Part shown: piece by piece, positions 1 to 64,000 of the stretch
Position numbering within the stretch: position 1 is the stretch's first letter
How the letters are laid out: each line of letters opens with the position of its first letter
Assembly: GCA_963711835.1 (NCBI GenBank)
Contig: CAVQFQ010000018.1
Location: 1 to 64,000 of the forward strand
Length of the DNA: 64,000 nt
DNA from: an uncultured delta proteobacterium
GTDB taxonomy: Bacteria; Desulfobacterota; RBG-13-43-22
Direction: 5' to 3'
Made by a program: the position numbers and the translations under genes
The notes under the pieces: generated by a model
Databases searched by the model: none
The model's input: the letters and a program-made list of their open reading frames with translations, nothing else
What the model was told of the DNA's origin: nothing

Positions 1-1
1 A

Positions 2-1492
2 GGATTTCTCCGAACCATGGCCGGCGGCGGCCTTTCATTGGCAGCCGGGGGGGTTATTGGTGCCTGTTCTAAAAAAGAACCTCCGGTCCCTGCGAAAAGG
101 GTTGCCGATGTTATCCGGAAGGTTTCCGGAACCCGAGGTAATCCAGCCAATGTGATCATTATCAATGCCGATGACCTGGGATATGGCGACCTGGAATGCT
201 ATGGCAGCCAGGCCATCCGGACTCCCCATATGGACAGCCTGGCCAAAGAGGGGGTCCGATTCACCGACTTTCACGCCTGCGATTCCGTATGTACGCCCTC
301 CAGAGCAGGCCTGCTGACCGGAAGGTATCCCAAACGGATGGAACTCTTTTTCCCCCTCCACCCCGATAATCTTCCTCTATCAAAAAAATTCCTGCTCACC
401 ATCGGCAACTGGGCCGGGAGGTTGGGATTGATAGATACCGCCGCTGAAGAAGGGTCTGGAGGTCTGCCGGACCAGGAGATCACCCTGGCCCAAGCCCTGA
501 AACTCAAGGGTTATCGCACCGGCATGGTGGGCAAATGGCACCTGGGTGATTTTGGCGTAAATCCGGCTTATAACCCGGTTAATCGCGGATTTGATTCTTT
601 TTTCGGGGTACCCTACAGCAATGACATGTCCCCCTTTCCCTTGTACCGCGATACGAAGGAAATCGAGTCCCATATCACCGATCAGGCCAAGCTTACCGGG
701 CTTTACACGGAGGAAGCCATTCGTTTTATTCAATCCGCTAAAAGCGGCCCATTTTTTCTTTATCTGGCCCACACCTTTCCCCATCGTCCCCTCCATGCCT
801 CCCAGGCCTTTCAGAACCGGTCTCAGGCCGGTCTTTACGGAGATGTGGTGGAAGAGCTTGACTGGAGTGTCGGTCGGATTTTAGACACCCTGAAAGCTGT
901 CGGGCAGGCAGACAACACCTTGCTCATGTTAACCAGCGATAACGGCCCCTGGTATGAAGGAAGTCCCGGTCCCTTCAGAGGCCGTAAAGGGCAGAGCTAT
1001 GAAGGGGGCCATCGGGTGCCATTCATTGCCCGATGGCCGAGGCACATTCCTGGCGGCAGCACCTGTCGTGAACCGGCAATGAATATTGATCTTTTTCCCA
1101 CCTGCCTGGCCCTGGCGGGGTTGACCCTCCCGTCCGATCGTCTTATCGACGGCCGGGACATAACTACCCTGCTAACTCAAATCAATGCCAAATCTCCCCA
1201 GGAAGCCCTTTATTTCTATCATAACAATCAACTGGAGGGAATCAGAACCGGGAACTGGAAATATTTCCGTTCCCTTAACCATTATGTCTGGCCCATGCCG
1301 GTCAACAAGAAACTGGGCCATCTCAGCAATCACACCAGCGGACCACTGCCCCTTCTATTCAACCTGGAAATCGACCCGGGCGAAGCCTACAACCTCATAA
1401 CCAAGCATCCGGACCTAGGCAAAAAGCTGGACGAAAAAATGGTTCAATGGGAAGGTAAAATGACTGAAAATCCCTTCGGCTGGATTAAATAA
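2..1492 (+). CDS. Cys-type arylsulfatase, probable Tat-exported lipoprotein (5' end probably outside the window)
   Basis: Motifs NADDLGYGD, CTPSRAGLLTGRY (formylglycine signature), GKWHLG and SDNG. The frame is open to the window edge (..GFLRT-MAGG..VIGAC), consistent with an RRxFL Tat motif plus lipobox. Confidence 0.9.
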   Translation, partial: GFLRTMAGGGLSLAAGGVIGACSKKEPPVPAKRVADVIRKVSGTRGNPANVIIINADDLGYGDLECYGSQAIRTPHMDSLAKEGVRFTDFHACDSVCTPSRAGLLTGRYPKRMELFFPLHPDNLPLSKKFLLTIGNWAGRLGLIDTAAEEGSGGLPDQEITLAQALKLKGYRTGMVGKWHLGDFGVNPAYNPVNRGFDSFFGVPYSNDMSPFPLYRDTKEIESHITDQAKLTGLYTEEAIRFIQSAKSGPFFLYLAHTFPHRPLHASQAFQNRSQAGLYGDVVEELDWSVGRILDTLKAVGQADNTLLMLTSDNGPWYEGSPGPFRGRKGQSYEGGHRVPFIARWPRHIPGGSTCREPAMNIDLFPTCLALAGLTLPSDRLIDGRDITTLLTQINAKSPQEALYFYHNNQLEGIRTGNWKYFRSLNHYVWPMPVNKKLGHLSNHTSGPLPLLFNLEIDPGEAYNLITKHPDLGKKLDEKMVQWEGKMTENPFGWIK

Positions 1493-1555
1493 AGAAGGCG
1501 GTTCGTTAAAAACCTATCCCGAAGGAATCCTCTCCAAAAAACCCGGCGATGACAG

Positions 1556-2821
1556 ATGGATCCCCCCGCACCTCATAACCAAAAGCCATTGAACCATATC
1601 CTGGTCAAACCTGCCGGACCCGACTGTAACATGAGCTGCCGCTACTGTTTCTATAGCGGCAAAAAAGATCTCTTTCCTCTATCCGAAATCCATCGCATGG
1701 AGGATTCGATTTTGGAGGCTGTGATCAGGGATTTCCTGCAGCAAGGACCGAACCGGGTTTCCTTTAGCTGGCAAGGCGGCGAACCCACCCTTATGGGATT
1801 GGCTTTTTTCAAGCGGGCCGTTGCGCTTCAAAACCAATACGGGCAGGGGAAAGTGGTGGCCAACGGTCTCCAGACCAATGGGTTGATGATAGACCGGGAG
1901 TGGGCCGCATTTCTGAAACAGACCCCTTTTCTGGTAGGCCTGTCCCTGGACGGCCCCGAACCCATCCATGATCATTATCGACGGTTGCAGGGAGGGCAAG
2001 GATCCTTTCGCCTGGTGTGCGAAGCGGCAAAGCGGTTGCTGGATGCGGGGGTGGAAGTAAACGCCCTCGCGGTGGTCAATGACTATTCCGTGCATTTTCC
2101 GGAAGAGATCTACGGGTTTTTCAAATCCTTAGGATTATCGTACATGCAGTTTATTCCTTGCCTCGAGACCGATCCCGACCATCATCAACAAGCCGCCCCC
2201 TTTTCAGTCCCTTCTGATGATTACGGAATCTTTCTCTGCAAGCTATTCGACCTCTGGCTATCGGATTTTTCCAATGGCCGGCCCACCACCTCAATCCGAT
2301 TTTTTGAATCCCTGCTTTTCCGGTATGCGGGAGAACCGCCACCGGAATGCACCCTTCTCCACGAATGCGGCACCTACCTTGTCGTCGAGCATAACGGAGA
2401 CGTCTTCTCTTGCGACTTTTTCGTAACTCCCGGGCATCGGCTCGGCAATATACCGGAAAATCGACTGCTGGACTTGTTGAATTCTCAAAAACAAAAAACT
2501 TTCGGCCAACTCAAAGCAGCACTGTCAACGGAATGCCCTCAATGCCAATGGCTGTGGTTGTGCCGGGGTGGATGCCTAAAGGATCGACAACGAGATCCCC
2601 GCGACCAGGGTCTCAACCATTTCTGTGGGGCCTTTAAGACCTTTTTCTCCTACGCCGATGCCCGGCTTATGAAATTGGTGGCGGACTGGCGACAAAAACA
2701 GTCCCGCCCGTATTCAAAGGCCGACCTCGTCAAGGGAAAAGTGGGCCGAAATGCCCCCTGTCCCTGTGGCAGCGGTCGAAAGTACAAGAAGTGCTGTGGA
2801 TTTAAAAACAGCCAAGCCTGA
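1556..2821 (+). CDS. Anaerobic sulfatase maturase (radical SAM/SPASM) with C-terminal SEC-C motif
   Basis: CNMSCRYC, WQGGEPTL, a Cys-rich SPASM domain and VGRNAPCPCGSGRKYKKCC; adjacent to the sulfatase. Confidence 0.92.
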   Translation: MDPPAPHNQKPLNHILVKPAGPDCNMSCRYCFYSGKKDLFPLSEIHRMEDSILEAVIRDFLQQGPNRVSFSWQGGEPTLMGLAFFKRAVALQNQYGQGKVVANGLQTNGLMIDREWAAFLKQTPFLVGLSLDGPEPIHDHYRRLQGGQGSFRLVCEAAKRLLDAGVEVNALAVVNDYSVHFPEEIYGFFKSLGLSYMQFIPCLETDPDHHQQAAPFSVPSDDYGIFLCKLFDLWLSDFSNGRPTTSIRFFESLLFRYAGEPPPECTLLHECGTYLVVEHNGDVFSCDFFVTPGHRLGNIPENRLLDLLNSQKQKTFGQLKAALSTECPQCQWLWLCRGGCLKDRQRDPRDQGLNHFCGAFKTFFSYADARLMKLVADWRQKQSRPYSKADLVKGKVGRNAPCPCGSGRKYKKCCGFKNSQA

Positions 2822-2966
2822 AAAAAGTTCGTTCCCTTTCATAGAAATGAATCTGAAGAAATAGAACAAGAGAAAATACTTTGGGTTTCCATGAACCTCT
2901 CGGGTAATCCAGGGGTAGACCAATTGTCTTTATGCTGAATTCTGGATTCTGAATCCTGATTCCTTT

Positions 2967-3797
2967 TTATTTTAGATACTCAAAGGCATTCCTGAAGATC
3001 TTCAGTCCCGCCCCTTCTTCCTCCTCGATCGGCAGGCCCTTTCTTTTATTGATCTCCTTCTTCAAGGTCCAGTTTGGGTGCTGGGTGAAGTGGTGATAGG
3101 CCTCGGGATGGGGCATGAGTCCGAAGATGCGGCCGGTCGGATCACAGATACCGGCAATATCCAAAAGGGACCCGTTGGGGTTATCAGGAAACCGGCCTTC
3201 GGCCCTGTCCCCGGAGGGCAGAACATAAGACAGGGCCACCTGGTTATTCTGCTCCAGTTGCATTAATATCCCGTCGGGTGCGTAAAATTTTCCTTCGCCG
3301 TGGCGGATGGGCAGTTCCAGCCCTTCAATCCCTTTGGTAAAAAGGCAGGTGGATTCGGGATTACTTCTCATCTTCACCCAGTCATTCCGAAAGTTCCCGC
3401 AGTCATTGGCCAGCAGGGCTACCTCCCGCCGGTCATAATGTCCTTGAAAGCCCGGCAGTAATCCCATGTTGACCATAGCTTGAAACCCGTTACAGATGCC
3501 GATTATCAGCTTGCCCGAGGCTATAAATTCTTCCAGGTCGGTTTTTAACTTGTATTTCAAGCGGGTGGCCAGAAGGACCCCGGCCCCGTGGTCATCCCCC
3601 CAGCTAAAACCGCCGTCAAAAACCAGGAGGTGATAATCTTTTAGTTTTTGGGGAGTCTGCCCAACCTCCGGATTTATCAGTTCACTGATATGGACCCGGT
3701 CGGCCTCAAAGCCGGCCAGGGTCAGGGCATACTGGGTTTCTACATCACAATTCAGGCCATATCCGGTCAACACGAGAGCACGGGGGATCTTAATCAT
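2967..3797 (-). CDS. purQ: FGAM synthase glutaminase subunit
   Basis: GGFSWGD, GICNGFQ, HGEG, NPNGS and MPHPE motifs. Confidence 0.95.
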   Translation of the reverse strand: MIKIPRALVLTGYGLNCDVETQYALTLAGFEADRVHISELINPEVGQTPQKLKDYHLLVFDGGFSWGDDHGAGVLLATRLKYKLKTDLEEFIASGKLIIGICNGFQAMVNMGLLPGFQGHYDRREVALLANDCGNFRNDWVKMRSNPESTCLFTKGIEGLELPIRHGEGKFYAPDGILMQLEQNNQVALSYVLPSGDRAEGRFPDNPNGSLLDIAGICDPTGRIFGLMPHPEAYHHFTQHPNWTLKKEINKRKGLPIEEEEGAGLKIFRNAFEYLK

Positions 3798-6787
3798 ATC
3801 AAACCTCCAAAGGTTTGATGAAAGGCCTCCCTTAAGGTTTTCAACCGGGTCTTTATCAAGGTCCGCTTTCCATCTTTAATCTGAAAGGTTTGATCTTTTC
3901 GCACCCGTCCGATGGATTCCATCCGGCACCCGGCCATGTGTTTTTCAAAAGTTTTTTTCTTTTTGGGGTCCAGGCAGAGGATCACCCGGCTGCAGGATTC
4001 GGAAAAAAGGCGTCTTTCCGGGGAAAGGGGAGAGGCCACAGGGATTTTGGCCAGATCCACCTCAAGGCCCAGATCACCGGCCAAGGCCATGAGGGCCAAA
4101 TGGATCCCCAGGCCGCCGCGATAGATTCCGTGGGCCGAAGCAACCCATCCCGCTTGAATGGCTTGTTGCAAGGCCTGGTATGGTTTTTCCCCTGCGACGG
4201 CATTCAGTCGGGGGACATTCAAACCGATATACCCCAGGAGATCATAATATTCCGAGCCCCCCAATTCGTCCCGGGTCTCTCCCAGGCAATAGATCAGGTC
4301 TCCGGGAATTTTTAAGTCCAGGGATTGGCAAGAGCGAACATCCGGGACAATGCCGGTGGCCGTAAATTGAAAGGTCGGCAGCCCGGAAATCCGGTGGGCC
4401 TCACCAAAGGGGCCCTCGATATAGCCATCGACATACATGCTGTCTTTTCCGGAGAGCAAGGGGATACCGAACTTAAGACAAACATCCCGCAAGGCCCAGT
4501 TGGCCCGCACCAGTTGGGCGGCTTTGTACTTCCCATCCGGGTTTTCCAGAGGATGGTATTGGATGCTGGGCCAGCAAAAATTATCCACCCCCCCGATTTG
4601 CTCCAGATCGCTGCCCACCACCAACAGCCTCCGGACCGCCTCATCGATGGTGGCGGCCACCATAGCGTAGGGGTCGATTTGGGCGTAGGTGGGCTGGATA
4701 GCCTGAGTGAAGGCGATTCCCCGAAACGAAGGCAGATGGGGCCGGATCACCACGGCATCGCCGGGGATATCGCGGTATTTCCCGGTCAGGGGCTTAAGGA
4801 CGCTTCCTCCCTGGACTTCGTGATCGTATTGCCGCGTAATCCAGTTCTTGGAGGTAATATTGGGTCTGGCCAAAAGAGTTTTTAATAAACCCAGATAATC
4901 CTCCGGTTCCTTAATCACCGGCTCAAACAGCCCCCGGGTCTCCGCCGGCTGCCATTCGGCCTCAAAGGTCCATTTGGGGAAATCGGATTGTAAAAAATCC
5001 AGGTCCACATAGGCACAGGTTTTTCCCTGATAAAGCAAATGAACCTTGCCGGAAGCGGTGTAGTTCCCTATGCCAGCGCATTCCACATTGTGTTTGCGGG
5101 CCAGGGCCTGAAAGCGGTCCCAGTATTCCGGCTTCAGACCCACGGTCATCCGTTCCTGAGATTCGGAAATCCAGATCTCCCATTGATCCAGACCTTCATA
5201 CTTCAAGGGCACCCGATCCAGATGGACTTCACAGCCGTTGCTGAACCGGGCGGATTCCCCAACCGAGGAAGAAAGCCCGCCGCCGCCGTTATCGGTAATA
5301 TAGGACATGATCCCTTCGTCCCGGGCTTCGAGCAGGAAGTCGTGCATCTTTTTCTGGGTATACGGGTCGCCGATCTGGACATGGCCGGCCGGGGTGCTGG
5401 CGCTGTAGACTTCGGAAGAGGCCGTAACCCCGTGGATCCCGTCTTTACCCACCCGGCCGCCGCACATTACGATCAGGTCTCCGGGTGCGGTCCGTTTTGA
5501 CTCCGTCGGTTCCTCCTTTATTCGGGCCGGCATGAATCCCAAGGCAGCCACAAAGACCAGACATTTGCCGATATACCCGGGATGAAAAAAGACCTGGCCG
5601 AAGGGCGTGGGGATTCCGCTCTTGTTCCCGCCGTCTCGAACCCCTTCAATGATCCCGTCCAGAAGCCGGCGGGGGTGCAGTTTGGGCTTAAGCGGACCGG
5701 CATAATCTCTGGGCCCGACGCAGAATCCGTAGCTGCCCAGACAGAGCCTGGAGCCTTTGCCCGTACCCATGGGATCCCGATAAACCCCGACGATCCCGGT
5801 CAAGGCCCCGCCGTAAGGCTCCATGTTGGAGGGGCTGTTGTGGGTTTCGGCCGTAATGCAATAATAATGATTTTCATCAAACCGGGCCACGCCGGCATTA
5901 TCCCAGAGGACCGAGATCACCCAGTCTTTCTCTTTCTGTATCTCTAAGGTGGGGGCCTCAATACAGGTTTTAAAAAGGTTATCGATCTCTTTCCGTTCTC
6001 CGGTTGACAGATCCAGATAATGGAACAATCCCCTGAAGGTATTATGATTGCAGTGGTCACTGCGGGCCTGAGAGATATATTCCAATTCCACATCGGTAGG
6101 TAAATCAAGGCCGACCTGTTTTCGCCCTTCCCTGACCTCGGGTTTCTGAAAGTAGGCCTGGATTACCTTTAAATCCCCTTCCGGCAGGGCCCAGGACCTC
6201 TCCCGATTGAGGCCCAGCAAGGCCTCCAAGGAATCGTTCGGGATGAGTGAAATCGTAGGTTGATGATGCAGCTCCACCTTGGGAATGAGAAAACCGATAC
6301 CCTGTCGGGGATTCCAGTCCTCTTTGGAGAACACCTTACATTGTTGAATCAGGTCATTGGCCAGCAACTCCCGGGCTATTTTTTCTATGGCCTCTTTTTT
6401 TAGGCGAGGGGCCTTGATCTGATATTGTTTGGAGGTATAAACGGCCTCACCAGGGGGGAGCTTTATCTCCAGAAAGGATTCAATGGCTTCGATGGCCGTG
6501 CTTCCGGCGTTATCCTTCACCCCGGGAAGCAACCCTACCCAGATAAGCCAGTCAAATTCCCCGGCCAAGGGCTGGAAGGTAGACTGTTGAGTCACCGGGT
6601 TGGTAAAGATGCGGACCCGGATGTCTTCCAGGGCTTTTTCTGAAAGGGAAGTATCAAAGGTCAGGACCTGGATGGTTCTGACTTCTCCCAGGGTCAGCCC
6701 GAGATAATCTTCGGCCTTTTTTCGTAGGCCCTCGCCTTCAGGATCTTTCAGGTCCGGCTTTAAGGTGATTTCTAAACGATGCGGCAT
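3794..6787 (-). CDS. purL: FGAM synthase PurL with N-terminal PurS-like domains
   Basis: SDHCNH, ETHNSPS, GGRVGKDGIHG, SESQERM and QYDHEV motifs; overlaps purQ by 4 nt. Confidence 0.95.
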   Translation of the reverse strand: MPHRLEITLKPDLKDPEGEGLRKKAEDYLGLTLGEVRTIQVLTFDTSLSEKALEDIRVRIFTNPVTQQSTFQPLAGEFDWLIWVGLLPGVKDNAGSTAIEAIESFLEIKLPPGEAVYTSKQYQIKAPRLKKEAIEKIARELLANDLIQQCKVFSKEDWNPRQGIGFLIPKVELHHQPTISLIPNDSLEALLGLNRERSWALPEGDLKVIQAYFQKPEVREGRKQVGLDLPTDVELEYISQARSDHCNHNTFRGLFHYLDLSTGERKEIDNLFKTCIEAPTLEIQKEKDWVISVLWDNAGVARFDENHYYCITAETHNSPSNMEPYGGALTGIVGVYRDPMGTGKGSRLCLGSYGFCVGPRDYAGPLKPKLHPRRLLDGIIEGVRDGGNKSGIPTPFGQVFFHPGYIGKCLVFVAALGFMPARIKEEPTESKRTAPGDLIVMCGGRVGKDGIHGVTASSEVYSASTPAGHVQIGDPYTQKKMHDFLLEARDEGIMSYITDNGGGGLSSSVGESARFSNGCEVHLDRVPLKYEGLDQWEIWISESQERMTVGLKPEYWDRFQALARKHNVECAGIGNYTASGKVHLLYQGKTCAYVDLDFLQSDFPKWTFEAEWQPAETRGLFEPVIKEPEDYLGLLKTLLARPNITSKNWITRQYDHEVQGGSVLKPLTGKYRDIPGDAVVIRPHLPSFRGIAFTQAIQPTYAQIDPYAMVAATIDEAVRRLLVVGSDLEQIGGVDNFCWPSIQYHPLENPDGKYKAAQLVRANWALRDVCLKFGIPLLSGKDSMYVDGYIEGPFGEAHRISGLPTFQFTATGIVPDVRSCQSLDLKIPGDLIYCLGETRDELGGSEYYDLLGYIGLNVPRLNAVAGEKPYQALQQAIQAGWVASAHGIYRGGLGIHLALMALAGDLGLEVDLAKIPVASPLSPERRLFSESCSRVILCLDPKKKKTFEKHMAGCRMESIGRVRKDQTFQIKDGKRTLIKTRLKTLREAFHQTFGGLI

Positions 6788-6877
6788 GGCTGATTCGTTT
6801 CCTTAAGAAAAGAAGTTAGTTATAATCGGAATCGGGCTTAAAATCAACTTCCATCTGAATCCGGACAGGTTTTCCGC

Positions 6878-8101
6878 TTATCTGTTGATAAAGGGCAAGT
6901 ACCATTTCCAGCGGTAATCAGGGGCCAATATCTGGATCAATCCCTGGTCCGGTATTGCTTCATAATAGATATAGGCGACGCCTGATTCAGTTACCGGGGT
7001 GATCAATTGGGTTCTGCCGTTCTGGACCACCCTTACCTTCTCAGCCGAGACAAACGGGTTAGGGATTTCCGTCTTCAAGGTCAGGGGATAATTAAATAGG
7101 CGGTCATCCAGGGTGTCGGTCAGCTCCAGTATTATCCTTTTTTCTTCTCGCCCTTTCACGTCTACCTGTGCGGCCATCCTCTCCCGGATGTATTTGGTCA
7201 CTTCCGGGAAGGTTCCATTCCAGATTTCAGTCAGTTTAGACCCCACGTATTCCAGATGATCCCGGATAACAACGCAAGGTGGTGACCCTTCCGGCCACCA
7301 ATTACTCAGGTTGTCACAATCATGCCACATTTCAATGAGCCAAGACCCCTGGGCCATGGCCGTATCCACCCAGCCATTCATTTCCGAGGCTGTCGTCTCC
7401 ATTAATACATCCTGCTGGAACAATTGGAAAAATTGCTCTTGCGTTGGGGAGAGCCCATTATAGCCTATTTGCCCTCCTCGGGCGGCATAGTGCTTTTCCG
7501 CCACCTTGGCCCTGATTGTTTCATTGTGATGATTATAGGGGTAGATGAAACAGATGGTTTGGTAGTTGGCGAGATGGGAATCCAGGATGACTTTTGATCC
7601 ATTAACCTCCTGTTCCAACCGGGTAGGATTTACATTCCGGAGGTCCGGATGGGAATAGGAATGATTGGCTACATCAATATACCCCTCGGCCAGGATTGTG
7701 TTCCAATCGGTCCAAGTAGCCCAGGTAAATAACAGGGGATCACGTAATATCCACAAGGGCTGGATTCCGGTCGATTCCTCGATATCTTCGGTAACCAGGG
7801 CCGCGGTTCCCTTAAGCCCATGCTCTCTGAATTCAGGGAGATAAACATCATGGACCACATCATAAAACCCGTCGTCAAATACGAAGGTCACGGCGGCCTT
7901 TTTATTGTCCTTAAGAAGACAAAACGTGGTGTCCCCCGGATCGGCCTTGGCATAGGGGGAAAACCAAAGAAGGAGATAACATAGAACCGGGAAGAGAAAA
8001 GAGAAAAGAAAGGGCCGTCTGTTTTTTTTAATCGTCACTTGAAGCCTGGTTAATCTTTTTTGTCCGGAAGATGAGCCAATAGGGGCAAACAAAATCCCCA
8101 C
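6878..8101 (-). CDS. Secreted polysaccharide deacetylase (CE4/NodB-like); true start may be GTG at 8038
   Basis: TFVFDDG, NHSYSHPDL, FIYPY and EMWHD motifs; signal peptide ending AKA-D. Confidence 0.8.
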   Translation of the reverse strand: MGILFAPIGSSSGQKRLTRLQVTIKKNRRPFLFSFLFPVLCYLLLWFSPYAKADPGDTTFCLLKDNKKAAVTFVFDDGFYDVVHDVYLPEFREHGLKGTAALVTEDIEESTGIQPLWILRDPLLFTWATWTDWNTILAEGYIDVANHSYSHPDLRNVNPTRLEQEVNGSKVILDSHLANYQTICFIYPYNHHNETIRAKVAEKHYAARGGQIGYNGLSPTQEQFFQLFQQDVLMETTASEMNGWVDTAMAQGSWLIEMWHDCDNLSNWWPEGSPPCVVIRDHLEYVGSKLTEIWNGTFPEVTKYIRERMAAQVDVKGREEKRIILELTDTLDDRLFNYPLTLKTEIPNPFVSAEKVRVVQNGRTQLITPVTESGVAYIYYEAIPDQGLIQILAPDYRWKWYLPFINR

Positions 8102-8343
8102 GGGGGCTTCCCCTTCAGCCCTTATGTTTAAATTCCCTATTTATATTAGTGTGTTAAAAAGAATAAAAAGTTGGAATGCGAATTGCTTATTTCTTTATGG
8201 AAAAATTTGTTCCGCTATTATATAGAGTAATCAATTCGATTTGACCATAACAAAATAAGGATCATCTCCAAAAAAGCTGGCGATGATAGAAGGTTCGAGG
8301 ATTCAGGGGTTCAAGTGAAATGCTTAGAAATTACGAGGATGGA

Positions 8344-11300
8344 ATGAAAAACCGTGCCATCGGCCTGATTTTGGGGATTGTCCTCTTTTCTCTTTTCCGG
8401 GCCCCCGCAGCCGGGCTGGCCTCGGAGAAAATATTTACCATCCAGGTCAGCAGTTGTCTTCTGGCTGAAAGTGCCGAGCAAAAATTTCAAGAGGCAGTCC
8501 AAAAACTGAAGGAAAAAGAGCGGCCCGCCCTTCGAATTGAGAAGATTAAAAATTTTTACACCGTCAGGATCGGCAGCTTCGATACAAAATCGGAGGCCCA
8601 AAAATATCTATCCCTGATTTCTACCCGCCAGCCCCAGGCCTATATCCTGGAAGGGATTAATGATTCCCGGCGATTGATTAAAACAGCCGATCCATCCCCC
8701 CCGGCCTTTACTCACCCTTCCGGTCCGGGTAATCCCAAAGCCCCTGACCCGGAAACCAATTGGGGCCAGGCCAAGGAACTGGCCAACAAAGGGGAGTATC
8801 AAAAGGCCTTAAGACTTCTGGAGCCTTTCATCTCCAACCCCTTGGATTATCCGGCCCTCATGACGGATTATCTGGTTATTCTGATCTGGGATAAAAGAGG
8901 AGAAGAGGCCATTAAGCTCTTCGAGGCCTTACCCCCTTCCTTTCCCAAACGGCCCTATCTGTTACGCAACCTGGGAAAAGTTTATTATGATAACGGGGCA
9001 TTTTCAAAGGCCTTATCCTTATATCAAGACGCCTTGCAACAAACACCATCCGACGAACAGGCCCAGGTCGGCCTGACGCTCAGTCTGATCCGGACCGGCC
9101 AGACTAATAAGGCCTCCAAGGCCCTCGAAGTTTTCTTAAAAGAAAATCCCCACTCGTTTGCCTTAGGGCTGGCTCAAGCCCGCCTTTTGGCCCTTCAGGG
9201 TCAAACCCTTCCGGCCTTAAAGGCCTTTCGGACCTTAACAGAACAACACCGGAAGGAGAGCAATTCCGTTTATTCCGTTCAGGAAGAGCTTTTCAGCGAT
9301 CTTCCGGCAGCAAAGAAAGAGGACCTCTTAGCCGGCCTTCACAGCGCCATGGAAAAGGGAGACACCCTGGCTGCCCTGGACCATATCTGGGTTTCGAGCC
9401 TCAACAAAGAGTACCCGGCAGCCATAAAAACCTTTGAAGCTAAACCCGTTGAACCAGAGAAATATCCCGAATACCATCTTTCCTGGGTGGCCTGGGCCTA
9501 TTTTAAGACCGGCCAATTGGAAAAAGCCAGATCCCTGTATCAAACCATCCTGAAGAATACCCCGAATTATCTTCGAGCTCGTCTGGGGCTGGCCTATTGT
9601 CTGGCCGCGTCCGGGGAGGGCGATCAGGCCCTGCCCCTTCTCGACCCCATGGTCGAAGCGGACCCCGACACCCTGGATATCCGATTTGCCCGGGCCTTTG
9701 TTTATGAAAAATTAAGGAGGTTTTGGCCGGCCATCCTGGAATACGACCTGATCCTGAAACGTTCCCCTGAAAATCCCACGGCCAGGAAGTTAAGACTCCA
9801 GGCCCTTTCCGATCTGGGGGCCAGTTCCATTGCCCTGGATGCCGCTGTTAAGGAAATGCCCCGTGATCAGGAACTTGCCAAAACCTTACAAGGCGACCTG
9901 GCTGTAGACCGGATCAATTGGGAAGAACCCCGGGAGGCCTTAACCATCCTTACCCCGCTCCTGGTGGAGCCGGGAAATTTAAGGGCCAGGTTTGACGCCC
10001 TGGTGGCCCTGGTTGAAAATAAGAATATGCCCGAAGCCGTCAAGGCCTATAATCAGCTTATCTTGGAAAAGATTCCCATCCCTTATTGGGTCTTACAGCA
10101 GGTAGCCAGCGCCTATTTATATCTGGAAGAGCCGGAAAAGGCCCTGCAACTCTATGATAAGGTACTGGAAGAAAACCCGACCTCTTTTGTCGCCCGTATG
10201 GGAAAGTTTTATACCCTCCAGGAGATGCGCCAATGGAAAGCGGGACGGGAATTGCTGGACAGCCTCGATCATGAAATACCGGCGGTTTTAGGTGAAGGGA
10301 ATTTTACCTATCCTAACTGGCCCAAAATGGAGATAGCCTTAGACCGGGCCTGGTTCCTGGCTTACGAAGGACGGTTGGCGGAAGCGGAAGGCCTTTTCTG
10401 GGAACTTCGTAAAAAGGCCCCGGCCCATATGGGGGCCCGCACCGGCCTGGCCCAGGTTTATTTGTGGCGCGGCTGGCCCGACAGGGCTTTGCGGGAATTT
10501 AATATCGTCGACACCTTAGACCCGGCTTCGTACAAAGCGGCTATCGGCCGGGCCCTGGCCCTGAATGATCTCATATTAAAAAAAGAGGCCCGCCAATTAG
10601 CGGAATCCCTTTACCGGGAACATCCTGAAGACAAGCATGTGCAGCAATTGGTCCGCCGTCTCGAGGTGGAAGATAAAAATGAACTGGTGGCGGACTTTGT
10701 CTTTCATCGGGATGAGGATGGCTATGAAGACTCGAAGTTTAGCCTGACCCTCACCTCCCGGCCCTGGTTCTATAAGACCCGTTTTTACGCTTTTCTTTTA
10801 TGGGAGCAGAGTTCCTTTGAGAACCTGATGCAGTCTTACCGCCGAGCCGGATTGGGGATAACCCACCTCTTTAATCGAAATTGGGGCTTTCGACAGCATT
10901 TTTCAATCGATTATGACAGCGGCGGGAAATTCGGATCTTACACCCAAATCCATTATGCCCCGGATGATTATTGGAAATTCAGTCTCTCGTATGATTCCTA
11001 TTCGACCGATATCCCCTTGCGGGCCCGCGTTTTCGGCATCACCGGTGACCAGCTCTCCGGTCAGATCAATTTTCGGGAAAGTGATTGGCGCCAGGTTTAT
11101 TTAACCCTTAATGTTTTCAAGTATTCCGACGGCAATGAGAGAGACCAGATCCTGCTGGGCTATGAACAAGGTTTGCTGGTTAAAAATGACTGGCGGATGA
11201 GGCTCTATTTGGACCTCTTTATGTCCAACAATACCCGCGGTGATGCCCCTTATTTTAATCCCTCCCAGGATCTGAGTTTTACCGTTACCCATTTGACCGA

Positions 11301-11538
11301 ACTGACCCACTGGAGAATCTATAACCAGGCCTTTGTCCAAAAACTTTTTCTGACCTTGGGGACCTATGTCCAGCACGGCTATGCCCCGGAAGCCATCTGG
11401 TCGGTCCGCTACCAGCAGGATATCGATTTTTCAGACACCCAGGCCTTACTCTGGGGGATTACCTACGGTAGAAGGGTCTATGACGGGGATCCAGTGGACG
11501 ACTACACCTTTTACCTGACCTATCGCTGGAGGTTTTAA
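8344..11538 (+). CDS. pgaA: PNAG export porin with N-terminal SPOR-like domain, TPR repeats and C-terminal beta-barrel
   Basis: Signal peptide, many TPRs, the PYFNP motif and a terminal YRWRF barrel signal; first gene of pgaABCD. Confidence 0.88.
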   Translation: MKNRAIGLILGIVLFSLFRAPAAGLASEKIFTIQVSSCLLAESAEQKFQEAVQKLKEKERPALRIEKIKNFYTVRIGSFDTKSEAQKYLSLISTRQPQAYILEGINDSRRLIKTADPSPPAFTHPSGPGNPKAPDPETNWGQAKELANKGEYQKALRLLEPFISNPLDYPALMTDYLVILIWDKRGEEAIKLFEALPPSFPKRPYLLRNLGKVYYDNGAFSKALSLYQDALQQTPSDEQAQVGLTLSLIRTGQTNKASKALEVFLKENPHSFALGLAQARLLALQGQTLPALKAFRTLTEQHRKESNSVYSVQEELFSDLPAAKKEDLLAGLHSAMEKGDTLAALDHIWVSSLNKEYPAAIKTFEAKPVEPEKYPEYHLSWVAWAYFKTGQLEKARSLYQTILKNTPNYLRARLGLAYCLAASGEGDQALPLLDPMVEADPDTLDIRFARAFVYEKLRRFWPAILEYDLILKRSPENPTARKLRLQALSDLGASSIALDAAVKEMPRDQELAKTLQGDLAVDRINWEEPREALTILTPLLVEPGNLRARFDALVALVENKNMPEAVKAYNQLILEKIPIPYWVLQQVASAYLYLEEPEKALQLYDKVLEENPTSFVARMGKFYTLQEMRQWKAGRELLDSLDHEIPAVLGEGNFTYPNWPKMEIALDRAWFLAYEGRLAEAEGLFWELRKKAPAHMGARTGLAQVYLWRGWPDRALREFNIVDTLDPASYKAAIGRALALNDLILKKEARQLAESLYREHPEDKHVQQLVRRLEVEDKNELVADFVFHRDEDGYEDSKFSLTLTSRPWFYKTRFYAFLLWEQSSFENLMQSYRRAGLGITHLFNRNWGFRQHFSIDYDSGGKFGSYTQIHYAPDDYWKFSLSYDSYSTDIPLRARVFGITGDQLSGQINFRESDWRQVYLTLNVFKYSDGNERDQILLGYEQGLLVKNDWRMRLYLDLFMSNNTRGDAPYFNPSQDLSFTVTHLTELTHWRIYNQAFVQKLFLTLGTYVQHGYAPEAIWSVRYQQDIDFSDTQALLWGITYGRRVYDGDPVDDYTFYLTYRWRF

Positions 11539-13460
11539 TGTTCAGGCGCTTCTTACTTCCCCTGATAGCCTTTTTTCTATTAGTACCGGAAACCTCTCGG
11601 GCCGCTCAGGAGATGAAACCGGGAGAATTTCTGGTGCTCACCTACCACGCCGTTCTTCCCAAAGCCAAGCCCTCGGACACCTATACCCTTTCCCAGGACC
11701 GCTTTGTAGAGCAGATGGAATATCTGCGGACCCACGGCTACCAGCCCGTTTCTTTAAATGACCTCCTTCAGGCCAGGCAGGGCATTAAGGCCCTTCCCCA
11801 AAAACCGGTCCTTCTTTCATTTGATGATGCCTATCTCTCCTATTATCAATTCGTCATCCCGGTTCTCGAAAAATATAATTTCCCGTCCATCCTGGGGGTG
11901 GTGGGCCGTTTTATCGAGAATCCCCCGCCGGGATTCCCGGAACCCCTGATGAGCTGGGATCAGCTTCGGCAAGCGGCCTCAAATAAACTGGTCGAAGTGG
12001 TTTCCCATACCTATGACCTTCACAAGGCCGTTATCTACAACCCCCAGGGAAATGTCGGGGCGGCTGTGGCCTTGCGGGCCTATAATCCGGCCACCCGACG
12101 CTACGAAAGCGATGCGGAGTATAGAAGCCGTATGGCCGCCGATTTTAAACAGCAGGAGGTCCTCTTTCAAAAGCAGTTGGGCGTTATTCCCCGGGCCGTT
12201 ATCTGGCCTTATGGGTGGAATACCGCCCTGAGCCGGGAAGTGGCCGGGAAGGCGGGATTTCTTTTTGGTTTTACCACGGAAGAAGGCTTGGCCGATCTGA
12301 ACCGCCTGGACGGCATCAACCGCTTTATGATCCGGAACGACTCCCTGCCGGACTTTATCCGGATCCTGAACCACCCGGATCGTGAAAGGCCTCTTCTGCG
12401 AGTTGTTCAGGCGGATCTGGACCTGATTTATGACCCACGATCCGAGGAGCAAACCGATCGCAATTTGGGTAAGTTAATTGATCGCCTGATGGCCATGAAG
12501 GTCAATACGGTTTTCCTCCAGGCCTTTGCCGACCCGGAGGGCACCGGCAACATCAAGAGTGTTTACTTCCCCAACCGGGTCTTGCCGGTCCGAGCCGATA
12601 TTTTCAGCCATGCCGTTCATCAGATGGTCATCCGCGGGCTGAAAGTTTACGCCTGGTTGCCCACCCTCAGTATTGATCTGCCTGACCCCGGACTTAATGA
12701 CCGTCTCAAGGTGCGGGAAAAAACAGATGAAAAAACCCGGCTCAGCCGATCCTGGTATAACCGATTAACCCCTTTTGATGACCGGGTTAGAGAACTGGTG
12801 GGCACCCTCTACGAAGATATAGCCGCGCAGGCCCTGATCCATGGGGTTCTCTTCCAGGATGACGCCTATTTGACCGACCGGGAAGATTTTCATCCCTCGG
12901 CCCTGGCCCTTTATGAAACGCGTTTCGGGAAGGACTTCGCCAAACAGATCCAAGATCCCAAAGGAGAAAAACAATGGGCTCGTTTCAAAACCGAGACCTT
13001 GCTCCATTTTACCGAGGACCTGAAGGAAAGGGTCCGCCGCTTTCGGCCCCAGGCCTTGTTTGCCAGGAATCTGTATGCCCGGGTCCTTATGGATCCCGAA
13101 TCGGAGAATTGGTTCGCCCAGAACTACGAGCTCTCCTTGAACCACTATGATTATGTAGTCCTGATGGCTTATCCCCAAATGGAAAAAGCCGCTCAGCCCA
13201 GGCCCTGGCTCAGGCAATTAACTCAAAAAGTGAAGGCCTTTCCTGCCGGACCCCCCAAGACCGTTTTTAAACTCCAGTCCTTTGACTGGCAGACCAGGTC
13301 CTGGCTGCCCGCTGCCTTTCTTCTGGAAGAAATGCGTGATATTTTAAGTTCGGGCGGAAAACATATCGGCTATTATCCGGATAATCTTTGGGAGGACAAA
13401 CCCGATCTGGAAACCGTTTGGCTGGAAATGTCCACCCAAAGCTATCCTTTTTTGAAATAG
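11538..13460 (+). CDS. pgaB: PNAG N-deacetylase / GH153 hydrolase
   Basis: LTYH, LSFDDAY, SHTYDLH, DLDLIYD, VFLQAFADP and GYYPDN motifs. Confidence 0.93.
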   Translation: MFRRFLLPLIAFFLLVPETSRAAQEMKPGEFLVLTYHAVLPKAKPSDTYTLSQDRFVEQMEYLRTHGYQPVSLNDLLQARQGIKALPQKPVLLSFDDAYLSYYQFVIPVLEKYNFPSILGVVGRFIENPPPGFPEPLMSWDQLRQAASNKLVEVVSHTYDLHKAVIYNPQGNVGAAVALRAYNPATRRYESDAEYRSRMAADFKQQEVLFQKQLGVIPRAVIWPYGWNTALSREVAGKAGFLFGFTTEEGLADLNRLDGINRFMIRNDSLPDFIRILNHPDRERPLLRVVQADLDLIYDPRSEEQTDRNLGKLIDRLMAMKVNTVFLQAFADPEGTGNIKSVYFPNRVLPVRADIFSHAVHQMVIRGLKVYAWLPTLSIDLPDPGLNDRLKVREKTDEKTRLSRSWYNRLTPFDDRVRELVGTLYEDIAAQALIHGVLFQDDAYLTDREDFHPSALALYETRFGKDFAKQIQDPKGEKQWARFKTETLLHFTEDLKERVRRFRPQALFARNLYARVLMDPESENWFAQNYELSLNHYDYVVLMAYPQMEKAAQPRPWLRQLTQKVKAFPAGPPKTVFKLQSFDWQTRSWLPAAFLLEEMRDILSSGGKHIGYYPDNLWEDKPDLETVWLEMSTQSYPFLK

Positions 13461-13467
13461 GACCCCC

Positions 13468-14715
13468 ATGCAGGCCTTTTTTCAAACCCTGAACGAATTT
13501 GTTTATCTCTACCCGCTCCTGATGAGTCTGGTCTGGATGATTGGGGCGACAATTTTTTATAGCCGCCACGAAGGGAAAAAAGCCACCCTCCCGGTCCTGA
13601 ACGAATACCCCTTTTTTTCGATCCTGATTCCCTGCCATAATGAGGAAAAACAGATCCGGGAAACCGTTCTCCATCTCCTGGACCAGGATTATCCCAACTT
13701 CGAGATCCTGGCTATTGATGACGGCAGCACGGATAAGACCGCCGACCTCCTCCATGAACTCAGTCGAGGCCAGGAACGGGTTCGAGCCCTCTATTTAAGG
13801 GAAAACCAGGGGAAAGGATCGGCCTTAACCCTGGGTTCTTTAATGGCCCGGGGGGATTTAATCGTCACCATCGATGCCGATGCTTTATTGGATGTCTCGG
13901 CCCTTAAATGGCTGGCCTGGCATTTCCTTAACTTCCCTCGGGTCGGGGCCATCACCGGAAACCCCCGGGTCCTGAACCGTACCTCTCTGCTGGGCAAAAT
14001 ACAGACCGGTGAATACGCCACTATTATCGGGCTCATCAAACGGACCCAGCGTTTATTGGGCAAGGTATTGACCGTTTCCGGTGTGATCGCAGCCTTCCGG
14101 AAACAGGCCCTCTTCTCGGTCGGATTCTGGGATCCCACCATGGTCACCGAGGATATCGATATCACCTGGAAACTGGAAAAGCGCTTTTGGGATGTCCGCT
14201 ACGAGCCCCATGCCGTCTGCTGGATACGAGTACCCGAGACGCTTCGAGGCCTTTGGCGCCAGCGCCTGCGCTGGGCCCAGGGAGGGATCGAGGTCATGAA
14301 AAAACATTGGGATATCTGGGGGCACTGGAGACAACGGCGTTTGTGGCCGGTTTATCTGGAATATGTCGCCAGCGCAGTCTGGGCCTATGCCTTCTGGTCG
14401 ATCTTGATCTTGTGGGGGATCCAGGAAATCTTCCAGCTCGTCTTCCCGGTTTCGTTCAAACCCCCCATCCCTCCCCGTTGGACCGGTTCCATTCTGGCTC
14501 TGGCCTGTACCATTCAGTTCCTGGTGAGTATTTGCGTGGATCGAAGATACGAAAAAAAACTTTTTAAGTATCTTTTCTGGGTCATCTGGTACCCTTTTTT
14601 ATACTGGATGATTAATGCCTTGACCTTGGTTATCGCCACCCCTAAAGCCCTTTTTAAGAAAAAGGGCACCCGGGCGGTTTGGGCCAGTCCCGACCGGGGG
14701 CTGGATAAACTATAA
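13468..14715 (+). CDS. pgaC: Poly-beta-1,6-GlcNAc synthase (GT2)
   Basis: DDGS, DAD, TED and QRLRW motifs; ends WASPDRG. Confidence 0.95.
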   Translation: MQAFFQTLNEFVYLYPLLMSLVWMIGATIFYSRHEGKKATLPVLNEYPFFSILIPCHNEEKQIRETVLHLLDQDYPNFEILAIDDGSTDKTADLLHELSRGQERVRALYLRENQGKGSALTLGSLMARGDLIVTIDADALLDVSALKWLAWHFLNFPRVGAITGNPRVLNRTSLLGKIQTGEYATIIGLIKRTQRLLGKVLTVSGVIAAFRKQALFSVGFWDPTMVTEDIDITWKLEKRFWDVRYEPHAVCWIRVPETLRGLWRQRLRWAQGGIEVMKKHWDIWGHWRQRRLWPVYLEYVASAVWAYAFWSILILWGIQEIFQLVFPVSFKPPIPPRWTGSILALACTIQFLVSICVDRRYEKKLFKYLFWVIWYPFLYWMINALTLVIATPKALFKKKGTRAVWASPDRGLDKL

Positions 14716-14739
14716 GCCGGAGGAGGGATCCCTTAGTCC

Positions 14740-15231
14740 ATGCCTGAAATCGAAATTATCGACAACCCCAAGCTGAAAAGTTTTTTAAGAACGGTGACCG
14801 AGGCGGGTTTCACCAGCCTGATGTGGGGGGGCTGGATCTATCTCTTTTTGCCCGTTTTGAATATTATCTTATGGTACTTTGGAATACGGCTTTTTTATCT
14901 CGAAGTGGTTCAGACAGCCGGTTATAAAGAGTTTTTTGTACTCTTAGGCCGGGTGGGCTGGAGTATTTTAATTATCTTTGCGATTTTACGGTTGTGGGGC
15001 TTTTATAATCTCCGGAGATTCGGCAAACGGAATCGCCGTACCCAACACCCAGCCAATCAGGAGAATGAAAAAATGGCGGCCTATTTTCATCTGACCCCCT
15101 CTCAGTTCGATCGAATACGCTCCAGCCGGGAAGCGGTTTGGCCGGTTATTATGGAGCCGGAACTGGATGTTCAGGAGATGCTGAGTACGAAACAAAACCC
15201 CGATCTTCTTGCCGGAGGCAAAACGGCTTAA
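14740..15231 (+). CDS. pgaD: PNAG biosynthesis membrane protein
   Basis: Two TM helices and the WGFYNLRRF motif; follows pgaC. Confidence 0.85.
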   Translation: MPEIEIIDNPKLKSFLRTVTEAGFTSLMWGGWIYLFLPVLNIILWYFGIRLFYLEVVQTAGYKEFFVLLGRVGWSILIIFAILRLWGFYNLRRFGKRNRRTQHPANQENEKMAAYFHLTPSQFDRIRSSREAVWPVIMEPELDVQEMLSTKQNPDLLAGGKTA

Positions 15232-15424
15232 CGGCCGTTGACCTAATAACTCAGCCTCAGAAATCGTGTATAACGACGCAAGGCCTCGGCCCGCAGGGTC
15301 GCCTTTCCTTGATTTTCCTGGGTCTCTTGAAATTCCGGGACCTCTTTAAGGAGTTTTTGGAAATAACCCTATATGGCAAGACGGTCCTGAATGGTTTTTG
15401 TTCCTTTCCCTGAAAGAGGTGATG

Positions 15425-16453
15425 ATGCGTGTAGCCCTGTACTATAACAACCGGGATATCCGGGTTGAAGAAATGCCCCGTCCCAAAGTCGGTCCGGGAG
15501 AGATCCTGTTGCGGATCGAAGCCAGCGGTATTTGCGGTAGCGATGTCATGGAATGGTACCGCATCCACAAGGCCCCCCTGGTCCTGGGCCATGAAATTGC
15601 CGGCCAGGTGGTTGAGGTCGGACCCGGGGTGGAAAAATACCGGACTGGCGACCGGGTGGCCGCCTCCCATCACGTCCCCTGCAATACCTGCCCATATTGT
15701 TTGAGCGGCCATCACACGGTCTGCGACACCCTGAGAACAACCAATTTTCATCCCGGGGGATTTGCGGAATACGTGCTCCTGCCGCCCATCAATGTCGATC
15801 GGGGGGTATACCGCCTGCCCGATGAGATGACCTATGAAGAAGCTACCTTTATCGAACCTCTGGCCTGCGTCTTCCGGGCCCAGCGGATGGCCAAGGTGTC
15901 TCCCGGTCAGACGGTCCTGGTTATCGGCAGCGGCATTTCCGGACTCCTCCACATCCAGTTGGCCAAGTCCCTGGGGGCCGGCAACATAATTGCCACGGAT
16001 GTAAGCGCCCACCGGCTCAAAGCCGCCAAGGATCTGGGGGCCCGGGAGGTTTTTCAGGCCCGAGATTTTTCCCCGGAGAGCCTGCGCCGGGTAAACCAGG
16101 GTTATCTGGCCGACCGGGTCATAGTCTGCGCCGGTGCCAGAGAAGCCCAGGTTCAGGCCCTAGCCGCGGGGGAACGAGGTGGAACGATCCTCTTCTTCGC
16201 CCCCACCGATCAGGGAGTGACCGTTCCTCTTTCTATTAATGACCTTTTCTTCAGAAACGATATTACGTTGACCACCTCGTATGCCGGCAGCCCGGCCGAC
16301 CATTGGCGGGCCCTGCAAATGATCCAGGCCGGTGTGCTTAACATCCCAAGGATGATCACCCATCGCTTTGGCCTGGCCGATACCGTCAAGGGCTTTCAAT
16401 TGGTGACCGAGGCCCAGGAATCCGTCAAAGTCATCATCGAACCGCAACGCTAA
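15425..16453 (+). CDS. Zn-dependent alcohol/sugar-alcohol dehydrogenase (MDR family)
   Basis: GICGSD, GHE, CNTCPYC and GSGISG motifs. Confidence 0.88.
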   Translation: MRVALYYNNRDIRVEEMPRPKVGPGEILLRIEASGICGSDVMEWYRIHKAPLVLGHEIAGQVVEVGPGVEKYRTGDRVAASHHVPCNTCPYCLSGHHTVCDTLRTTNFHPGGFAEYVLLPPINVDRGVYRLPDEMTYEEATFIEPLACVFRAQRMAKVSPGQTVLVIGSGISGLLHIQLAKSLGAGNIIATDVSAHRLKAAKDLGAREVFQARDFSPESLRRVNQGYLADRVIVCAGAREAQVQALAAGERGGTILFFAPTDQGVTVPLSINDLFFRNDITLTTSYAGSPADHWRALQMIQAGVLNIPRMITHRFGLADTVKGFQLVTEAQESVKVIIEPQR

Positions 16454-16559
16454 ATTTCCGCTTGTTTTTATGAGGTTGACTGGATAAACTGGAACCTGAA
16501 TTGGCTCAAGGAAAGCGACCTTAACGCCTTGCGCCTAACGCCTTAAACCGGAGGTTACT

Positions 16560-17342
16560 ATGGATTGGGGATTGAAAAATCGTTTATCGCGGATCATCAA
16601 ACCGGAAACCGGACGAACCCTTATGCTGGCCGTGGACCATGGCTATTTTCTGGGTCCCACCGCAGGCCTGGAAAAACCGGAGAAGACCATCGCCCCCTTG
16701 ATCCCCTTTGCCGATTCTCTGATGCTCACCCGGGGGATCTTGCGGACCTCGGTGGACAGTACGGCCTCGGTGCCTATCGTGCTGCGGGTTTCCGGCGGAA
16801 CCAGCGTCCTCAAGGAACTCTCCAATGAAGAAATCACTACCTCTATGGAAGAGGCCATCCGCTTGAACGTTTGCGGCGTTGCCCTTTCCATTTTTGTCGG
16901 GGCGGAATATGAAAAGCAGACCCTGCTCTCTTTGTCACGCCTGGTCAACGAAGGGGAAAAATACGGCATCCCGGTGTTGGCGGTAACTGCGGTTGGGAAA
17001 GAAATGGGCCGGGATGTGCGCTACTTGAGCTTGGCCTCCCGCATTGCCGCTGAATTAGGAGCCCATTTCGTCAAAACCTACTACTGCGATGGTTTCGAAA
17101 ACCTGGTCAACAGCGTTCCGGTGCCGGTGGTTATTGCCGGGGGCAAAAAACTCCCCGAACCGGAGGCTCTTCAACTGGCCTATGATGCCATTCAAAGAGG
17201 AGCCGTGGGGGTCGATATGGGCCGCAACATCTTTCAGGCCGATCACCCAGTGGCCATGATCCAGGCCGTGCGGGCCATCGTCCACAAAAACGCTGCTCCC
17301 CAGGAGGCCTTTGAATTATATAATAGTCTAAAAAATTCCTGA
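16560..17342 (+). CDS. lsrF: LsrF-type thiolase / class I aldolase (DhnA family)
   Basis: MDWGLKNRLSRI, AVDHGYFLGPT, VKTYY, IAGGKK and GVDMGRNIFQ motifs. Confidence 0.85.
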   Translation: MDWGLKNRLSRIIKPETGRTLMLAVDHGYFLGPTAGLEKPEKTIAPLIPFADSLMLTRGILRTSVDSTASVPIVLRVSGGTSVLKELSNEEITTSMEEAIRLNVCGVALSIFVGAEYEKQTLLSLSRLVNEGEKYGIPVLAVTAVGKEMGRDVRYLSLASRIAAELGAHFVKTYYCDGFENLVNSVPVPVVIAGGKKLPEPEALQLAYDAIQRGAVGVDMGRNIFQADHPVAMIQAVRAIVHKNAAPQEAFELYNSLKNS

Positions 17343-17557
17343 GGTTTTAGTTTCCTGCAAAAACATTTAGAGTAAGAATAAAGGGTCCTGCCCCTTATCA
17401 GGACCCTCTCTCTACCCCTGATTAAATCCACTGACAGATGGCACAACTTTATGGGATGGCTCTATCCTATTCCATACTGTAAATTCCTAATAAGGGATTC
17501 CATGTGAAAAAGTGATGCACTCCCTGCACCAACGTCCCCCCATACGATAATTTTTTA

Positions 17558-17586
17558 TTGACGCCTGTACAAAAATACAGTATTCA
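17558..17586 (+). promoter_or_regulatory. lexA promoter with a LexA box (CTGT-N8-ACAG, 17565-17580) in the -35/-10 spacer
   Basis: TTGACG at 17558-63, 17 bp spacer, TATTCA. The palindrome CTGTACAAAAATACAG lies 14 bp before the ATG and there is no SD, so the mRNA may be leaderless. Confidence 0.75.
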
Positions 17587-17594
17587 CTAAAATC

Positions 17595-18206
17595 ATGCCA
17601 GCGCTTACAACCCGACAGAATGAGATTTTGGCTTTCCTCCGGGATTACCACAATCACCATGGCTACCCCCCGTCTCTTCGAGAGCTGGCCACCCATTTCC
17701 GGGTCTATCCGAATGCCATCCAGGACCACCTCAAGGCCCTGATACGGAAAGGATATCTGATCCGGGAACCCAACCGCTCCCGGGGGCTGCGTCTGATCCC
17801 TTTTACCCGCTCTTTGCGTACCATCCCCCTCTATGGGGCCATCCCGGCGGGAGACCCCCTGCTTATCGAGGAAACCCCTGAGGGCTATATGGTCCTGCCG
17901 GAAGTCTGGACCCGCGGGAAGGAGGTCTTTCTCCTCCGGGTCCGGGGAGAGAGCATGAGCCCTTACATCCTTCCGGGGGATCAGGTCATCGTCCGTCGCC
18001 AGGAGCACCTTCCCCAGGGGGCGGTGGGGGTCTTTCGCCTGGAAGGGGAAGTTACCCTGAAGCGCTACTTTCGCGAGAAGGATCGCGTCATACTGAAAGG
18101 GGATTCCCCGGAGTTTGTCCCCATGGTTTTGAAAGGGCGGGAACTGGCGGCTCTGGTCATCCTGGGCAGGGTGACCGGGATCTATCGTTCCGTGGAGAAA
18201 GGATGA
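17595..18206 (+). CDS. lexA: SOS repressor LexA
   Basis: LTTRQ..HGYPPSLRELA winged HTH, IPAG cleavage site, GESM (Ser) and VTLKR (Lys). Confidence 0.93.
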   Translation: MPALTTRQNEILAFLRDYHNHHGYPPSLRELATHFRVYPNAIQDHLKALIRKGYLIREPNRSRGLRLIPFTRSLRTIPLYGAIPAGDPLLIEETPEGYMVLPEVWTRGKEVFLLRVRGESMSPYILPGDQVIVRRQEHLPQGAVGVFRLEGEVTLKRYFREKDRVILKGDSPEFVPMVLKGRELAALVILGRVTGIYRSVEKG

Positions 18207-18235
18207 ATCAATGGTTTTGAGGGCTGCCTTGAAAA

Positions 18236-18829
18236 ATGAATGACCTGATTCCCTTAAAAGAAATTAGACGGCTGGCCTTATCCGGAGGAAGCATCCTCTT
18301 TTTTGGAGAGGCCATGTCCCGCCTCTCGGCCTACCTGATGGGTCTGCTGTCGGCCCGAGGGTCACCTCTTACCCTGGTTGATGCCGCCCAAGCCTTTGAT
18401 CCCTATCGGGTAGCCAGGATAGGCCGCTTTAAGGGAATTCCCCCGCGCCTGCTCCTGGAACGTATCCGCCTCAGCCGGGCCTTCACCTGCCACCAACTGG
18501 TAACCCTGCTCTGTGAGACCCTGCCTCGGGACGGAAGGAAAGAGCCCCTTTTCATCCTGGGTCCCTGTGGTCTGTTTTATGATGATCAGGTGGCCTTGAA
18601 GGAGCGGCAGGCCCTTTTCAAACAAGTACTCCGTTCCCTGAAAGGGTTAAAAGAAAGAGGCCGGAGGATTTTTCTCTTCCAGCCCCCGTTAGCCAGGCAA
18701 ATCAAAACCTATTATTTCGGCCGGGACCTGGCCCGTTCGGTCCGCTGGGTTATCCGAGTTCAGTGGGCGAAAGAAAAATTGGAAGGCCGGCTTTATCCCT
18801 CCTTCGCCCTTCCGGCGAGAAAGGATTAG
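18236..18829 (+). CDS. Degenerate RecA/RadA-fold protein (ImuA-like / PolB2-associated)
   Basis: LVDAAQAFDPY and RIRLSRAFTCHQL RadA-like motifs; no Walker A. Confidence 0.7.
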   Translation: MNDLIPLKEIRRLALSGGSILFFGEAMSRLSAYLMGLLSARGSPLTLVDAAQAFDPYRVARIGRFKGIPPRLLLERIRLSRAFTCHQLVTLLCETLPRDGRKEPLFILGPCGLFYDDQVALKERQALFKQVLRSLKGLKERGRRIFLFQPPLARQIKTYYFGRDLARSVRWVIRVQWAKEKLEGRLYPSFALPARKD

Positions 18830-18831
18830 CG

Positions 18832-19107
18832 GTGGGACGGACCGTCCTGCCTTTCAGCCAGGCCTTGGAGCGAGAGTATGGAGACTGGAAGAAGTTCCGC
18901 CGCGGATTGCGTCGGGAGGACCAGGAGATTTTAGACCGGCTTTTCGACCTGGCCCGCATCCATGTCCAGGCCGGGGTCTATGCCTCCCGCCCCTGGCCGT
19001 TGGAGACCATCCTGATCTCAATTCTCATTGAACAGGAAAAGGGCCTCCAGACCCTCCGGAAAGAGGTAACGGAAATGCGCGACCAACTGCTCCATCTTGA
19101 GAAATAA
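18832..19107 (+). CDS. Small alpha-helical PolB2-associated protein (91 aa)
   Basis: GTG start after an AAGGA SD. MGRTV..W..FRRGLR.EDQ..LDRLF resembles the small protein encoded beside archaeal PolB2. Confidence 0.72.
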   Translation: MGRTVLPFSQALEREYGDWKKFRRGLRREDQEILDRLFDLARIHVQAGVYASRPWPLETILISILIEQEKGLQTLRKEVTEMRDQLLHLEK

Positions 19108-19114
19108 ACAAGCA

Positions 19115-21421
19115 ATGCCTTCCCACGGCTGGCTTATTGATCTCTATGTCCGGGAAGATTTCCTGGCCCTCTGGTTCCGGCTCCGATCCGGGGAACTCCT
19201 TTGCCTGACCGATTCCTTTCCCTATCGTTTTTATGCCTGGGGAAACCCTTCGGCCCTCCGCCATTTGGAAAAAACCCTAAGACCCTATTTACGAAATACG
19301 GCCTGGACCCGGCGGATCGAATTCTGGAGCGGGAAACCGATCTCGGTGCTGGAACTGGAAATCCGTTCTTTAGAGAAACTGCCCCAAGTTCAGCGATTAC
19401 TGGCCACGTGTCCGGAAGGCCTTACCCTTTATAACTGTGACCTGAGCATCCCCCAGTATTATGCCTATGAGAAAGGGTTGTTTCCTTTATGCTCCTGTGA
19501 AATAGAGTGGGAACGGGGAAGCCTGAAGACCCTTAAGGTCTTGAGCTCTCCCTGGGATCCGGATGCCGATCTGCCTGAACTGAAGGTCCTGAAAATCGGC
19601 CTCACCGGTCATCCCCAGATCTCCCTGGACCGGGGGAATTCCATTCAAATTTTGCAGGAAGGTGTTTCGTTTGAAATAGAGGCCTCGGATATACCCGGGC
19701 TCCTCCGGAAACTGAACCATTGCCTGATGCGCCTGGACCCGGATCTGATCCTCTCCCGTCATGGAGACGCCCGCATCTTGCCTTTCCTCTGGAAGTGGGC
19801 TCAGAAAGAAAAAGTCCCTTTGGGCCTGGATCGGGATCCCCGGCCTCCCCTGCGGGCCAAGATAGGCCAAGGCCGCTCTTATTTTTCCTATGGCCAGGTC
19901 CTTTATCAAAGCACGGCGTTCCCTCTTTACGGCCGTCTCCATATCGATCAGGAAAATTCCTTTTTCTATAAAGAAGCCGGCCTGGAAGGAATCTTCTTTC
20001 TCTCCCGCCTGACCAAGCTGCCGGTTCAGACCCTGGCCCGCGCCACGCCGGGAACGGCCATCACCTCCATGCAACTGGACCGGGCCGTCCGGAAGAGGAT
20101 ACTCATTCCCTGGAAAAAAGGTCGGCCCGAAACCTTCAAAACCGCCTGGGAACTCCTGGTGGCCGACAAGGGCGGGCTGGTCTTTCAGCCTCCCATCGGC
20201 CTCAAGGAAAGGGTGGCCGAAATCGATTTTGTCTCCATGTATCCCAGCATCATGGTCCGACACAATATTTCGCCCGAGACCATGCTTTGCCGCTGCTGCC
20301 CGGAGCCGGTGGTGCCGGAGGCAGGCACCAACATCTGCCGGAAGCGGGAAGGGTTGGTGCCCCAAACTCTGCGCCCCATATTGAAATTAAGGGATGAATT
20401 AAAACATCGGATCAAGACCGGTCATCCGAAAGGGCCTCTTTATAAATCGATGCGGCAGGCCCTGAAGTGGATTCTGGTAACCTGCTTTGGCTATATGGGC
20501 TACAAGAATGCCCGCTTCGGCTGCATCGAGGCCCACGAAGCCATTACTGCCTTTGGTCGAGAGAAGCTGTTGCAGGCCAAGGAGTGCGCCGAAGAACAAG
20601 GTTTCCAGGTCCTCCACGGCCTGACCGATTCGCTTTGGATTCAGGCAGAGGGTTTGGATGAGACCAAGGTAGAAGACCTGCTGATCGCCATCCGGGAGCG
20701 GACCGGCCTGGACATCAGCCTGGAAGGGATCTATGACTGGATCATCTTTCTGCCATCCAGGGTCCGGGCCAGCCGTCCGGTGGCCAATCGTTATTTCGGG
20801 CTTTTCCAGGATGGGACAGTGAAAATCCGGGGGATCGCCTGCTGCTGCCATGACTCCCCGCCCTTCATCAAAAATGCCCAGAAGGATCTTTTGCTGACTC
20901 TTTCGGCGGCCAAGGATCGAGCGCATTTGGAGCAACAGGTCCCCAGCGTGCTGGAACGCCTGGAGGAATATGTTCTTAGTCTAAGAGATGGCCAAGTGCC
21001 GTCCCGTGACTTAATCATCCATCGCCGCCTAAGTCAAACCCTGGAGGAATATAAAGTCAATACCGCTTCCGTTCTGGCCCTGCAGCAATTAGAGGCCGTG
21101 GGTATCACCCTTTATCCGGGCCAACGGGTGGGCTACGTTTTGCGTGACACCGCTTCAGCCTCTTCTTCTGAAGCCGGCGTTCTTCCCGCCCCTTTCTTGG
21201 ATGGAGGAGAATCTTACGACCGGAAGAAATATCTGGATCTCCTGCTCCGGGCCGCTGCTGAAGTTCTGGTTTCCTTCGGGTTAAACCTTAAAGATCTGGA
21301 GTTTAAATTTGGGTCTGGACCACCAAGCCAAACAACTGCAAGAAGAGGCCGGCGTTGTCATGACCATCTCGGTCGGGAGGCTTTCAAGGGTTTACAGCGA
21401 GCCATAAAGTTGTTAAGATAA
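19115..21421 (+). CDS. Family B DNA polymerase, PolB2 (Dpo2)-type
   Basis: Motif A EIDFVSMYPSIM; motif B KWILVTCFGYMG; motif C HGLTDS (first Asp lost); exonuclease motifs not recognisable. Confidence 0.88.
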   Translation: MPSHGWLIDLYVREDFLALWFRLRSGELLCLTDSFPYRFYAWGNPSALRHLEKTLRPYLRNTAWTRRIEFWSGKPISVLELEIRSLEKLPQVQRLLATCPEGLTLYNCDLSIPQYYAYEKGLFPLCSCEIEWERGSLKTLKVLSSPWDPDADLPELKVLKIGLTGHPQISLDRGNSIQILQEGVSFEIEASDIPGLLRKLNHCLMRLDPDLILSRHGDARILPFLWKWAQKEKVPLGLDRDPRPPLRAKIGQGRSYFSYGQVLYQSTAFPLYGRLHIDQENSFFYKEAGLEGIFFLSRLTKLPVQTLARATPGTAITSMQLDRAVRKRILIPWKKGRPETFKTAWELLVADKGGLVFQPPIGLKERVAEIDFVSMYPSIMVRHNISPETMLCRCCPEPVVPEAGTNICRKREGLVPQTLRPILKLRDELKHRIKTGHPKGPLYKSMRQALKWILVTCFGYMGYKNARFGCIEAHEAITAFGREKLLQAKECAEEQGFQVLHGLTDSLWIQAEGLDETKVEDLLIAIRERTGLDISLEGIYDWIIFLPSRVRASRPVANRYFGLFQDGTVKIRGIACCCHDSPPFIKNAQKDLLLTLSAAKDRAHLEQQVPSVLERLEEYVLSLRDGQVPSRDLIIHRRLSQTLEEYKVNTASVLALQQLEAVGITLYPGQRVGYVLRDTASASSSEAGVLPAPFLDGGESYDRKKYLDLLLRAAAEVLVSFGLNLKDLEFKFGSGPPSQTTARRGRRCHDHLGREAFKGLQRAIKLLR

Positions 21422-21482
21422 GTTTCAATGAAAACATTTTACTAAAAATAAACTGAATTACAGAGAGTTACGGTTCTATCCC

Positions 21483-22337
21483 ATGAATGCTACTGAAAAC
21501 AGGACAACGGAATCCAAAAAAATTGTAGGGGTAAAATTTCAATCTACCGGGACTATTTATGATTTCGACTGCGGCCATTTTGTCTTAAAATGCGGGGACC
21601 GGGTCATTGTCAAGACCGAGCAGGGCCTGGGCCTGGGGAAGGTAGTCCGAGGACCGAACAAGATAGACAAGATTGAGGAAGGGAAGGAAATCAAGAAAAT
21701 ATTCCGTCTGGCCCATGAAGCCGATTTAGACCAGTACCGCAAGGTCCAGGAAAGAGAAAAAGAGGCCTACTCTTTTTGCCAGGAGCGGATCCGGGAGAGT
21801 AAGCTGGTTATGAAACTGGTCAGGGTCGAAAGTTATTTTGACGGCAGCAAGATCATTTTTTATTTTACGGCCGACGGCCGGATTGATTTTCGTGAATTGG
21901 TCAAAGACCTAGTGCACCGCTTCCATACCCGGATCGAGATGCGTCAAATCGGCGTTCGTAATGAAGCTAAGATGTTGGGCGGCTTGGGGCACTGCGGGAG
22001 AGAAGTGTGCTGTTCCGCTTTTCTCCCGGATTTCGCCACCGTTTCGGTGAAAATGGCCAAGGAGCAAAACCTGCCCCTTAATCCGACCAAAATCTCCGGC
22101 CTTTGCGGCCGGTTGATGTGCTGCTTGACCTATGAGTTTGAAACCTATCTGGAGCTTAAGAAGGATTTCCCCAAATGTGGAAAGACGATTATGTGCTCCC
22201 TGGGACCGGTCAAGGTCCTTCGCCAAAATATCATGGAGGGCACGTTGCTCGTCGAAACTCAGGACCGGGAAGAAAAGATCCTGAAAGTGGCCGAACTGCA
22301 GAAAGGGGCTTCCGACCCCAAGAAGGATAAGGAATAA
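21483..22337 (+). CDS. ricT: PSP1-domain protein (YaaT/RicT family)
   Basis: FYFTADGRIDFRELVKDL, RIEMRQIGVR and KISGLCGRLMCCL motifs. Confidence 0.88.
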   Translation: MNATENRTTESKKIVGVKFQSTGTIYDFDCGHFVLKCGDRVIVKTEQGLGLGKVVRGPNKIDKIEEGKEIKKIFRLAHEADLDQYRKVQEREKEAYSFCQERIRESKLVMKLVRVESYFDGSKIIFYFTADGRIDFRELVKDLVHRFHTRIEMRQIGVRNEAKMLGGLGHCGREVCCSAFLPDFATVSVKMAKEQNLPLNPTKISGLCGRLMCCLTYEFETYLELKKDFPKCGKTIMCSLGPVKVLRQNIMEGTLLVETQDREEKILKVAELQKGASDPKKDKE

Positions 22338-22343
22338 ATAGCC

Positions 22344-24257
22344 GTGGATAACTATTTTTATGTGACTACCCCTATTTATTATGTGAATGCCGAACCCCAC
22401 ATCGGCCATGCCTACAGCACCTTGGTGGCCGATACCTTAACGCGTTATTATCAATCCCTCGGCTATCTCACCCGGTTTCAAACCGGGACGGACGAACATG
22501 GAGAAAAGGTGGTCCAGGCCGCCCAGAAAGAGGGCCTGGATCCGAAAGCTTACGCCGACCGGATCAGTCGCTTGTTCCAGGACACCTGGCCGGACTTGGA
22601 TATTTTCCCTGATCATTTTATTCGAACCACCGATCCGGATCATATCCAAGTCGTCACCTATATCCTGAATAAGGTTTACGCCTCCGGAGATATCTATTTC
22701 AGCGAATATGAAGGGCAATATTGTCTGGGCTGCGAACGGTTTTATACCGAAAGGGAACTGCTGGACGGATGTTGTCCGGATCATCAAACCAAACCGACCT
22801 TGGTTAAAGAGGCCAACTATTTTTTCCGGATGAGTGCCTATCAGGACTGGTTGATTGACCAGATCAAAAGCCATCCGGACTTTATCCGGCCGGAACGGTA
22901 TCGCAATGAGGTCTTGTCCTTTTTAAACGAACCCCTGGAGGATCTGTGCATTTCCCGCCCCAAAACCCGTTTGACCTGGGGGATTCCTCTTCCTTTTGAC
23001 GAGAACTATGTCACCTATGTCTGGTTCGATGCCCTGATCAATTATCTCTCCGGCTTAGGCTATCCTCAGGGGGAACTATTTCCAAAGTTCTGGCCGGCGG
23101 CGGAACATATTATTGCCAAAGATATTTTAAAACCCCACGGGATTTATTGGCCCATTATGTTGAAGGCCGCCGGGATTGCGCAGTATCGCCATTTGAACGT
23201 CCATGGTTATTGGAATATTGATCAGACCAAGATTTCCAAAAGTCTCGGCAATGTGATCCGCCCGGCCCAACTCAAAGAAAAGTTCGGGGGCGACGCCGTT
23301 CGTTATTTTTTCCTTCGGGAAATGGTCTTCGGGCTAGATGCCCATTTCACTGAAGAAGCCTTGGTGCAACGGATTAATGCCGACCTGGCCAATAACCTAG
23401 GCAATTGTTTCAGCCGCAGCCTGGCTATGATTGAAAAATATTGCGCCGGAAAGGTTCCGGAACCCGGCCCATCCGGTCCGGCCGAGGAAGGCTTAAAAAA
23501 TTTAACCCGGGAAGTTCAGGAAACGGTCAGAGAGGAAGTCCGGAGGCTGTCTTTTCACAAAGCCTTAATGGGACTCTGGGACCTGATTGACGGGCTGAAT
23601 AAATATATCGACGGCCAGGCTCCCTGGGCCTTGGCCAAGGACCCGGAGAAAGGGCCACGATTAGCCACGGTCCTTTACCATATCGCGGAAAGCCTTCGTC
23701 AGACGGCCCTGCTCCTTTACCCTTTTCTGCCTCAAACGTCATCCCGGATGAAGCAGCAGTTGGGAATCCCCCCGGAGAAAGGGTCTCCCAACTGGAACAG
23801 GGAACTGGCCTGGGGAAAACTGAGTCCGGGAACAACCATCGTAAAGGGACCGGCTCTCTTCCCTCGGATAGAACCGGAAGGGAAAACCGCCCCGGAAGCC
23901 CCAGGAGGAGAGTTGAAAAATGCCCTCCGCTTCCAGCCGGCGCAACCCTTTGCCGAATTCCAGAAGTGGGATTTGCGGGTCGCCCGGATTGAAAAGGCCG
24001 AAAGGGTCCCTAAATCCAATAAGCTGTTGAAACTGGAAATTGACTTAGGGGAAAAAAGGATCCTGGTGGCCGGCATCGGCCAGACCTATTCACCCGAAGA
24101 GCTGATTGGAAAAAAGATCATTGTGGTGGCCAACCTGGAGCCTTCCCGTATCATGGGGGTAGAATCCCAAGCCATGCTTCTGGCGGCCAAGGACGAAAAG
24201 GGGTTAACATTGATCGTCCCGGAAGGAAACCTGGGTCCCGGAGCCAAGGTGTCCTAA
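22344..24257 (+). CDS. metG: Methionine--tRNA ligase with C-terminal tRNA-binding domain
   Basis: YVTTPIYYVN, HIGH, KISKS and YVWFDAL motifs. Confidence 0.96.
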   Translation: MDNYFYVTTPIYYVNAEPHIGHAYSTLVADTLTRYYQSLGYLTRFQTGTDEHGEKVVQAAQKEGLDPKAYADRISRLFQDTWPDLDIFPDHFIRTTDPDHIQVVTYILNKVYASGDIYFSEYEGQYCLGCERFYTERELLDGCCPDHQTKPTLVKEANYFFRMSAYQDWLIDQIKSHPDFIRPERYRNEVLSFLNEPLEDLCISRPKTRLTWGIPLPFDENYVTYVWFDALINYLSGLGYPQGELFPKFWPAAEHIIAKDILKPHGIYWPIMLKAAGIAQYRHLNVHGYWNIDQTKISKSLGNVIRPAQLKEKFGGDAVRYFFLREMVFGLDAHFTEEALVQRINADLANNLGNCFSRSLAMIEKYCAGKVPEPGPSGPAEEGLKNLTREVQETVREEVRRLSFHKALMGLWDLIDGLNKYIDGQAPWALAKDPEKGPRLATVLYHIAESLRQTALLLYPFLPQTSSRMKQQLGIPPEKGSPNWNRELAWGKLSPGTTIVKGPALFPRIEPEGKTAPEAPGGELKNALRFQPAQPFAEFQKWDLRVARIEKAERVPKSNKLLKLEIDLGEKRILVAGIGQTYSPEELIGKKIIVVANLEPSRIMGVESQAMLLAAKDEKGLTLIVPEGNLGPGAKVS

Positions 24258-24286
24258 GGGGCTACCAAGAGGACAAGCCCATAGCC

Positions 24287-24730
24287 TTGATTGCCGTCGA
24301 TGCTCTTCCACATCGTTTCCCTTTTCTGTTTCTCGACCGGATCCAGACCCTGATCCCAGGCGAGCAAGGCATCTTTTGTTTTCGGAGCTCGGCCGATGGT
24401 TATTATCTTTCGGGAAGCACCCCGCCTTCTTTTCAGCAGGCCCTCCTTTTGGAAGCCATGGCCGAGGGGGCCGGACTCATTTTGATCAGCGAGTCAGGCC
24501 AAAAGGATGAACCCGCTCCGGGGAAAGGCTATCTTTTGCGATTGGACCGGGTATTTTTTGAGGCCCTTCCCCAGGCCGGCCAGGAGATATGTATCGTTGT
24601 GAATAAAAAAATGGTCTTCGGGCAGATGGTCCAATTTCAGGCTCAGGCGAAATCCGGGGACGTCGTTGTCGCCCGGGCAGAACTCACCTTGTGGCGCGAA
24701 CCAAGGGAACAGGGTCAGGAGGATCGTTGA
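24287..24730 (+). CDS. FabZ/FabA-like acyl-ACP dehydratase (hotdog fold)
   Basis: LPHRFPFLFLD and LLEAMAE motifs. Confidence 0.75.
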   Translation: MIAVDALPHRFPFLFLDRIQTLIPGEQGIFCFRSSADGYYLSGSTPPSFQQALLLEAMAEGAGLILISESGQKDEPAPGKGYLLRLDRVFFEALPQAGQEICIVVNKKMVFGQMVQFQAQAKSGDVVVARAELTLWREPREQGQEDR

Positions 24731-25455
24731 AAGTCGGTTTGCTTATCCCGGCCTATAATGTTGAAGATCAGATCGGCGCCGTTATCGAGGGTGCCCGGCC
24801 CTGGGTGGATGGAATTTTGGTCCTGGACGACGGTTCCTCGGACCATACCCGCGAAAAGGCCTTAGGTCTGGGGACGGAAGTCATATCGAATAAGCCTAAT
24901 CGAGGGAAGGGGTATGCCTTGAAGCAAGGTTTTGCCTATTTCCGTTTTCATGGGTTTGAGACCATACTGACCATAGATGGCGATGGACAGCATGACCCCC
25001 GATATATCCCCCACTTTCTCGAGGCCTATAAAAAGGGAAAGGCCCAGGTCATTATCGGGTCCCGAATGGAAGAAGGTTCAAAAATACCCAAAGCCCGCTA
25101 TGTTCTCAACCTGATCGGGACCTACTGCCTTTCCTGGGCTACCGGACAATATGTCCCCGATTCCCAGAGCGGCTATCGTCTCTATGAGACCAAAGCCTTG
25201 GAGGGTTTATCCTTGAAAGATAACCGGTTCGCCCTGGAAACCGAAGTATTGATCAAGCTGGCCAAACGAGGTTGTGTCTTTTCCTCTATCCCCATCCCGG
25301 CTATTTATAATGAGGTCCGGCAGGCTTCTAATTTCCGGCCGGTGAAAGACATCTATCAGATCAGCATGTTGGTCCTAAGGAGTATTTTTTGGAAACGAGA
25401 AACCCCGCGGCCGAAAGGAACGTTCCTGTTGCCCTTTCGCCGGCGATTCGGTTGA
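24727..25455 (+). CDS. GT2 glycosyltransferase (DPM-synthase-like)
   Basis: IPAYN, DDGSSD, DGDGQH and DSQSGYR motifs; TTG start overlaps the upstream stop. Confidence 0.88.
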   Translation: MKVGLLIPAYNVEDQIGAVIEGARPWVDGILVLDDGSSDHTREKALGLGTEVISNKPNRGKGYALKQGFAYFRFHGFETILTIDGDGQHDPRYIPHFLEAYKKGKAQVIIGSRMEEGSKIPKARYVLNLIGTYCLSWATGQYVPDSQSGYRLYETKALEGLSLKDNRFALETEVLIKLAKRGCVFSSIPIPAIYNEVRQASNFRPVKDIYQISMLVLRSIFWKRETPRPKGTFLLPFRRRFG

Positions 25456-25459
25456 AGCG

Positions 25460-26683
25460 GTGGAGAAAAGAAAAGCCGTTATAACCGGCATCGGGGTGGT
25501 CACCTCCATCGGAACAAACCGCCGGGAGTTCTGGCAAAACCTTATCGCCGGCAAGACCGGTATCGGCCGGATAGACCTGTTTGATACGGCCCAATACCGA
25601 GTCACGATTGCCGCCCAGGCCAGGGGTTTTTCGGGCCGGGAGCACTTTACCTCGCGGGAATGCCGGCGGCTGTCCCGCTCCGACCTCCTGGGCCTGGTGG
25701 CAGCCCGGGAAGCCCTGGAAGAGATCCCCTTTAACACCCCGGCCCTTCCTCCCGACCGGATAGCCGTTGTCTTGGGCGCTGGAGCAGGGGGGATCTATCC
25801 GGCTGAAATCTATCGTCAGGACCTTTATCGTCATAAAAAACCGCGCTATCCTTCTTTTCTGCTTTCGTTTCCCATGTGCAGTCTGACCGATCATATCGGC
25901 AACCGCTGGGGCCTGACCGGTCCCCGGGCCACTATTGATACGGCCTGTTCCTCGACCATCACGGCCATCGGACTCGGTTTGGATTTCATCCAAAGAGACC
26001 AGGCTGATCTGGTCATTACCGGCGGCAGTGAATCCCTCTCGCAATTGACTTTTTCCGGATTTAATGCTTTGAAAGCCTTGGACCCCGAACCCTGCCGGCC
26101 TTTCGACCGGACCCGGCAAGGGCTTTCTCTGGGCGAAGGGGCCGCCCTGCTGATTCTTGAAGAAAAGGAAAGGGCCCGGGAACGGGGAGCTCCGGTCTAT
26201 GCCGAGGTATTGGGCTATGGCACCTCCGGGGATGCCCATCACATAACGGCTCCCCATCCGGAAGGGCGGGGGGCGATTTTGTCTATGGAGCGGGCTATCG
26301 CCAGGGCCGGGCTTTCGGCCGATGATATCGATTTCATCAATGCCCACGGTACGGCCACCCCGGCCAACGACCCGATTGAAACCAGGGCCATTAAAAAGGT
26401 TTTTGGAGATCGTGCCTATCGGATCCCGGTTACCTCCATTAAATCCTCGATCGGCCATTGTCTGGGCGCAGCCGGTGTTTTAGGGGCCGTCGCCGGTATC
26501 CTGGCCTTAGACCAAGGGGTCCTGCCCCCTACCCTGCACTTTAGGGAGCGGGATCCGGCCTGTGATCTGGATTATGTTTTTAACCAGGCCCGGAAAAAAG
26601 AGATACAAACCGTGCTTTGCAACGCCTTCGCCTTCGGGGGAAATAACAGTTCCATTGTCTTTTCAAAACCGGATTATGCATAA
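25460..26683 (+). CDS. Beta-ketoacyl-ACP synthase (FabF-like KS) with intact Cys-His-His triad
   Basis: DTACSS, NAHGTAT, GHCLGAAG and FAFGGNN motifs. Confidence 0.9.
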   Translation: MEKRKAVITGIGVVTSIGTNRREFWQNLIAGKTGIGRIDLFDTAQYRVTIAAQARGFSGREHFTSRECRRLSRSDLLGLVAAREALEEIPFNTPALPPDRIAVVLGAGAGGIYPAEIYRQDLYRHKKPRYPSFLLSFPMCSLTDHIGNRWGLTGPRATIDTACSSTITAIGLGLDFIQRDQADLVITGGSESLSQLTFSGFNALKALDPEPCRPFDRTRQGLSLGEGAALLILEEKERARERGAPVYAEVLGYGTSGDAHHITAPHPEGRGAILSMERAIARAGLSADDIDFINAHGTATPANDPIETRAIKKVFGDRAYRIPVTSIKSSIGHCLGAAGVLGAVAGILALDQGVLPPTLHFRERDPACDLDYVFNQARKKEIQTVLCNAFAFGGNNSSIVFSKPDYA

Positions 26684-27884
26684 CGCCGCGATTGTGGTGA
26701 CCGGTATAGGGGTTATCTCTTCCTTGGGGATCGGCCGGGAGGTCTTCTGGAAACAGTTTCTGGAAGGGCGGACCGGCATCAGACCTTTGACGGAAATTTC
26801 GCCTTTGGAATCCCCTATAGACTTCGGCGGAGAGGTGCCGGGATTCAAGCCCAAGGAATATCTCTCCCCTTTGGTTTATCGCAAGATGGGCCGGACCTCC
26901 CGTCTATCCGTGGCCGCCAGCATAGAGGCCCTTAGTGATGCCGGATTAACCATCAATGAGGCTGGTCAGGACCGGATCGGGGTGGTCATGGGAACGGGCT
27001 ATGGAAATTCAGGACTGACCGACGATTTTTTTTTAAGTTTCATGGAAGGGGGCGCCCAGGGAGCAAATCCCCTCCTTTTTGCCGACACCGTCCCCAACAC
27101 GGCCGCCAGCCACATCAGTTTATATCATAAACTTCGGGGTCCTTTGACGACCTTTTGCCAGAATTTGATTTCCTCTGAACTGGCCCTGGCTTATGCCTGC
27201 CAGGTTCTCGATTCCGGCCAGGCCGAAGCCATGCTGGTGGGCGGGGCGGATGAGCTCTCTCCGATTCTCCTTCATGCCTTTTCCGTCTTTAAAGCCTTGA
27301 ACCCATCCCCAAACCCGATCCTTGGTAAAGGGATCATTCTGGGAGAAGGGGCCTGTATATTAGTCCTGGAGCGGGCCGAAAAGGCCCTGGCCCGGGGGGC
27401 CCGGATTTATGGGGAGATCAGGAATTGTGTTTTAAACAGCGGGGTAACTCAACCGGTCCAGTTTGAAGGAGAGGGTAACGAAATGAAAAAGGCGGTTTCA
27501 CGTTGCCTCAGCCCTGAAAATGAACCGGAAGCAGTGGAGTTGATCGGGCTTTCGGCCAATTTTTCTAAGGACCTGGACCGCCTGGAATATGCCGTCCTCA
27601 AAGAGGTCTTTGGGGCTAAACTCTCTCAAATAGCCTTATCCCCATTAAAATATTTCAGCGGAGAATTTGCCGGCATGGGCACCTTGAGACTGGCGGCCCT
27701 GCTTCTGGCTATGAGGGATCAGGTCCTTCCCCCCAGCGTCAACCCTTCCGAATTAGTGCCTGGTAAGCCTTGGGACCGGGCCTTTATTCCCGCCAGGTCG
27801 GGACCGGTAACCCAGGCCCTATTAACCGGGTTTTCCTTTGGGGGAGGAAATGCCTGTCTCTTAGTGAAGAAACCGACCTATTAA
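26676..27884 (+). CDS. KS-fold chain-length-factor-like protein, catalytic residues lost
   Basis: KS fold with QNLISSE in place of TACSS and both His residues absent; ATG overlaps the KS stop. Confidence 0.8.
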   Translation: MHNAAIVVTGIGVISSLGIGREVFWKQFLEGRTGIRPLTEISPLESPIDFGGEVPGFKPKEYLSPLVYRKMGRTSRLSVAASIEALSDAGLTINEAGQDRIGVVMGTGYGNSGLTDDFFLSFMEGGAQGANPLLFADTVPNTAASHISLYHKLRGPLTTFCQNLISSELALAYACQVLDSGQAEAMLVGGADELSPILLHAFSVFKALNPSPNPILGKGIILGEGACILVLERAEKALARGARIYGEIRNCVLNSGVTQPVQFEGEGNEMKKAVSRCLSPENEPEAVELIGLSANFSKDLDRLEYAVLKEVFGAKLSQIALSPLKYFSGEFAGMGTLRLAALLLAMRDQVLPPSVNPSELVPGKPWDRAFIPARSGPVTQALLTGFSFGGGNACLLVKKPTY

Positions 27885-27984
27885 ACCCTGCCCTAAAATT
27901 CCGTTTTGTAGCCTCAGCCTTGGCCAAAAGTAACCCTACTGGACCTGGCGAGTCCGCGTGCTCCATCCCAGGAAGAAGGGGAGG

Positions 27985-29325
27985 CTAAAAAAATTCCGGG
28001 CTGTCGGCCCGCTGTTTTTCTGTTTTGCCTTTTTCCAGATCAACACGGGTGAGGAGAAGAAGACCCAAGGCAAAAAGTACGGCTAAGGAGAGAATCCCCC
28101 AGCGCAGACTGCCGGTCATTTGGAGGGTCATCCCATAAATAAGGGGTCCGAAAATGGCCGAAAATTTCCCGATGACCCCGAAAAAGCCGAAGAATTCAGC
28201 ACTGGCGGAGAGCGGTGTCAACTGACCCTGGAGTGCCCGGGAAGAGGCCTGGGTGCCTCCCAAGACCATCCCGGCCAGAAATCCCAGGAACCAGTATTCC
28301 TTCTTAAGATCCCCTAAAACCCCCAAGAAAAAAGCCCAGATGGTGATGACGATCCAGATAACCAGGGTTATGAGAATGGCTTTTTTGTTCCCCCAGGCAT
28401 CAGCCAGGCGCCCGACTAAAAGGGACCCCAGGAAGGCGGTGGCCTGGATGAAGAGGAAAAAAAAGATAAGCTCCTGTTCCTTAAAGCCCACGATCTCCAC
28501 CCCATAGATGGAGGCCATAATAATGACGGTCTCCACCCCTTCATTGTAACAGAGATAAGCCAGAAAGAAGCGGAGAAGTTGACGGAAGTTTCGGATCTTT
28601 TTCAGGGTCTGAAAAATCCGGTGAAATCCGATCCTGAAATAACCCGTCCCTTTACCCGGATGGATGTCCTGATGGGGCGGCCGCTCCTTAAGCCAGGTCA
28701 GGGTGGGGATGGCAAAGAGGGCCCACCAGAGGGCCACCGAGAGAAAACAATCCTGGACCGTAAAATAGCCTTTGGGAAATCCCAGCACCTGGGGATACTG
28801 GAGCATGATCAAATTAAGCACCAGAAGGAGCCCGCCGCCCAGGTAGCCGACGGCCCAGCCGAGTCCGGATACCCAACCCAGGTGCTCTTCCGGGCAGATC
28901 TCCGGGAGAAAGGAGTTATAAAAGACATTTCCGGCTGCAAAACCGATATTGGCCAGGATGAAGAACAGGGCGGCCCGAAGATAGGTCCCCTCTCCTACAA
29001 AGTACAAGCATCCGGTGGCCATGACCCCCAAGGACCAGAAAAAAATGAGCATCTTTTTTTTAGCCCCGGAATAATCGGCTATGGCCCCTAAAACCGGGGC
29101 CAGAAAGGCAGATAGGGCCAGGCTGATGGAAACGGTAAAAGTAAACAAAGAGGCCCCGTGGAGATGGAAACCCCAGATGACCACCCCTTTTTCTCCACCG
29201 GCAATTTTCAAGGCGAAGTACTGGTTAAATATAACGGCCAGGATCGTGGTGGCAAAGGCCGAATTGGCGAAATCATAAAGGGCCCAACTGTAAATCTCTT
29301 TTCGATTATAAGAAGGGGCGGTCAT
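27985..29325 (-). CDS. MFS transporter, UMF1/Atg22-like family
   Basis: SWALYDFANSAF, NVFYNSFLP and GWAVGYLGG motifs; about 12 TM helices. Confidence 0.85.
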   Translation of the reverse strand: MTAPSYNRKEIYSWALYDFANSAFATTILAVIFNQYFALKIAGGEKGVVIWGFHLHGASLFTFTVSISLALSAFLAPVLGAIADYSGAKKKMLIFFWSLGVMATGCLYFVGEGTYLRAALFFILANIGFAAGNVFYNSFLPEICPEEHLGWVSGLGWAVGYLGGGLLLVLNLIMLQYPQVLGFPKGYFTVQDCFLSVALWWALFAIPTLTWLKERPPHQDIHPGKGTGYFRIGFHRIFQTLKKIRNFRQLLRFFLAYLCYNEGVETVIIMASIYGVEIVGFKEQELIFFFLFIQATAFLGSLLVGRLADAWGNKKAILITLVIWIVITIWAFFLGVLGDLKKEYWFLGFLAGMVLGGTQASSRALQGQLTPLSASAEFFGFFGVIGKFSAIFGPLIYGMTLQMTGSLRWGILSLAVLFALGLLLLTRVDLEKGKTEKQRADSPEFF

Positions 29326-29381
29326 GAGAATAATTCCATCGCTCTTAATTCCGGAAATTTATCTCTAACTTTTCAATATCA

Positions 29382-29597
29382 GGTGGTGGGGAGTCTTATT
29401 TTTTGAATTGTCCAAAGGGTAACTAGAGCCCCTAATCCGGCCCGAATAACTAAGTTTATGTTAGAACAGGGCATTCACCAACACTTATTTCCAGCTTGGG
29501 TGTAGGCCTGCTGATGAAATAGGGTTCGCATTTTGGCCCGGCAAAGAAGCTTATGGCTTTGGGGTGGACAACTCAAAAAATAAGACCCACCACCACC
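29382..29597. repeat. Long-hairpin MITE-like element, subfamily A copy 1
   Basis: 33-bp terminal inverted repeats (30/33 match); reverse-complement homolog of 39441-39656. Confidence 0.8.
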
Positions 29598-29644
29598 ATT
29601 TCTTCAGGACTTTAGAAAAAATTTCCAATATCTTTGGTCAGTCT

Positions 29645-29814
29645 TTAACAGGATGCGGAAAAACTCATTTTTACAGGTTGTTCAAAAAGGTCCAGATACA
29701 AGGCGCCCGAATTCCCGAGGAATGAGGCGTACATAAAAGTACGTCGCAATGACCAGGGATGAGGGTAATCCCGCGAAGCGCGGGATAGATGGGCCTTTTT
29801 CAGCAACCTGTTAA
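29645..29814. mobile_element. MITE with CAGGTTG..AAAAAGG / CCTTTTT..CAACCTG ends, TTAA at both flanks
   Basis: Inverted ends acaggttgttcaaaaaggtcca / tgggcctttttcagcaacctgt, a duplicated left end and no transposase. Confidence 0.7.
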
Positions 29815-31571
29815 TTAAAAAGAGACATCTGTTTCTTTTTGGGGTGCGCAGACGGTTTTTTCCCTGCCGAACTGACCTGAGATTTAAGTTCCGCTTCAAT
29901 ATCCTCCAGGAAAGGGGAGGGTGATTGGGACAGGTATTGCCCGAATAGGTTTCGTTTTCGGGCCCAGGTGAGAACAAGCTTATCCTGAGCCCGGGTCAGA
30001 CCCACATAGAAAAGACGCCGCTCTTCTTCCGGATCCGATTCTTTTAACAAGCTAAGGGGCAAGAGATTGGCTTCGCAGCCGGCAATGATGACAAAAGGGA
30101 ACTCGAGCCCTTTGGCGGCGTGTAGGGTTAACAGGCTGACTTTCTCCTGATCCGGTTCATAGGTATCCAAACCGGTTTGTACGGAAAGGAGGTCCAGAAA
30201 TTCTCCCAGGGTTCCTTTAAAAGCGGCCGCCCAGGACAGGAGTTTTTTCAAGGCATCGGCTCCTTCCAAAGAGATTGCTTTCGGGTCCATAACCCCCCGG
30301 GAGAATAGTTCATTCAGGGCAGGCGCAGGAGGAATCTCCAAGGGATGGGAGCGTTTCAGGTAAGTCAGGCAGGTTCGGACCTCAGGCCGTTCAGCCCAAT
30401 GTATTTCCTGAACCCTTTGAAAAGGGATCCCTTTTTTCATAAAGGCCCGGGCCAGGCCTTCCCCCTGGGCATGAAGGCGGTAAAGGACGGCAAAATCGGA
30501 AAAACTCCGGGTCAATATATCTCTGGCATAAGACCGCTCCCCCTGGTCCAGGAAGGTAAGTCCACCCATTTCTTTTTCAATGAGCCGAGTTACTTCCTCT
30601 CCTTCCTCCTCTTCCGAAGCAGTGACCAGGACCGGAATAACGCCTTCCCCGCCCTTTTGAGATCGGAGTTTGATTGGGGAGGGCTGGATTGAACCCTGAA
30701 TGACCTGGATGGAAGCCTTGAGAACGGTCGGGTTGAGGCGAAAGGTTTCTTCCAACCGGATTTCAGCAAGGGAAGGAGTTTCCTGTTTGAGTCGGGAGAA
30801 AAAATCCGCACTGGCCCCGCGGAAACCGTAGATGGCCTGATTCGGATCACCGATGATCATCCATTCTTCATCTAATCGGGTCAGGCGTTTAAAAAGATCA
30901 AACTGAATTAAATTGATATCCTGAAATTCATCGACCAGGACAAAAGGGTATCGCTGCCGGGTGTCGGTTTGAAGCTGGGGGTTGTCCTCAAGAAGGGCCA
31001 GGGCCTGGAGAATCAGTTCGTCGAAATCCCAATAGTTGTTATGGGATAATTTATCCTGGTAGGCCTGATAGAGGCCGGGCCAGGCCGGGTAGGTCTCCCA
31101 TTCCGGCAAGTGAGAGGAGTTAGCGGCAGGGATCCGGTTGTTTTTGGCGGCCGAGATACGCCTGGATAGCTCCTTGAATTGGGGGGCGGGGAATCGGGGA
31201 TCCTTTTCCCGAACCGCTTCTTTCAGCACCGCCAGGGCCTCGGTCTCGGAAAGCAGTTGGCTGGGTGTGGCCAGGTTTTCATGTAAAAACCGAAAACAGA
31301 ATCCATGAAAAGTGGTCACCCGGGGTAGGTGCGACGGTTGGGTCTGGACCACCAGTCCTTCAATCCGGGTCCGGATTTCATCGGCGGCTTTGTTGGTAAA
31401 GGTGATACCCAAGATCTGGTCGGGTCGAGCGATCCGGGCTTCAAGGAGATGAGCGATCCGAAAAGTCAGGGTGCGCGTTTTGCCGGTTCCCGGCCCGGCT
31501 ACCACCATGAGCGGCCCGCCCCGGTGCCTGACCGCCTTTTGTTGGGCCGGTGTTAAGGAAGAAAGGTCCAT
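29811..31571 (-). CDS. UvrD/PcrA/Rep-family SF1 helicase (compact)
   Basis: AGPGTGKT, VDEFQD, GDPNQAIYGFRGA, TLHAAKGLEF and EERRLFYVGLTRA motifs. Confidence 0.9.
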   Translation of the reverse strand: MDLSSLTPAQQKAVRHRGGPLMVVAGPGTGKTRTLTFRIAHLLEARIARPDQILGITFTNKAADEIRTRIEGLVVQTQPSHLPRVTTFHGFCFRFLHENLATPSQLLSETEALAVLKEAVREKDPRFPAPQFKELSRRISAAKNNRIPAANSSHLPEWETYPAWPGLYQAYQDKLSHNNYWDFDELILQALALLEDNPQLQTDTRQRYPFVLVDEFQDINLIQFDLFKRLTRLDEEWMIIGDPNQAIYGFRGASADFFSRLKQETPSLAEIRLEETFRLNPTVLKASIQVIQGSIQPSPIKLRSQKGGEGVIPVLVTASEEEEGEEVTRLIEKEMGGLTFLDQGERSYARDILTRSFSDFAVLYRLHAQGEGLARAFMKKGIPFQRVQEIHWAERPEVRTCLTYLKRSHPLEIPPAPALNELFSRGVMDPKAISLEGADALKKLLSWAAAFKGTLGEFLDLLSVQTGLDTYEPDQEKVSLLTLHAAKGLEFPFVIIAGCEANLLPLSLLKESDPEEERRLFYVGLTRAQDKLVLTWARKRNLFGQYLSQSPSPFLEDIEAELKSQVSSAGKKPSAHPKKKQMSLFN

Positions 31572-31676
31572 AGCGCCTTCCTTTGTATAACAATCCTGTA
31601 ATCAACCTCAAGGGAAATGATTCTGAGGTAAAAATAAAGATTTTAGACCCCAGGCTATATCGAAAAACATTAAAAT

Positions 31677-31719
31677 CTTGACAAGAAAGTAAGAAAAATT
31701 TATTTTCTTGTTTGTCAAG
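31677..31719 (+). promoter_or_regulatory. TA promoter with palindromic operator
   Basis: TTGACA-17-TATTTT, with nested inverted repeats CTTGACAA/TTGTCAAG and AAGAAAA/TTTTCTT. Confidence 0.65.
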
Positions 31720-31730
31720 GAGGGAGAACA

Positions 31731-32003
31731 ATGAAAGCAGCAACCGTATCCCAAAAGGGACAAATAGCCATTCCCAAAGAAATCAGGGAAAAGCTTCGAA
31801 TAAAAAGCGGCGACAAACTGGTTTTTAAAATCATTAAAGGGAAGATCACCCTGGAGCCGACGATCACCATTCCAAGGTCTCAGGCCTGGTTTTGGACCGA
31901 TGAAGTTCAACAGAAAATAAAAAAAGTGGAAAAAAACTACCAGGCCGGTAATTTCACCCAATATGATGACCTCAACGATCTTAACAAGGATCTCAGCGAG
32001 TGA
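31731..32003 (+). CDS. AbrB/MazE-type antitoxin
   Basis: VSQKGQIAIPKEIREKL motif and an SQAWFWT tail. Confidence 0.85.
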   Translation: MKAATVSQKGQIAIPKEIREKLRIKSGDKLVFKIIKGKITLEPTITIPRSQAWFWTDEVQQKIKKVEKNYQAGNFTQYDDLNDLNKDLSE

Positions 32004-32263
32004 TCCCGAACGTAATTACCATAGACCCTGAGTTTTTCTCCCAATACGAGGCCCTTCCTAAAACCGTCAGGAAAAAATTTAAAAAGCAATTGGCCTTCTT
32101 AAAAGACAACCCCAAGCACAGGTCCTTGCAAATTCACAAAATGGAAGGAACGGATTATTGGGAGTTTTATGTGGATAAAGGCTATCGGTGCATTTTCAAA
32201 AGAGAAGGCCATATGATTAGGCTGCTTTTTGTAGGCACCCATGAGTTGATCGACAGATTTTGA
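32000..32263 (+). CDS. RelE/ParE-superfamily toxin
   Basis: 87 aa with NPKHRSL..HK, WEFYVDKGYRCIF and VGTH; GTGA overlap with the antitoxin. Confidence 0.75.
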   Translation: MIPNVITIDPEFFSQYEALPKTVRKKFKKQLAFLKDNPKHRSLQIHKMEGTDYWEFYVDKGYRCIFKREGHMIRLLFVGTHELIDRF

Positions 32264-32411
32264 ATTATTTTCCCACCCTTATTATTGAAAATATACTTTA
32301 CGTTTAGATGCCTAGAAGTAACATATGGTTATCATGGTAAAACGACCTTTTTGGATTCATCTTGGGATAATACAGTAGTGTTATCCCGAATGATCGGAGG
32401 AAAGGGGTTAC

Positions 32412-32693
32412 ATGGCACAAATCGAGAGACAGCAGACGGTTCTTGACATCCTCTGGAAACTTGCGGGATCTGGTCGGCCTTAAAAGGCTTTTCTGGGAGG
32501 AACTTGAACTACGAGCGCGAAAACAAACCGCTCAGTATGCGCGGCTGGCCGGATATCGCCCGCAAGGCGCTGGTAGATGACCCCACCCTGTTTGCCAGCG
32601 GCGGGGAGGATTGACCTGATGGTCTATGAGCTTTATGGGCTAACGGAGGAGGAGATTGCTGTGGAAGGCGTGGCGGGTAAGGAGGGGAAATGA
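32412..32693 (+). pseudogene. Internally deleted, frameshifted type IIG (Eco57I-like) restriction-modification gene remnant
   Basis: N-terminal pieces (LKRLFWEEL/NYERENKPLSMRGWP..DPTLFASGG) are joined directly to the typical C-terminus IDLMVYELYGLTEEEIA. Confidence 0.6.
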
Positions 32694-32734
32694 GCAGGGG
32701 TGCGTCTATTGGCAATAGCCGTGGAGGCGATTCT

Positions 32735-32802
32735 CTCTCCGGCAACACAAGGTCACCGGGAGTGAATGTGGTCAGTGTCCCGGCGACCTTGAGTCGCCGG
32801 AC
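32735..32802. repeat. Inverted pair of REP-like hairpins left of the Y1 transposase
   Basis: ctctccggcaacacaaggtcaccgggag and gtcccggcgaccttgagtcgccggac are inverted homologs. Confidence 0.65.
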
Positions 32803-32839
32803 GCAAAATGTCGGTGCAGATACAAGGTCATCAGGATCC

Positions 32840-33633
32840 CTATACACTGCCCACAATCTCAAGCCGGCTTTCGCTCTCCACTACGACTGGACCGGCTGGC
32901 CGACCGCCGGCACGACGTCTGCCCGCACAGATGCGCCGCTGTAGCGCGCGAAACCGCGTCCTTATGGGAAAAGGACGGCCTGCGCCTGCTTGAACCTCAC
33001 GCCACGGCTGAAAAGGTGCAGATTCTTTTCAGCGTCACCCCGCAGGTGAGCCCTACGTTCTTCTGCCAGCGCGTCAAAGGGCGGCTGCAGCATGCGCTCC
33101 GCAAGTTCGGCACGCCGGTGGATTTCAGCCGCAAGGTGTCGTTCCGCAGTCTCGGCGAGAACACCTCCGACGTGGTCGAAAACTATATCCGCGGCCAGGT
33201 CGGCAAGGGCGACTTCGCCGACCCGCGTTTTCGAGAGATCATGCGCCAGTTCACGATTGTCTCCGATGATGTGCGGCTGGCCGAGCCGTCGGAGTCCAAC
33301 AGCGGGCGGTACTGGTACGACCTGCATCTCGTGCTGGTGGTGGCGGATCGTTTCAGGATCACCGCCCCCGAGCAGCTCGGACGGATTCGCGACGCGGCTT
33401 TGGCCGTGGCGGCGGAGGGCGGCCACCGGATCGCGGCTTTGTCGGTGATGCCGGACCATGTCCATATGGCGTTGCGCGGGAATATCGAGCGGTCGCCGGA
33501 AGAGATTGCGTTGGCGTTTCAGAATGGGCTGGCGCGGGCCGCGGGGTGCCGGGTCTGGCAGGATGGGTTCTACGTGGGAACGTTCAGTGAGTATGATTTG
33601 GAGGTCATTCGTCGCATTGCCAGGCAGTCGTGA
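32840..33633 (+). mobile_element. Tandem-domain IS200/RAYT-like Y1 (HUH) transposase with frameshifted 5' part
   Basis: DHVHM HUH, VENYIRGQ Tyr helix and WQDGFYVGT. The N-terminus LYTAHNLKPAFALHYDW is in another frame; GC-rich codon usage. Confidence 0.72.
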
Positions 33634-33634
33634 T

Positions 33635-33690
33635 CTCCTGCCGGACAAGCCGGCAGGAGGATAACCCCAGCGAGCTTGTCCGACCGAGAG
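33635..33690. repeat. Inverted pair of REP-like hairpins right of the Y1 transposase
   Basis: ctcctgccggacaagccggcaggag followed by a degenerate inverted copy ccccagcgagcttgtccgaccgagag. Confidence 0.6.
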
Positions 33691-33715
33691 GTCAGGCCTT
33701 CCGATTAAATGGCTG

Positions 33716-33744
33716 AAAAAAAAGGCCAGGGGTTAGCCTGGCCT
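33716..33744 (-). terminator. Rho-independent terminator after ferredoxin
   Basis: GGCCAGG/CCTGGCC stem followed by T8 on the minus strand. Confidence 0.75.
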
Positions 33745-33769
33745 GTCAAAAATCCGAGAAAAAAATGAG

Positions 33770-33955
33770 TTAAATCTCTTTTACTGTAATGGCACCGGAT
33801 TCACAAACCTCAACACAACTTTCGCAGCCAAGGCACTCATCCATATTAACCGGGACGGCCTTATTGTCCTGGAGTTCGAAAACACTCACCGGACAGGTGT
33901 CCACGCAATTGGAATCCCCGGTGCATTTGTCGGCATCAACCGTAACCTCAAACAT
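33770..33955 (-). CDS. Dicluster ferredoxin
   Basis: CTGDSNCVDTCP and CLGCESCVEVC; AAGGAGG SD. Confidence 0.92.
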   Translation of the reverse strand: MFEVTVDADKCTGDSNCVDTCPVSVFELQDNKAVPVNMDECLGCESCVEVCESGAITVKEI

Positions 33956-34325
33956 TGAACATACCTCCTTGCTCTTTTATAATTTTTTCCCCTAAATTCA
34001 GGGTGTTAATTCGATCCTGGTTAAACCCCCTGAGGGTTTCTCAGGCCGATGACCTAAGATTAAGGGGGGAGGTTAGATTATTTTTTTCCAAAGGTCAATC
34101 AAATTTTTAGGGCCGCCTCTCAGGATAATCTTCAGTAAATAAATTGATAATAAATTAAATAGGTTATGGAAATAGAGGAAGATTTTCTTTCTTCCGGGGA
34201 ACCCGCCTCGGGCAGGATAATGAAAAAAAAGAAGGACCGGGAGATCCCGGTCAAAAAGATTGACCTTAGGGGGTGTTATGATAAACTTCTTCTTAAAACA
34301 CCGTAAGACGTGAGGAGAATCCCTT

Positions 34326-35060
34326 ATGCTAAATGACCTGGACCTGATCCGCTATGACCGGCAAATGATGCTTAAGGACTTTGGACCGGCCGGTCAGGAG
34401 AAGTTGAAAAAAAGCCGGGTCTTAATCGCCGGAGCCGGAGGGCTGGGGTCGGCCGCCGGGTTTTATCTGGCCGCTGCCGGCGTCGGGGCCTTGCGCCTGG
34501 TGGATCGGGATAAAGTCGAACTCAGCAACCTGAACAGGCAAATCCTCCACTGGAATGCAGACCTGGGCAGACCCAAGGTGGAATCAGCCCGGGAAAAACT
34601 GCTGCATTTCAATCCCGGGACTGCGGTAGAAATTTATCAGGAAGAAATAAATGAAAAAACCTTTCCGGATTTAATAGCCGGCTGTGATTTGATTATAGAT
34701 GGGCTGGACAATTTTCCGACCCGTTATCTGATCAATGAAAAAATTCAGGAGCGGGGCGTCCCCTTTGTCTATGGGGGGATTCTGGGCTTCATGGGCATGG
34801 CCACCTTTATCCAACCCGGACAAACCCCCTGCCTGCAATGTCTTTTTCCCCAGGCTCCCCCGCCTCAGAAATTTCCGGTTCTGGGAACCACTCCGGGAAT
34901 CATTGGTCTGATCGAGGCCAATGAAGCGATCAAGTATCTTTTGGGGCTGGGAAGACTCCTGTCCGGCAGACTCCTTATTTACAATGGCTTGGAAATGCAT
35001 TTCTCCGAGGTAGTGATAGAACGGAACCGGGATTGTTTGACCTGCGGCCGGCCAGAATAG
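34326..35060 (+). CDS. HesA/MoeB/ThiF family adenylyltransferase
   Basis: RYDRQ, GAGGLGS, SNLNRQ and two CxxC motifs. Confidence 0.9.
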   Translation: MLNDLDLIRYDRQMMLKDFGPAGQEKLKKSRVLIAGAGGLGSAAGFYLAAAGVGALRLVDRDKVELSNLNRQILHWNADLGRPKVESAREKLLHFNPGTAVEIYQEEINEKTFPDLIAGCDLIIDGLDNFPTRYLINEKIQERGVPFVYGGILGFMGMATFIQPGQTPCLQCLFPQAPPPQKFPVLGTTPGIIGLIEANEAIKYLLGLGRLLSGRLLIYNGLEMHFSEVVIERNRDCLTCGRPE

Positions 35061-35147
35061 TTCATTGACTAAAATAAAATATCGCTATACTATCCAGAGC
35101 CATTTAAGGTAAGAAATCATAATTTCATAAGAAGGCTTTGGCGGCTG

Positions 35148-35834
35148 ATGATCGATAACTTGAGACAGAACCCGCTCTTTCGCGGACTGGAAGAAGCCGA
35201 ATTGGAAAAAATTAGAGGCATTGCCTCGGTCCATTCTTTCAGGAAGGGAACTTCCCTTTTTTCACAAGGAGAGGCGGCCAGCGGACTCTATCTGGTCATC
35301 AGCGGGCGAGTAAAAATTTATCGCCTTTCCCCACAAGGCCAGGAGTATGTCATGCGTATCGTCGGACCCGGAGAAACCATAGCCGAGGCGGCCGTATTTT
35401 CCGGGCAGACCTATCCGGCTTCAGCCGAGGTCTTGGAAGAATCCTCCTTGACCTATCTAAGGAAGTCCGATTTCCTGCTGCTCATCAAGGAAAGCCCCCA
35501 ACTGGCCCTCAATATGATAACCGGCTTGTCCCAGCTCTTAAGGCAGCTGGCCCGGCAGGTGGAAGATCTTTCCTTAAAGGAGGTCTCGGCCCGATTAGCC
35601 CGATTTTTAATCGAGGAAGCAACCCGAATATCTCCTGCGCCGGACCAGGGTTTAAGAATTTCACTTGAAATCAAGAAAAATCTTTTAGCCGGCCGGTTGG
35701 GGACCATCGGGGAAACGCTTTCCCGGACCCTGGCCAAAATGAAACAGAAAGGCCTGATCGAAATGTCCGGGAATATGATCACGATCCTGGATCTTGAATC
35801 GTTAAAGGAAATTGCCGAAGGTTCAAAATTATAG
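35148..35834 (+). CDS. Crp/Fnr family regulator (HcpR-like)
   Basis: cNMP-binding domain and ETLSR HTH. Confidence 0.88.
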   Translation: MIDNLRQNPLFRGLEEAELEKIRGIASVHSFRKGTSLFSQGEAASGLYLVISGRVKIYRLSPQGQEYVMRIVGPGETIAEAAVFSGQTYPASAEVLEESSLTYLRKSDFLLLIKESPQLALNMITGLSQLLRQLARQVEDLSLKEVSARLARFLIEEATRISPAPDQGLRISLEIKKNLLAGRLGTIGETLSRTLAKMKQKGLIEMSGNMITILDLESLKEIAEGSKL

Positions 35835-35845
35835 GGAGAACCATT

Positions 35846-36769
35846 TTGGAGATTGTTTTTTTAGGAACGGGAGCGGCCTGGGGAGTTCCCGAAGTCGGTT
35901 GCCCTTGTCGCATCTGTCAGAAAGTGCGTTCGTTGGATGAAGAAAGAACCCGGAGTGCCTATCTTATAAAAGGCAAGGAAACCCTGCTCCTGGATTGCGG
36001 GCCGGATATTCGCCGCCAGCTTGAACGACAAGAGGTGGAGCGGCTGGATGCCATACTGATCAGCCATGAACACGCCGATCACTATTTGGGATTAGACGAT
36101 ATCACGGCCTTTCGTCGTCGTCTTTCCCGGGAAAAATGGCAGCCCATTCCCACTTACGCCACCAAAGCCGCCTGGGCGGTGATTAAGAAATCATTCGGGT
36201 ACCTGTGCGGAACCCTTCTGGAACCCAGGGTCATAAAGCCCGGGGAAAGGGTAGCCGGTCTGGCTACGGATATTTATCCTTTTAAGACTTTTCACGGAGA
36301 TTCAGCGCCCGGTTCGGTCGGTTTTATCATCGAAGAAGACCTTTCGGGAAATGCGCACAAATTGATTTATACCTCGGACTTTTTTGATGTACCCAAACTG
36401 GGCGGCCGCCTGATGGAGCCTGACTTCCTGATCCTTCAGTCGCACTGGCTGAATGAACCCCTGGTCAACCGGGCCCATAGCCTGAGTTTGGAAAGGGGAG
36501 TGGATTTTATCCAAGCCTGGAAACCGAAAAGCCGGATCTTTCTGGTCCATATTTCTGAAGCCTATCCCATCGAAGGCGACCCGGCCAATGAGGCCTTAAA
36601 AAAAGTGGCCCCTAAAAAACCGATGAAGGACCCCAAAACCAAATTACCCTATACCCTTCCCACCTGCCAGACGGAATGGCAGTCGGTAGCTGAAAAGGTC
36701 CTTCAAGACCGGGGAATTCCCACCCCGGTCCAGGTGGCTTCAGACGGCCTTAAGGTCCGCCTCTGGTAA
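35846..36769 (+). CDS. MBL-fold metallohydrolase (PhnP-like)
   Basis: FLGTGA.GVP..GCPCRIC and SHEHADH motifs. Confidence 0.85.
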   Translation: MEIVFLGTGAAWGVPEVGCPCRICQKVRSLDEERTRSAYLIKGKETLLLDCGPDIRRQLERQEVERLDAILISHEHADHYLGLDDITAFRRRLSREKWQPIPTYATKAAWAVIKKSFGYLCGTLLEPRVIKPGERVAGLATDIYPFKTFHGDSAPGSVGFIIEEDLSGNAHKLIYTSDFFDVPKLGGRLMEPDFLILQSHWLNEPLVNRAHSLSLERGVDFIQAWKPKSRIFLVHISEAYPIEGDPANEALKKVAPKKPMKDPKTKLPYTLPTCQTEWQSVAEKVLQDRGIPTPVQVASDGLKVRLW

Positions 36770-36807
36770 GGGGGTCCCTTCCCAATACTTAAGTTACAGG
36801 AGGTCTT

Positions 36808-37782
36808 ATGCTGTTTCCTGACTACCGACCCAGAAGATTGAGACAAAACGATGCCTTCAGAAGGATGATCCGGGAGACCTCTTTATCCGTCGATAACCTG
36901 ATCTATCCCCTGTTTGTTGTGGCCGGTAAGGGGGTGCGCCGGCCCATCTCCTCCATGCCGGGGATTTATCAGTTATCCCTCGATGAACTGATTAAAGAGG
37001 CCCGACAGGTTAAGGAACTTCGTATCCCGGCTGTCCTGCTCTTCGGAATTCCTGATAAAAAGGATGAAAAGGCCTCCCAGGCCTATGACCCTAACGGGAT
37101 CATTCAACGGGCCGTAAAGGTTCTCAAAGACCAGGTTCCTGACCTCCTGGTCATCTGCGACGTTTGTCTTTGCGAATACATGAGCCATGGGCACTGCGGC
37201 TTGATAAAAGGTCTGGATGTGGATAATGACGCTACCCTGGAACTTCTGGCCCGGACGGCCTTATCCCAGGCCAAAGCCGGCGCCGATATGGTCGCTCCGA
37301 GTGATATGATGGATGGAAGGGTGGCGGAGATACGCCAGGCCTTAGATGAAAATGGTTATGAAACGGTCCCGATTATGGCCTATTCCGCCAAATACGCTTC
37401 GGCCTTTTATGGCCCTTTTCGGGAGGCCGCCGAGTCCGCCCCGAAGTTTGGAGACCGGAAGACCTATCAAATGGATCCGGCTAATGTCCGGGAGGCCATT
37501 CGGGAGGTTAGCCTGGACGTAGAAGAAGGGGCCGATATTATCATGGTCAAGCCGGCCCTTGCTTACCTGGATGTGATCAGCAAGGTCCGGGAGGAATTTG
37601 ATCTTCCCGTGGCCGCCTACAACGTGAGCGGAGAGTATGCCATGGTCAAGGCCGCAGCCCAGCAGGGCTGGATGGATGGAGAAAAAGTGATGATGGAGAT
37701 CTTATACTCAATCCGTCGAGCCGGGGCTGACCTCATAATAACCTATTTTGCCAAGGAGGCAGCGGACCTGCTAAACAAGTAA
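36808..37782 (+). CDS. hemB: Porphobilinogen synthase
   Basis: [28 protein letters not shown] and MVKPA motifs. Confidence 0.96.
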
Positions 37783-37803
37783 TCGCTGTTCGTTAGAGAG
37801 ATC

Positions 37804-38922
37804 ATGCCACCCGCATCAGCCAACCTTCCGGTCGCCCTGGCCTCCGTCCCTTCTCTGCGATTAGTCGCCTGGGAAGTTACCCGCCAATGTAACCTGTCCT
37901 GCCTTCATTGCCGGGCTTCGGCGGCTTCGGGCCCTTATCCGGAGGAACTAACCACCGGAGAGGGCCTCCAAGTTCTGGATCAGATTAGGGAAGTCGGACA
38001 GCCGGTTATCATCCTGACCGGGGGAGAGCCGCTGCTTCGTTCCGATATTTTTGATCTGGCCCGTCATGGACACGATCTCGGCCTTCGAATGGTCATGGCC
38101 GTGAATGGGACCCTTTTAGATCCTGTTACCGCCCAGAGGCTAAATGACTCCGGGATTCAACGAATCAGTATCAGCCTGGACGGCGCTTCCGCTGAAAGCC
38201 ATGATTTTTTCCGCCAGGTTAAAGGCGCTTTTGCCGGGGCTCTGAAAGGGGCGGAATCAGCCAAGACCGTTGGTCTGGAGTTTCAGATCAACACCACGGT
38301 AACCCAATACAACCTAAATGAACTGGCTAAAATTCAGGAGGTTGCCCTGGAATTGGGGGCAGCGGCCCATCATATTTTTATGTTGGTGCCCACCGGCCGA
38401 GGCCGGGAATTATCAGACCAGACCATCTCCGCCGGTGATTATGAAAAGACGTTGACCTGGTTGGTCGGGCGGAAAGAAGAGCTGCCTATTTCGGTCAAGG
38501 CCACTTGTGCCCCCCATTACTACCGTATCCTTAGGGAGATAGCCCGTAAGGAAGGAAAAGAGATAACCTTTAAGTCCCATGGACTGGATGCGGTAACCCG
38601 GGGTTGTCTGGGAGGAACCGGATTTTGCTTTATCTCCCACCGGGGACAGGTCCAGCCCTGCGGGTATCTTGAAATCGATTCAGGCCATATCAGAAAACAA
38701 AGCTTCAAGGAGATCTGGGAAAACTCGCCGGTTTTTCAGGCCTTAAGGGACCGATCAAAATATACCGGGAAATGCGGTCGGTGTGAATACTTTAAGGTCT
38801 GCGGGGGCTGCCGGGCCCGGGCCTTTGAGGCCAGCGGCGACTATCTTTCTGAAGAGCCGCTTTGTACCTATCAACCCAGGGGGATGAAAACCCCGCAGAA
38901 CCCATCTAATCTGTTGGAATAA
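37804..38922 (+). CDS. ahbD: Radical SAM heme b synthase (AhbD/NirJ-like)
   Basis: LVAWEVTRQCNLSCLHCRA, KATCAPHYYRI and SPASM domain; lies between hemB and ahbA. Confidence 0.82.
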   Translation: MPPASANLPVALASVPSLRLVAWEVTRQCNLSCLHCRASAASGPYPEELTTGEGLQVLDQIREVGQPVIILTGGEPLLRSDIFDLARHGHDLGLRMVMAVNGTLLDPVTAQRLNDSGIQRISISLDGASAESHDFFRQVKGAFAGALKGAESAKTVGLEFQINTTVTQYNLNELAKIQEVALELGAAAHHIFMLVPTGRGRELSDQTISAGDYEKTLTWLVGRKEELPISVKATCAPHYYRILREIARKEGKEITFKSHGLDAVTRGCLGGTGFCFISHRGQVQPCGYLEIDSGHIRKQSFKEIWENSPVFQALRDRSKYTGKCGRCEYFKVCGGCRARAFEASGDYLSEEPLCTYQPRGMKTPQNPSNLLE

Positions 38923-38929
38923 CGAAAAA

Positions 38930-39409
38930 GTGACTGCCCCGAGGATGGAAAAGACCTTTAAACTGGATCGAACCGACCGTGCTATCCTGAATGAAATTCA
39001 ATCGCAGTTTCCTTTGATTGCCAGGCCATACAAAAAGGTGGCCCAGGGACTTGCCTTGGAGGAAAAAGAGATCATCGCCAGGGTAAAGCGCATGAAGGAA
39101 AAAGGGATCATCCGCCGGATTGGGGCTAACGTTAACTCCCGGAAATTAGGTTTTACCAGTACCTTGTGTGCCGCCCGGGTTCCCCGGGAAAAAATGGAAG
39201 GGTTCATTGAGGTGGTCAATCACTATGCGGGGGTGACTCACAATTATGAGAGGGAAGGCGACTATAATATCTGGTTTACCTTCATTGCCGAGTCCCAGGA
39301 ACGGATCGAGTCTTCCCTGCAGGAGATAAGGCGGCTTAGCGGTATCGAGGATTTGATTAGTTTGCCGGCGGTCAAGATCTTCAAGATCCGGGTTGACTTT
39401 GAAGTCTAA
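38930..39409 (+). CDS. ahbA: Siroheme decarboxylase alpha subunit
   Basis: IQSQFPL..RPY, IIRRIG, STLCA, VTHNYER and YNIWFT motifs. Confidence 0.85.
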   Translation: MTAPRMEKTFKLDRTDRAILNEIQSQFPLIARPYKKVAQGLALEEKEIIARVKRMKEKGIIRRIGANVNSRKLGFTSTLCAARVPREKMEGFIEVVNHYAGVTHNYEREGDYNIWFTFIAESQERIESSLQEIRRLSGIEDLISLPAVKIFKIRVDFEV

Positions 39410-39440
39410 ACAAAGATACTTGAAATCTTTTTCAAGAAAT

Positions 39441-39656
39441 GGTGTTGGAGGGTCCTATTTTTTGAGTTGTCCACCCCTAAGCCATGAGCTTCTTTGCCGG
39501 GCCAAAATCAGATAGTGTTTTGGCAACAGGCCTACACCCAAGCTGGAAATGGGCTGGGGTGTAGGCCCTGCTCTCAAATGATCTTAGCTATTCGGGCCGG
39601 ATTGGGGGCTCTTAGTCACCTTTTGGACAACCCGAAAAATAGGACCCCCCAACACC
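39441..39656. repeat. Long-hairpin MITE-like element, subfamily A copy 2 (opposite orientation)
   Basis: Inverted ends ggtgttggagggtcctattttttgagttgtcca / tggacaacccgaaaaataggaccccccaacacc; collinear with 29382-29597. Confidence 0.8.
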
Positions 39657-39775
39657 TGATTATTCGGAAAGTTGGAGATAAATTCTCAGACCAACTATTT
39701 TTAACTAATCTAATGGCCATCCGAAAATCTTCGACTTCCGGATGAGCACTGATCTGATAGAGATAGGAAAGAAGG

Positions 39776-40351
39776 ATGGACTATACAATCCCAACCGAAG
39801 ATAGACCGGAACCCCGAATTGAAGTGGTTCCCCCCTTGGAGGAGAAAATGAGGGGTCCTGGTTCGATGATCCCCTCACCCAAACCTTCTCCGAAGCGGTC
39901 CCCATTAAAAATTTGGGGACCGGCCCTGGCGATTGCCTTGATAGGGGTGGGTTTTGGTTTGTGGTCTTTTGTAAAAACCGGACCGGCCACCGGGAAGACC
40001 GAAGGGTTTCCGGAAATAAAGGAATTAAAAGAAGGGATTCAGAGGCTAACTACGGAAGGGGCCGCTTTAAAAAAAGAGGTTGAAACCATAAAGGGTGAAC
40101 TGGTGGGGGCCCAGGAACAAATAAAAGGGCTCAAAGAACAGGTGGTCGTTTTGGCCAAGAAGCCTGAAAAAACGCCCGAAAGAAAGGCGCCCCCCAAATC
40201 CATTTCCTATCGAGTGAAGAAAGGAGATTCCTTGGCCGCCATTGCCAAAAGATTCCGGGTACATCCGGAGGATCTGCGTAAATGGAACCAAATTCCCCCC
40301 AGGACCGATGTTAAGCCCGGTCGTATTTTAGTCCTTCACCCCCCTTCCTAA
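39776..40351 (+). CDS. Membrane-anchored coiled-coil LysM protein
   Basis: One TM helix, a coiled coil and YRVKKGDSL..IAKRF..LRKWN. Confidence 0.82.
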   Translation: MDYTIPTEDRPEPRIEVVPPLEEKMRGPGSMIPSPKPSPKRSPLKIWGPALAIALIGVGFGLWSFVKTGPATGKTEGFPEIKELKEGIQRLTTEGAALKKEVETIKGELVGAQEQIKGLKEQVVVLAKKPEKTPERKAPPKSISYRVKKGDSLAAIAKRFRVHPEDLRKWNQIPPRTDVKPGRILVLHPPS

Positions 40352-40825
40352 ATAAACCTCGAAGTTGCATAAAAATTGATCGATAACGTGTTCTTTGTCA
40401 ATTAAAACGGTGCGTTCTAACGGTTTCAGAGTTGAGACCAAAGTTCACTCCAATTGAGGTTTAGCATTCTAAAAAGTATCGATCAATTTTTACCCTTCGC
40501 GAAAGTCTGGGAAGTCGTCCCGCCGCGGCGGGATTCGCCCTGGACGCCTCGGATCTGCAACTTCCGAAACTTTTGCAACAGCGAGGTAAAGATACCCATG
40601 TTTTTCCGCCCCACCTAAAGTAATTGCAGGCCAAGAAGGCCCCCATATCTTAATAACATCTTGAAATTATAATATAAATTATTTCCATCGGTTCTGGCCC
40701 GCTTTTAAAACCGGGCCGACCGACTCCTTGTGAAACCAATAAGGAAATTTTAAGGGATTTGGGCTAAAAAATTTTTTTGAGAAAAAAAGATTTTTTAGCT
40801 TGAATTTTACGTGGAAAACATTATA

Positions 40826-40852
40826 TTAGCACTGACTCGTGACGAGTGCTAA
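40826..40852 (+). promoter_or_regulatory. CIRCE (HrcA operator)
   Basis: TTAGCACTG-N9-GAGTGCTAA upstream of groES, overlapping a TTGAAT..TATATT promoter. Confidence 0.9.
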
Positions 40853-40887
40853 TAAAACCCAATAATTTGTGGAAGGAGTGTGAATCT

Positions 40888-41175
40888 ATGAAAATCAGGC
40901 CATTAAATGACCGGGTAATCGTCCAACGGATTGAAGAGGAAGAAAAAACCAAGGGAGGAATTATTATCCCGGATACGGCGAAAGAAAAGCCTCAAGAAGG
41001 GAAGGTAATAGCCGTAGGAGCAGGAAAGATCCTGGAAAGTGGAACCAAAGTCCCTATGGACGTCAAGGTGGGAGATCGGGTACTTTTTGGCAAATATGCC
41101 GGGACCGAGATCAAAATCGAAGGCGATGAGTATTTGATGATGAGAGAAGACGATATCTTAGGTGTAATAGAATAA
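40888..41175 (+). CDS. groES: Co-chaperonin GroES
   Basis: [24 protein letters not shown]; AAGGAG SD. Confidence 0.97.
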
Positions 41176-42813
<1,638 letters not shown>

Positions 42814-42835
42814 TTCTTTTAAAAACCCATAGTAT

Positions 42836-42873
42836 AATAAAAAAGCCCCCGGAGAACCGGGGGCTTTTTTATT
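42836..42873 (+). terminator. Rho-independent (bidirectional) terminator after groEL
   Basis: AAAAAAGCCCCCGG-AGAA-CCGGGGGCTTTTTT. Confidence 0.9.
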
Positions 42874-42886
42874 GCAATTTTCGGGA

Positions 42887-43215
42887 TTGTCCCAAAGGGC
42901 TTCGGGGGTCTTGATTTCAAGGTTGTCCGAAAGGGTATCCGTAGCCCCAAACTGGGATCCACTCCGCAGGAGTGGGACTGAGCATTGTTTTGGATGCGAA
43001 GAACCCGGCCCGTCCGCCACGGCGGACTAAGTTGGTTGGGAGCCGGGCATTCATCCCGCCGAGGCGGGACTTTGGTGTTGGCCTGCTTCTAAACCCCATT
43101 ATAAATTTCCTGCCCGGGTTCAGGCTGCCGGCGTTTTGGCGGACAATCCTTGAAATTAAGACCCCCGAAGCCCTCTATGAATGGAGTGCTAAAAAATCAC
43201 GTAACTTTGGGACAA
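42887..43215. repeat. Long-hairpin MITE-like element, subfamily B copy 1
   Basis: Outer IR TTGTCCCAAAG/CTTTGGGACAA; inner ~34-bp IR at 42896-42929 / 43140-43174. Confidence 0.8.
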
Positions 43216-43290
43216 ACTCCAATTTTCTTGACTTCCCCAAATCTATTTGATTAAAATTACACTACTTCACCTCTAAAGTTGAGGGACCTT

Positions 43291-43941
43291 ATGACCTTCC
43301 GCCTCTTACCTGCTTTTGTCGGTGCCCTGCTTATTGTTCACACCTCCCTTTGGGCCAGATCAATGGTTATTACCGATCGTATTGAGGTGGGGCTGCGTTC
43401 CGGAATCGGCATTGAGCAGCGCATCATTTCAACCTTAAAAACCGGCGATCGGGTTGAAGTGCTTGAAGGGGACCGGACCTGGTCGAAAGTCAGGCTTCCA
43501 AATGGAACCGTCGGCTGGCTGGCCACCAGTTTTTTGGTGGAAAGCGTCCGGCCTCAAGTCCCTTTGGTGGATCCAAAAATTCAAGAAGAGTTACGGGGAT
43601 TAAAGGAGGCCAATCAAAACTTGGTCAAGCAACTGAGCGATCTCCACCAGGAAAGGGAAAGGCTTCTTAAAGAAAGGGAGGATGGCAAGAGGCCGATCTC
43701 AACCCATCCACAGGAAAAAAATAGGCCCCTGCCGGCCGAAGTGGCTCAACTTAAGGCCAAGAATGAACAATTGGAAAAGGAGATCCTATTTTTTAAAAAG
43801 CAAGGAGCTGTTAAAGATAAAGAGCCTGGTTCGGGGCAGCATATTCAATGGTTTTTGGCCGGCTCCGGGGTTTTGTTTTTAGGATTGGTCCTCGGCTGGG
43901 TGATGAATCGAGGCCGCCGAAAACCATCCCGTTACTATTAA
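43291..43941 (+). CDS. SH3b-domain membrane protein (YgiM/TIGR04211-like)
   Basis: Signal peptide, ITDRIEVGLRSG SH3b, coiled coil and C-terminal TM WFLAGSGVL followed by a basic tail. Confidence 0.82.
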   Translation: MTFRLLPAFVGALLIVHTSLWARSMVITDRIEVGLRSGIGIEQRIISTLKTGDRVEVLEGDRTWSKVRLPNGTVGWLATSFLVESVRPQVPLVDPKIQEELRGLKEANQNLVKQLSDLHQERERLLKEREDGKRPISTHPQEKNRPLPAEVAQLKAKNEQLEKEILFFKKQGAVKDKEPGSGQHIQWFLAGSGVLFLGLVLGWVMNRGRRKPSRYY

Positions 43942-43945
43942 CAAG

Positions 43946-44578
43946 TCATTTTCTTTCTTTGGCCAAAATCCTGACATCCACCTCCCCCTCAAGCAATCCT
44001 CTAAATTCTTGAGCGTCCTTATCAGACCCTACGATAGCGCCATAGTGGATGGGAACGGCTATCCGCGGTTTCATCACCTTGGCGGCTTCGGCCGCCTCTT
44101 TAGCCGTCATGACATAGGTTCCGGAAACAGGAAAAAAGGCAATGTCGGCCTGAATGGTTTTCATCTCCGGAATAAAGTCGGCATCACCGGGATGATACAA
44201 ACGAACCCCTTCGATGGAAATGATAAAACCCAACCAGCCCTTGGCCTTGGGATGAAAGTCCTTATTGGTATTATAGGCGGGGACGGCCTCAACCGTAATA
44301 CCCAGAACGGTCTTGGTTTCTCCCGGCTTTAGAATTTCAACCCGGCCGGAAAGTTTTTTGGCCGAATCAGGTTCGGTGAGGATGAGAGTCTCCGGTTTCT
44401 GAATCTTTTTCACATCCTCTGGGGAGCAGTGGTCGAAATGATCGTGACTGATCAGGATCAAATCTGCCGGAGGGCCGCCTGAAATATCATAAGGATCAAT
44501 ATAAAGCACGATGGTATCGTGATACAAAATACCATCATGCCCCAACCAGGATATTTTTTTAAAGACATCTTCGATCAT
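43946..44578 (-). CDS. MBL-fold metallohydrolase (UlaG-like)
   Basis: WLGH, SHDHFDH, YHPGD and PIHYG motifs. Confidence 0.85.
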   Translation of the reverse strand: MIEDVFKKISWLGHDGILYHDTIVLYIDPYDISGGPPADLILISHDHFDHCSPEDVKKIQKPETLILTEPDSAKKLSGRVEILKPGETKTVLGITVEAVPAYNTNKDFHPKAKGWLGFIISIEGVRLYHPGDADFIPEMKTIQADIAFFPVSGTYVMTAKEAAEAAKVMKPRIAVPIHYGAIVGSDKDAQEFRGLLEGEVDVRILAKERK

Positions 44579-44615
44579 GTCGGCCTCCTTTTAGATTAAC
44601 ACGCTGATCTTCGGT

Positions 44616-44804
44616 TTAATCTTCCCCAAGTAGGATTTTATGGTCCACCAGGGACATTTTTTTTATTTTGGCAGGCAGAATTTTTTGTTCTCCAAAGATA
44701 TTGATGAGCCTTAAGTTCCCATTTTCCTGTTCAACAATATCCACACGTTCTAAGACCAGTTCTTCCCGGCCTTCTCGAATAATAAAAGCCGACGCTTCAC
44801 ACAT
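44616..44804 (-). CDS. CooT-family nickel-binding protein
   Basis: N-terminal MCEA, NIFGEQK and LVDHKI motifs. Confidence 0.8.
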   Translation of the reverse strand: MCEASAFIIREGREELVLERVDIVEQENGNLRLINIFGEQKILPAKIKKMSLVDHKILLGED

Positions 44805-45214
44805 TAGCCTATCCACTCCTTCAAACGAATGATTATCTTGTCCACTAAATGGGGCAGGGGTTCAGGGGCCAAACCGACCAACTCTATATTTTCCTGAGAC
44901 AGGGGAACCAGAAGTTTCAGGCCGGGACTGGAGGCTACCGCCTGAGCGATAGCCGGTGTCACTTCACCCATCATGGCCTGGGCGAGAACGATCCCAATCG
45001 GGCCGATCAGAATATCCATTCGGGGGGCAGTTTGAATGATGGCGTTTTCTCCGGTAGCCCCTTTGTTGGCTCGGGCTTTCATCATCTGAGCCGTGGCAAT
45101 GGAATTAGTTCCCAGGGCAACCACTTCCATTTTTTCGCCGAATTCTTCCCGAAGCCTTTTTATAATGGCGCTTCCGATGCCCCCGCCTTGTCCGTCTAAG
45201 ATCCCGATTTTCAT
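44804..45214 (-). CDS. DUF3842 family protein
   Basis: DGQGGGIG, ALGTNSIAT, GATGENA and MMGEVTP motifs. Confidence 0.8.
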   Translation of the reverse strand: MKIGILDGQGGGIGSAIIKRLREEFGEKMEVVALGTNSIATAQMMKARANKGATGENAIIQTAPRMDILIGPIGIVLAQAMMGEVTPAIAQAVASSPGLKLLVPLSQENIELVGLAPEPLPHLVDKIIIRLKEWIG

Positions 45215-45411
45215 ACTGTTCAATTTGCTACCCTATGCTGATCTTTTATGCCAAGCGCATCTAAAAAGCAAGCAAAAGGGTTTTTTATTTCCCTTGACTT
45301 GACCGTTTGCTCTTCGTATAGTTTCTGAAGCTGGATTATTATAACTAATTGAAATAACGCTCATAATCTCCTTAATGGCTTAACCGATTATTATTATTAT
45401 TTATTTTTTTA

Positions 45412-46032
45412 ATGGATATTTTTATTAAGGGAATCCTACTTGCCGTCCTGGCCTATTTTATCGGGTCCATTTCTACCGGGGTTATCCTCTCATATTACCT
45501 TGGCCAAAAAAACCTTCAAAAAGAAGGAAGCGGAAACATTGGGGCAACAAATGTTACCCGGTTGCTGGGGAAAAAATGGGGCCTCCTAACCTTAGTTGGA
45601 GACACGCTAAAGGGGATGATCCCCATTTGGCTGGGTCAATGGGTTCTGGAAGCTGAAAGCGAACAGTCTTTTCTCACCTTAAGTGTAATTGCATTGTCTG
45701 CCTTTTTGGGGCATCTTTTTCCTGTCTATCTTCATTTTAAGGGTGGGAAAGGAGTGGCTACGGCCTTGGGTATTTTCATTCTATTGGGTCCCAAGGCTCT
45801 TTTGGTAGCTATTCCCTTGTTTGTCCTGGTGGTCTTATGGGGAAAATATATCTCTTTGGGATCAATCAGTGCAGTCCTCTCTGTTCCTATCTCATTGATA
45901 TTATTAAATTATAATATCTACGTGGTTCTATTGTCCTTTATCATGGCCGCAGCCATCATCTTGAAGCATAAGGAAAATATCCGGCGTCTTCTAAAAGGGG
46001 AAGAAAAAGTCTGGTATAATAGAAAGGGCTGA
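45412..46032 (+). CDS. plsY: Glycerol-3-phosphate acyltransferase
   Basis: GSGNIGATN, FKGGKGVAT and KHKENIRRL motifs. Confidence 0.95.
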   Translation: MDIFIKGILLAVLAYFIGSISTGVILSYYLGQKNLQKEGSGNIGATNVTRLLGKKWGLLTLVGDTLKGMIPIWLGQWVLEAESEQSFLTLSVIALSAFLGHLFPVYLHFKGGKGVATALGIFILLGPKALLVAIPLFVLVVLWGKYISLGSISAVLSVPISLILLNYNIYVVLLSFIMAAAIILKHKENIRRLLKGEEKVWYNRKG

Positions 46033-46062
46033 TAAAAGGTGTTTAGCTGAGCGGATAGCTTC

Positions 46063-46581
46063 TTAAATTTTTTCCCAATACATTTTTTCTGATTTTTTTT
46101 GCTTGGAGGGCCTTCGGGCCAGACCTTTTTTCTTCCCTGGACGACTATCAATAGCCTGATGATCGTCATCTTCTCCGCCTTGTCCCTGGGATTTTTTTTG
46201 GATTCGATGGGCAAATTCTTCCGAAGGAATCCAGCCGGCACTTCGGGCACGGCAGAAAAATCCAAGTTCAACGTCGGAGGTCACCACTAAAAAATTCCCT
46301 GGTGCCTTTGAAACCAGTCGCTTGATAATATCGTCTGCTGTTTGGCCTATCTGGGAATAAAGGACCTTAATCCCTTTAAAAAAATCCCTCTCTTCGGAAA
46401 ATCCCCCGCCTCGTACCCCATCGAAAACCACGGTTATCGGGTGGGGCTTTTGACGGCGGTATTCAGTGAGCCATTCCAATAATACTTCTCTCCCCCTGGA
46501 AAAATTCTGGGCCTCAACCCGGGAAAGGGGCGGGAATTTTCGGATTAGATTATAGCCGTCAATAATAATCTCAAAGGCCAT
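46063..46581 (-). CDS. NYN-domain ribonuclease (YacP/Rae1-like)
   Basis: IIDGYNL, VVFDG, TADD and VVTSD motifs. Confidence 0.85.
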   Translation of the reverse strand: MAFEIIIDGYNLIRKFPPLSRVEAQNFSRGREVLLEWLTEYRRQKPHPITVVFDGVRGGGFSEERDFFKGIKVLYSQIGQTADDIIKRLVSKAPGNFLVVTSDVELGFFCRARSAGWIPSEEFAHRIQKKSQGQGGEDDDHQAIDSRPGKKKGLARRPSKQKKSEKMYWEKI

Positions 46582-46585
46582 GAGC

Positions 46586-47464
46586 TCACAAGACCACTCC
46601 TCTTTGCATCAGCAGATCGACCACCCGAATCAATTCCTCCTCGGAATGGAAGAAAATTTCCAGTAACCCGCCTTTCTTCTTTCTCTTTACCCGAACCCTG
46701 GTTTTATACTTTTGGATCAAATCCTTAACCCACTCTTCCTCAGGCGGGATAGTTATGAAATGCCTCTTTCCTCCCAACTCACCGATTTTTTTAATGATCC
46801 GTTCCAGTTCGCGTACCGAAATCCCTTTCGTAATTGCTTCCTTGGTCAGCCGGATCTGATCTTGAGGAGAATCAAGACTTAGGAGACATTTGGCATGGCC
46901 AAAAGACAAGGTACCCTCAAAGATTTTTTCCTGAACAAACGGGGGTAATTTCAAGAGGCGGAGGACATTGGCGATGCTCGACCTATCCTTCCCGACCCTG
47001 CTTCCTACTTCCTCCTGGGAAAGGCCGAATTCCTTAATCAGGCGCTGATAGGCCTCCGCCTCCTCCAGAGGATTTAGATCTTGGCGTTGGATATTTTCGA
47101 TCAGGGCCAATTCCAATTGAGCCCTTGGTCCGGTTTCTCGAATAACCACAGGAACTTCGCCAAAGCCGGCTTTTTGGGCGGCCCTCCATCTTCTTTCCCC
47201 GGCAATCAATTCATACCCTTTGTCTTTCCGTCGAACGATCAAAGGTTGAATAATACCATTTTCCTTAATGGACTCGGCTAATTGATCGATGGAGGCGTTT
47301 TTTATTTTTTTTCGGGGTTGCAGAGGATTCGGGCTGATTTCTTCGATCCCTACAGAAAGAAAAGTCCTCGGCTGGCTTTCGCGATACTCCCCTGAAGGGA
47401 TCAGGGCCCCCAATCCCCGGCCCAATCCCTTCTTTTTCAGACTAGTGCTCTTGGATTCTTCCAT
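46586..47464 (-). CDS. parB: Chromosome partition protein ParB
   Basis: GLGRGLGALI, AGERRWRA and ENIQR motifs. Confidence 0.95.
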   Translation of the reverse strand: MEESKSTSLKKKGLGRGLGALIPSGEYRESQPRTFLSVGIEEISPNPLQPRKKIKNASIDQLAESIKENGIIQPLIVRRKDKGYELIAGERRWRAAQKAGFGEVPVVIRETGPRAQLELALIENIQRQDLNPLEEAEAYQRLIKEFGLSQEEVGSRVGKDRSSIANVLRLLKLPPFVQEKIFEGTLSFGHAKCLLSLDSPQDQIRLTKEAITKGISVRELERIIKKIGELGGKRHFITIPPEEEWVKDLIQKYKTRVRVKRKKKGGLLEIFFHSEEELIRVVDLLMQRGVVL

Positions 47465-48230
47465 TTAGCCCTTCTCCTTCCAGAACTTCTTTGGCCAAGT
47501 CCAAATAGCTTTGGGCCCCTTTGGAATGGATGTCATAGAGGACAACCGGCATTCCATGGCTGGGACTTTCGCTAATCCGAACATTTCTCGGAATTACGGT
47601 CTTAAATACCAGTTCTTTTAAATGGGTTCGGACCTCTTTCTCAACCTGGGAAGAGAGGTTGTTCCGAACATCAAACATCGTCAACAAAATGCCCTCGATA
47701 TAAAGAGCAGGATTTAAATTTTTTTGAACCATCTGGATGGTACCTAATAACTTGCTCAACCCCTCTAAGGCATAGTATTCACATTGGGTGGGAATAATTA
47801 CCGATTGAGCGGCCGTCAGGGCATTAATGGTTAGTAAGCCGAGAGAAGGAGGACAATCCAAAAAGATATAATCAAAGTCCGGCCGTAAGGACATGATTTG
47901 TTGTCTCAACACTTTTTCCCGGTCAGGCAGGTTAACCAGTTCGATCTCGGCCCCGACCAGGTCCATGTCGGAAGGGATGATCTTTAGGAGAGCAATAGCG
48001 GTTGGTAAGATAAGGGCGGATGGGTCCACCTGGTCGATAATGAGCTGATATAACGATTGATCTATTTCCTTTGGGTTGATTCCCAGCCCACTGGTGGCGT
48101 TCCCCTGGGGGTCGCAGTCAATAACCAGAACCTTTTTATCGGAAAGGGCCAGGGCCGCAGCCAAGTTAATGACCGTAGCGGTTTTCCCTACCCCTCCTTT
48201 TTGATTGACGAAGCTGATAATTTTGCCCAT
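47442..48230 (-). CDS. parA: Chromosome partition ATPase ParA/Soj
   Basis: NQKGGVGKT, DPQGNATSG, DCPPSLG and QCEYYALEG motifs. Confidence 0.95.
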   Translation of the reverse strand: MGKIISFVNQKGGVGKTATVINLAAALALSDKKVLVIDCDPQGNATSGLGINPKEIDQSLYQLIIDQVDPSALILPTAIALLKIIPSDMDLVGAEIELVNLPDREKVLRQQIMSLRPDFDYIFLDCPPSLGLLTINALTAAQSVIIPTQCEYYALEGLSKLLGTIQMVQKNLNPALYIEGILLTMFDVRNNLSSQVEKEVRTHLKELVFKTVIPRNVRISESPSHGMPVVLYDIHSKGAQSYLDLAKEVLEGEGLNGRIQEH

Positions 48231-48300
48231 AGAAGAGTTTGACCCATTATTATTTGAGGTTATCCCAACGTTATTTTATTTTTTAGCCATCCGGTTCTAT

Positions 48301-48534
48301 GGGGCTTCAGGGGTTTTTATTTCGCAGTTGTCCAAAAGGAATCCCTAGCTCCAAAACCGCCCCGGCCGCCGTGGCGGACTAAGTTGATTCGGAGCCGGGC
48401 AGACACCCAACCCAAGACGATAAATCGCTTTGGTTTTGGTCCGCTGCGGCAGACGGTCGGCGTTTTAGCGGACAATCCCTGACATCAAGACCCTTGAAGC
48501 CCTTTGGTTTGAGAATCATGTAATGTTAGGACAA
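48301..48534. repeat. Long-hairpin MITE-like element, subfamily B copy 2
   Basis: gggcttcagggg..ttgtcc and ggacaatccctgacatcaagacccttgaagccc; homologous to 42887-43215. Confidence 0.75.
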
Positions 48535-48590
48535 TCTCTATAGTTTTGTGATACTATGACATAAAAATTTTTTTTTAAAAAGAGAAATAA

Positions 48591-48606
48591 TGTTCCACGT
48601 GGAACA
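48591..48606. promoter_or_regulatory. parS centromere site
   Basis: Perfect palindrome TGTTCCACGTGGAACA, about 360 bp upstream of parA. Confidence 0.92.
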
Positions 48607-48683
48607 TCTGGGAAAGGGGTACTTTCCTTGATCCCCACCATCTTTATAAAGACCTTTTAATTCCAATAAGCTATAATTCATTG

Positions 48684-48789
48684 GTATCGTTCAAAAGTTG
48701 TGGCATTATATTTCTGATACCGGAGGGAAGGGGACCGGTGGTCCCCAGTCAGGCCATAATGCGCCAATGCCAAAACTTTTGAACGATAC
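48684..48789. mobile_element. 106-bp MITE (family C) with 24-bp TIRs and a 10-bp target duplication
   Basis: gtatcgttcaaaagttgtggcatt / aatgccaaaacttttgaacgatac (23/24 match), flanked by taattcattg and taattcatcg. Confidence 0.8.
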
Positions 48790-48834
48790 TAATTCATCGG
48801 AAAGATGAGCATCGAATATAAGAAAGGAAAAAGG

Positions 48835-49431
48835 ATGGATCAGCCTATTAGAAATGTGGCTATTTTAATTTTTGATCAGGTGGAGGTGTTGGATTTTAGC
48901 GGCCCCTTTGAGGTCTTTTCGGTCACAGGAGTTAAGACCGATCCGAGGCCTTTTCATGTCTATACCGTGGCGGAGAAGAAAAAACCTATTCTGGCCCGGA
49001 ATAACCTCAGCGTAAATCCGCATTACTCTTTTAGTGAAGCCCCTCTTCCCAAGATTCTGGTGATCCCGGGAGGCCTTGGTACCCGTCGGGAAATACATAA
49101 TCCCGCTATGATTGAATGGATCAAAGACCAGGCCCAAAAAGCCGAACTTACCCTTTCGGTTTGTACCGGAGCACTTCTGTTGGCTAAAGCCGGTCTGCTC
49201 GATGGCCTAAAAGCCACCACGCATCACGGCGCTGTAGGTCTTCTCCAGGAACTGGCGCCCAAGACCGTTATTGAGCCTCAAAAACGGTTTATCGACAATG
49301 GCGCTATCATTCTATCGGCCGGGATCTCCGCCGGGATTGATATGTCCTTGTATGTGGTTGCCCGGCTTTTGGGGAAGTCGCAGGCCCTGGAGACCGCCCA
49401 ATATATGGAATATGACTGGCACCAGGACTAA
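48835..49431 (+). CDS. DJ-1/PfpI family protein
   Basis: EVLDFSGPFEVF, SVCTGA, ATTH and SAGISAGID motifs. Confidence 0.9.
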   Translation: MDQPIRNVAILIFDQVEVLDFSGPFEVFSVTGVKTDPRPFHVYTVAEKKKPILARNNLSVNPHYSFSEAPLPKILVIPGGLGTRREIHNPAMIEWIKDQAQKAELTLSVCTGALLLAKAGLLDGLKATTHHGAVGLLQELAPKTVIEPQKRFIDNGAIILSAGISAGIDMSLYVVARLLGKSQALETAQYMEYDWHQD

Positions 49432-49455
49432 TCAGTTAATAACGTTCAAAAGTTG

Positions 49456-49626
49456 GAGGTTGTCCAAAAGGTAATCCGTAGCCCCAACCCGACCCATCCG
49501 CCGCGGCGGACTGCCGGCGTTTTGGCGGACAATCCTTGAAATCAAGACCCCTGAAGCCCTTTGGGGTGATTTAATATTTTAAGAGGCTACCCCTTGAGTT
49601 TGAGAATCACGTAACTTTGGGACTAT
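49456..49626. repeat. Long-hairpin MITE-like element, subfamily B copy 3 (truncated)
   Basis: ttgtccaaaaggtaatccgtagcccc..ggacaatccttgaaatcaagacccctgaagccc..aatcacgtaactttgggac. Confidence 0.75.
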
Positions 49627-49882
49627 CCCAAAAGTTGAGGCAATAATCCGGCCATTGAAATCCGAACCCACGAGTCCACATCAGGTTCATTAGGATGTCC
49701 CTTTGCCGGGAGGAAACGGCCTCGGTCCCCTCGGATCTTCCCGCCAAGAAATCCCCCCATATTAATACATAATTGTAATTAACAAAATTACCATATTACA
49801 GTTTTGTATAATACTAAATACCATTTTTGCAGTTTTATTTAATTAACATATTGTAATTACATATAATTTATTCATTTCCCCT

Positions 49883-49898
49883 TGGCAGGCCTTTTGCA
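49883..49898 (+). promoter_or_regulatory. Sigma-54 promoter of amtB
   Basis: TGGCAG-N5-TTGCA (GG-N10-GC), about 40 bp before the ATG. Confidence 0.75.
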
Positions 49899-49935
49899 AA
49901 AATATTATTAATTACCGTCTTTGGGGGGGAACCTT

Positions 49936-51267
49936 ATGAAAAGCAAATTGGGCCGGGGTTGGTTCTGGGGCGTTTTGTTTTTTCTATCAACTAATAGTGT
50001 CTTTGCAGCCGGAGAAAGTCAAATCGACAGCGGTTCCACGGCCTGGATGTTGATGTCAACCGCTTTGGTATTACTCATGATTCCAGGATTGGCGATGTTT
50101 TATGGAGGGCTGGTGCGAACCAAAAATGTCCTGGGAACCATGATGCACAGCTTTGTTTCCATGGCCATTATCGGCGTCCTCTGGGCGGTCTGCGGTTATG
50201 CCCTCTGCTTCGGGAAAAACATCCTGGGGGGCTGGATCGGTTGGAATGGCGATTACTTCTTTTTAAAGGGAATCGATGATTCTATCCATAGTTCCGGGGT
50301 CCCGGAGTATGTGGTGGCCATGTTTCAGGGAAAATTCGCCATTATTACGCCGGCCTTGATAGCCGGCGCTTTTGCCGAACGCATTCGTTTCCGGAGTTAT
50401 TGCGTTTTTATTACTCTGTGGTTTTTATTGGTTTATTGCCCCCTGTGTCATTGGGTCTGGTCTGGGGACGGTTTTCTCTACAACCTGGGGGCTCGCGGGG
50501 TTATCGATCTGGCCGGAGGAACGGTGATCCATGTCTCAGCCGGAATAAGCGCCTTGGTGGCTGTCCTTTATCTGGGGGCCAGACATGGCTATCCGAAGGT
50601 GGTGACCTCTCCCAACAACTTAGTCATTACCATGATCGGAGCCGGGTTATTGTGGGTCGGCTGGTTTGGGTTCAATGCCGGAAGTACTGTCTCCAGCGGG
50701 CTGGATACGGCCAGGGCCCTGACCATGACCCAGATTTCAGCCGCCTCAGGGGCACTAGCCTGGATGTTGATAGAGTCCATCCACCTGCATAAGGCCACCT
50801 CCCTGGGGTTTGTTACCGGCATTCTGGCTGGTCTGGTAGTCATTACACCCGCCGCCGGGGTGGTCCAGCCTATCGGTGCCATTATCCTGGGCGGGATTTC
50901 CTCTCTGGTCTGTTATTCCGCCATCTTGCTCAAATACAAACTCGGTTACGATGACACCTTGGATGTCTTTGGTGTTCATGGGGTAGGCAGCGGCTTCGGG
51001 GTCCTGCTTCTTTCCTTCTTTATCCGCCCGAGCTGGATGGCCGAGGCCGCGCTCAAGGCCGGTGGTTCATGGACTATCTGGAATCAATTAGGCGTCCAGG
51101 CTTTCGGACTGGCGGTAACGATTGGTTATGCTGCCACAGTCACGATGGTGTTGGTCTGGATTATTACTAAAACTCTCGGGTTCCGGATTGATCCCCAGGA
51201 AGAGATGGTCGGGTTGGATCAAAGCCTTCATGGGGAGCACGGCTATGGACTCCTGGATGTCCGCTAA
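49936..51267 (+). CDS. amtB: Ammonium transporter
   Basis: PGLAMFYGG, DLAGGTVIH, WVGWFGFNAGS and DDTLDVFGVHG (twin His intact). Confidence 0.95.
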   Translation: MKSKLGRGWFWGVLFFLSTNSVFAAGESQIDSGSTAWMLMSTALVLLMIPGLAMFYGGLVRTKNVLGTMMHSFVSMAIIGVLWAVCGYALCFGKNILGGWIGWNGDYFFLKGIDDSIHSSGVPEYVVAMFQGKFAIITPALIAGAFAERIRFRSYCVFITLWFLLVYCPLCHWVWSGDGFLYNLGARGVIDLAGGTVIHVSAGISALVAVLYLGARHGYPKVVTSPNNLVITMIGAGLLWVGWFGFNAGSTVSSGLDTARALTMTQISAASGALAWMLIESIHLHKATSLGFVTGILAGLVVITPAAGVVQPIGAIILGGISSLVCYSAILLKYKLGYDDTLDVFGVHGVGSGFGVLLLSFFIRPSWMAEAALKAGGSWTIWNQLGVQAFGLAVTIGYAATVTMVLVWIITKTLGFRIDPQEEMVGLDQSLHGEHGYGLLDVR

Positions 51268-51834
51268 ATGGGTTTTTCGACGGAATCATCAAAAATAGAA
51301 AAGGAGCCTCCCTAACTTCCCGGGCCATTAACCCTGACTTAAATCAGCGCCTTGATTAAAGAGGGCCTGAACAATAATAGGATTTATCCCCACCAGCTTT
51401 TTAACTAATTGAAACCATGTGTTTATTTAAGTGAATACGGTTTTTTTGGCTTTTTCAGTGCTTCCCGGCGGGGAAAAGCGTAATTCTCCATTACGATCCT
51501 TTTAAACCGCCAAAATAAGAACTACTTCCCTCCAACCCCTGAGATCTTCCCCTTTTTCAAGTCTGTTTCATGAAAAATTATATCTTAATATTTTTCTTGA
51601 CAAATTCTTATTTAAACCGTTTAATTTAAACCAAATTTGATGGATACCTTTTTATAAAAATAAATATAAACAGAAAGTTTCAATTAAAAGAATTAGTTTC
51701 ACTTTAGAGTAAAGGGTTAACCTCTTAATAGCCCAAGAAGGGAATTGATTAGTTGTTTCTTTAGGTAAACATGGTTCGGTTGATTATCAAGGGATGTACC
51801 AGAGAGTATTTAACGTCGGCCTACAAAAAAACAG

Positions 51835-53943
51835 ATGGCTACCCCTTCTCACATCTATAACTTTAGGAATGAGGGTCAACTCGAGGAGGCCGATCTTCGG
51901 CACTATAATTTATATAATCTTATTGAGTTGTTAGGGTCGGAAGATCTTGAAAAGCGATTTAACAATGTAAAAAAAATTAATCGCAAAAGACTGATCGATC
52001 AAATCAATTATCTCAATTTTGCAGATGGTAATTTGATCATTGTCTTTAAGCATTCCAGGTACGAGGAACTCTTAACCATCCCGGCCATACCCGATCCTTG
52101 CCAAACCGAAGTTCTTTCCTGCCGGATAGAAAAGACCGGCTATGCTTTCCAGCACCTAAAAGAATCCAGGTTTCTTTGTTTCTACATTGAAGATGGGAGA
52201 AAAGTCCTTTTAGCCCGATCCGAAGAAATTGAACTGATTGATAACGGCCTCTGTATTAAGGTTCCTGAATTTTGTTATGAAATAAGCTCCCGGAAAACAA
52301 GACGCTATGCCTGCCCTGAGATTCAAGCCCAGGTGATCCAAAACGGTATCATCTTTTCCGGGCATCTATCCGTTTTCAGTATCGGCTCTTTTCAGGTTGA
52401 AATTTTCTCCGATGAGAACAGCTCCCTCAAATGGGTCAATGCCGAATATCCGGTTCAGGTTATTCTCAAAAAACAGAACCAGATCCTCTACACCGGCGAA
52501 TGCACTATAATCAAACACAGCCGAAGCCGCGATGCCAAGAGCCTGATTTTACTCCCCAGCCTTTCTCCCATTAAACGATTTAAAAAGAGGGAATTCCGGG
52601 CTCCGAGGCAGAAACTGCATCCCTCTCCGAGCATCTCTTTCCTCCATCCTTTAATCGGGAAATTAATTCACTTGACCGTTTGCGACTTATCCACGTCGGG
52701 TTTTTCCATTGAGGAGGAAGGGGAATCGTCCAACCTGTTGCCCGGCATGATCATCCCGGAAATAAAAATAGACCTGGCTACGGCCACGAACCTGGCCTGC
52801 CGCGCCCAGGTCGTCTTCAGGAATCCTTTGGATCAAAATATCATTAAGTGCGGGCTCACCATATTAAGTATGTCTACCGAAGACTATATCAGGTTATCCA
52901 ATATGGTGACCAAAACCTTCAATAACAACCTGGATGTTTGCGGCCTTATCGATTTGGAAAATCTATGGAATTTTTTCTTTGAAACCGGCTTTATCTATCC
53001 TAAAAAGTACCACTACATTCAATCCAACAAAGAAGCGTTTAAAAAATTATACGAAAAAATCTACACCGGCACCGCCGGAATCGAACGGCATTTCACCTAC
53101 CAGGAGCGCGGGGCCATCCTGGGCCATATTTCCATGTTGCATATCTACGATACCACCTGGATGCTGCACCATTATGCCACCACCCCGAACTCGAGGCATA
53201 AGAGGGTGGGCTTGACGTTGTTACAGCAAATTGAACGCTTTATTATCGATTCGCATTATATCGATTCGACTAAGATGGATTATATGATCTGTTTTTTCCG
53301 TCCGGACAATAAATTCCCCAATCTGGTTTTCGGGGGAGCGGCTCGGACCTTGCGGGATCCCCAAATTTGTTCCCTCGACAGCTTTGCCTATTTTAATTAT
53401 CCCCAGGCCTTAAACACCAAGCGGCAGGTTCTACCCCAACCCTGGGCGATGACCCGAACCGATCGGGAAGATCTGGAAGAGCTGCGAAACTTTTATGATC
53501 ATACCTCGGGGGGGCTGATGCTCCAGGCCCTTAATGTACAACCCGGTTTGGAAGAGGACGGTTCCCTCAGCCAGGCTTATCATAAAGTCGGCTTGAAGAG
53601 AGAACGCCACCTGTTATCCATCAAGAAGGATGGAGAAGTAAAAGCGATTATCAATTTGCTTATGACCGAAAAAGGACTCAATCTCTCCGAACTGGCCAAT
53701 TGTGTTTCCCTGATCGTCCTGGATCCCGAAGACTTCCCCTTCGAAATCTTTCTCAAGGCCTTGTCTAACTTGAGCCTGTTTGATGAACGGGAAATCCTCC
53801 CGGTCCTAATCTACCCGGTTCACTACGCCCAGAAATATTCCCTGGCTTATGAAAGAATCTATAATTTATGGGCCTTTAAGGTGGATAACAGCGATTTTTA
53901 CTTCAAGTATATTAACAAGATCTTCTCCCGCATTGTTTCCTAA
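51835..53943 (+). CDS. Large PilZ-domain protein with a putative C-terminal GNAT-like region
   Basis: RKTRR and FRAPR..DLSTSG PilZ-like motifs; the C-terminal pattern RHFTYQ..ILGHISM..WMLHH..FRPDN is reminiscent of acyltransferases. Confidence 0.6.
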   Translation: MATPSHIYNFRNEGQLEEADLRHYNLYNLIELLGSEDLEKRFNNVKKINRKRLIDQINYLNFADGNLIIVFKHSRYEELLTIPAIPDPCQTEVLSCRIEKTGYAFQHLKESRFLCFYIEDGRKVLLARSEEIELIDNGLCIKVPEFCYEISSRKTRRYACPEIQAQVIQNGIIFSGHLSVFSIGSFQVEIFSDENSSLKWVNAEYPVQVILKKQNQILYTGECTIIKHSRSRDAKSLILLPSLSPIKRFKKREFRAPRQKLHPSPSISFLHPLIGKLIHLTVCDLSTSGFSIEEEGESSNLLPGMIIPEIKIDLATATNLACRAQVVFRNPLDQNIIKCGLTILSMSTEDYIRLSNMVTKTFNNNLDVCGLIDLENLWNFFFETGFIYPKKYHYIQSNKEAFKKLYEKIYTGTAGIERHFTYQERGAILGHISMLHIYDTTWMLHHYATTPNSRHKRVGLTLLQQIERFIIDSHYIDSTKMDYMICFFRPDNKFPNLVFGGAARTLRDPQICSLDSFAYFNYPQALNTKRQVLPQPWAMTRTDREDLEELRNFYDHTSGGLMLQALNVQPGLEEDGSLSQAYHKVGLKRERHLLSIKKDGEVKAIINLLMTEKGLNLSELANCVSLIVLDPEDFPFEIFLKALSNLSLFDEREILPVLIYPVHYAQKYSLAYERIYNLWAFKVDNSDFYFKYINKIFSRIVS

Positions 53944-54179
53944 GGGAAAAATTTCACCCTCGACATCTATTTCCTTCTCTCGTATAATACGGCTAAAAGT
54001 GACCGAATGGTTATGAATTTGGATCCAAAAAGGGTTCGAGTTTTTTTTATTGACCCAACATGGATTGGATTCTTTGATCTAAAAGCGTTCAATGGATAAT
54101 ACCCCCAATTAAAATATTGCCCGGGAAGTAGGGAAGTTTGCGGCCTAATCCTGAAAACCGAAGCGGGAGCTTAAGGGTT

Positions 54180-56084
54180 ATGAACGATAGGCCCCTCTAC
54201 AGCAGTCGAATTTTAAATACCTATATCAACTTCGTTAAGAGGAATTACCCCGCCATTGATGTCAATGAAGTGTTAAGCTATGCCGGTGTGGAATCATATC
54301 AGGTAGTTGATGAAGGCCACTGGTTCACCCAGGAGCAGCAAGACCGCTTTCACGAAAAATTGGTGGAGTTAACAGGGAATGAGAAGATCGCCCGCGAAGT
54401 TGGAAGATATTCGGCGTCCCCAGATGCCGTCGGTTTATTAAAGCAATATGCCATTGGATTATTAGGTCCTGCCCATGTCTTTCAAATGGTAGGTAATATC
54501 TACCCGAAGTTTAGTAGATCCTCAACAATAAAGTTTAAAAAGATTTCCTCCAATGTTGTTGAAATCACAGCAACTCCCCGAGAAGATTCTTCTGAAAAAC
54601 CATATCAATGTGAAAATCGGTTGGGCATGTTTGAATTAACCATAGAAATGTTCAATTACAAGGCGGCGAGAGTTGAACATTCGGAGTGTATCTTTGAGGG
54701 GGCCAAAGCATGTAAATATTTAATTTCATGGCAAAAACCACGCTCTTTATATTGGAAACGGATTCGAAATATTGTCGGTCTGTTAGTATTGGGGCTCAGT
54801 GGTTTTCTGATTTGGTTGTTTCCTTGGGATACGATTACCATACTTTTGGCGATTTCCGTGTTTTTGGTACTAAGTTATTTTGTCAAAAACTTGGAAGAGC
54901 GAGAATTACAAATTACCCTTAACAATCTCCGAGATATGACGGAGCATCAGATTGATCAGATTGATATTAATTATAAAAATGCTTTAATGATCAATGAAAT
55001 TGGGCAGGCCATCAGTAAAAAATTAGATATTAATGCCATATTATTAAATATCATGCATACCCTGGAACAGAGACTGGATTACGATCGGGGGATGATCCTG
55101 CTGGCCAATGAGGATAAGACCCTGTTGCATTATGCTGCGGGTTTTGGCCTGGACGATGAAAAATTGAAAATTTTAAAGGAGACCTTTTTCCATCTGGATC
55201 GGCCGGAATCCAAGGGGGTTTTCGTCCTGTCTTTTCGCGAGCAAAGACCTATCCTGGTCAATGATATGGACAATCTTGAAAAAACCATCTCCTCCAAAAG
55301 CTTAGACATATTAAGGGGTATGGGAAGCCAATCTTTTATTTGTTGTCCCATCATCTATGAAACCGAATCAATGGGTGTTCTGGTAGTAGATAATATTCGG
55401 AAAAAAAGAGGATTGACTCAGACGGATATCAGCTTGTTAACCGGGATCGCCCCCCAAATAGGGATCAGTATTCATAACGCCCGAATGGTCAATAATCAGA
55501 AAAAACAGTTTAATTCGATTTTGCGAGTTTTGGCGGCCTCCATCGACGCCAGAGACCCGCTAACTGCCGGGCATTCCGAAAAGGTCACCGAGTATGCCGT
55601 GGGGATTGCCCGCATCTTAGAGTTGGACGGCGAGTTCTGTGAAATGATCGGAATCGCCGGGTTACTGCACGATTACGGAAAAATCGGGGTCCGGGATGAT
55701 GTATTAAAAAAGCCGGGTAAATTAACCGATGAAGAGTATACGGAGATTCGTTCCCACGTGGAACAAACCCGACGGATATTGGAACAAATGGAATTTGAGG
55801 GGATCTTCAATCAAATTCCTTCTATTGCTGGTTTTCATCATGAAAAGGTTGACGGCAGCGGTTATCCAATGGGTTTAAAAGGAGAGGAAATTCCCTTGGG
55901 AGCCCGGATCATTGCCGTGGCCGACGTTTTTGAGGCCTTAACCGCCGAGAGACATTATCGTCAGCCCATGAAAAACGAAGATGCTTTGGAGATCATTCAA
56001 AAAGGATCGGGCAATGCCTTTGATCCCCAGGTGGTGGAGGCCTTTGATCGTTATTATCATAACCATATTGGAAACTCCGGTTAA
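54180..56084 (+). CDS. V4R/H-NOX-like - 2TM - GAF - HD-GYP cyclic dinucleotide phosphodiesterase
   Basis: HDYGK, HHEKVDGSGYP and ARIIAVADVFEA; GAF (SFICCPI..GVLVVDN); N-terminal ECIFEGAKAC. Confidence 0.85.
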   Translation: MNDRPLYSSRILNTYINFVKRNYPAIDVNEVLSYAGVESYQVVDEGHWFTQEQQDRFHEKLVELTGNEKIAREVGRYSASPDAVGLLKQYAIGLLGPAHVFQMVGNIYPKFSRSSTIKFKKISSNVVEITATPREDSSEKPYQCENRLGMFELTIEMFNYKAARVEHSECIFEGAKACKYLISWQKPRSLYWKRIRNIVGLLVLGLSGFLIWLFPWDTITILLAISVFLVLSYFVKNLEERELQITLNNLRDMTEHQIDQIDINYKNALMINEIGQAISKKLDINAILLNIMHTLEQRLDYDRGMILLANEDKTLLHYAAGFGLDDEKLKILKETFFHLDRPESKGVFVLSFREQRPILVNDMDNLEKTISSKSLDILRGMGSQSFICCPIIYETESMGVLVVDNIRKKRGLTQTDISLLTGIAPQIGISIHNARMVNNQKKQFNSILRVLAASIDARDPLTAGHSEKVTEYAVGIARILELDGEFCEMIGIAGLLHDYGKIGVRDDVLKKPGKLTDEEYTEIRSHVEQTRRILEQMEFEGIFNQIPSIAGFHHEKVDGSGYPMGLKGEEIPLGARIIAVADVFEALTAERHYRQPMKNEDALEIIQKGSGNAFDPQVVEAFDRYYHNHIGNSG

Positions 56085-56893
56085 GAGGATAACGGCTTGC
56101 GGCCGCAGCAGGCAATTAGAGGTGTATAGGTAAATCGGCGGGGATGATGAAAAAAAGAGGTACACTCCTGAACGAAGGCCTCATAGGAGCCGTTGTACTC
56201 AGTAAATGGATAACCGATCTTGGGGGGAACCACTTCAATTTTTTTCATCCAGTTAAAGGCATCGGTGTCGTTGAGGGATCCATAGATAACATGATGGGCC
56301 GAAATATCGACCTTTATTTCCTCGTAGCCTAAATCATAAAAATAGGAATAGAGTTTTCTTCCGGCATAGGGATCAAAATTTGCTTTTTTCTGTAAAATCT
56401 CCGTGATGGCGAAGATGGTCTTTTCCAGACGACCGGGTATCCCATAATGGCTAAGACAGTTGTAATCCAAATCCATCAGGCATAAGATACCCCCCGGTTT
56501 TAAGATTTTGGTAATATTTTCTACCAATTGGGAGCCACCAACCAGATAGTACTCTAACAGAAACCGCACCCATAAAAAATCAAATCTGCCCAGGTCTTGT
56601 AACTCCTCTCTTGCATCCCTGCAAATAAAATGCAACCCAGGTTCAACATAATGGTTTTTGGCGTAGTCGTATCTATTTCGTGAAAAATCTATTCCAACCG
56701 CCTCCCCTCCCGGCTTGACCAATTCATAAAGGATAGAAGTTGTCTTTCCGGGACCACATCCTATATCAGCAACCCGCATTCCGGATCTTATCCCAGCCCA
56801 GAGGGCTTGGCGCTTAATCGTCTCCGGATCGGTTTTAAGGTCTAATCGGATTGATTCCTCTTCATTTTCCATGAGATAGGGTAAGGTTTCCAT
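56081..56893 (-). CDS. Class I SAM-dependent methyltransferase
   Basis: RVADIGCGPG, GIDFS, FDF and LKPGG motifs. Confidence 0.88.
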   Translation of the reverse strand: METLPYLMENEEESIRLDLKTDPETIKRQALWAGIRSGMRVADIGCGPGKTTSILYELVKPGGEAVGIDFSRNRYDYAKNHYVEPGLHFICRDAREELQDLGRFDFLWVRFLLEYYLVGGSQLVENITKILKPGGILCLMDLDYNCLSHYGIPGRLEKTIFAITEILQKKANFDPYAGRKLYSYFYDLGYEEIKVDISAHHVIYGSLNDTDAFNWMKKIEVVPPKIGYPFTEYNGSYEAFVQECTSFFHHPRRFTYTPLIACCGRKPLSS

Positions 56894-57038
56894 GGGGGCT
56901 CACTTTTTAATTTATAGTGCTATTATGCTTGAAAAGTATTATAGAATTTGAGAAGTAATTACCAGAAGAATCTGAATAGGTAAAAAAATATCCAACTTTT
57001 TATTAAAAAATATACCCACCTCCAGAAGGCGGATTTTT

Positions 57039-58376
57039 ATGAAAAGGCTTCTATTAATAAACCCCGTTGGAAGAAGAAGCGGTTATCTCTTAAGCCAATT
57101 CTCAACATTTTCTCCCTTGAGTTTAGCGTATGTCGCAGCGCTAACCCCTTCCCATTGGGAGATTAAAATTGTAGATGAAAATTTTGACACCTTTGAATTT
57201 GAGGAAGCCGATCTGGTTGGGATCACGGCCTTTTCCAGCAATATCAACCGAGCCTATGAATTGGCCCAAACCTACCGAAAAAAAAAGATTAAGGTGGTCA
57301 TGGGCGGTATTCATGCCTCCATGCTCCCAGACGAAGCCTTGAATTACTGTGATGCAGTGGTCCGGGGAGAAGTGGAGGGGGTCTGGGAAAAAGTAATTTC
57401 TGATTTCGAAAAGAACAATTTAGTCTCCCTATACAACGGGCCTCAGGTTGATCTTAAAAGGTATGCGATTCGTCCCCGCCGTGATTTGTTAAGTCCGAAA
57501 TATTTTTGGAATTCGGTTCAAACCTCCCGGGGATGCCCTTTTAATTGCCATTTTTGCTCGGTATCAAAATACCTGGGAAATGAATACCGTCAAAGAGATC
57601 CAGATCAGGTGCTTGATGAAATAGAACAAATAAATGGCCACTATATTACTTTCGTAGATGATAATTTAGTTGGTCATAACGAGGAACACAGAAACCGGGC
57701 CAAAAAATTATTTAAGGGCCTGATTGACCGGGGAATAAATAAGCATTGGTGGATGCAAACATCTATAAATGCGGCAGAGGATCTGGAGACAATTCAATTA
57801 GCCTCCAAATCTGGATGCATGATGGTTTTTATTGGATTTGAAACCATCAGCGAAGATTCTCTTTTGGGAATGAAAAAAAGGGTTAATCTAAAAATCGGGG
57901 TTGAAAACTATAAAAAGGTTGTGGATCGATTCCATCGTTATGGAATCGGGGTTTTGGGGGCTTTTATAATCGGCAATGATTATGAATCTTCTAATTATTA
58001 TAAAGCATTAGCCGAATTTATCATTCAAACAAACATTGACGTAGTGCAGATTACCATCTTGACCCCCCTACCAGGGACGGCCTTCATGGAAGAACTGGAA
58101 AAAGCGGGGCGTCTGATTTATCATAATTTTCCTGATGATTGGGAGAAATATCGTTTTTCTTATGTGGTCCATAATCCCAAGGGGATAACACCGGAAACCA
58201 TCTATAGCGGAGATAATTTCATCAAAGAACGGATTTATTCCTTCCCCAGGTATCAATTCCGCATTTTAAGATCGTTAATAAATCTAAAAAACCCAACCAA
58301 TTTTTACACCGTTTATAAATTAAATGAAGCCTATAAAAGAGGCTGGCAAAACTCCCATTATTATAAAAACTTTTAA
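57039..58376 (+). CDS. B12-binding radical SAM protein
   Basis: MGGIHAS, TSRGCPFNCHFC, IGFET and LTPLPGT motifs. Confidence 0.9.
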   Translation: MKRLLLINPVGRRSGYLLSQFSTFSPLSLAYVAALTPSHWEIKIVDENFDTFEFEEADLVGITAFSSNINRAYELAQTYRKKKIKVVMGGIHASMLPDEALNYCDAVVRGEVEGVWEKVISDFEKNNLVSLYNGPQVDLKRYAIRPRRDLLSPKYFWNSVQTSRGCPFNCHFCSVSKYLGNEYRQRDPDQVLDEIEQINGHYITFVDDNLVGHNEEHRNRAKKLFKGLIDRGINKHWWMQTSINAAEDLETIQLASKSGCMMVFIGFETISEDSLLGMKKRVNLKIGVENYKKVVDRFHRYGIGVLGAFIIGNDYESSNYYKALAEFIIQTNIDVVQITILTPLPGTAFMEELEKAGRLIYHNFPDDWEKYRFSYVVHNPKGITPETIYSGDNFIKERIYSFPRYQFRILRSLINLKNPTNFYTVYKLNEAYKRGWQNSHYYKNF

Positions 58377-58427
58377 CCTTTTTAAGATACGAGTCACCCA
58401 TTTCCCCAGGCGCTTGAAGGGGTCTTT

Positions 58428-59615
58428 TCAATCCGCCGCCTTGCGTATAAAAGTGGGGACATCCAGTTCTTCTTCGTCAAAATAATAATCCGGGGGTTTG
58501 GCCGGCCTCCGCGGACCATACTTGTCTATTTCTTTACCGACCCGACGAAAGGTCGGGGTTTCCCGATCCTCGGGGCTTTCTCTCTTGAACTCGGGCACCG
58601 ACGGGTGAATTCGTTCAATATCCAGGTGTACTTTTTCCTCTTTCAGGTGGATTCCCGTGGCCACCACGGTGACCCGCAATTCTTCCCCCATCCCTTCATC
58701 GATGGCTGTCCCGAATATGATATTGGCGTCTTCATGCACTTCTTTCCGAATCAGGGTGCAGGCTTCGGTAACCTCCTCAAACCCCAGATTGGAACTGGCG
58801 GTAATATTAAGCAGCACCGCCCGGGCCCCGGAGATGGTAATATCCTCCAACAAAGGACTGGAGATGGCCCTCTCGGCCGCCTCAACCGCCCGGTTCTCCC
58901 CGCTGGCCACCCCGGTTCCCATAAGAGCGACGCCCATTTCCGACATGATGGCCTTCACATCGGCAAAATCAAGATTAATCAACCCGGGGATAACCACTAA
59001 ATCGGAAATCCCCTTGACGGCATAAAGCAAAACATCATCGGCTTTCTTCAGCATTTCCAGGAAAGTGGCCTTTTTGGTGGCCAGAGAAATCAGACGGTCG
59101 TTCGGGATGGTAATTAAGGTATCCACGACCTGGCGTAACTCCTGGATCCCTTCTTCGGCCTGTTTTAAGCGCCGGGTCCCTTCAAAATGGAACGGTTTGG
59201 TAACGACCGCGACGGTCAGGATGTCCAATTCCTTGCAGATTTGAGCCACTATGGGGGAACCGCCGGTTCCGGTCCCGCCTCCCATGCCGGCCGTGATAAA
59301 GACCATGTCGCTGCCTTGTAACGCCTCTCGGATTTTTTCCGAATCTTCCAGGGTGGCATTACGGCCAATTTCAGGATTGGCCCCGGCCCCTAAACCTTTA
59401 GTCAGGTTCGTTCCCACCTGGATCCGGGTCTCGGCCAGGCAAGAGGAGAGAGCCTGGAGGTCGGTATTGGCGGTAATAAATTCAACGCCTGTCAACTGGG
59501 ATCGGATCATATTATTAATGGCATTGCTGCCCCCTCCCCCGATACCCAAGACGCGGATTTTTGGTTTCTGACAAGCGGTTTCTTCACCTACCCCAACCAT
59601 TTCAATTTTCATCAT
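58428..59615 (-). CDS. ftsZ: Cell division protein FtsZ
   Basis: GGGTGTG, INLDFADV and C-terminal LDVPTFIR. Confidence 0.97.
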   Translation of the reverse strand: MMKIEMVGVGEETACQKPKIRVLGIGGGGSNAINNMIRSQLTGVEFITANTDLQALSSCLAETRIQVGTNLTKGLGAGANPEIGRNATLEDSEKIREALQGSDMVFITAGMGGGTGTGGSPIVAQICKELDILTVAVVTKPFHFEGTRRLKQAEEGIQELRQVVDTLITIPNDRLISLATKKATFLEMLKKADDVLLYAVKGISDLVVIPGLINLDFADVKAIMSEMGVALMGTGVASGENRAVEAAERAISSPLLEDITISGARAVLLNITASSNLGFEEVTEACTLIRKEVHEDANIIFGTAIDEGMGEELRVTVVATGIHLKEEKVHLDIERIHPSVPEFKRESPEDRETPTFRRVGKEIDKYGPRRPAKPPDYYFDEEELDVPTFIRKAAD

Positions 59616-59814
59616 CCCTTTTACCTCCTCTTGATTTGGTTTGTTCCCATTCTGGTGCCGAAAGGATAGATCCGCATGAAGTCAAGAAGAATCATCCTTT
59701 ATATAGCTTGTTTGCAGCCGATTGAAAACAGAAATTTTTATCTTCCCTAACCTTTTGATTTAAAAAGTTAAAAAAATTTCGGGCCGTTCAATTGGCTACC
59801 CCAAGCCCCCTTTT

Positions 59815-61035
59815 TTATATAATCTCTTTAAACCATTTTTTCATCCGATCCATGACCCGGAAAAAAATATTTTGGTCGCGGATCCTAAATTTTTTCTTGG
59901 GCAGGGATCTGGCTCCGTAAAGGACCAGGCCGACTGCGGTAGCATACATGGGACTGTTAACTACATCGGCAATCCCGCCGAATCCCTGCGGATATCCTCG
60001 TCGAGCCGGAAGATTAAAAATCTGTTCGGCCAACTCAGGGATGCCTTCCATCAACGAAGAGCCGCCCGTTATGGCCAGGCCGGAGGCAATGGAATCGCTA
60101 TAGTTCGACCGCAGGATTTCACGGTTCACCAGAGAAAAGATTTCTTCCACCCGGGGCTCTAAAATTTCCCCCAAGATCTGGCGCGTGAGGGTCCGGGGTT
60201 TTCTGCCTCCGACGCTCGGGACCTCAATGGTTTCATCCTTAGTGATCATCGAGGTTAGGCAACAGCCGTGGATCTTTTTTATTTTTTCCGCGGCTAAATG
60301 AGGCGTTCGGAGTCCTACGGCAATATCGTTGGTCAGGTTGTTTCCTCCCAAGGCCAAAATGGAGGTGTGTTTAATGTTGTTGTTGGAGAAGATGGCCAAA
60401 TCCGTGGTCCCGCCTCCGAAGTCGATCAGGGCCACCCCTAATTCTTTTTCTTCCGGGGTAAGGACGGTTTCACTGGAGGCAATGGATTCCAATACGATAT
60501 CACAGACGTCCAATCCGGCCTTGTTGGCACACCGAATGATGTTCTGGGCCGAGGTCACCGCCCCGGTGATAATATGGACCTTGACTTCCAGACGCACCCC
60601 CGACATGCCTAAGGGGTCCTGAATGCCGTCCTGGTCGTCGACAATAAATTCCTGGGGGAGCACATGGATCACTTCCCGATCCAGAGGAATGGCGATGGCC
60701 TTGGCCGCATCAATAACCCGTACGATGTCGTTTTTGGTGACTTCCCTGCTTTTGACGGCAATCACACCCTGGCTGTTAAAGCCTTTGATGTGCCCCCCGG
60801 CAATGCCGGCAAAAACGGAGGTAATCTCGCAGCCGGCCATGAGTTCCGCTTCCTCGATGGCTTTCTTGATCGAATTCACGGTGCTTTCGATATTGACGAC
60901 CACCCCCTTCCGCAAACCCACTGATGGATGGGTCCCGATCCCGACGATATCCACCCCGCCTGAGGAGACTTCCCCGACAACGGCACAAATTTTTGTGGTC
61001 CCGATATCCAATCCTACCACCAGATTGTTATGCAA
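59815..61035 (-). CDS. ftsA: Cell division protein FtsA (TTG start at 61035)
   Basis: VGLDIGTTK and DFGGGTTD; GGAGGTGA SD before the TTG. Confidence 0.95.
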   Translation of the reverse strand: MHNNLVVGLDIGTTKICAVVGEVSSGGVDIVGIGTHPSVGLRKGVVVNIESTVNSIKKAIEEAELMAGCEITSVFAGIAGGHIKGFNSQGVIAVKSREVTKNDIVRVIDAAKAIAIPLDREVIHVLPQEFIVDDQDGIQDPLGMSGVRLEVKVHIITGAVTSAQNIIRCANKAGLDVCDIVLESIASSETVLTPEEKELGVALIDFGGGTTDLAIFSNNNIKHTSILALGGNNLTNDIAVGLRTPHLAAEKIKKIHGCCLTSMITKDETIEVPSVGGRKPRTLTRQILGEILEPRVEEIFSLVNREILRSNYSDSIASGLAITGGSSLMEGIPELAEQIFNLPARRGYPQGFGGIADVVNSPMYATAVGLVLYGARSLPKKKFRIRDQNIFFRVMDRMKKWFKEII

Positions 61036-61076
61036 AAGGTACTCACCTCCCTTCCTTAATAACCGCGGCCAAGGAC

Positions 61077-61931
61077 TTAAACGCCTTTTTGGGGCCTCAG
61101 TCCATGGACGATAATCCGCCGGCCAAACTGCAAAGAAATTCCCCGGAGATGCGGGAGGTCCGGGCGGGATTGCAGTGCCGCCCAGATTTTCTCCAGCCGC
61201 TTGACCCTGTTTGGAAGGTCTTCTTTTCCGAGGGTAATCCGGATCCCCCGCTCTAAGGTGTAGAGGGTAAACCCGCAATCCGGGTCGCAATGAATTTCGG
61301 AAAGCTTGCCCGGATAGATCGGGTCAACCCCTTGACTCAAAAGGGTTTGCAGGGTTACCAGGTCTTGAAGAAGGCCCGATCTTAGCCGGCCCGTAGCTTC
61401 CCAGTCTTCTTTTTCCAGTCCGGTTAGGAGAGGAAAGGCGACGCCGTCCCGGGACTCCGCTTTTTTAAAGAGCAGCCCTTCCCGGTTTAAAAAATATAGG
61501 TCCCGGTTGAGTAAGACCAGGTCCAGGGGCTGGTGTTCGGTCACCACGACATGAAGTTTGTTGGGCAGTTCCCGCCGCAGAGAAACCGTTTTGACCCAGG
61601 GGATGGTCTCCATCTTTTTTTTAACTTCGTTTAAATTTAAGGCCAGAAGATTGACCCCGTTTTCAAGACCCCCTTTCTGAAGCAATTCAGCTTGGGTGAC
61701 CTTATTGATCCCGGCGACCGCCACGTCTTCGATTTTGAAAAAGGGGGTGGAAAGGGCCACGAGGTAGCCCATTAATAGGGTCAGACTGATCCCCAAGGCG
61801 ATCATGATCAGCAGGGACCCAATCCAAAAATTATGCCAGAAGCGTTGAATCAAGGAAAGACCGGATTCCCGGAGAGGGGTCCGGTAGCTATTTCTGCCGA
61901 TGCTGCCGATTCTGGTTTTACCGATATACAT
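61077..61931 (-). CDS. ftsQ: Cell division protein FtsQ/DivIB
   Basis: Single TM followed by POTRA (PWVKTVSLRRELPN); dcw position. Confidence 0.85.
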   Translation of the reverse strand: MYIGKTRIGSIGRNSYRTPLRESGLSLIQRFWHNFWIGSLLIMIALGISLTLLMGYLVALSTPFFKIEDVAVAGINKVTQAELLQKGGLENGVNLLALNLNEVKKKMETIPWVKTVSLRRELPNKLHVVVTEHQPLDLVLLNRDLYFLNREGLLFKKAESRDGVAFPLLTGLEKEDWEATGRLRSGLLQDLVTLQTLLSQGVDPIYPGKLSEIHCDPDCGFTLYTLERGIRITLGKEDLPNRVKRLEKIWAALQSRPDLPHLRGISLQFGRRIIVHGLRPQKGV

Positions 61932-61940
61932 GAATTTCTC

Positions 61941-62870
61941 CTAAAGGGAACAGCCCCATAATGTTACTTCCGGTTCCAATAAAATTCCGCTCTCTTGAAA
62001 AACGCGTTTTTGGATCAAACGCATCAAAGACAGGACGTCTTGAGCCCGGCCCTTTCCCCGGTTTATGATAAAATTGGCATGCCGGGTGGATATTTCCACA
62101 TCACCCCGGATAACCCCTTTCAGTCCGGCCTCTTCGATCAACCGGCCGGCAAAATCCCCCGGGGGATTTTTAAATACCGAACCGCAACTGGGCCTTCTTA
62201 GGGGCTGGGTTAATCTTCGCCGGTTCCAGAGGGCCTTGGTTTCTTCCCGAATACGAAGCGGATCTCCTTGGGATAAAGCCACTCCTCCCGACAGGATAAC
62301 GGCCCCGGCCTCAAGGTTAAGCTGACGATAGGTAAAAGTGAGCTGCTCCCGATTCATTTTTTCCAGGCCCGCGGCCGGGGAGACCAGGATCAGGTATTCG
62401 GTAATATCTTTTATCTCCCGGCCATAACTGCCGGCATTCATGGCCCAGGCTCCGCCCAGGGAACCGGGGATGCCGGTCAAAAATTCAAGCCCTTGAAGGT
62501 GGTTCTTCAGACCATACTGGACCAGTTTAGAAAGAGGATAGCCGGCTCCCACCTCCAGAAGCCTTTGATTTGTTCTCCGGGTCTTTTCCTCCAACCCGGC
62601 AAAATGAGGCGCCAGATGGAGAACCGCTCCCCGGACTCCCTGATCGGCCACCAGCAGGTTGCTGCCTTGCCCCAAAATAAACCAGGGCAGATCCCGGTTT
62701 TGAAAAATCTCCAGGAGCTGCTCTACCTCCCGGATTCCCTGGGGTTGAATAAACCAATCGGCCCGCCCTCCGATGTTAAGAGTTGTCAAAGGGGCCAGGG
62801 GAAGCCACTGTTTTGCCCTTCCCGGACAGACCCTTTCAAAAAGCTGTTTCAGGCCCTTTCGAAGATACAA
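61941..62870 (-). CDS. murB: UDP-N-acetylmuramate dehydrogenase
   Basis: GSNLL, GIPGSLGG..MNAG, GSVFKNP and HANFIIN motifs. Confidence 0.95.
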   Translation of the reverse strand: MYLRKGLKQLFERVCPGRAKQWLPLAPLTTLNIGGRADWFIQPQGIREVEQLLEIFQNRDLPWFILGQGSNLLVADQGVRGAVLHLAPHFAGLEEKTRRTNQRLLEVGAGYPLSKLVQYGLKNHLQGLEFLTGIPGSLGGAWAMNAGSYGREIKDITEYLILVSPAAGLEKMNREQLTFTYRQLNLEAGAVILSGGVALSQGDPLRIREETKALWNRRRLTQPLRRPSCGSVFKNPPGDFAGRLIEEAGLKGVIRGDVEISTRHANFIINRGKGRAQDVLSLMRLIQKRVFQESGILLEPEVTLWGCSL

Positions 62871-64000
62871 GCTGCTGTCCTATCTTCCAGACATCACCGG
62901 CCCCCAGGGTAACCAAAATATCTCCGGAAGCCAGGACATCCTGGAGATAGGCCATGACCTTATCCTGGCTCGGTTGGAATCGGACCTCGCGATGCCCTTT
63001 TTCCTTGATCCCCTCCAGCAAATGTTCTGCGTCCAGACCCGGAATCGGATCTTCGCCGGCGGAATAAATAGGCATCAGGATCAGGCAATCGGCCTGGTAA
63101 AAAGAGGTCGTAAATTCGTTAAAAAGGGCCTTGGTTCTGGTAAAACGGTGAGGTTGAAAAACCACTACGATCCGCCGGTCCGGCCAACAGCCCCGCACGG
63201 CAGTGAGCGTGGCCCGGATTTCGGTGGGGTGGTGGCCATAATCATCAACAACGGTCACGCCGTTCCATTCGCCTCGAATCTGGAACCGCCGTTGGACCCC
63301 GGCTAATTGATCAAAGGCCTTTTTGATCTTTTCGAAAGGGATCTCCAGTTCGAATCCAACGGCAATAGCGGCCAGAGAGTTATAAACATTGTGCACCCCG
63401 GGCAGATTCAGATGAATCTCTCCCCAATCCCGGCCGTTATGAACAAGATGGAAGTGGGTGGACAGCCCCTGTTGTTGGATCCCCCTGGCCTGGAAATCAG
63501 CCTGAGTCGAGAGGCCGTAGGTCCGGTAGCGCTTCTTTAATTTGGGAATCAAAGAAGGAAGATAGGGGTCGTCCAAACAGAGGATGGCCAGCCCATAAAA
63601 GGGAAGACGGTTTAGAAAATCAAGAAAGGCGGCTTGGATCTGACTTAGGTCGCTGTAAAAATCGAGATGTTCCAAGTCGATATTGGTGACCACGGCAATA
63701 CTGGGCGAAAGATGCAGAAATGAACCATCGCTTTCATCGGCTTCGGCCACCAGGAAGGCCCCCTGTCCCAGCCGGGCGTTGCTGCCCCAACTATCCAGCC
63801 TTCCTCCGATGACCACCGTGGGGTCAAGGCCCCCCTGGGCCAGGACCTGGGCTACGATGGCCGTGGTGGTGGTCTTACCATGGGCCCCGGCAATCGCTAT
63901 GCCGTATTTCAAACGCATCAACTCGGCCAGCATTTCAGCCCGGGGAATAACCGGAAGAAGGGCTTCCCGGGCCGCCAAGACCTCGGGATTATCAGACCGG
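62836..64000 (-). CDS. murC: UDP-N-acetylmuramate--L-alanine ligase (5' part outside the window)
   Basis: GAHGKTTT, EADESDGSF, DDYGHHPTE and FQPHR motifs. Confidence 0.96.
   Translation of the reverse strand, partial: RSDNPEVLAAREALLPVIPRAEMLAELMRLKYGIAIAGAHGKTTTTAIVAQVLAQGGLDPTVVIGGRLDSWGSNARLGQGAFLVAEADESDGSFLHLSPSIAVVTNIDLEHLDFYSDLSQIQAAFLDFLNRLPFYGLAILCLDDPYLPSLIPKLKKRYRTYGLSTQADFQARGIQQQGLSTHFHLVHNGRDWGEIHLNLPGVHNVYNSLAAIAVGFELEIPFEKIKKAFDQLAGVQRRFQIRGEWNGVTVVDDYGHHPTEIRATLTAVRGCWPDRRIVVVFQPHRFTRTKALFNEFTTSFYQADCLILMPIYSAGEDPIPGLDAEHLLEGIKEKGHREVRFQPSQDKVMAYLQDVLASGDILVTLGAGDVWKIGQQLVSSKGPETAF

Follow-up and report, generated by a model that had tools for sequence, protein, structure and literature searches.

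An intact lexA-iRadA-PPB2-polB2 locus in a Desulfobacterota genome, with a predicted LexA operator and a polymerase predicted to lack proofreading

Introduction

The lexA-radA-arCOG07300-polB2 locus type was named by Makarova, Krupovic, and Koonin in 2014 (PMC4104785), and a bacterial PolB2 mutasome was proposed and modeled in silico by Timinskas et al. in 2025 (PMC11791011). In the supplement to the latter study, LexA adjoins 108 of 1,823 operons, and OGP50432.1 is given as LexA-iRadA-PPB2-x-PolB2. A beta-clamp motif at the C terminus of iRadA or PolB2 is optional, occurring in only a fraction of the published members (PMC11791011). Sulfolobus PolB2, or Dpo2, is damage induced and mutagenic (PMC7390963) and is an active extender carrying an HxxxD motif (PMC8764526).

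Here we analyzed a 64,000-nucleotide stretch of DNA (the window) that contains a locus of this type. It contains the same iRadA, PPB2, and PolB2 genes, arranged alike, as operon group 1a of bacterial PolB2 (G2), the putative PolB2 mutasome (PMC11791011, PMC7544198, PMC4104785). The MGRT arm, the D(K/R) and HxxxD motifs, the dead exonuclease, and the predicted iRadA-binding loop are found both in published group 1a members and in the window, and there is no difference in kind between them; the window copy has no visible clamp motif, as is the case for many published members. Leptospirillum ferriphilum LFML04_0990-0993 has lexA upstream, as in the window, and P0013, which corresponds to OGP50432.1, shares 70% identity with the window polymerase. 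The window enzyme shares with Sulfolobus Dpo2 the polymerase group, the HxxxD change in motif C, the lack of proofreading, and the same partner genes (PMC11791011). In contrast to the window system, Dpo2 has been tested experimentally, is under the control of Orc1-2 rather than LexA (PMC11791011), and is a much shorter enzyme.

Three other known systems bear comparison. Like the window cassette, for which these features are predicted, lexA2-imuA-imuB-dnaE2 and umuDC (Pol V) combine an inducible error-prone polymerase with a RecA-fold partner, and imuABC cassettes often have a lexA gene of their own. However, the window polymerase belongs to family B rather than to family C or Y, its partner is derived from RadA, and neither UmuD' nor ImuB is related to PPB2; the cassette is a member of neither group. 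Escherichia coli DNA polymerase II (PolB, G1) resembles the role proposed for PolB2, being an SOS-inducible family B extender, but it is a single subunit with an active DEDDy exonuclease and an intact YGDTDS motif and falls in a separate clade.

A first-pass annotation of this DNA had presented the cassette as a third type of bacterial mutasome. That reading is plausible but not new, having been anticipated in PMC11791011 and PMC4104785, and the operon counts above are at odds with its description of bacterial copies near lexA as scattered. Its statement that the system was not known to have been experimentally characterized in bacteria stands, as no study of expression, binding, or enzyme activity of any bacterial copy was found in the literature searched. 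The terms "operator," "promoter," "cysteine," and "zinc" do not occur in the main text of PMC11791011; relative to that text, therefore, the series of operators described below and the motif CxCC-x12-C are additions.

Results

The cassette consists of four open reading frames, all on the plus strand and packed in the order lexA-iRadA-PPB2-polB2 with gaps of 29, 2, and 7 bp. lexA (17595..18206) encodes 203 aa with a winged helix-turn-helix and an S24 peptidase; iRadA (18236..18829) encodes 197 aa with a RadA/Rad51 ATPase fold; PPB2 (18832..19107), which has a GTG start, encodes a 91-aa helical protein of the arCOG07300 family; and polB2 (19115..21421, group G2) encodes 768 aa, with ATG 19115 as the likely start of a frame open from TTG 19097. 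All four frames are intact, and the locus is a new example of the known locus type. The first-pass annotation had described four tight, co-oriented genes under a LexA-box promoter, a polymerase with the PolB2-like variants KWILVTCFGY and HGLTDS and no clear exonuclease, and a second gene with a RecA fold and no Walker A; on each of these points, our results agree with it.

The cassette is flanked by an aldolase gene on one side and a PSP1-metG block on the other, a site that differs from those in relatives, and its GC content (0.53 to 0.55) matches that of the adjoining DNA. An inverted repeat with an 11-pair stem, 3' of the aldolase gene (17380..17409; no strand assigned, listed on the minus strand), is a candidate terminator and a candidate insulator of the cassette, the count of such hits being at chance level. 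The host genome (89% complete) has RecA, one DnaE, and one Y-family (DinB-like) gene; with a single gene detected of each of the latter two kinds, it yielded neither a DnaE2 nor a UmuC cassette.

A -35-like hexamer, TTGACG (17558..17563, plus strand), precedes lexA, and TTGAC[A] is equally placed 5' of most cassette lexA genes. After a 17-nt spacer comes a weak candidate -10, TATTCA (17581-17586, plus strand), and the lexA ATG follows 8 nt past it, suggesting a near-leaderless mRNA. This pair was not called by a promoter scan because the candidate -10 is weak. The spacer is filled by a 16-bp palindrome on the plus strand, CTGTACAAAAATACAG (CTGTAC-AAAA-ATACAG; 17565..17580), which begins 1 nt after TTGACG and is the predicted LexA operator. 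It is the sole CTGT-N8-ACAG in the 64-kb window; such a match alone is within chance, as 25 of 100 shuffles produced one and the genome holds 21 copies. Its significance comes instead from conserved position: a palindrome with at least five of six arm pairs lies right after TTGA[C/T] in 33 of 49 cassette-associated lexA genes, compared with 136 of 4,121 TTGAC sites in the window's own genome, a control that is not strictly like for like. A near-identical CTGTAC-N4-GAACAG precedes three lexA genes (L022, L023, and L025) whose products share a YP-N-x-IQDH helix. LexA control of the cassette is likely.

LexA retains the Ala85-Gly86 cleavage site, Ser120, and Lys156. It scores 159 bits against TIGR00498 (cutoff, 111), and matches Pfam PF01726 and PF00717; no other LexA was detected in the genome. 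Among the cassette lexA genes compared across the phylum, the predicted operator covaries with the recognition helix: Gly or Ala goes with CCATAC, Asn with CTGTAC, and Arg with CTATAC/CTAAAC or CTCATC. In the helix region, the window copy is closest to the CTGTAC-type LexA proteins (85%, versus 54 to 77% among same-family copies), and in the whole-protein LexA tree it does not join the others of that type. A literature search for LexA motifs or recognition helices in Deltaproteobacteria found nothing.

In the window's own genome, no intergenic operator match (up to two mismatches to CTGTAC-N4-GTACAG, or any CTGT-N8-ACAG) lies near recA or dinB. A global LexA regulon was considered and rejected, as the other CTGT-N8-ACAG-like intergenic sites adjoin non-repair genes, read from sequence as an RHS-like region, small DUF433-like genes, a transporter, and a MarR-like gene. 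Among relatives, 17 genomes contain an exact match to the commonest operator type, CCATAC-N4-GTATGG, and in 15 of them it occurs once, at the cassette. Because that operator occurs once per genome, the cassette LexA looks like a private repressor rather than a global SOS regulator. A search for CTGTWC-N4-RWACAG over the family used too degenerate a pattern to inform. The word "SOS" in the first-pass annotation overstates the case for a predicted operator that is essentially cassette-only.

iRadA lacks the N-terminal domain, and Walker A is present in none of 54 aligned iRadA proteins. Single-sequence searches were weak (Pfam Rad51, E = 0.037; PDB, E = 0.011); its identity was settled by profile and fold searches: the family profile matches archaeal RadA (E = 2e-10), and the model (pLDDT 91.8) matches RAD51, DMC1, and RadA with a TM score of about 0.7. 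Sequence and model together support an inactive RadA-fold protein. PPB2 has an N-terminal MGRT arm in which G2, R3, and T4 are invariant in 12 of 12 aligned proteins, and its profile matches the gene before a haloarchaeal polB2 (E = 9e-24). A simple pattern scan detected no clamp-binding motif in the window iRadA or PolB2, and the same scan of relatives gave hits in 2 of 54 iRadA rows and in none of the 66 rows for PolB2, which were partly trimmed. Two relatives carry a QMxFxW-like tail at the end.

PolB2 contains an F341xxA344 loop, D351-K352, the motif A residue D371, the motif B residue K451 (in KWILVTCFGY), and the motif C residues H501-GLT-D505 (HGLTDS, an HxxxD motif in which the first Asp is replaced by Leu). 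All 66 aligned relatives have D351, D371, K451, H501, and D505 unchanged, which argues for selection on the active site. The ExoI site reads KIGLT, versus IDIET in Pol II, and the exonuclease acids are missing. The protein was modeled with a full-length PolB fold that includes the exonuclease domain, inactivated by sequence. Its only Pfam match is PF00136, and the cassette contains no C-family or Y-family catalytic subunit. Against NCBIfam, it scores 421 and 387 bits with type B (PolB2-like) models, 114 to 182 with archaeal DNA polymerase I, and 54 to 69 with Pol II; in direct matches, it scores 55 bits to E. coli Pol II versus 178 to Pyrococcus PolB. A quick-search tree built from 28 family B polymerases, with no chromosomal archaeal B1 or B3 sequences, places the window protein, its bacterial relatives, and three haloarchaeal PolB2 proteins in one clade (SH-aLRT 100) that does not include Pol II, T4 gp43, or the halovirus enzymes. 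These data support assignment of the window polymerase to PolB2/G2 and predict that it is proofreading dead.

The palm also has a conserved cysteine motif, CxCC-x12-C (C392xCC-x12-C408). The segment RGIACCCHD was considered as Arg-to-Cys decay, a reading rejected because the family reads CC.(R/H)D. The C-terminal tail, about 30 aa, is unconserved and has low model confidence at residues 735-758. It is not an assembly error, being present in P0001, a protein with 99% identity in a different assembly, and no clamp motif was seen by eye in another frame at this C terminus.

A model of PolB2(1-734) with iRadA, from which PPB2 was left out, scored 0.78, versus 0.00 for the best control; the mark for this score is reached by 116 of 157 solved pairs and 2 of 215 mismatched pairs. 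The runs had at least 94% of contacts in common, with a partner pLDDT of at least 80. The modeled interface centers on PolB2 residues 334-351, the loop preceding DK, and the same loop was predicted in PMC11791011. The score may partly mirror likeness to solved RadA/RAD51-peptide complexes.

Of the 67 loci examined, 35 hold all four genes, and the order is lexA-iRadA-PPB2-polB2 in every one of these. The tree and the neighborhood survey, both proposed as checks in the first-pass annotation, came out in its favor: the polymerase groups with haloarchaeal PolB2 rather than Pol II or phage gp43, and gene order is conserved. In six close relatives, polB2 is 2.2 to 10.4 kb away from PPB2, and in at least four it is frameshifted or interrupted. 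In relatives whose polB2 is displaced or broken, lexA-iRadA-PPB2 can remain whole and its operator perfect, and full-length polB2 is retained in most genomes where it is displaced. Defense-type genes (toxin-antitoxin and restriction-modification) sit between PPB2 and polB2 in relatives. Because the operon is often broken up in close relatives, the module is dispensable and labile.

Discussion

The intact cluster is quite probably a self-contained, LexA-repressed damage-tolerance module in which proofreading-dead PolB2, predicted to join iRadA and a PPB2 trimer in a 1:1:3 pentamer, would extend mismatched or lesion-adjacent primer ends, with mutations as the cost. In such a mechanism, LexA bound to the promoter-spacer palindrome would repress all four genes. 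By analogy with LexA biology, RecA filaments on damage-induced single-stranded DNA would cause LexA to cleave itself at Ala85-Gly86, after which the operon would be transcribed. The FxxA-type loop before DK in PolB2 is predicted to dock iRadA, with one PPB2 MGRT arm wedged between them. If the system works as Sulfolobus Dpo2 does, another polymerase, possibly the sole DinB-like enzyme, would insert opposite the lesion and PolB2 would extend.

Three other explanations were weighed against this one. The complex could be a damage-induced, active polymerase engaged mainly in accurate gap filling or fork restart with little mutagenesis, making "mutasome" a misnomer in bacteria. The high fidelity of Dpo2 on undamaged DNA and its poor insertion opposite lesions (PMC8764526) fit such a role, as does the genome's own DinB-like gene, which has no box upstream. 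Yet the proofreading acids of PolB2 are lost, and targeted mutagenesis is attributed to the Sulfolobus orthologue (PMC7390963). The tight packing and dedicated repressor also resemble those of mutagenic cassettes such as lexA2-imuA-imuB-dnaE2. We consider an accurate role unlikely.

A mainly structural or regulatory complex, which would have little polymerase activity and might, for example, bind stalled forks or modulate RecA, was raised as a possibility in PMC4104785. The loss of the first Asp of motif C would suit it, and the survival of lexA-iRadA-PPB2 with a perfect operator after polB2 displacement or breakage suggests that iRadA-PPB2 could act without PolB2. To our knowledge, however, no function of iRadA-PPB2 without a polymerase is known. 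The invariance of Asp371, Asp505, Lys451, and His501 in 66 of 66 relatives, the robust polymerase activity of archaeal HxxxD enzymes, and the retention of full-length polB2 in most genomes with a displaced gene also argue against this role, which we judge very improbable. Still harder to credit is that the window copy is a horizontally acquired passenger, decaying and without current function. Its genomic site is unlike that of relatives, the PolB2 tail is unconserved, there are 13 departures at 255 near-invariant columns, and relatives have pseudogenized copies; but the four frames are intact, all catalytic and interface motifs are retained, the GC content matches that of the neighbors, the tail is common to P0001, and RGIACCCHD is family typical.

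If the function proposed here, extension by an inducible error-prone complex, is correct, many bacteria would have a family B complex of archaeal derivation as an inducible mutator beside Pol V and ImuABC, among them lineages of Desulfobacterota, Chloroflexota, and Leptospira plasmid-prophages. The window locus, a compact, intact 3.9-kb unit that carries a repressor of its own and a defined predicted operator, would be convenient for a first bacterial test. The LexA helix/operator pairs are a natural series for studying change of repressor specificity.

A broader joint reading is offered tentatively and is, taken as a whole, doubtful. The cassette may be a portable damage module run by a private LexA, with small changes in the recognition helix switching the operator, so that two orthogonal damage circuits per cell would be possible. 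Its PPB2-polB2 junction may capture toxin-antitoxin and restriction-modification genes behind a damage-inducible promoter, and the palm cysteines may form an unreported four-cysteine metal site. One genome, G020, has a CCATAC-type predicted operator at lexA-iRadA-PPB2 and, elsewhere, a CTGTAC-type one at lexA-polB2; under this reading, it might build one mutasome in trans. The LexA helix/operator pairs are a natural series for studying change of repressor specificity.

Gene content and order of the PolB2 cassette

The first-pass annotation described a set of genes for LexA, a RadA-like protein, a small protein, and PolB2, an archaeal-type family B polymerase, and all four were present on the forward strand: lexA (17595-18206), iRadA (18236-18829; 197 aa), encoding an inactive RadA-fold protein, PPB2 (GTG at 18832 to 19107; 91 aa), encoding a small helical protein, and polB2 (likely start ATG at 19115, stop at 21421; 768 aa). 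The GC content of the cassette (0.53 to 0.55) is the same as that of the DNA on either side. Its neighbors are housekeeping genes, a zinc dehydrogenase gene and an aldolase gene upstream and a PSP1-domain gene downstream; a gene that we take, from reading the sequence, to be metG-like also lies downstream. The cassette belongs to the published family of G2 PolB2 operons as a real, intact, and probably functional member. It is outside the Pol II, Pol V, and ImuABC families and, by inference, acts like a mutasome.

Elsewhere in the window, a complete pgaABCD operon (PNAG-type exopolysaccharide) occupies 8320-15231, and a 702-aa open reading frame in a lower-GC stretch (51835-53943) had no Pfam match at an E value of 1e-5. 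Following metG, at 24287-27884, we read a FabZ-like gene, a glycosyltransferase gene, and two ketosynthase-like genes, which might form a cluster of the aryl-polyene or fatty-acid type.

Among 20 genomes of the same family, matches were found for polB2 in 17, PPB2 in 17, iRadA in 18, and lexA in 19; phylum-wide, PPB2 was matched in 42 of 301 genomes. We examined 67 loci picked through PPB2 or PolB2 matches. All four genes were present in 35, and the gene order of the first-pass annotation, lexA-iRadA-PPB2-polB2, held in every one of these (35/35). The other 32 loci were cut by contig ends, were without lexA (Chloroflexota, Acidobacteriota), or were split. A Leptospira phage record (KF114878; L118:3207-6259) carries iRadA-PPB2-polB2 beside an integrase gene with no adjacent lexA, and the polymerase occurs in three further Leptospira phage records. 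Such phages are a possible vehicle for cassette spread.

The polymerase groups with archaeal PolB2

PolB2 scored 421 and 387 bits on the NCBIfam type B models, both under their cut-offs, and only 54 to 69 bits on the Pol II models. In a 28-row tree built from a quick search that left out chromosomal B1 and B3, PolB2 and 15 other bacterial or phage-borne relatives joined three haloarchaeal PolB2 proteins (SH-aLRT, 100), separate from Pol II, gp43, and halovirus enzymes. This placement agrees with the archaeal affinity first proposed. The motifs D351-K352, D371, K451, and H501-GLT-D505 are present, and D351, D371, K451, H501, and D505 are invariant in 66/66 aligned PolB2 sequences. The ExoI acids are missing, in keeping with the earlier reading of no clear exonuclease. 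The structure model was confident for residues 1 to 734 but not for the tail, and it matched Thermococcales PolB structures. The C-terminal tail of about 30 aa (21317-21421) is unconserved; the polymerases of two relatives (P0005 and P0006) end in QM(V/A)FNW, like a beta-clamp motif.

The palm contains C392xCC-x12-C408 (residues 392 to 408; 20288-20338), retained in 59 of 66 aligned sequences. Its haloarchaeal B2 version is C-x-C-H...C, and the motif is missing in the Chloroflexota copies and Pol II. Zn or an Fe-S cluster might bind here; PMC11791011 does not mention the motif in its main text.

Accessory proteins and a predicted complex

As a single query, iRadA gave weak matches, and a 54-sequence iRadA profile matched archaeal RadA (E value, 2e-10). 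The iRadA model (pLDDT, 91.8) matched the folds of RAD51, DMC1, and RadA, and Walker A was found in 0/54 aligned members, bearing out the description of a RecA-fold protein without Walker A. PPB2 starts with MGRT, of which GRT is invariant in 12/12 aligned sequences. The PPB2 profile matched the gene ahead of a Halomarina polB2 (E value, 9e-24), and the iRadA profile matched that same locus (E value, 5e-7); these two matches at one locus link the bacterial cassette to its archaeal counterpart.

The modeled complex of PolB2(1-734) and iRadA, from which PPB2 was left out, scored 0.78, versus 0.00 for the best control, on a measure whose mark is reached by 116/157 solved pairs and 2/215 mismatched pairs. 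At least 94% of contacts agreed between runs, with a partner pLDDT of at least 80. Likeness to solved RadA/RAD51-peptide complexes may account for part of this score. The predicted interface centers on PolB2 residues 334 to 351, which read F341-K-T-A344, an FxxA-type motif. It is the same loop before DK that is predicted in the models of PMC11791011 to mimic the RadA oligomerization motif.

Predicted operator and probable LexA regulation

The cassette LexA passed the TIGR00498 cut-off, retains Ala85-Gly86, Ser120, and Lys156, and is the one LexA found in its genome (89% complete). Upstream of lexA, TTGACG (17558-17563) is followed by a candidate LexA operator, CTGTACAAAAATACAG (17565-17580), the sole CTGT-N8-ACAG in the window. 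Since 25 of 100 shuffles yielded one such match and the genome contains 21, comparative support was required. In 33/49 cassette-associated lexA genes, the upstream region has TTGA[C/T] followed by a 16-bp palindrome (at least 5/6 arm pairs), compared with 136/4121 TTGAC sites in the window's genome as a rough control; kin among the lexA genes are not independent.

The palindrome varies with the LexA recognition helix. CTGTAC goes with YP-N-x-IQDH (the window, L022, L023, and L025; at L026 this helix is present and the site is degenerate), CCATAC with L-GT or P-GS/AT (the majority of the family), CTA(A/T)AC or GTATAC with P-RA, CTCATC with DY-RA, and a TGTATA-type palindrome, which the TTGAC rule misses, with KN-x-FYY. 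This covariation, behind which lie few independent switches, supports the palindrome as a putative LexA operator. Exact CCATAC-N4-GTATGG occurs in 17/21 family genomes and is single in 15, and each of these 15 copies precedes the cassette lexA. With the reversed control, one site turned up. In the window's genome, the scan showed no box close to either recA or the only DinB-like gene. These searches, which degenerate sites could escape, suggest a LexA that serves the cassette alone. LexA motif divergence following duplication is a known theme (PMC8565304).

The lexA ATG lies 8 nt past a candidate -10 element (the two together span 17581-17597) with no evident Shine-Dalgarno sequence, and the distance is equally short in many relatives, which suggests a leaderless lexA mRNA.

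Relation to published systems and proposed mechanism

PMC4104785 reported a Leptospirillum ferriphilum operon of these same four genes and proposed a damage-response role, PMC7544198 defined G2 as nested within archaeal B2, and PMC12926913 terms the PolB2 system a recently proposed novel mutasome. The PolB2 mutasome was named in PMC11791011, where 40 pentamers were modeled and the sole bacterial order is iRadA-PPB2-PolB2; by its count, LexA adjoins 108/1823 operons, and a listed relative has a polymerase 70% identical to PolB2 of the window. The suggestion of a third bacterial mutasome is thus plausible by inference, but it is not a new idea (PMC4104785, PMC11791011). The literature searched (mostly without subscription journals) yielded no experiments on any bacterial copy, in line with the first-pass annotation. 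Our additions are the operator series, an apparently private LexA, a possible cargo hotspot in relatives, and the C392xCC-x12-C408 motif. The cassette is not new in kind, yet it is a handy unit for experimental test.

This analysis established which genes are present, their motifs and order, and the palindrome. In the most likely view, RecA-stimulated LexA cleavage would derepress the operon, the predicted PolB2-iRadA-PPB2 complex would then assemble, and it would extend distorted primer ends without proofreading. Induction, catalysis, and mutagenesis would be as in the Sulfolobus orthologue Dpo2 (PMC7390963 and PMC8764526); the latter suggests that bacterial G2 enzymes are possibly extenders. 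Just one DnaE gene and one Y-family gene were found in the genome, and the cassette may therefore be the cell's main inducible mutator.

Cargo and split cassettes in relatives

In six genomes of the same family (L012-L017, in G014, G009, G016, G005, G007, and G004), 2.2 to 10.4 kb separate PPB2 from polB2. Genes in this gap, or beside PPB2 in split loci, encode PIN, HepT-like, nucleotidyltransferase, and Fic proteins, DNA methylases, XhoI and BsuBI endonucleases, GmrSD, Schlafen, and DUF5131. This cargo is variable, of toxin-antitoxin, restriction-modification, or other defense type, and mostly in the same direction as the cassette. The PPB2-polB2 junction is possibly an insertion hotspot behind the LexA promoter.

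In the split cassettes of three genomes (G020, L021-L024; G019, L026-L027; G018, L025), lexA-iRadA-PPB2 with a CCATAC operator lies at one locus, and at the other a second lexA type with a CTGTAC operator stands directly ahead of polB2, without accessory genes. In G020, two polB2 copies are full length and another is truncated. There are also two DUF72 genes at distances of up to about 3 kb from polB2 copies. Several polB2 copies are interrupted in relatives. The gaps, split loci, and interruptions argue against a stable operon in these relatives; the window cassette is compact, like the arrangement in other families.

Follow-up and report, generated by a model that had tools for sequence, protein, structure and literature searches.

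A recurrent block pairing a PilZ-tandem-GNAT enzyme with a haem-less H-NOX-fold sensor: a candidate acyl-compound circuit tied to c-di-GMP

The four genes at positions 51835-58376 of the window (the whole stretch of 64,000 nucleotides analysed, from an uncultured delta proteobacterium) are best, if still tentatively, explained as a conserved circuit, coupled to c-di-GMP, in which an enzyme makes and a receptor reads a lipophilic acyl compound (Table 1). This explanation starts from folds, motifs, co-occurrence and gene order, from which we infer the chemistry, the ligand, c-di-GMP binding and the loop with its sign. The tandem-GNAT enzyme P0001 would make a fat-soluble acyl compound, putatively an N-acyl amide formed from an acyl-thioester donor, whose acid group would perhaps become a methyl ester, P0003 and P0004 being the likely methylating enzymes. 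The membrane sensor P0002 is predicted to bind the compound in its haem-less H-NOX pocket; its phosphodiesterase would then reset the c-di-GMP level, and P0001 would itself be gated by c-di-GMP through its PilZ domains. In sensors ending in a kinase or a cyclase the same ligand may lead to another output.

Table 1. Coordinates of the block in the window, and domains of P0001 (in residues).
Feature	Position	Strand	Length or basis
P0001, PilZ-GNAT gene	51835..53943	+	702 aa
P0001 YcgR-N-like barrel	residues 37-152		AF2 model and fold matches
P0001 PilZ 1	residues ~150-243		R153xxxR157, V180-x-S-x-x-S185
P0001 PilZ 2	residues ~251-366		R255xxR258, D284-x-S-x-x-G289
P0001 tandem GNAT	residues ~361-687		AF2 model and fold matches
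Sigma-70-like promoter match, upstream of P0002	53960..53988	+	TCGACA-17-TATAAT, 11/12
Hairpin with T-run, 3' of the promoter match, upstream of P0002	54015-54043	+	
P0002, sensor-phosphodiesterase	54180..56084 (alternative start TTG 54138)	+	GAF, HD_5, fold, motifs
P0003, class I SAM-dependent methyltransferase	56081..56893	-	270 aa; Pfam
P0004, B12-binding radical SAM enzyme	57039..58376	+	445 aa; B12-binding and Radical_SAM (Pfam)

The four open reading frames lie where the preliminary description had placed them, including the 4-nt overlap of the stop codons of P0002 and P0003 (56081-56084) and the divergent P0004, 145 bp away from P0003. The database record of P0002 has 634 aa, i.e. the ATG start at 54180, whereas residue numbers given here for P0002 count from the upstream TTG (54138). 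The PilZ/sensor and sensor/methyltransferase junctions are spanned by independent sediment-metagenome contigs at 97-99% identity, and the methyltransferase/radical SAM junction by one such contig with a 22-base gap; none of these contigs extends 31 bases into both the radical SAM gene and ftsZ. The promoter match before P0002 is a lead only, since sigma-70-like sites in the region number 14 against 15.4 in shuffles, i.e. no excess. A riboswitch before the sensor or the PilZ gene was considered and rejected, no Rfam family reaching its gathering score there and the three matches obtained being chance miRNA matches (E 0.1-0.6). In a single sediment metatranscriptome study, with DNA carry-over possible, RNA contigs cover parts of all four genes.

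The AT-richness that first drew attention to the block is real: its GC content of 0.427, compared with 0.528 +/- 0.028 over 3,733 same-sized genome windows, is the lowest of them all (1/3,733 as low). Together with the mixed gene orientation and the fact that the module genes are mostly unlinked in the organism's own family, this would suit an AT-rich island acquired not long ago, its genes unrelated and functionally unconnected, a reading that we regard as highly improbable. In 56 of 59 loci the PilZ-GNAT gene is poorer in GC than the flanking DNA, so that low GC is a trait of this family and not a sign of recent arrival; the gene follows ftsZ in 10 of the 13 sister-genus genomes, all four proteins have their nearest homologues in the own family (56-68% identity), and co-occurrence and adjacency extend across 14 families. 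The block has no tRNA, no integrase-sized ORF at its ends and, among the matches listed, no flanking pair of att repeats. The island was therefore rejected on account of family-wide low GC, ftsZ synteny and the lack of mobility genes. The proposal that the block controls a PNAG biofilm as its dedicated output is not supported either: the pga genes lie ~37 kb away, and homologues of pgaB, present in 11 of the 351 phylum genomes, occur in 0 of the 36 other PilZ-GNAT genomes, a weak count given that about one would be expected by chance.

An AF2 model (pLDDT 83.5) and its fold matches resolve P0001 into an N-terminal barrel, two PilZ domains and two GNAT domains. The PilZ-PilZ-GNAT architecture recognized earlier thus stands, its GNAT part, assigned by eye, being borne out by Pfam and Foldseek, while the additional beta-barrel and the second GNAT domain had been overlooked. 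Foldseek retrieved GlmA (5kgh, E 1.5e-9) as well as MrkH, YcgR, VipF and NMT, with PlzA also among the PilZ-fold matches, and VIA-align returned 9emd (Z 13.6), 4rt0 (Z 11.7), 5y6h (Z 11.2) and 8u0i (Z 10.1); 4rt0, the PilZ domain of Alg44, aligns with the PilZ beta-barrel over 106 residues at rmsd 2.4, and 8u0i, PA0012, matches the same barrel. At the sequence level, PF00583 matches residues 417-472 above cut-off (E 1.4e-4), and the Pfam PilZ profile matches 26 of 60 aligned homologues and not P0001 itself. In the first PilZ site R153 and R157 are kept in 115 and 118 of 131 relatives, and V180..S185 stands where the motif has D..G (D in 94/131); in the second, D284-S286-G289 is intact and the linker reads RxxR (127 and 126 of 131). 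Canonical GNAT motifs are a Q/RxxGxG/A CoA loop and motif B. The first GNAT domain has near-invariant W442, H431, H446 and N492, the last being motif-B-like and found in 122/131 relatives, and the CoA-pyrophosphate loop after beta-4 is variable, only G459 being conserved (124/131). The substrate of a GNAT is not deducible from its fold (PMC8316039).

The family to which P0001 belongs comprises 529 clusters at 50% identity (E <= 1e-30), and some members are fused to a NERD-Ser/Thr kinase. G. sulfurreducens GSU1240 is a PilZ gene to which no tie is drawn here. A LuxI-like acyl-signal synthase, of the kind cited in the preliminary description, is not supported: the LuxI-type profile matches 0 of 60 members (Pfam, E <= 0.01), which at this threshold show only PilZ, Acetyltransf_1 and two single weak matches, and the fold is tandem, not single-domain. 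A FeeM-type profile gave no Pfam match on P0001 or these members, although the FeeM model is perhaps absent from the set. Searching PDB sequences with the P0001 profile gave a single match at E 0.61, i.e. no solved relative by sequence, and the ESM Atlas returned only scores <0.9 from nameless or generic GNAT clusters.

The N-terminus of P0002 had been taken for a V4R domain. Pfam V4R gives no match at E <= 0.1, and PF02830 is recorded for 2 of 120 homologues among the matches listed. The region matches H-NOX in Foldseek (E 1e-7, TM 0.68) and in VIA-align (Z 16.2-16.4, rmsd 3.1-3.6 A, 172-175 residues), compared with Z 8.0 and 7.8 for the V4R regulators DmpR and PoxR, 13.1 for the small-molecule-binding domain of VirS and 13.8 for cinaciguat-bound H-NOX; on these structural comparisons, a haem-less H-NOX fold appears to be a better description of it than V4R. 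The YxSxR signature is the propionate-binding motif of H-NOX; none is present in the sensor, whose consensus before C158 is E-K-P-F-Q. The proximal His, absolutely conserved in H-NOX (PMC7108781), has no counterpart in residues 107-159 of 69 sensor sequences, where no column is commonly His; conserved His occur only at 61 (58), 72 (27) and 181 (68 of 69). The remaining architecture was correctly recognized: two hydrophobic helices starting near residues 212 and 231, a GAF domain and an HD_5 match (E 2.5e-43) carrying HD at 509-516, HHExxDGxGYP at 567-577 and RxxR at 605-608. With all family motifs present, P0002 is a predicted HD-GYP phosphodiesterase. Among the loci, however, the output domain varies between HD-GYP, histidine kinase and cyclase, and many sensors are histidine kinases, so that the output is not always c-di-GMP.

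The sensor domain retains a putative zinc site, C158 occurring in 69/69 sequences and H181, C184 and C192 in 68/69 each. In DmpR-type ligand binders a zinc site of this kind is structural, which counts against a one-way redox relay in which the zinc-cysteine site senses oxidation with no organic ligand, acts on the phosphodiesterase and lets c-di-GMP control the acyltransferase with no feedback. We hold such a relay to be decidedly unlikely: kinase- and cyclase-type sensors are also paired with the PilZ enzyme, which breaks the c-di-GMP link, and FadL would be left unexplained. It would nevertheless fit the mostly anaerobic hosts and the spacing of the four residues, which matches that of C139/H161/C164/C172 in the zinc site of S. 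oneidensis H-NOX (PMC7108781); cysteines of this kind mediate the response of haem-free V. cholerae H-NOX to oxidation, and in a haem-free H-NOX the zinc-cysteine site alone can be a redox switch (PMC7108781).

Pfam supports the methyltransferase and cobalamin radical SAM assignments made beforehand. P0003 is single-copy in the genome and belongs to a family tied to the PilZ-GNAT/sensor module; among the matches of its profile, those to juvenile-hormone-acid carboxyl methyltransferases (E 5e-14) span positions 34-242, more than the N-methyltransferase matches do. P0004 has a B12-binding domain and CxxxCxxC at 166-173, and reaches the cut-off of no named NCBIfam family, HpnR, HpnJ, BchE and PhpK included; the best matches, HpnR and HpnJ, are lipid-modifying enzymes, the top score being 97 bits where 650 are required. 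The module-adjacent B12 radical SAM enzymes form at least two subfamilies.

Among 351 genomes of the phylum, PilZ-GNAT occurs in 37, the sensor domain in 34 and the methyltransferase in 28. Enzyme and sensor coincide in 32 genomes from 14 families, compared with 3.6 by chance (kinship ignored), and all three core genes in 25 genomes from 10 families, the methyltransferase not being found in 7 of the 32. Where they co-occur the core genes are usually adjacent; outside the own family no more than 5 kb separates enzyme and sensor in 21 of 23 cases; in one genome (G084) each of two PilZ-GNAT copies has its own sensor gene ~60 bp away. A scan of genome contigs with an alignment as query gave 544 matches, one with a single protein 0. 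With at least 5 kb available downstream (52 of 80 named loci), the sensor is found in 36, the methyltransferase in 43 and both in 31. A divergent clade at ~25% identity (four loci of one genus) combines a longer PilZ-GNAT with methyltransferase and B12 radical SAM in 4/4, and with the sensor in 2/4 (BLAST). Of the four families proposed to co-occur, the three core ones do so strongly, in Desulfobacterota and beyond, and the radical SAM gene recurs as an accessory, adjacent in 8/80 loci. Tree-distance correlations among the three core proteins (35 loci plus the present one) are 0.51-0.67, values that kinship alone gives; no donor or transfer is claimed for this locus because its row had a long branch.

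In 17/80 loci, belonging to Geobacteraceae, Desulfobulbia, Desulfobacterales, Syntrophobacter, Nitrospirota and Planctomycetota, a gene for a FadL/TodX outer-membrane channel is found no more than 1.8 kb from a core gene; in G084 one also stands upstream of a further sensor. This fits a lipophilic ligand, and in Sinorhizobium long-chain AHLs are taken up through FadL (PMC9938287). The circuit is further favoured by the VirS and cinaciguat-bound H-NOX matches of the sensor, the carboxyl methyltransferase matches of P0003 and the near-invariant residues of the first GNAT. No FadL gene is present at the locus described here, as in 63/80 overall, which counts against the acyl-compound circuit together with the imperfect PilZ motifs, the variable CoA loop, the scarcity and mixed subfamilies of the radical SAM gene, the genomes in which enzyme and sensor were found and the methyltransferase was not, and the capacity of a zinc-cysteine site to act alone as a redox switch. 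Among the 40 commonest neighbour clusters inspected neither acyl-CoA ligase, ACP nor any other biosynthetic gene recurs, therefore the product would come from housekeeping precursors. Sensors were also found in genomes with no enzyme detected (G113, G309; G005, G008, G009), as orphan receptors would occur.

The same neighbours bear on two further readings, each of which we judge unlikely. A lipophilic compound from outside might enter via FadL, or be a membrane lipid, and be detected by the sensor and inactivated or remodelled by GNAT and methylases, with no autoinducer involved. A GNAT and a methyltransferase are a common detoxifying pair, the FadL family includes hydrocarbon channels (Pfam Toluene_X), the DmpR, PoxR and VirS folds bind outside compounds and the closest NCBIfam relatives of P0004, far under cut-off as they are, modify lipids; nonetheless, no catabolic or efflux genes recur among the neighbour clusters inspected, and two PilZ domains suggest a lifestyle-linked output other than detoxification. 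Alternatively, the relay may run between proteins with no small-molecule signal, GNAT and methyltransferase modifying the sensor or a shared target, or PilZ-GNAT binding the sensor directly as H-NOX proteins bind kinases. The tight one-to-one pairing of enzyme and sensor genes, the protein acyltransferases NMT and VipF among the tandem-GNAT fold matches, the lack of recurrent precursor-supply genes, the kinase fusions and PixB, which acts through its GNAT (PMC8316039), would agree with this; the recurrent FadL and B12 radical SAM neighbours and the sensors in genomes with no enzyme detected would remain unexplained by it, and no invariant or nearly invariant column of the sensor domain is a lysine. 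Complex prediction for P0001 with the sensor domain (score 0.00, mark 0.32) is uninformative on direct contact either way.

The circuit preferred here has partial counterparts in known systems. Two of them are alike in their working. Xanthomonas RpfF/RpfC/RpfG links a fatty signal made by an acyl-chain enzyme to a membrane sensor and an HD-GYP phosphodiesterase. In the Ralstonia PhcB/PhcS system a fatty signal made by a methyltransferase is read by a membrane sensor (PMC8578825). Compared by description, Phc and Rpf use other synthase and receptor families, and here the putative synthase itself carries c-di-GMP receptor domains. PixB of Myxococcus xanthus (MXAN_2604; PMC8316039) also fuses two PilZ domains to a GNAT, with a proposed c-di-GMP gating of the acyltransferase like that proposed for P0001. 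Unlike PixB, defined by two RxxxR PilZ domains and one GNAT, P0001 has a tandem GNAT, a third barrel, RxxR as its second arginine motif, arginine motifs ~100 residues apart (153, 255) as against 210 (R121, R331), and a dedicated sensor and methyltransferase at its side; no Myxococcus name appears among the P0001 family matches listed. H-NOX gas sensors with HnoK/HnoD-type outputs (S. oneidensis, V. cholerae) share with P0002 the fold, the Cys-His-Cys-Cys zinc site and an output to c-di-GMP enzymes or kinases (PMC7108781), whereas P0002 lacks proximal His and YxSxR, passes through two membrane helices to GAF and output domains, and is accompanied by paired enzymes. The V4R regulators DmpR and PoxR and the AraC-type VirS/CdpR N-termini belong to the same fold superfamily and bind small, lipophilic ligands, with weaker matches than H-NOX and different outputs. 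A published compound class that an N-acyltransferase and a carboxyl methyltransferase could make, and for which, according to its paper, no synthase candidate is known, serves as chemical precedent only.

A literature search, with subscription journals outside its coverage, found no description of the module, PixB being the nearest known protein. A bolder and more doubtful extension would make it a new family of intercellular signalling systems, in which a c-di-GMP-gated tandem GNAT makes a long-chain acyl amide, the methyltransferase and the variable B12 radical SAM enzyme add strain-specific methyl marks, FadL takes it across the outer membrane, the haem-free H-NOX fold is the receptor and orphan receptors listen in. 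The proposed hosts are sulfate reducers, Geobacteraceae, syntrophs, anammox Brocadia and Nitrospirota. Desulfobacterota, Geobacteraceae and anammox bacteria form biofilms of importance in corrosion, on electrodes and in wastewater granules, and little is known of how they signal chemically. The module would offer a small, cloneable and concrete candidate for a signalling circuit in anaerobes, undescribed if true, in which the H-NOX scaffold would have been reused for an organic ligand and which would provide a handle on the acylation target of PilZ-GNAT proteins such as PixB. Cultured carriers of the module include Geomonas silvestris Red330 and G. limicola Red745.

The four open reading frames of the block at 51835-58376, encoding the PilZ-GNAT enzyme P0001, the sensor P0002, the methyltransferase P0003 and the B12 radical SAM enzyme P0004, were confirmed at their originally assigned coordinates, as were the 4-nt overlap of the sensor and methyltransferase genes, whose stops share 56081-56084, and the divergence of the radical SAM and methyltransferase genes. 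Its AT-richness was also borne out, the block GC of 0.427 being the lowest among 3,733 genome windows of the same size (mean 0.528, sd 0.028), with third-position GC of 0.41-0.56 against 0.61-0.63 in amtB, ftsZ and ftsA. Near-identical contigs from independent sediment metagenomes span the internal junctions. Genome searches retrieved no paralogues of P0001, P0003 or the sensor N-terminal domain; distant ones exist for the radical SAM enzyme (about 9) and the HD-GYP domain (several).

The preliminary description called this block an AT-rich island; family-wide low GC, ftsZ synteny in the sister genus and missing mobility hallmarks speak against its being a recent one. The PilZ-GNAT gene falls below its flanks in GC in 56/59 loci, the mean difference being -0.042 and that of two close relatives -0.09, and the family of the source genome holds the best matches for all four proteins. 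Within the sister genus this gene lies directly 3' of ftsZ in 10 of the 13 genomes with ftsZ located, its partners being placed elsewhere, away from ftsZ; short remnants follow ftsZ in two further genomes (Table), which suggests gene loss in G010 and G014. Since the block occupies the same ftsZ end in inverted order, the simplest reading is that of a long-resident, locally rearranged module. Searches for a tRNA, an integrase and att repeats at the block were all negative. In a sister population sampled by metagenomes the DNA after ftsZ differs from the window and seems to encode a diverged radical SAM enzyme.

The AlphaFold2 model of P0001 (60 homologues; pLDDT 83.5) consists of three beta-barrels and a two-lobed C-terminus. 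The GNAT call, originally made by eye, holds because the Pfam GNAT profile scores above its cut-off, and the structure check of the C-terminus gave a tandem GNAT fold, with further matches to GlmA (E 1.5e-9), VipF, Orf14 and NMT; a PDB sequence search returned no solved relative. Within a diverse set of 131 relatives (600-760 aa, drawn from the top 150 matches), R153/R157, R255/R258, S286 and G289 are conserved in 115-127, and position 180, V in P0001, is D in 94. Conservation is strongest in the first GNAT lobe (W442 in 131, H446 in 130, H431 in 127, K391 in 125 and N492 in 122), the loop matching the CoA-pyrophosphate-binding loop of canonical GNATs being variable except for G459. The family comprises 775 proteins (90% clustering) among 7,994 scored candidates, or 529 clusters at 50% identity (E <= 1e-30). 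Syntrophobacter-type relatives (1,205-1,253 aa) carry NERD and Ser/Thr kinase domains fused ahead of PilZ-GNAT; in a 978-aa form the only addition is a NERD-like N-terminus. The accessible literature yields no characterised PilZ-PilZ-GNAT protein other than PixB (PMC8316039), from which P0001 differs in architecture.

The V4R assignment of the sensor domain gives way to H-NOX: its model (pLDDT 91.7) matches H-NOX structures best (Z 16.4 and 16.2), followed by VirS (13.1), DmpR and PoxR reaching only about 8. Canonical haem/NO sensing by P0002 is unlikely from its sequence because the proximal His and YxSxR are absent from the domain in 69 sequences; H61 (58/69 sequences) could serve another haem-binding mode. 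C158, H181, C184 and C192 (numbered from the TTG at 54138) are conserved in 68-69 of the 69 sequences and are spaced like the zinc ligands of S. oneidensis H-NOX (PMC7108781). Zinc-thiol redox sensing as the sole function would draw on this site, and we consider it improbable. Two membrane helices follow the sensor domain, so that both this domain and GAF-HD-GYP would be cytoplasmic. The HD-GYP motifs are intact; homologues carry HD-GYP-PilZ, histidine kinase, PAS-kinase-receiver or class III cyclase outputs instead.

P0003 belongs to a tight family (50-64% identity in 66/67 aligned relatives). The top match of its profile is the uncharacterised structure 3mgg; phosphoethanolamine N-methyltransferases come next, confined to the SAM-binding part, whereas juvenile-hormone-acid methyltransferases match across a longer stretch, a sequence-based hint of carboxyl methylation that falls short of an assignment. 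P0004 falls outside every named NCBIfam family. Close orthologues occur in 8/20 own-family genomes, in seven of them 1.5-3 kb from a sensor gene with a pmbA-like gene between; these seven linkages count as one inherited arrangement because they come from one genus.

Among 351 genomes (350 from the phylum with >=90% completeness plus the source genome; counts include kin and are thus non-independent), PilZ-GNAT occurs in 37, the sensor domain in 34 and the methyltransferase in 28; PilZ-GNAT and sensor coincide in 32, the remaining pairs in 25 each; the full trio is present in 25 genomes, spread over 10 families. Beyond the own family, PilZ-GNAT and sensor genes lie within 5 kb in 21/23 cases. 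The 80 top-ranked of the 544 named loci, many on short contigs, include the sensor in 49, the methyltransferase in 60 and both in 37, and carriers extend to Geobacteraceae, Desulfobacterales, Syntrophobacter, Nitrospirota, Ca. Brocadia and other Planctomycetota. The proposed co-occurrence stands for the three core families; the radical SAM gene recurs as an accessory, adjoining a core gene (<=320 bp) in 8/80 loci and representing at least two subfamilies. One genus forms a divergent clade at ~25% identity, its 950-aa enzyme bearing extra barrels; 4/4 of its loci group the genes for this enzyme, the methyltransferase and a radical SAM protein. Neighbours there include a sensor with two kinase modules, B12 radical SAM genes (one or two) and, at two of the loci, a gene for an NAD-dependent epimerase. 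Locus L096, titled as a Thermoplasmatales archaeon, has the complete four-gene set among bacterial-type neighbours and is probably a mis-binned contig. We found no description of this gene combination in the openly accessible literature, and consider it very probable that the genes belong together as a single functional module.

A FadL/TodX channel gene adjoins the core in 17/80 loci from three phyla; the window's locus has none, the sole FadL-family gene of the source genome being distant and on a separate contig. No precursor-supply gene recurs among the neighbours. Because enzyme set, receptor, orphan receptors and recurrent hydrophobic-compound channel combine, the tentative best fit is an enzyme-receptor circuit: a dedicated enzyme set would serve a cytoplasm-facing receptor for a lipophilic compound, this receptor having an empty H-NOX pocket and swappable outputs. 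Two alternatives, a relay operating at the protein level and the processing of an external or membrane-borne compound, both seem unlikely. RpfF/RpfC/RpfG works in a way comparable to the proposed circuit. The module would likewise operate as PhcB/PhcS do (PMC8578825), a likeness in mode of working.

Control of PNAG biofilm, also proposed previously, is probably not a conserved output of the module because pgaB was found in 0/36 of the other PilZ-GNAT genomes, against about 1 expected by chance; it was not found in 12 own-family genomes either. Given the pgaABCD operon in the window and several motif ORFs in the genome (about 10 GGDEF, 7 HD-GYP), the predicted phosphodiesterase P0002 could still affect PNAG via a shared c-di-GMP pool. 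PgaA of the window has an additional N-terminal SPOR domain.

Elsewhere in the window, an intergenic repeat family with ~200 BLAST matches in the genome resembles MITE or REP-type elements; it includes an inverted repeat of 28 nt at 48680-48793. The genes starting with a LexA-like repressor are likely a damage-inducible mutagenesis cassette, and the glycosyltransferase and ketosynthase-like genes possibly belong to a lipid or aryl-polyene-type cluster.

Table. Location of features in the window, in P0001 and in related loci
Feature	Location	Remark
pgaABCD, complete operon	window 8320-15231	
Consecutive LexA-like repressor, short RecA/ImuA-like ORF and family B DNA polymerase	window 17595-21421	RecA/ImuA by eye
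Glycosyltransferase, then two ketosynthase-like genes	window 24691-27884	ketosynthases by eye
IS200-like transposase	window 33016-33633	within high-GC patch (0.62)
Intergenic repeat family	window 48231-48804, 49432-49935, ~42890-43175	flanks DJ-1/PfpI gene
P0001 YcgR-N match	residues 37-152	Z 11.2, rmsd 2.7 (structure search of model)
P0001 PilZ match 1	residues 150-243	Z 10.1 (structure search of model)
P0001 PilZ match 2	residues 251-365	Z 11.7 (structure search of model)
P0001 tandem GNATs	residues 361-687	histidine acetyltransferase 9emd, Z 13.6, rmsd 4.5, 263 aligned
PilZ-GNAT 5' remnants after ftsZ	G010:C2:60999-61157; G014:C15:126537-126692	
Divergent 950-aa PilZ-GNAT, extra N-terminal PilZ	L125-L128 (G064, G099, G217, G129)	
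NERD-kinase-PilZ-GNAT fusions and NERD-like form	L084:8309-12070, L089:8441-12058	P0246, P0251, P0254
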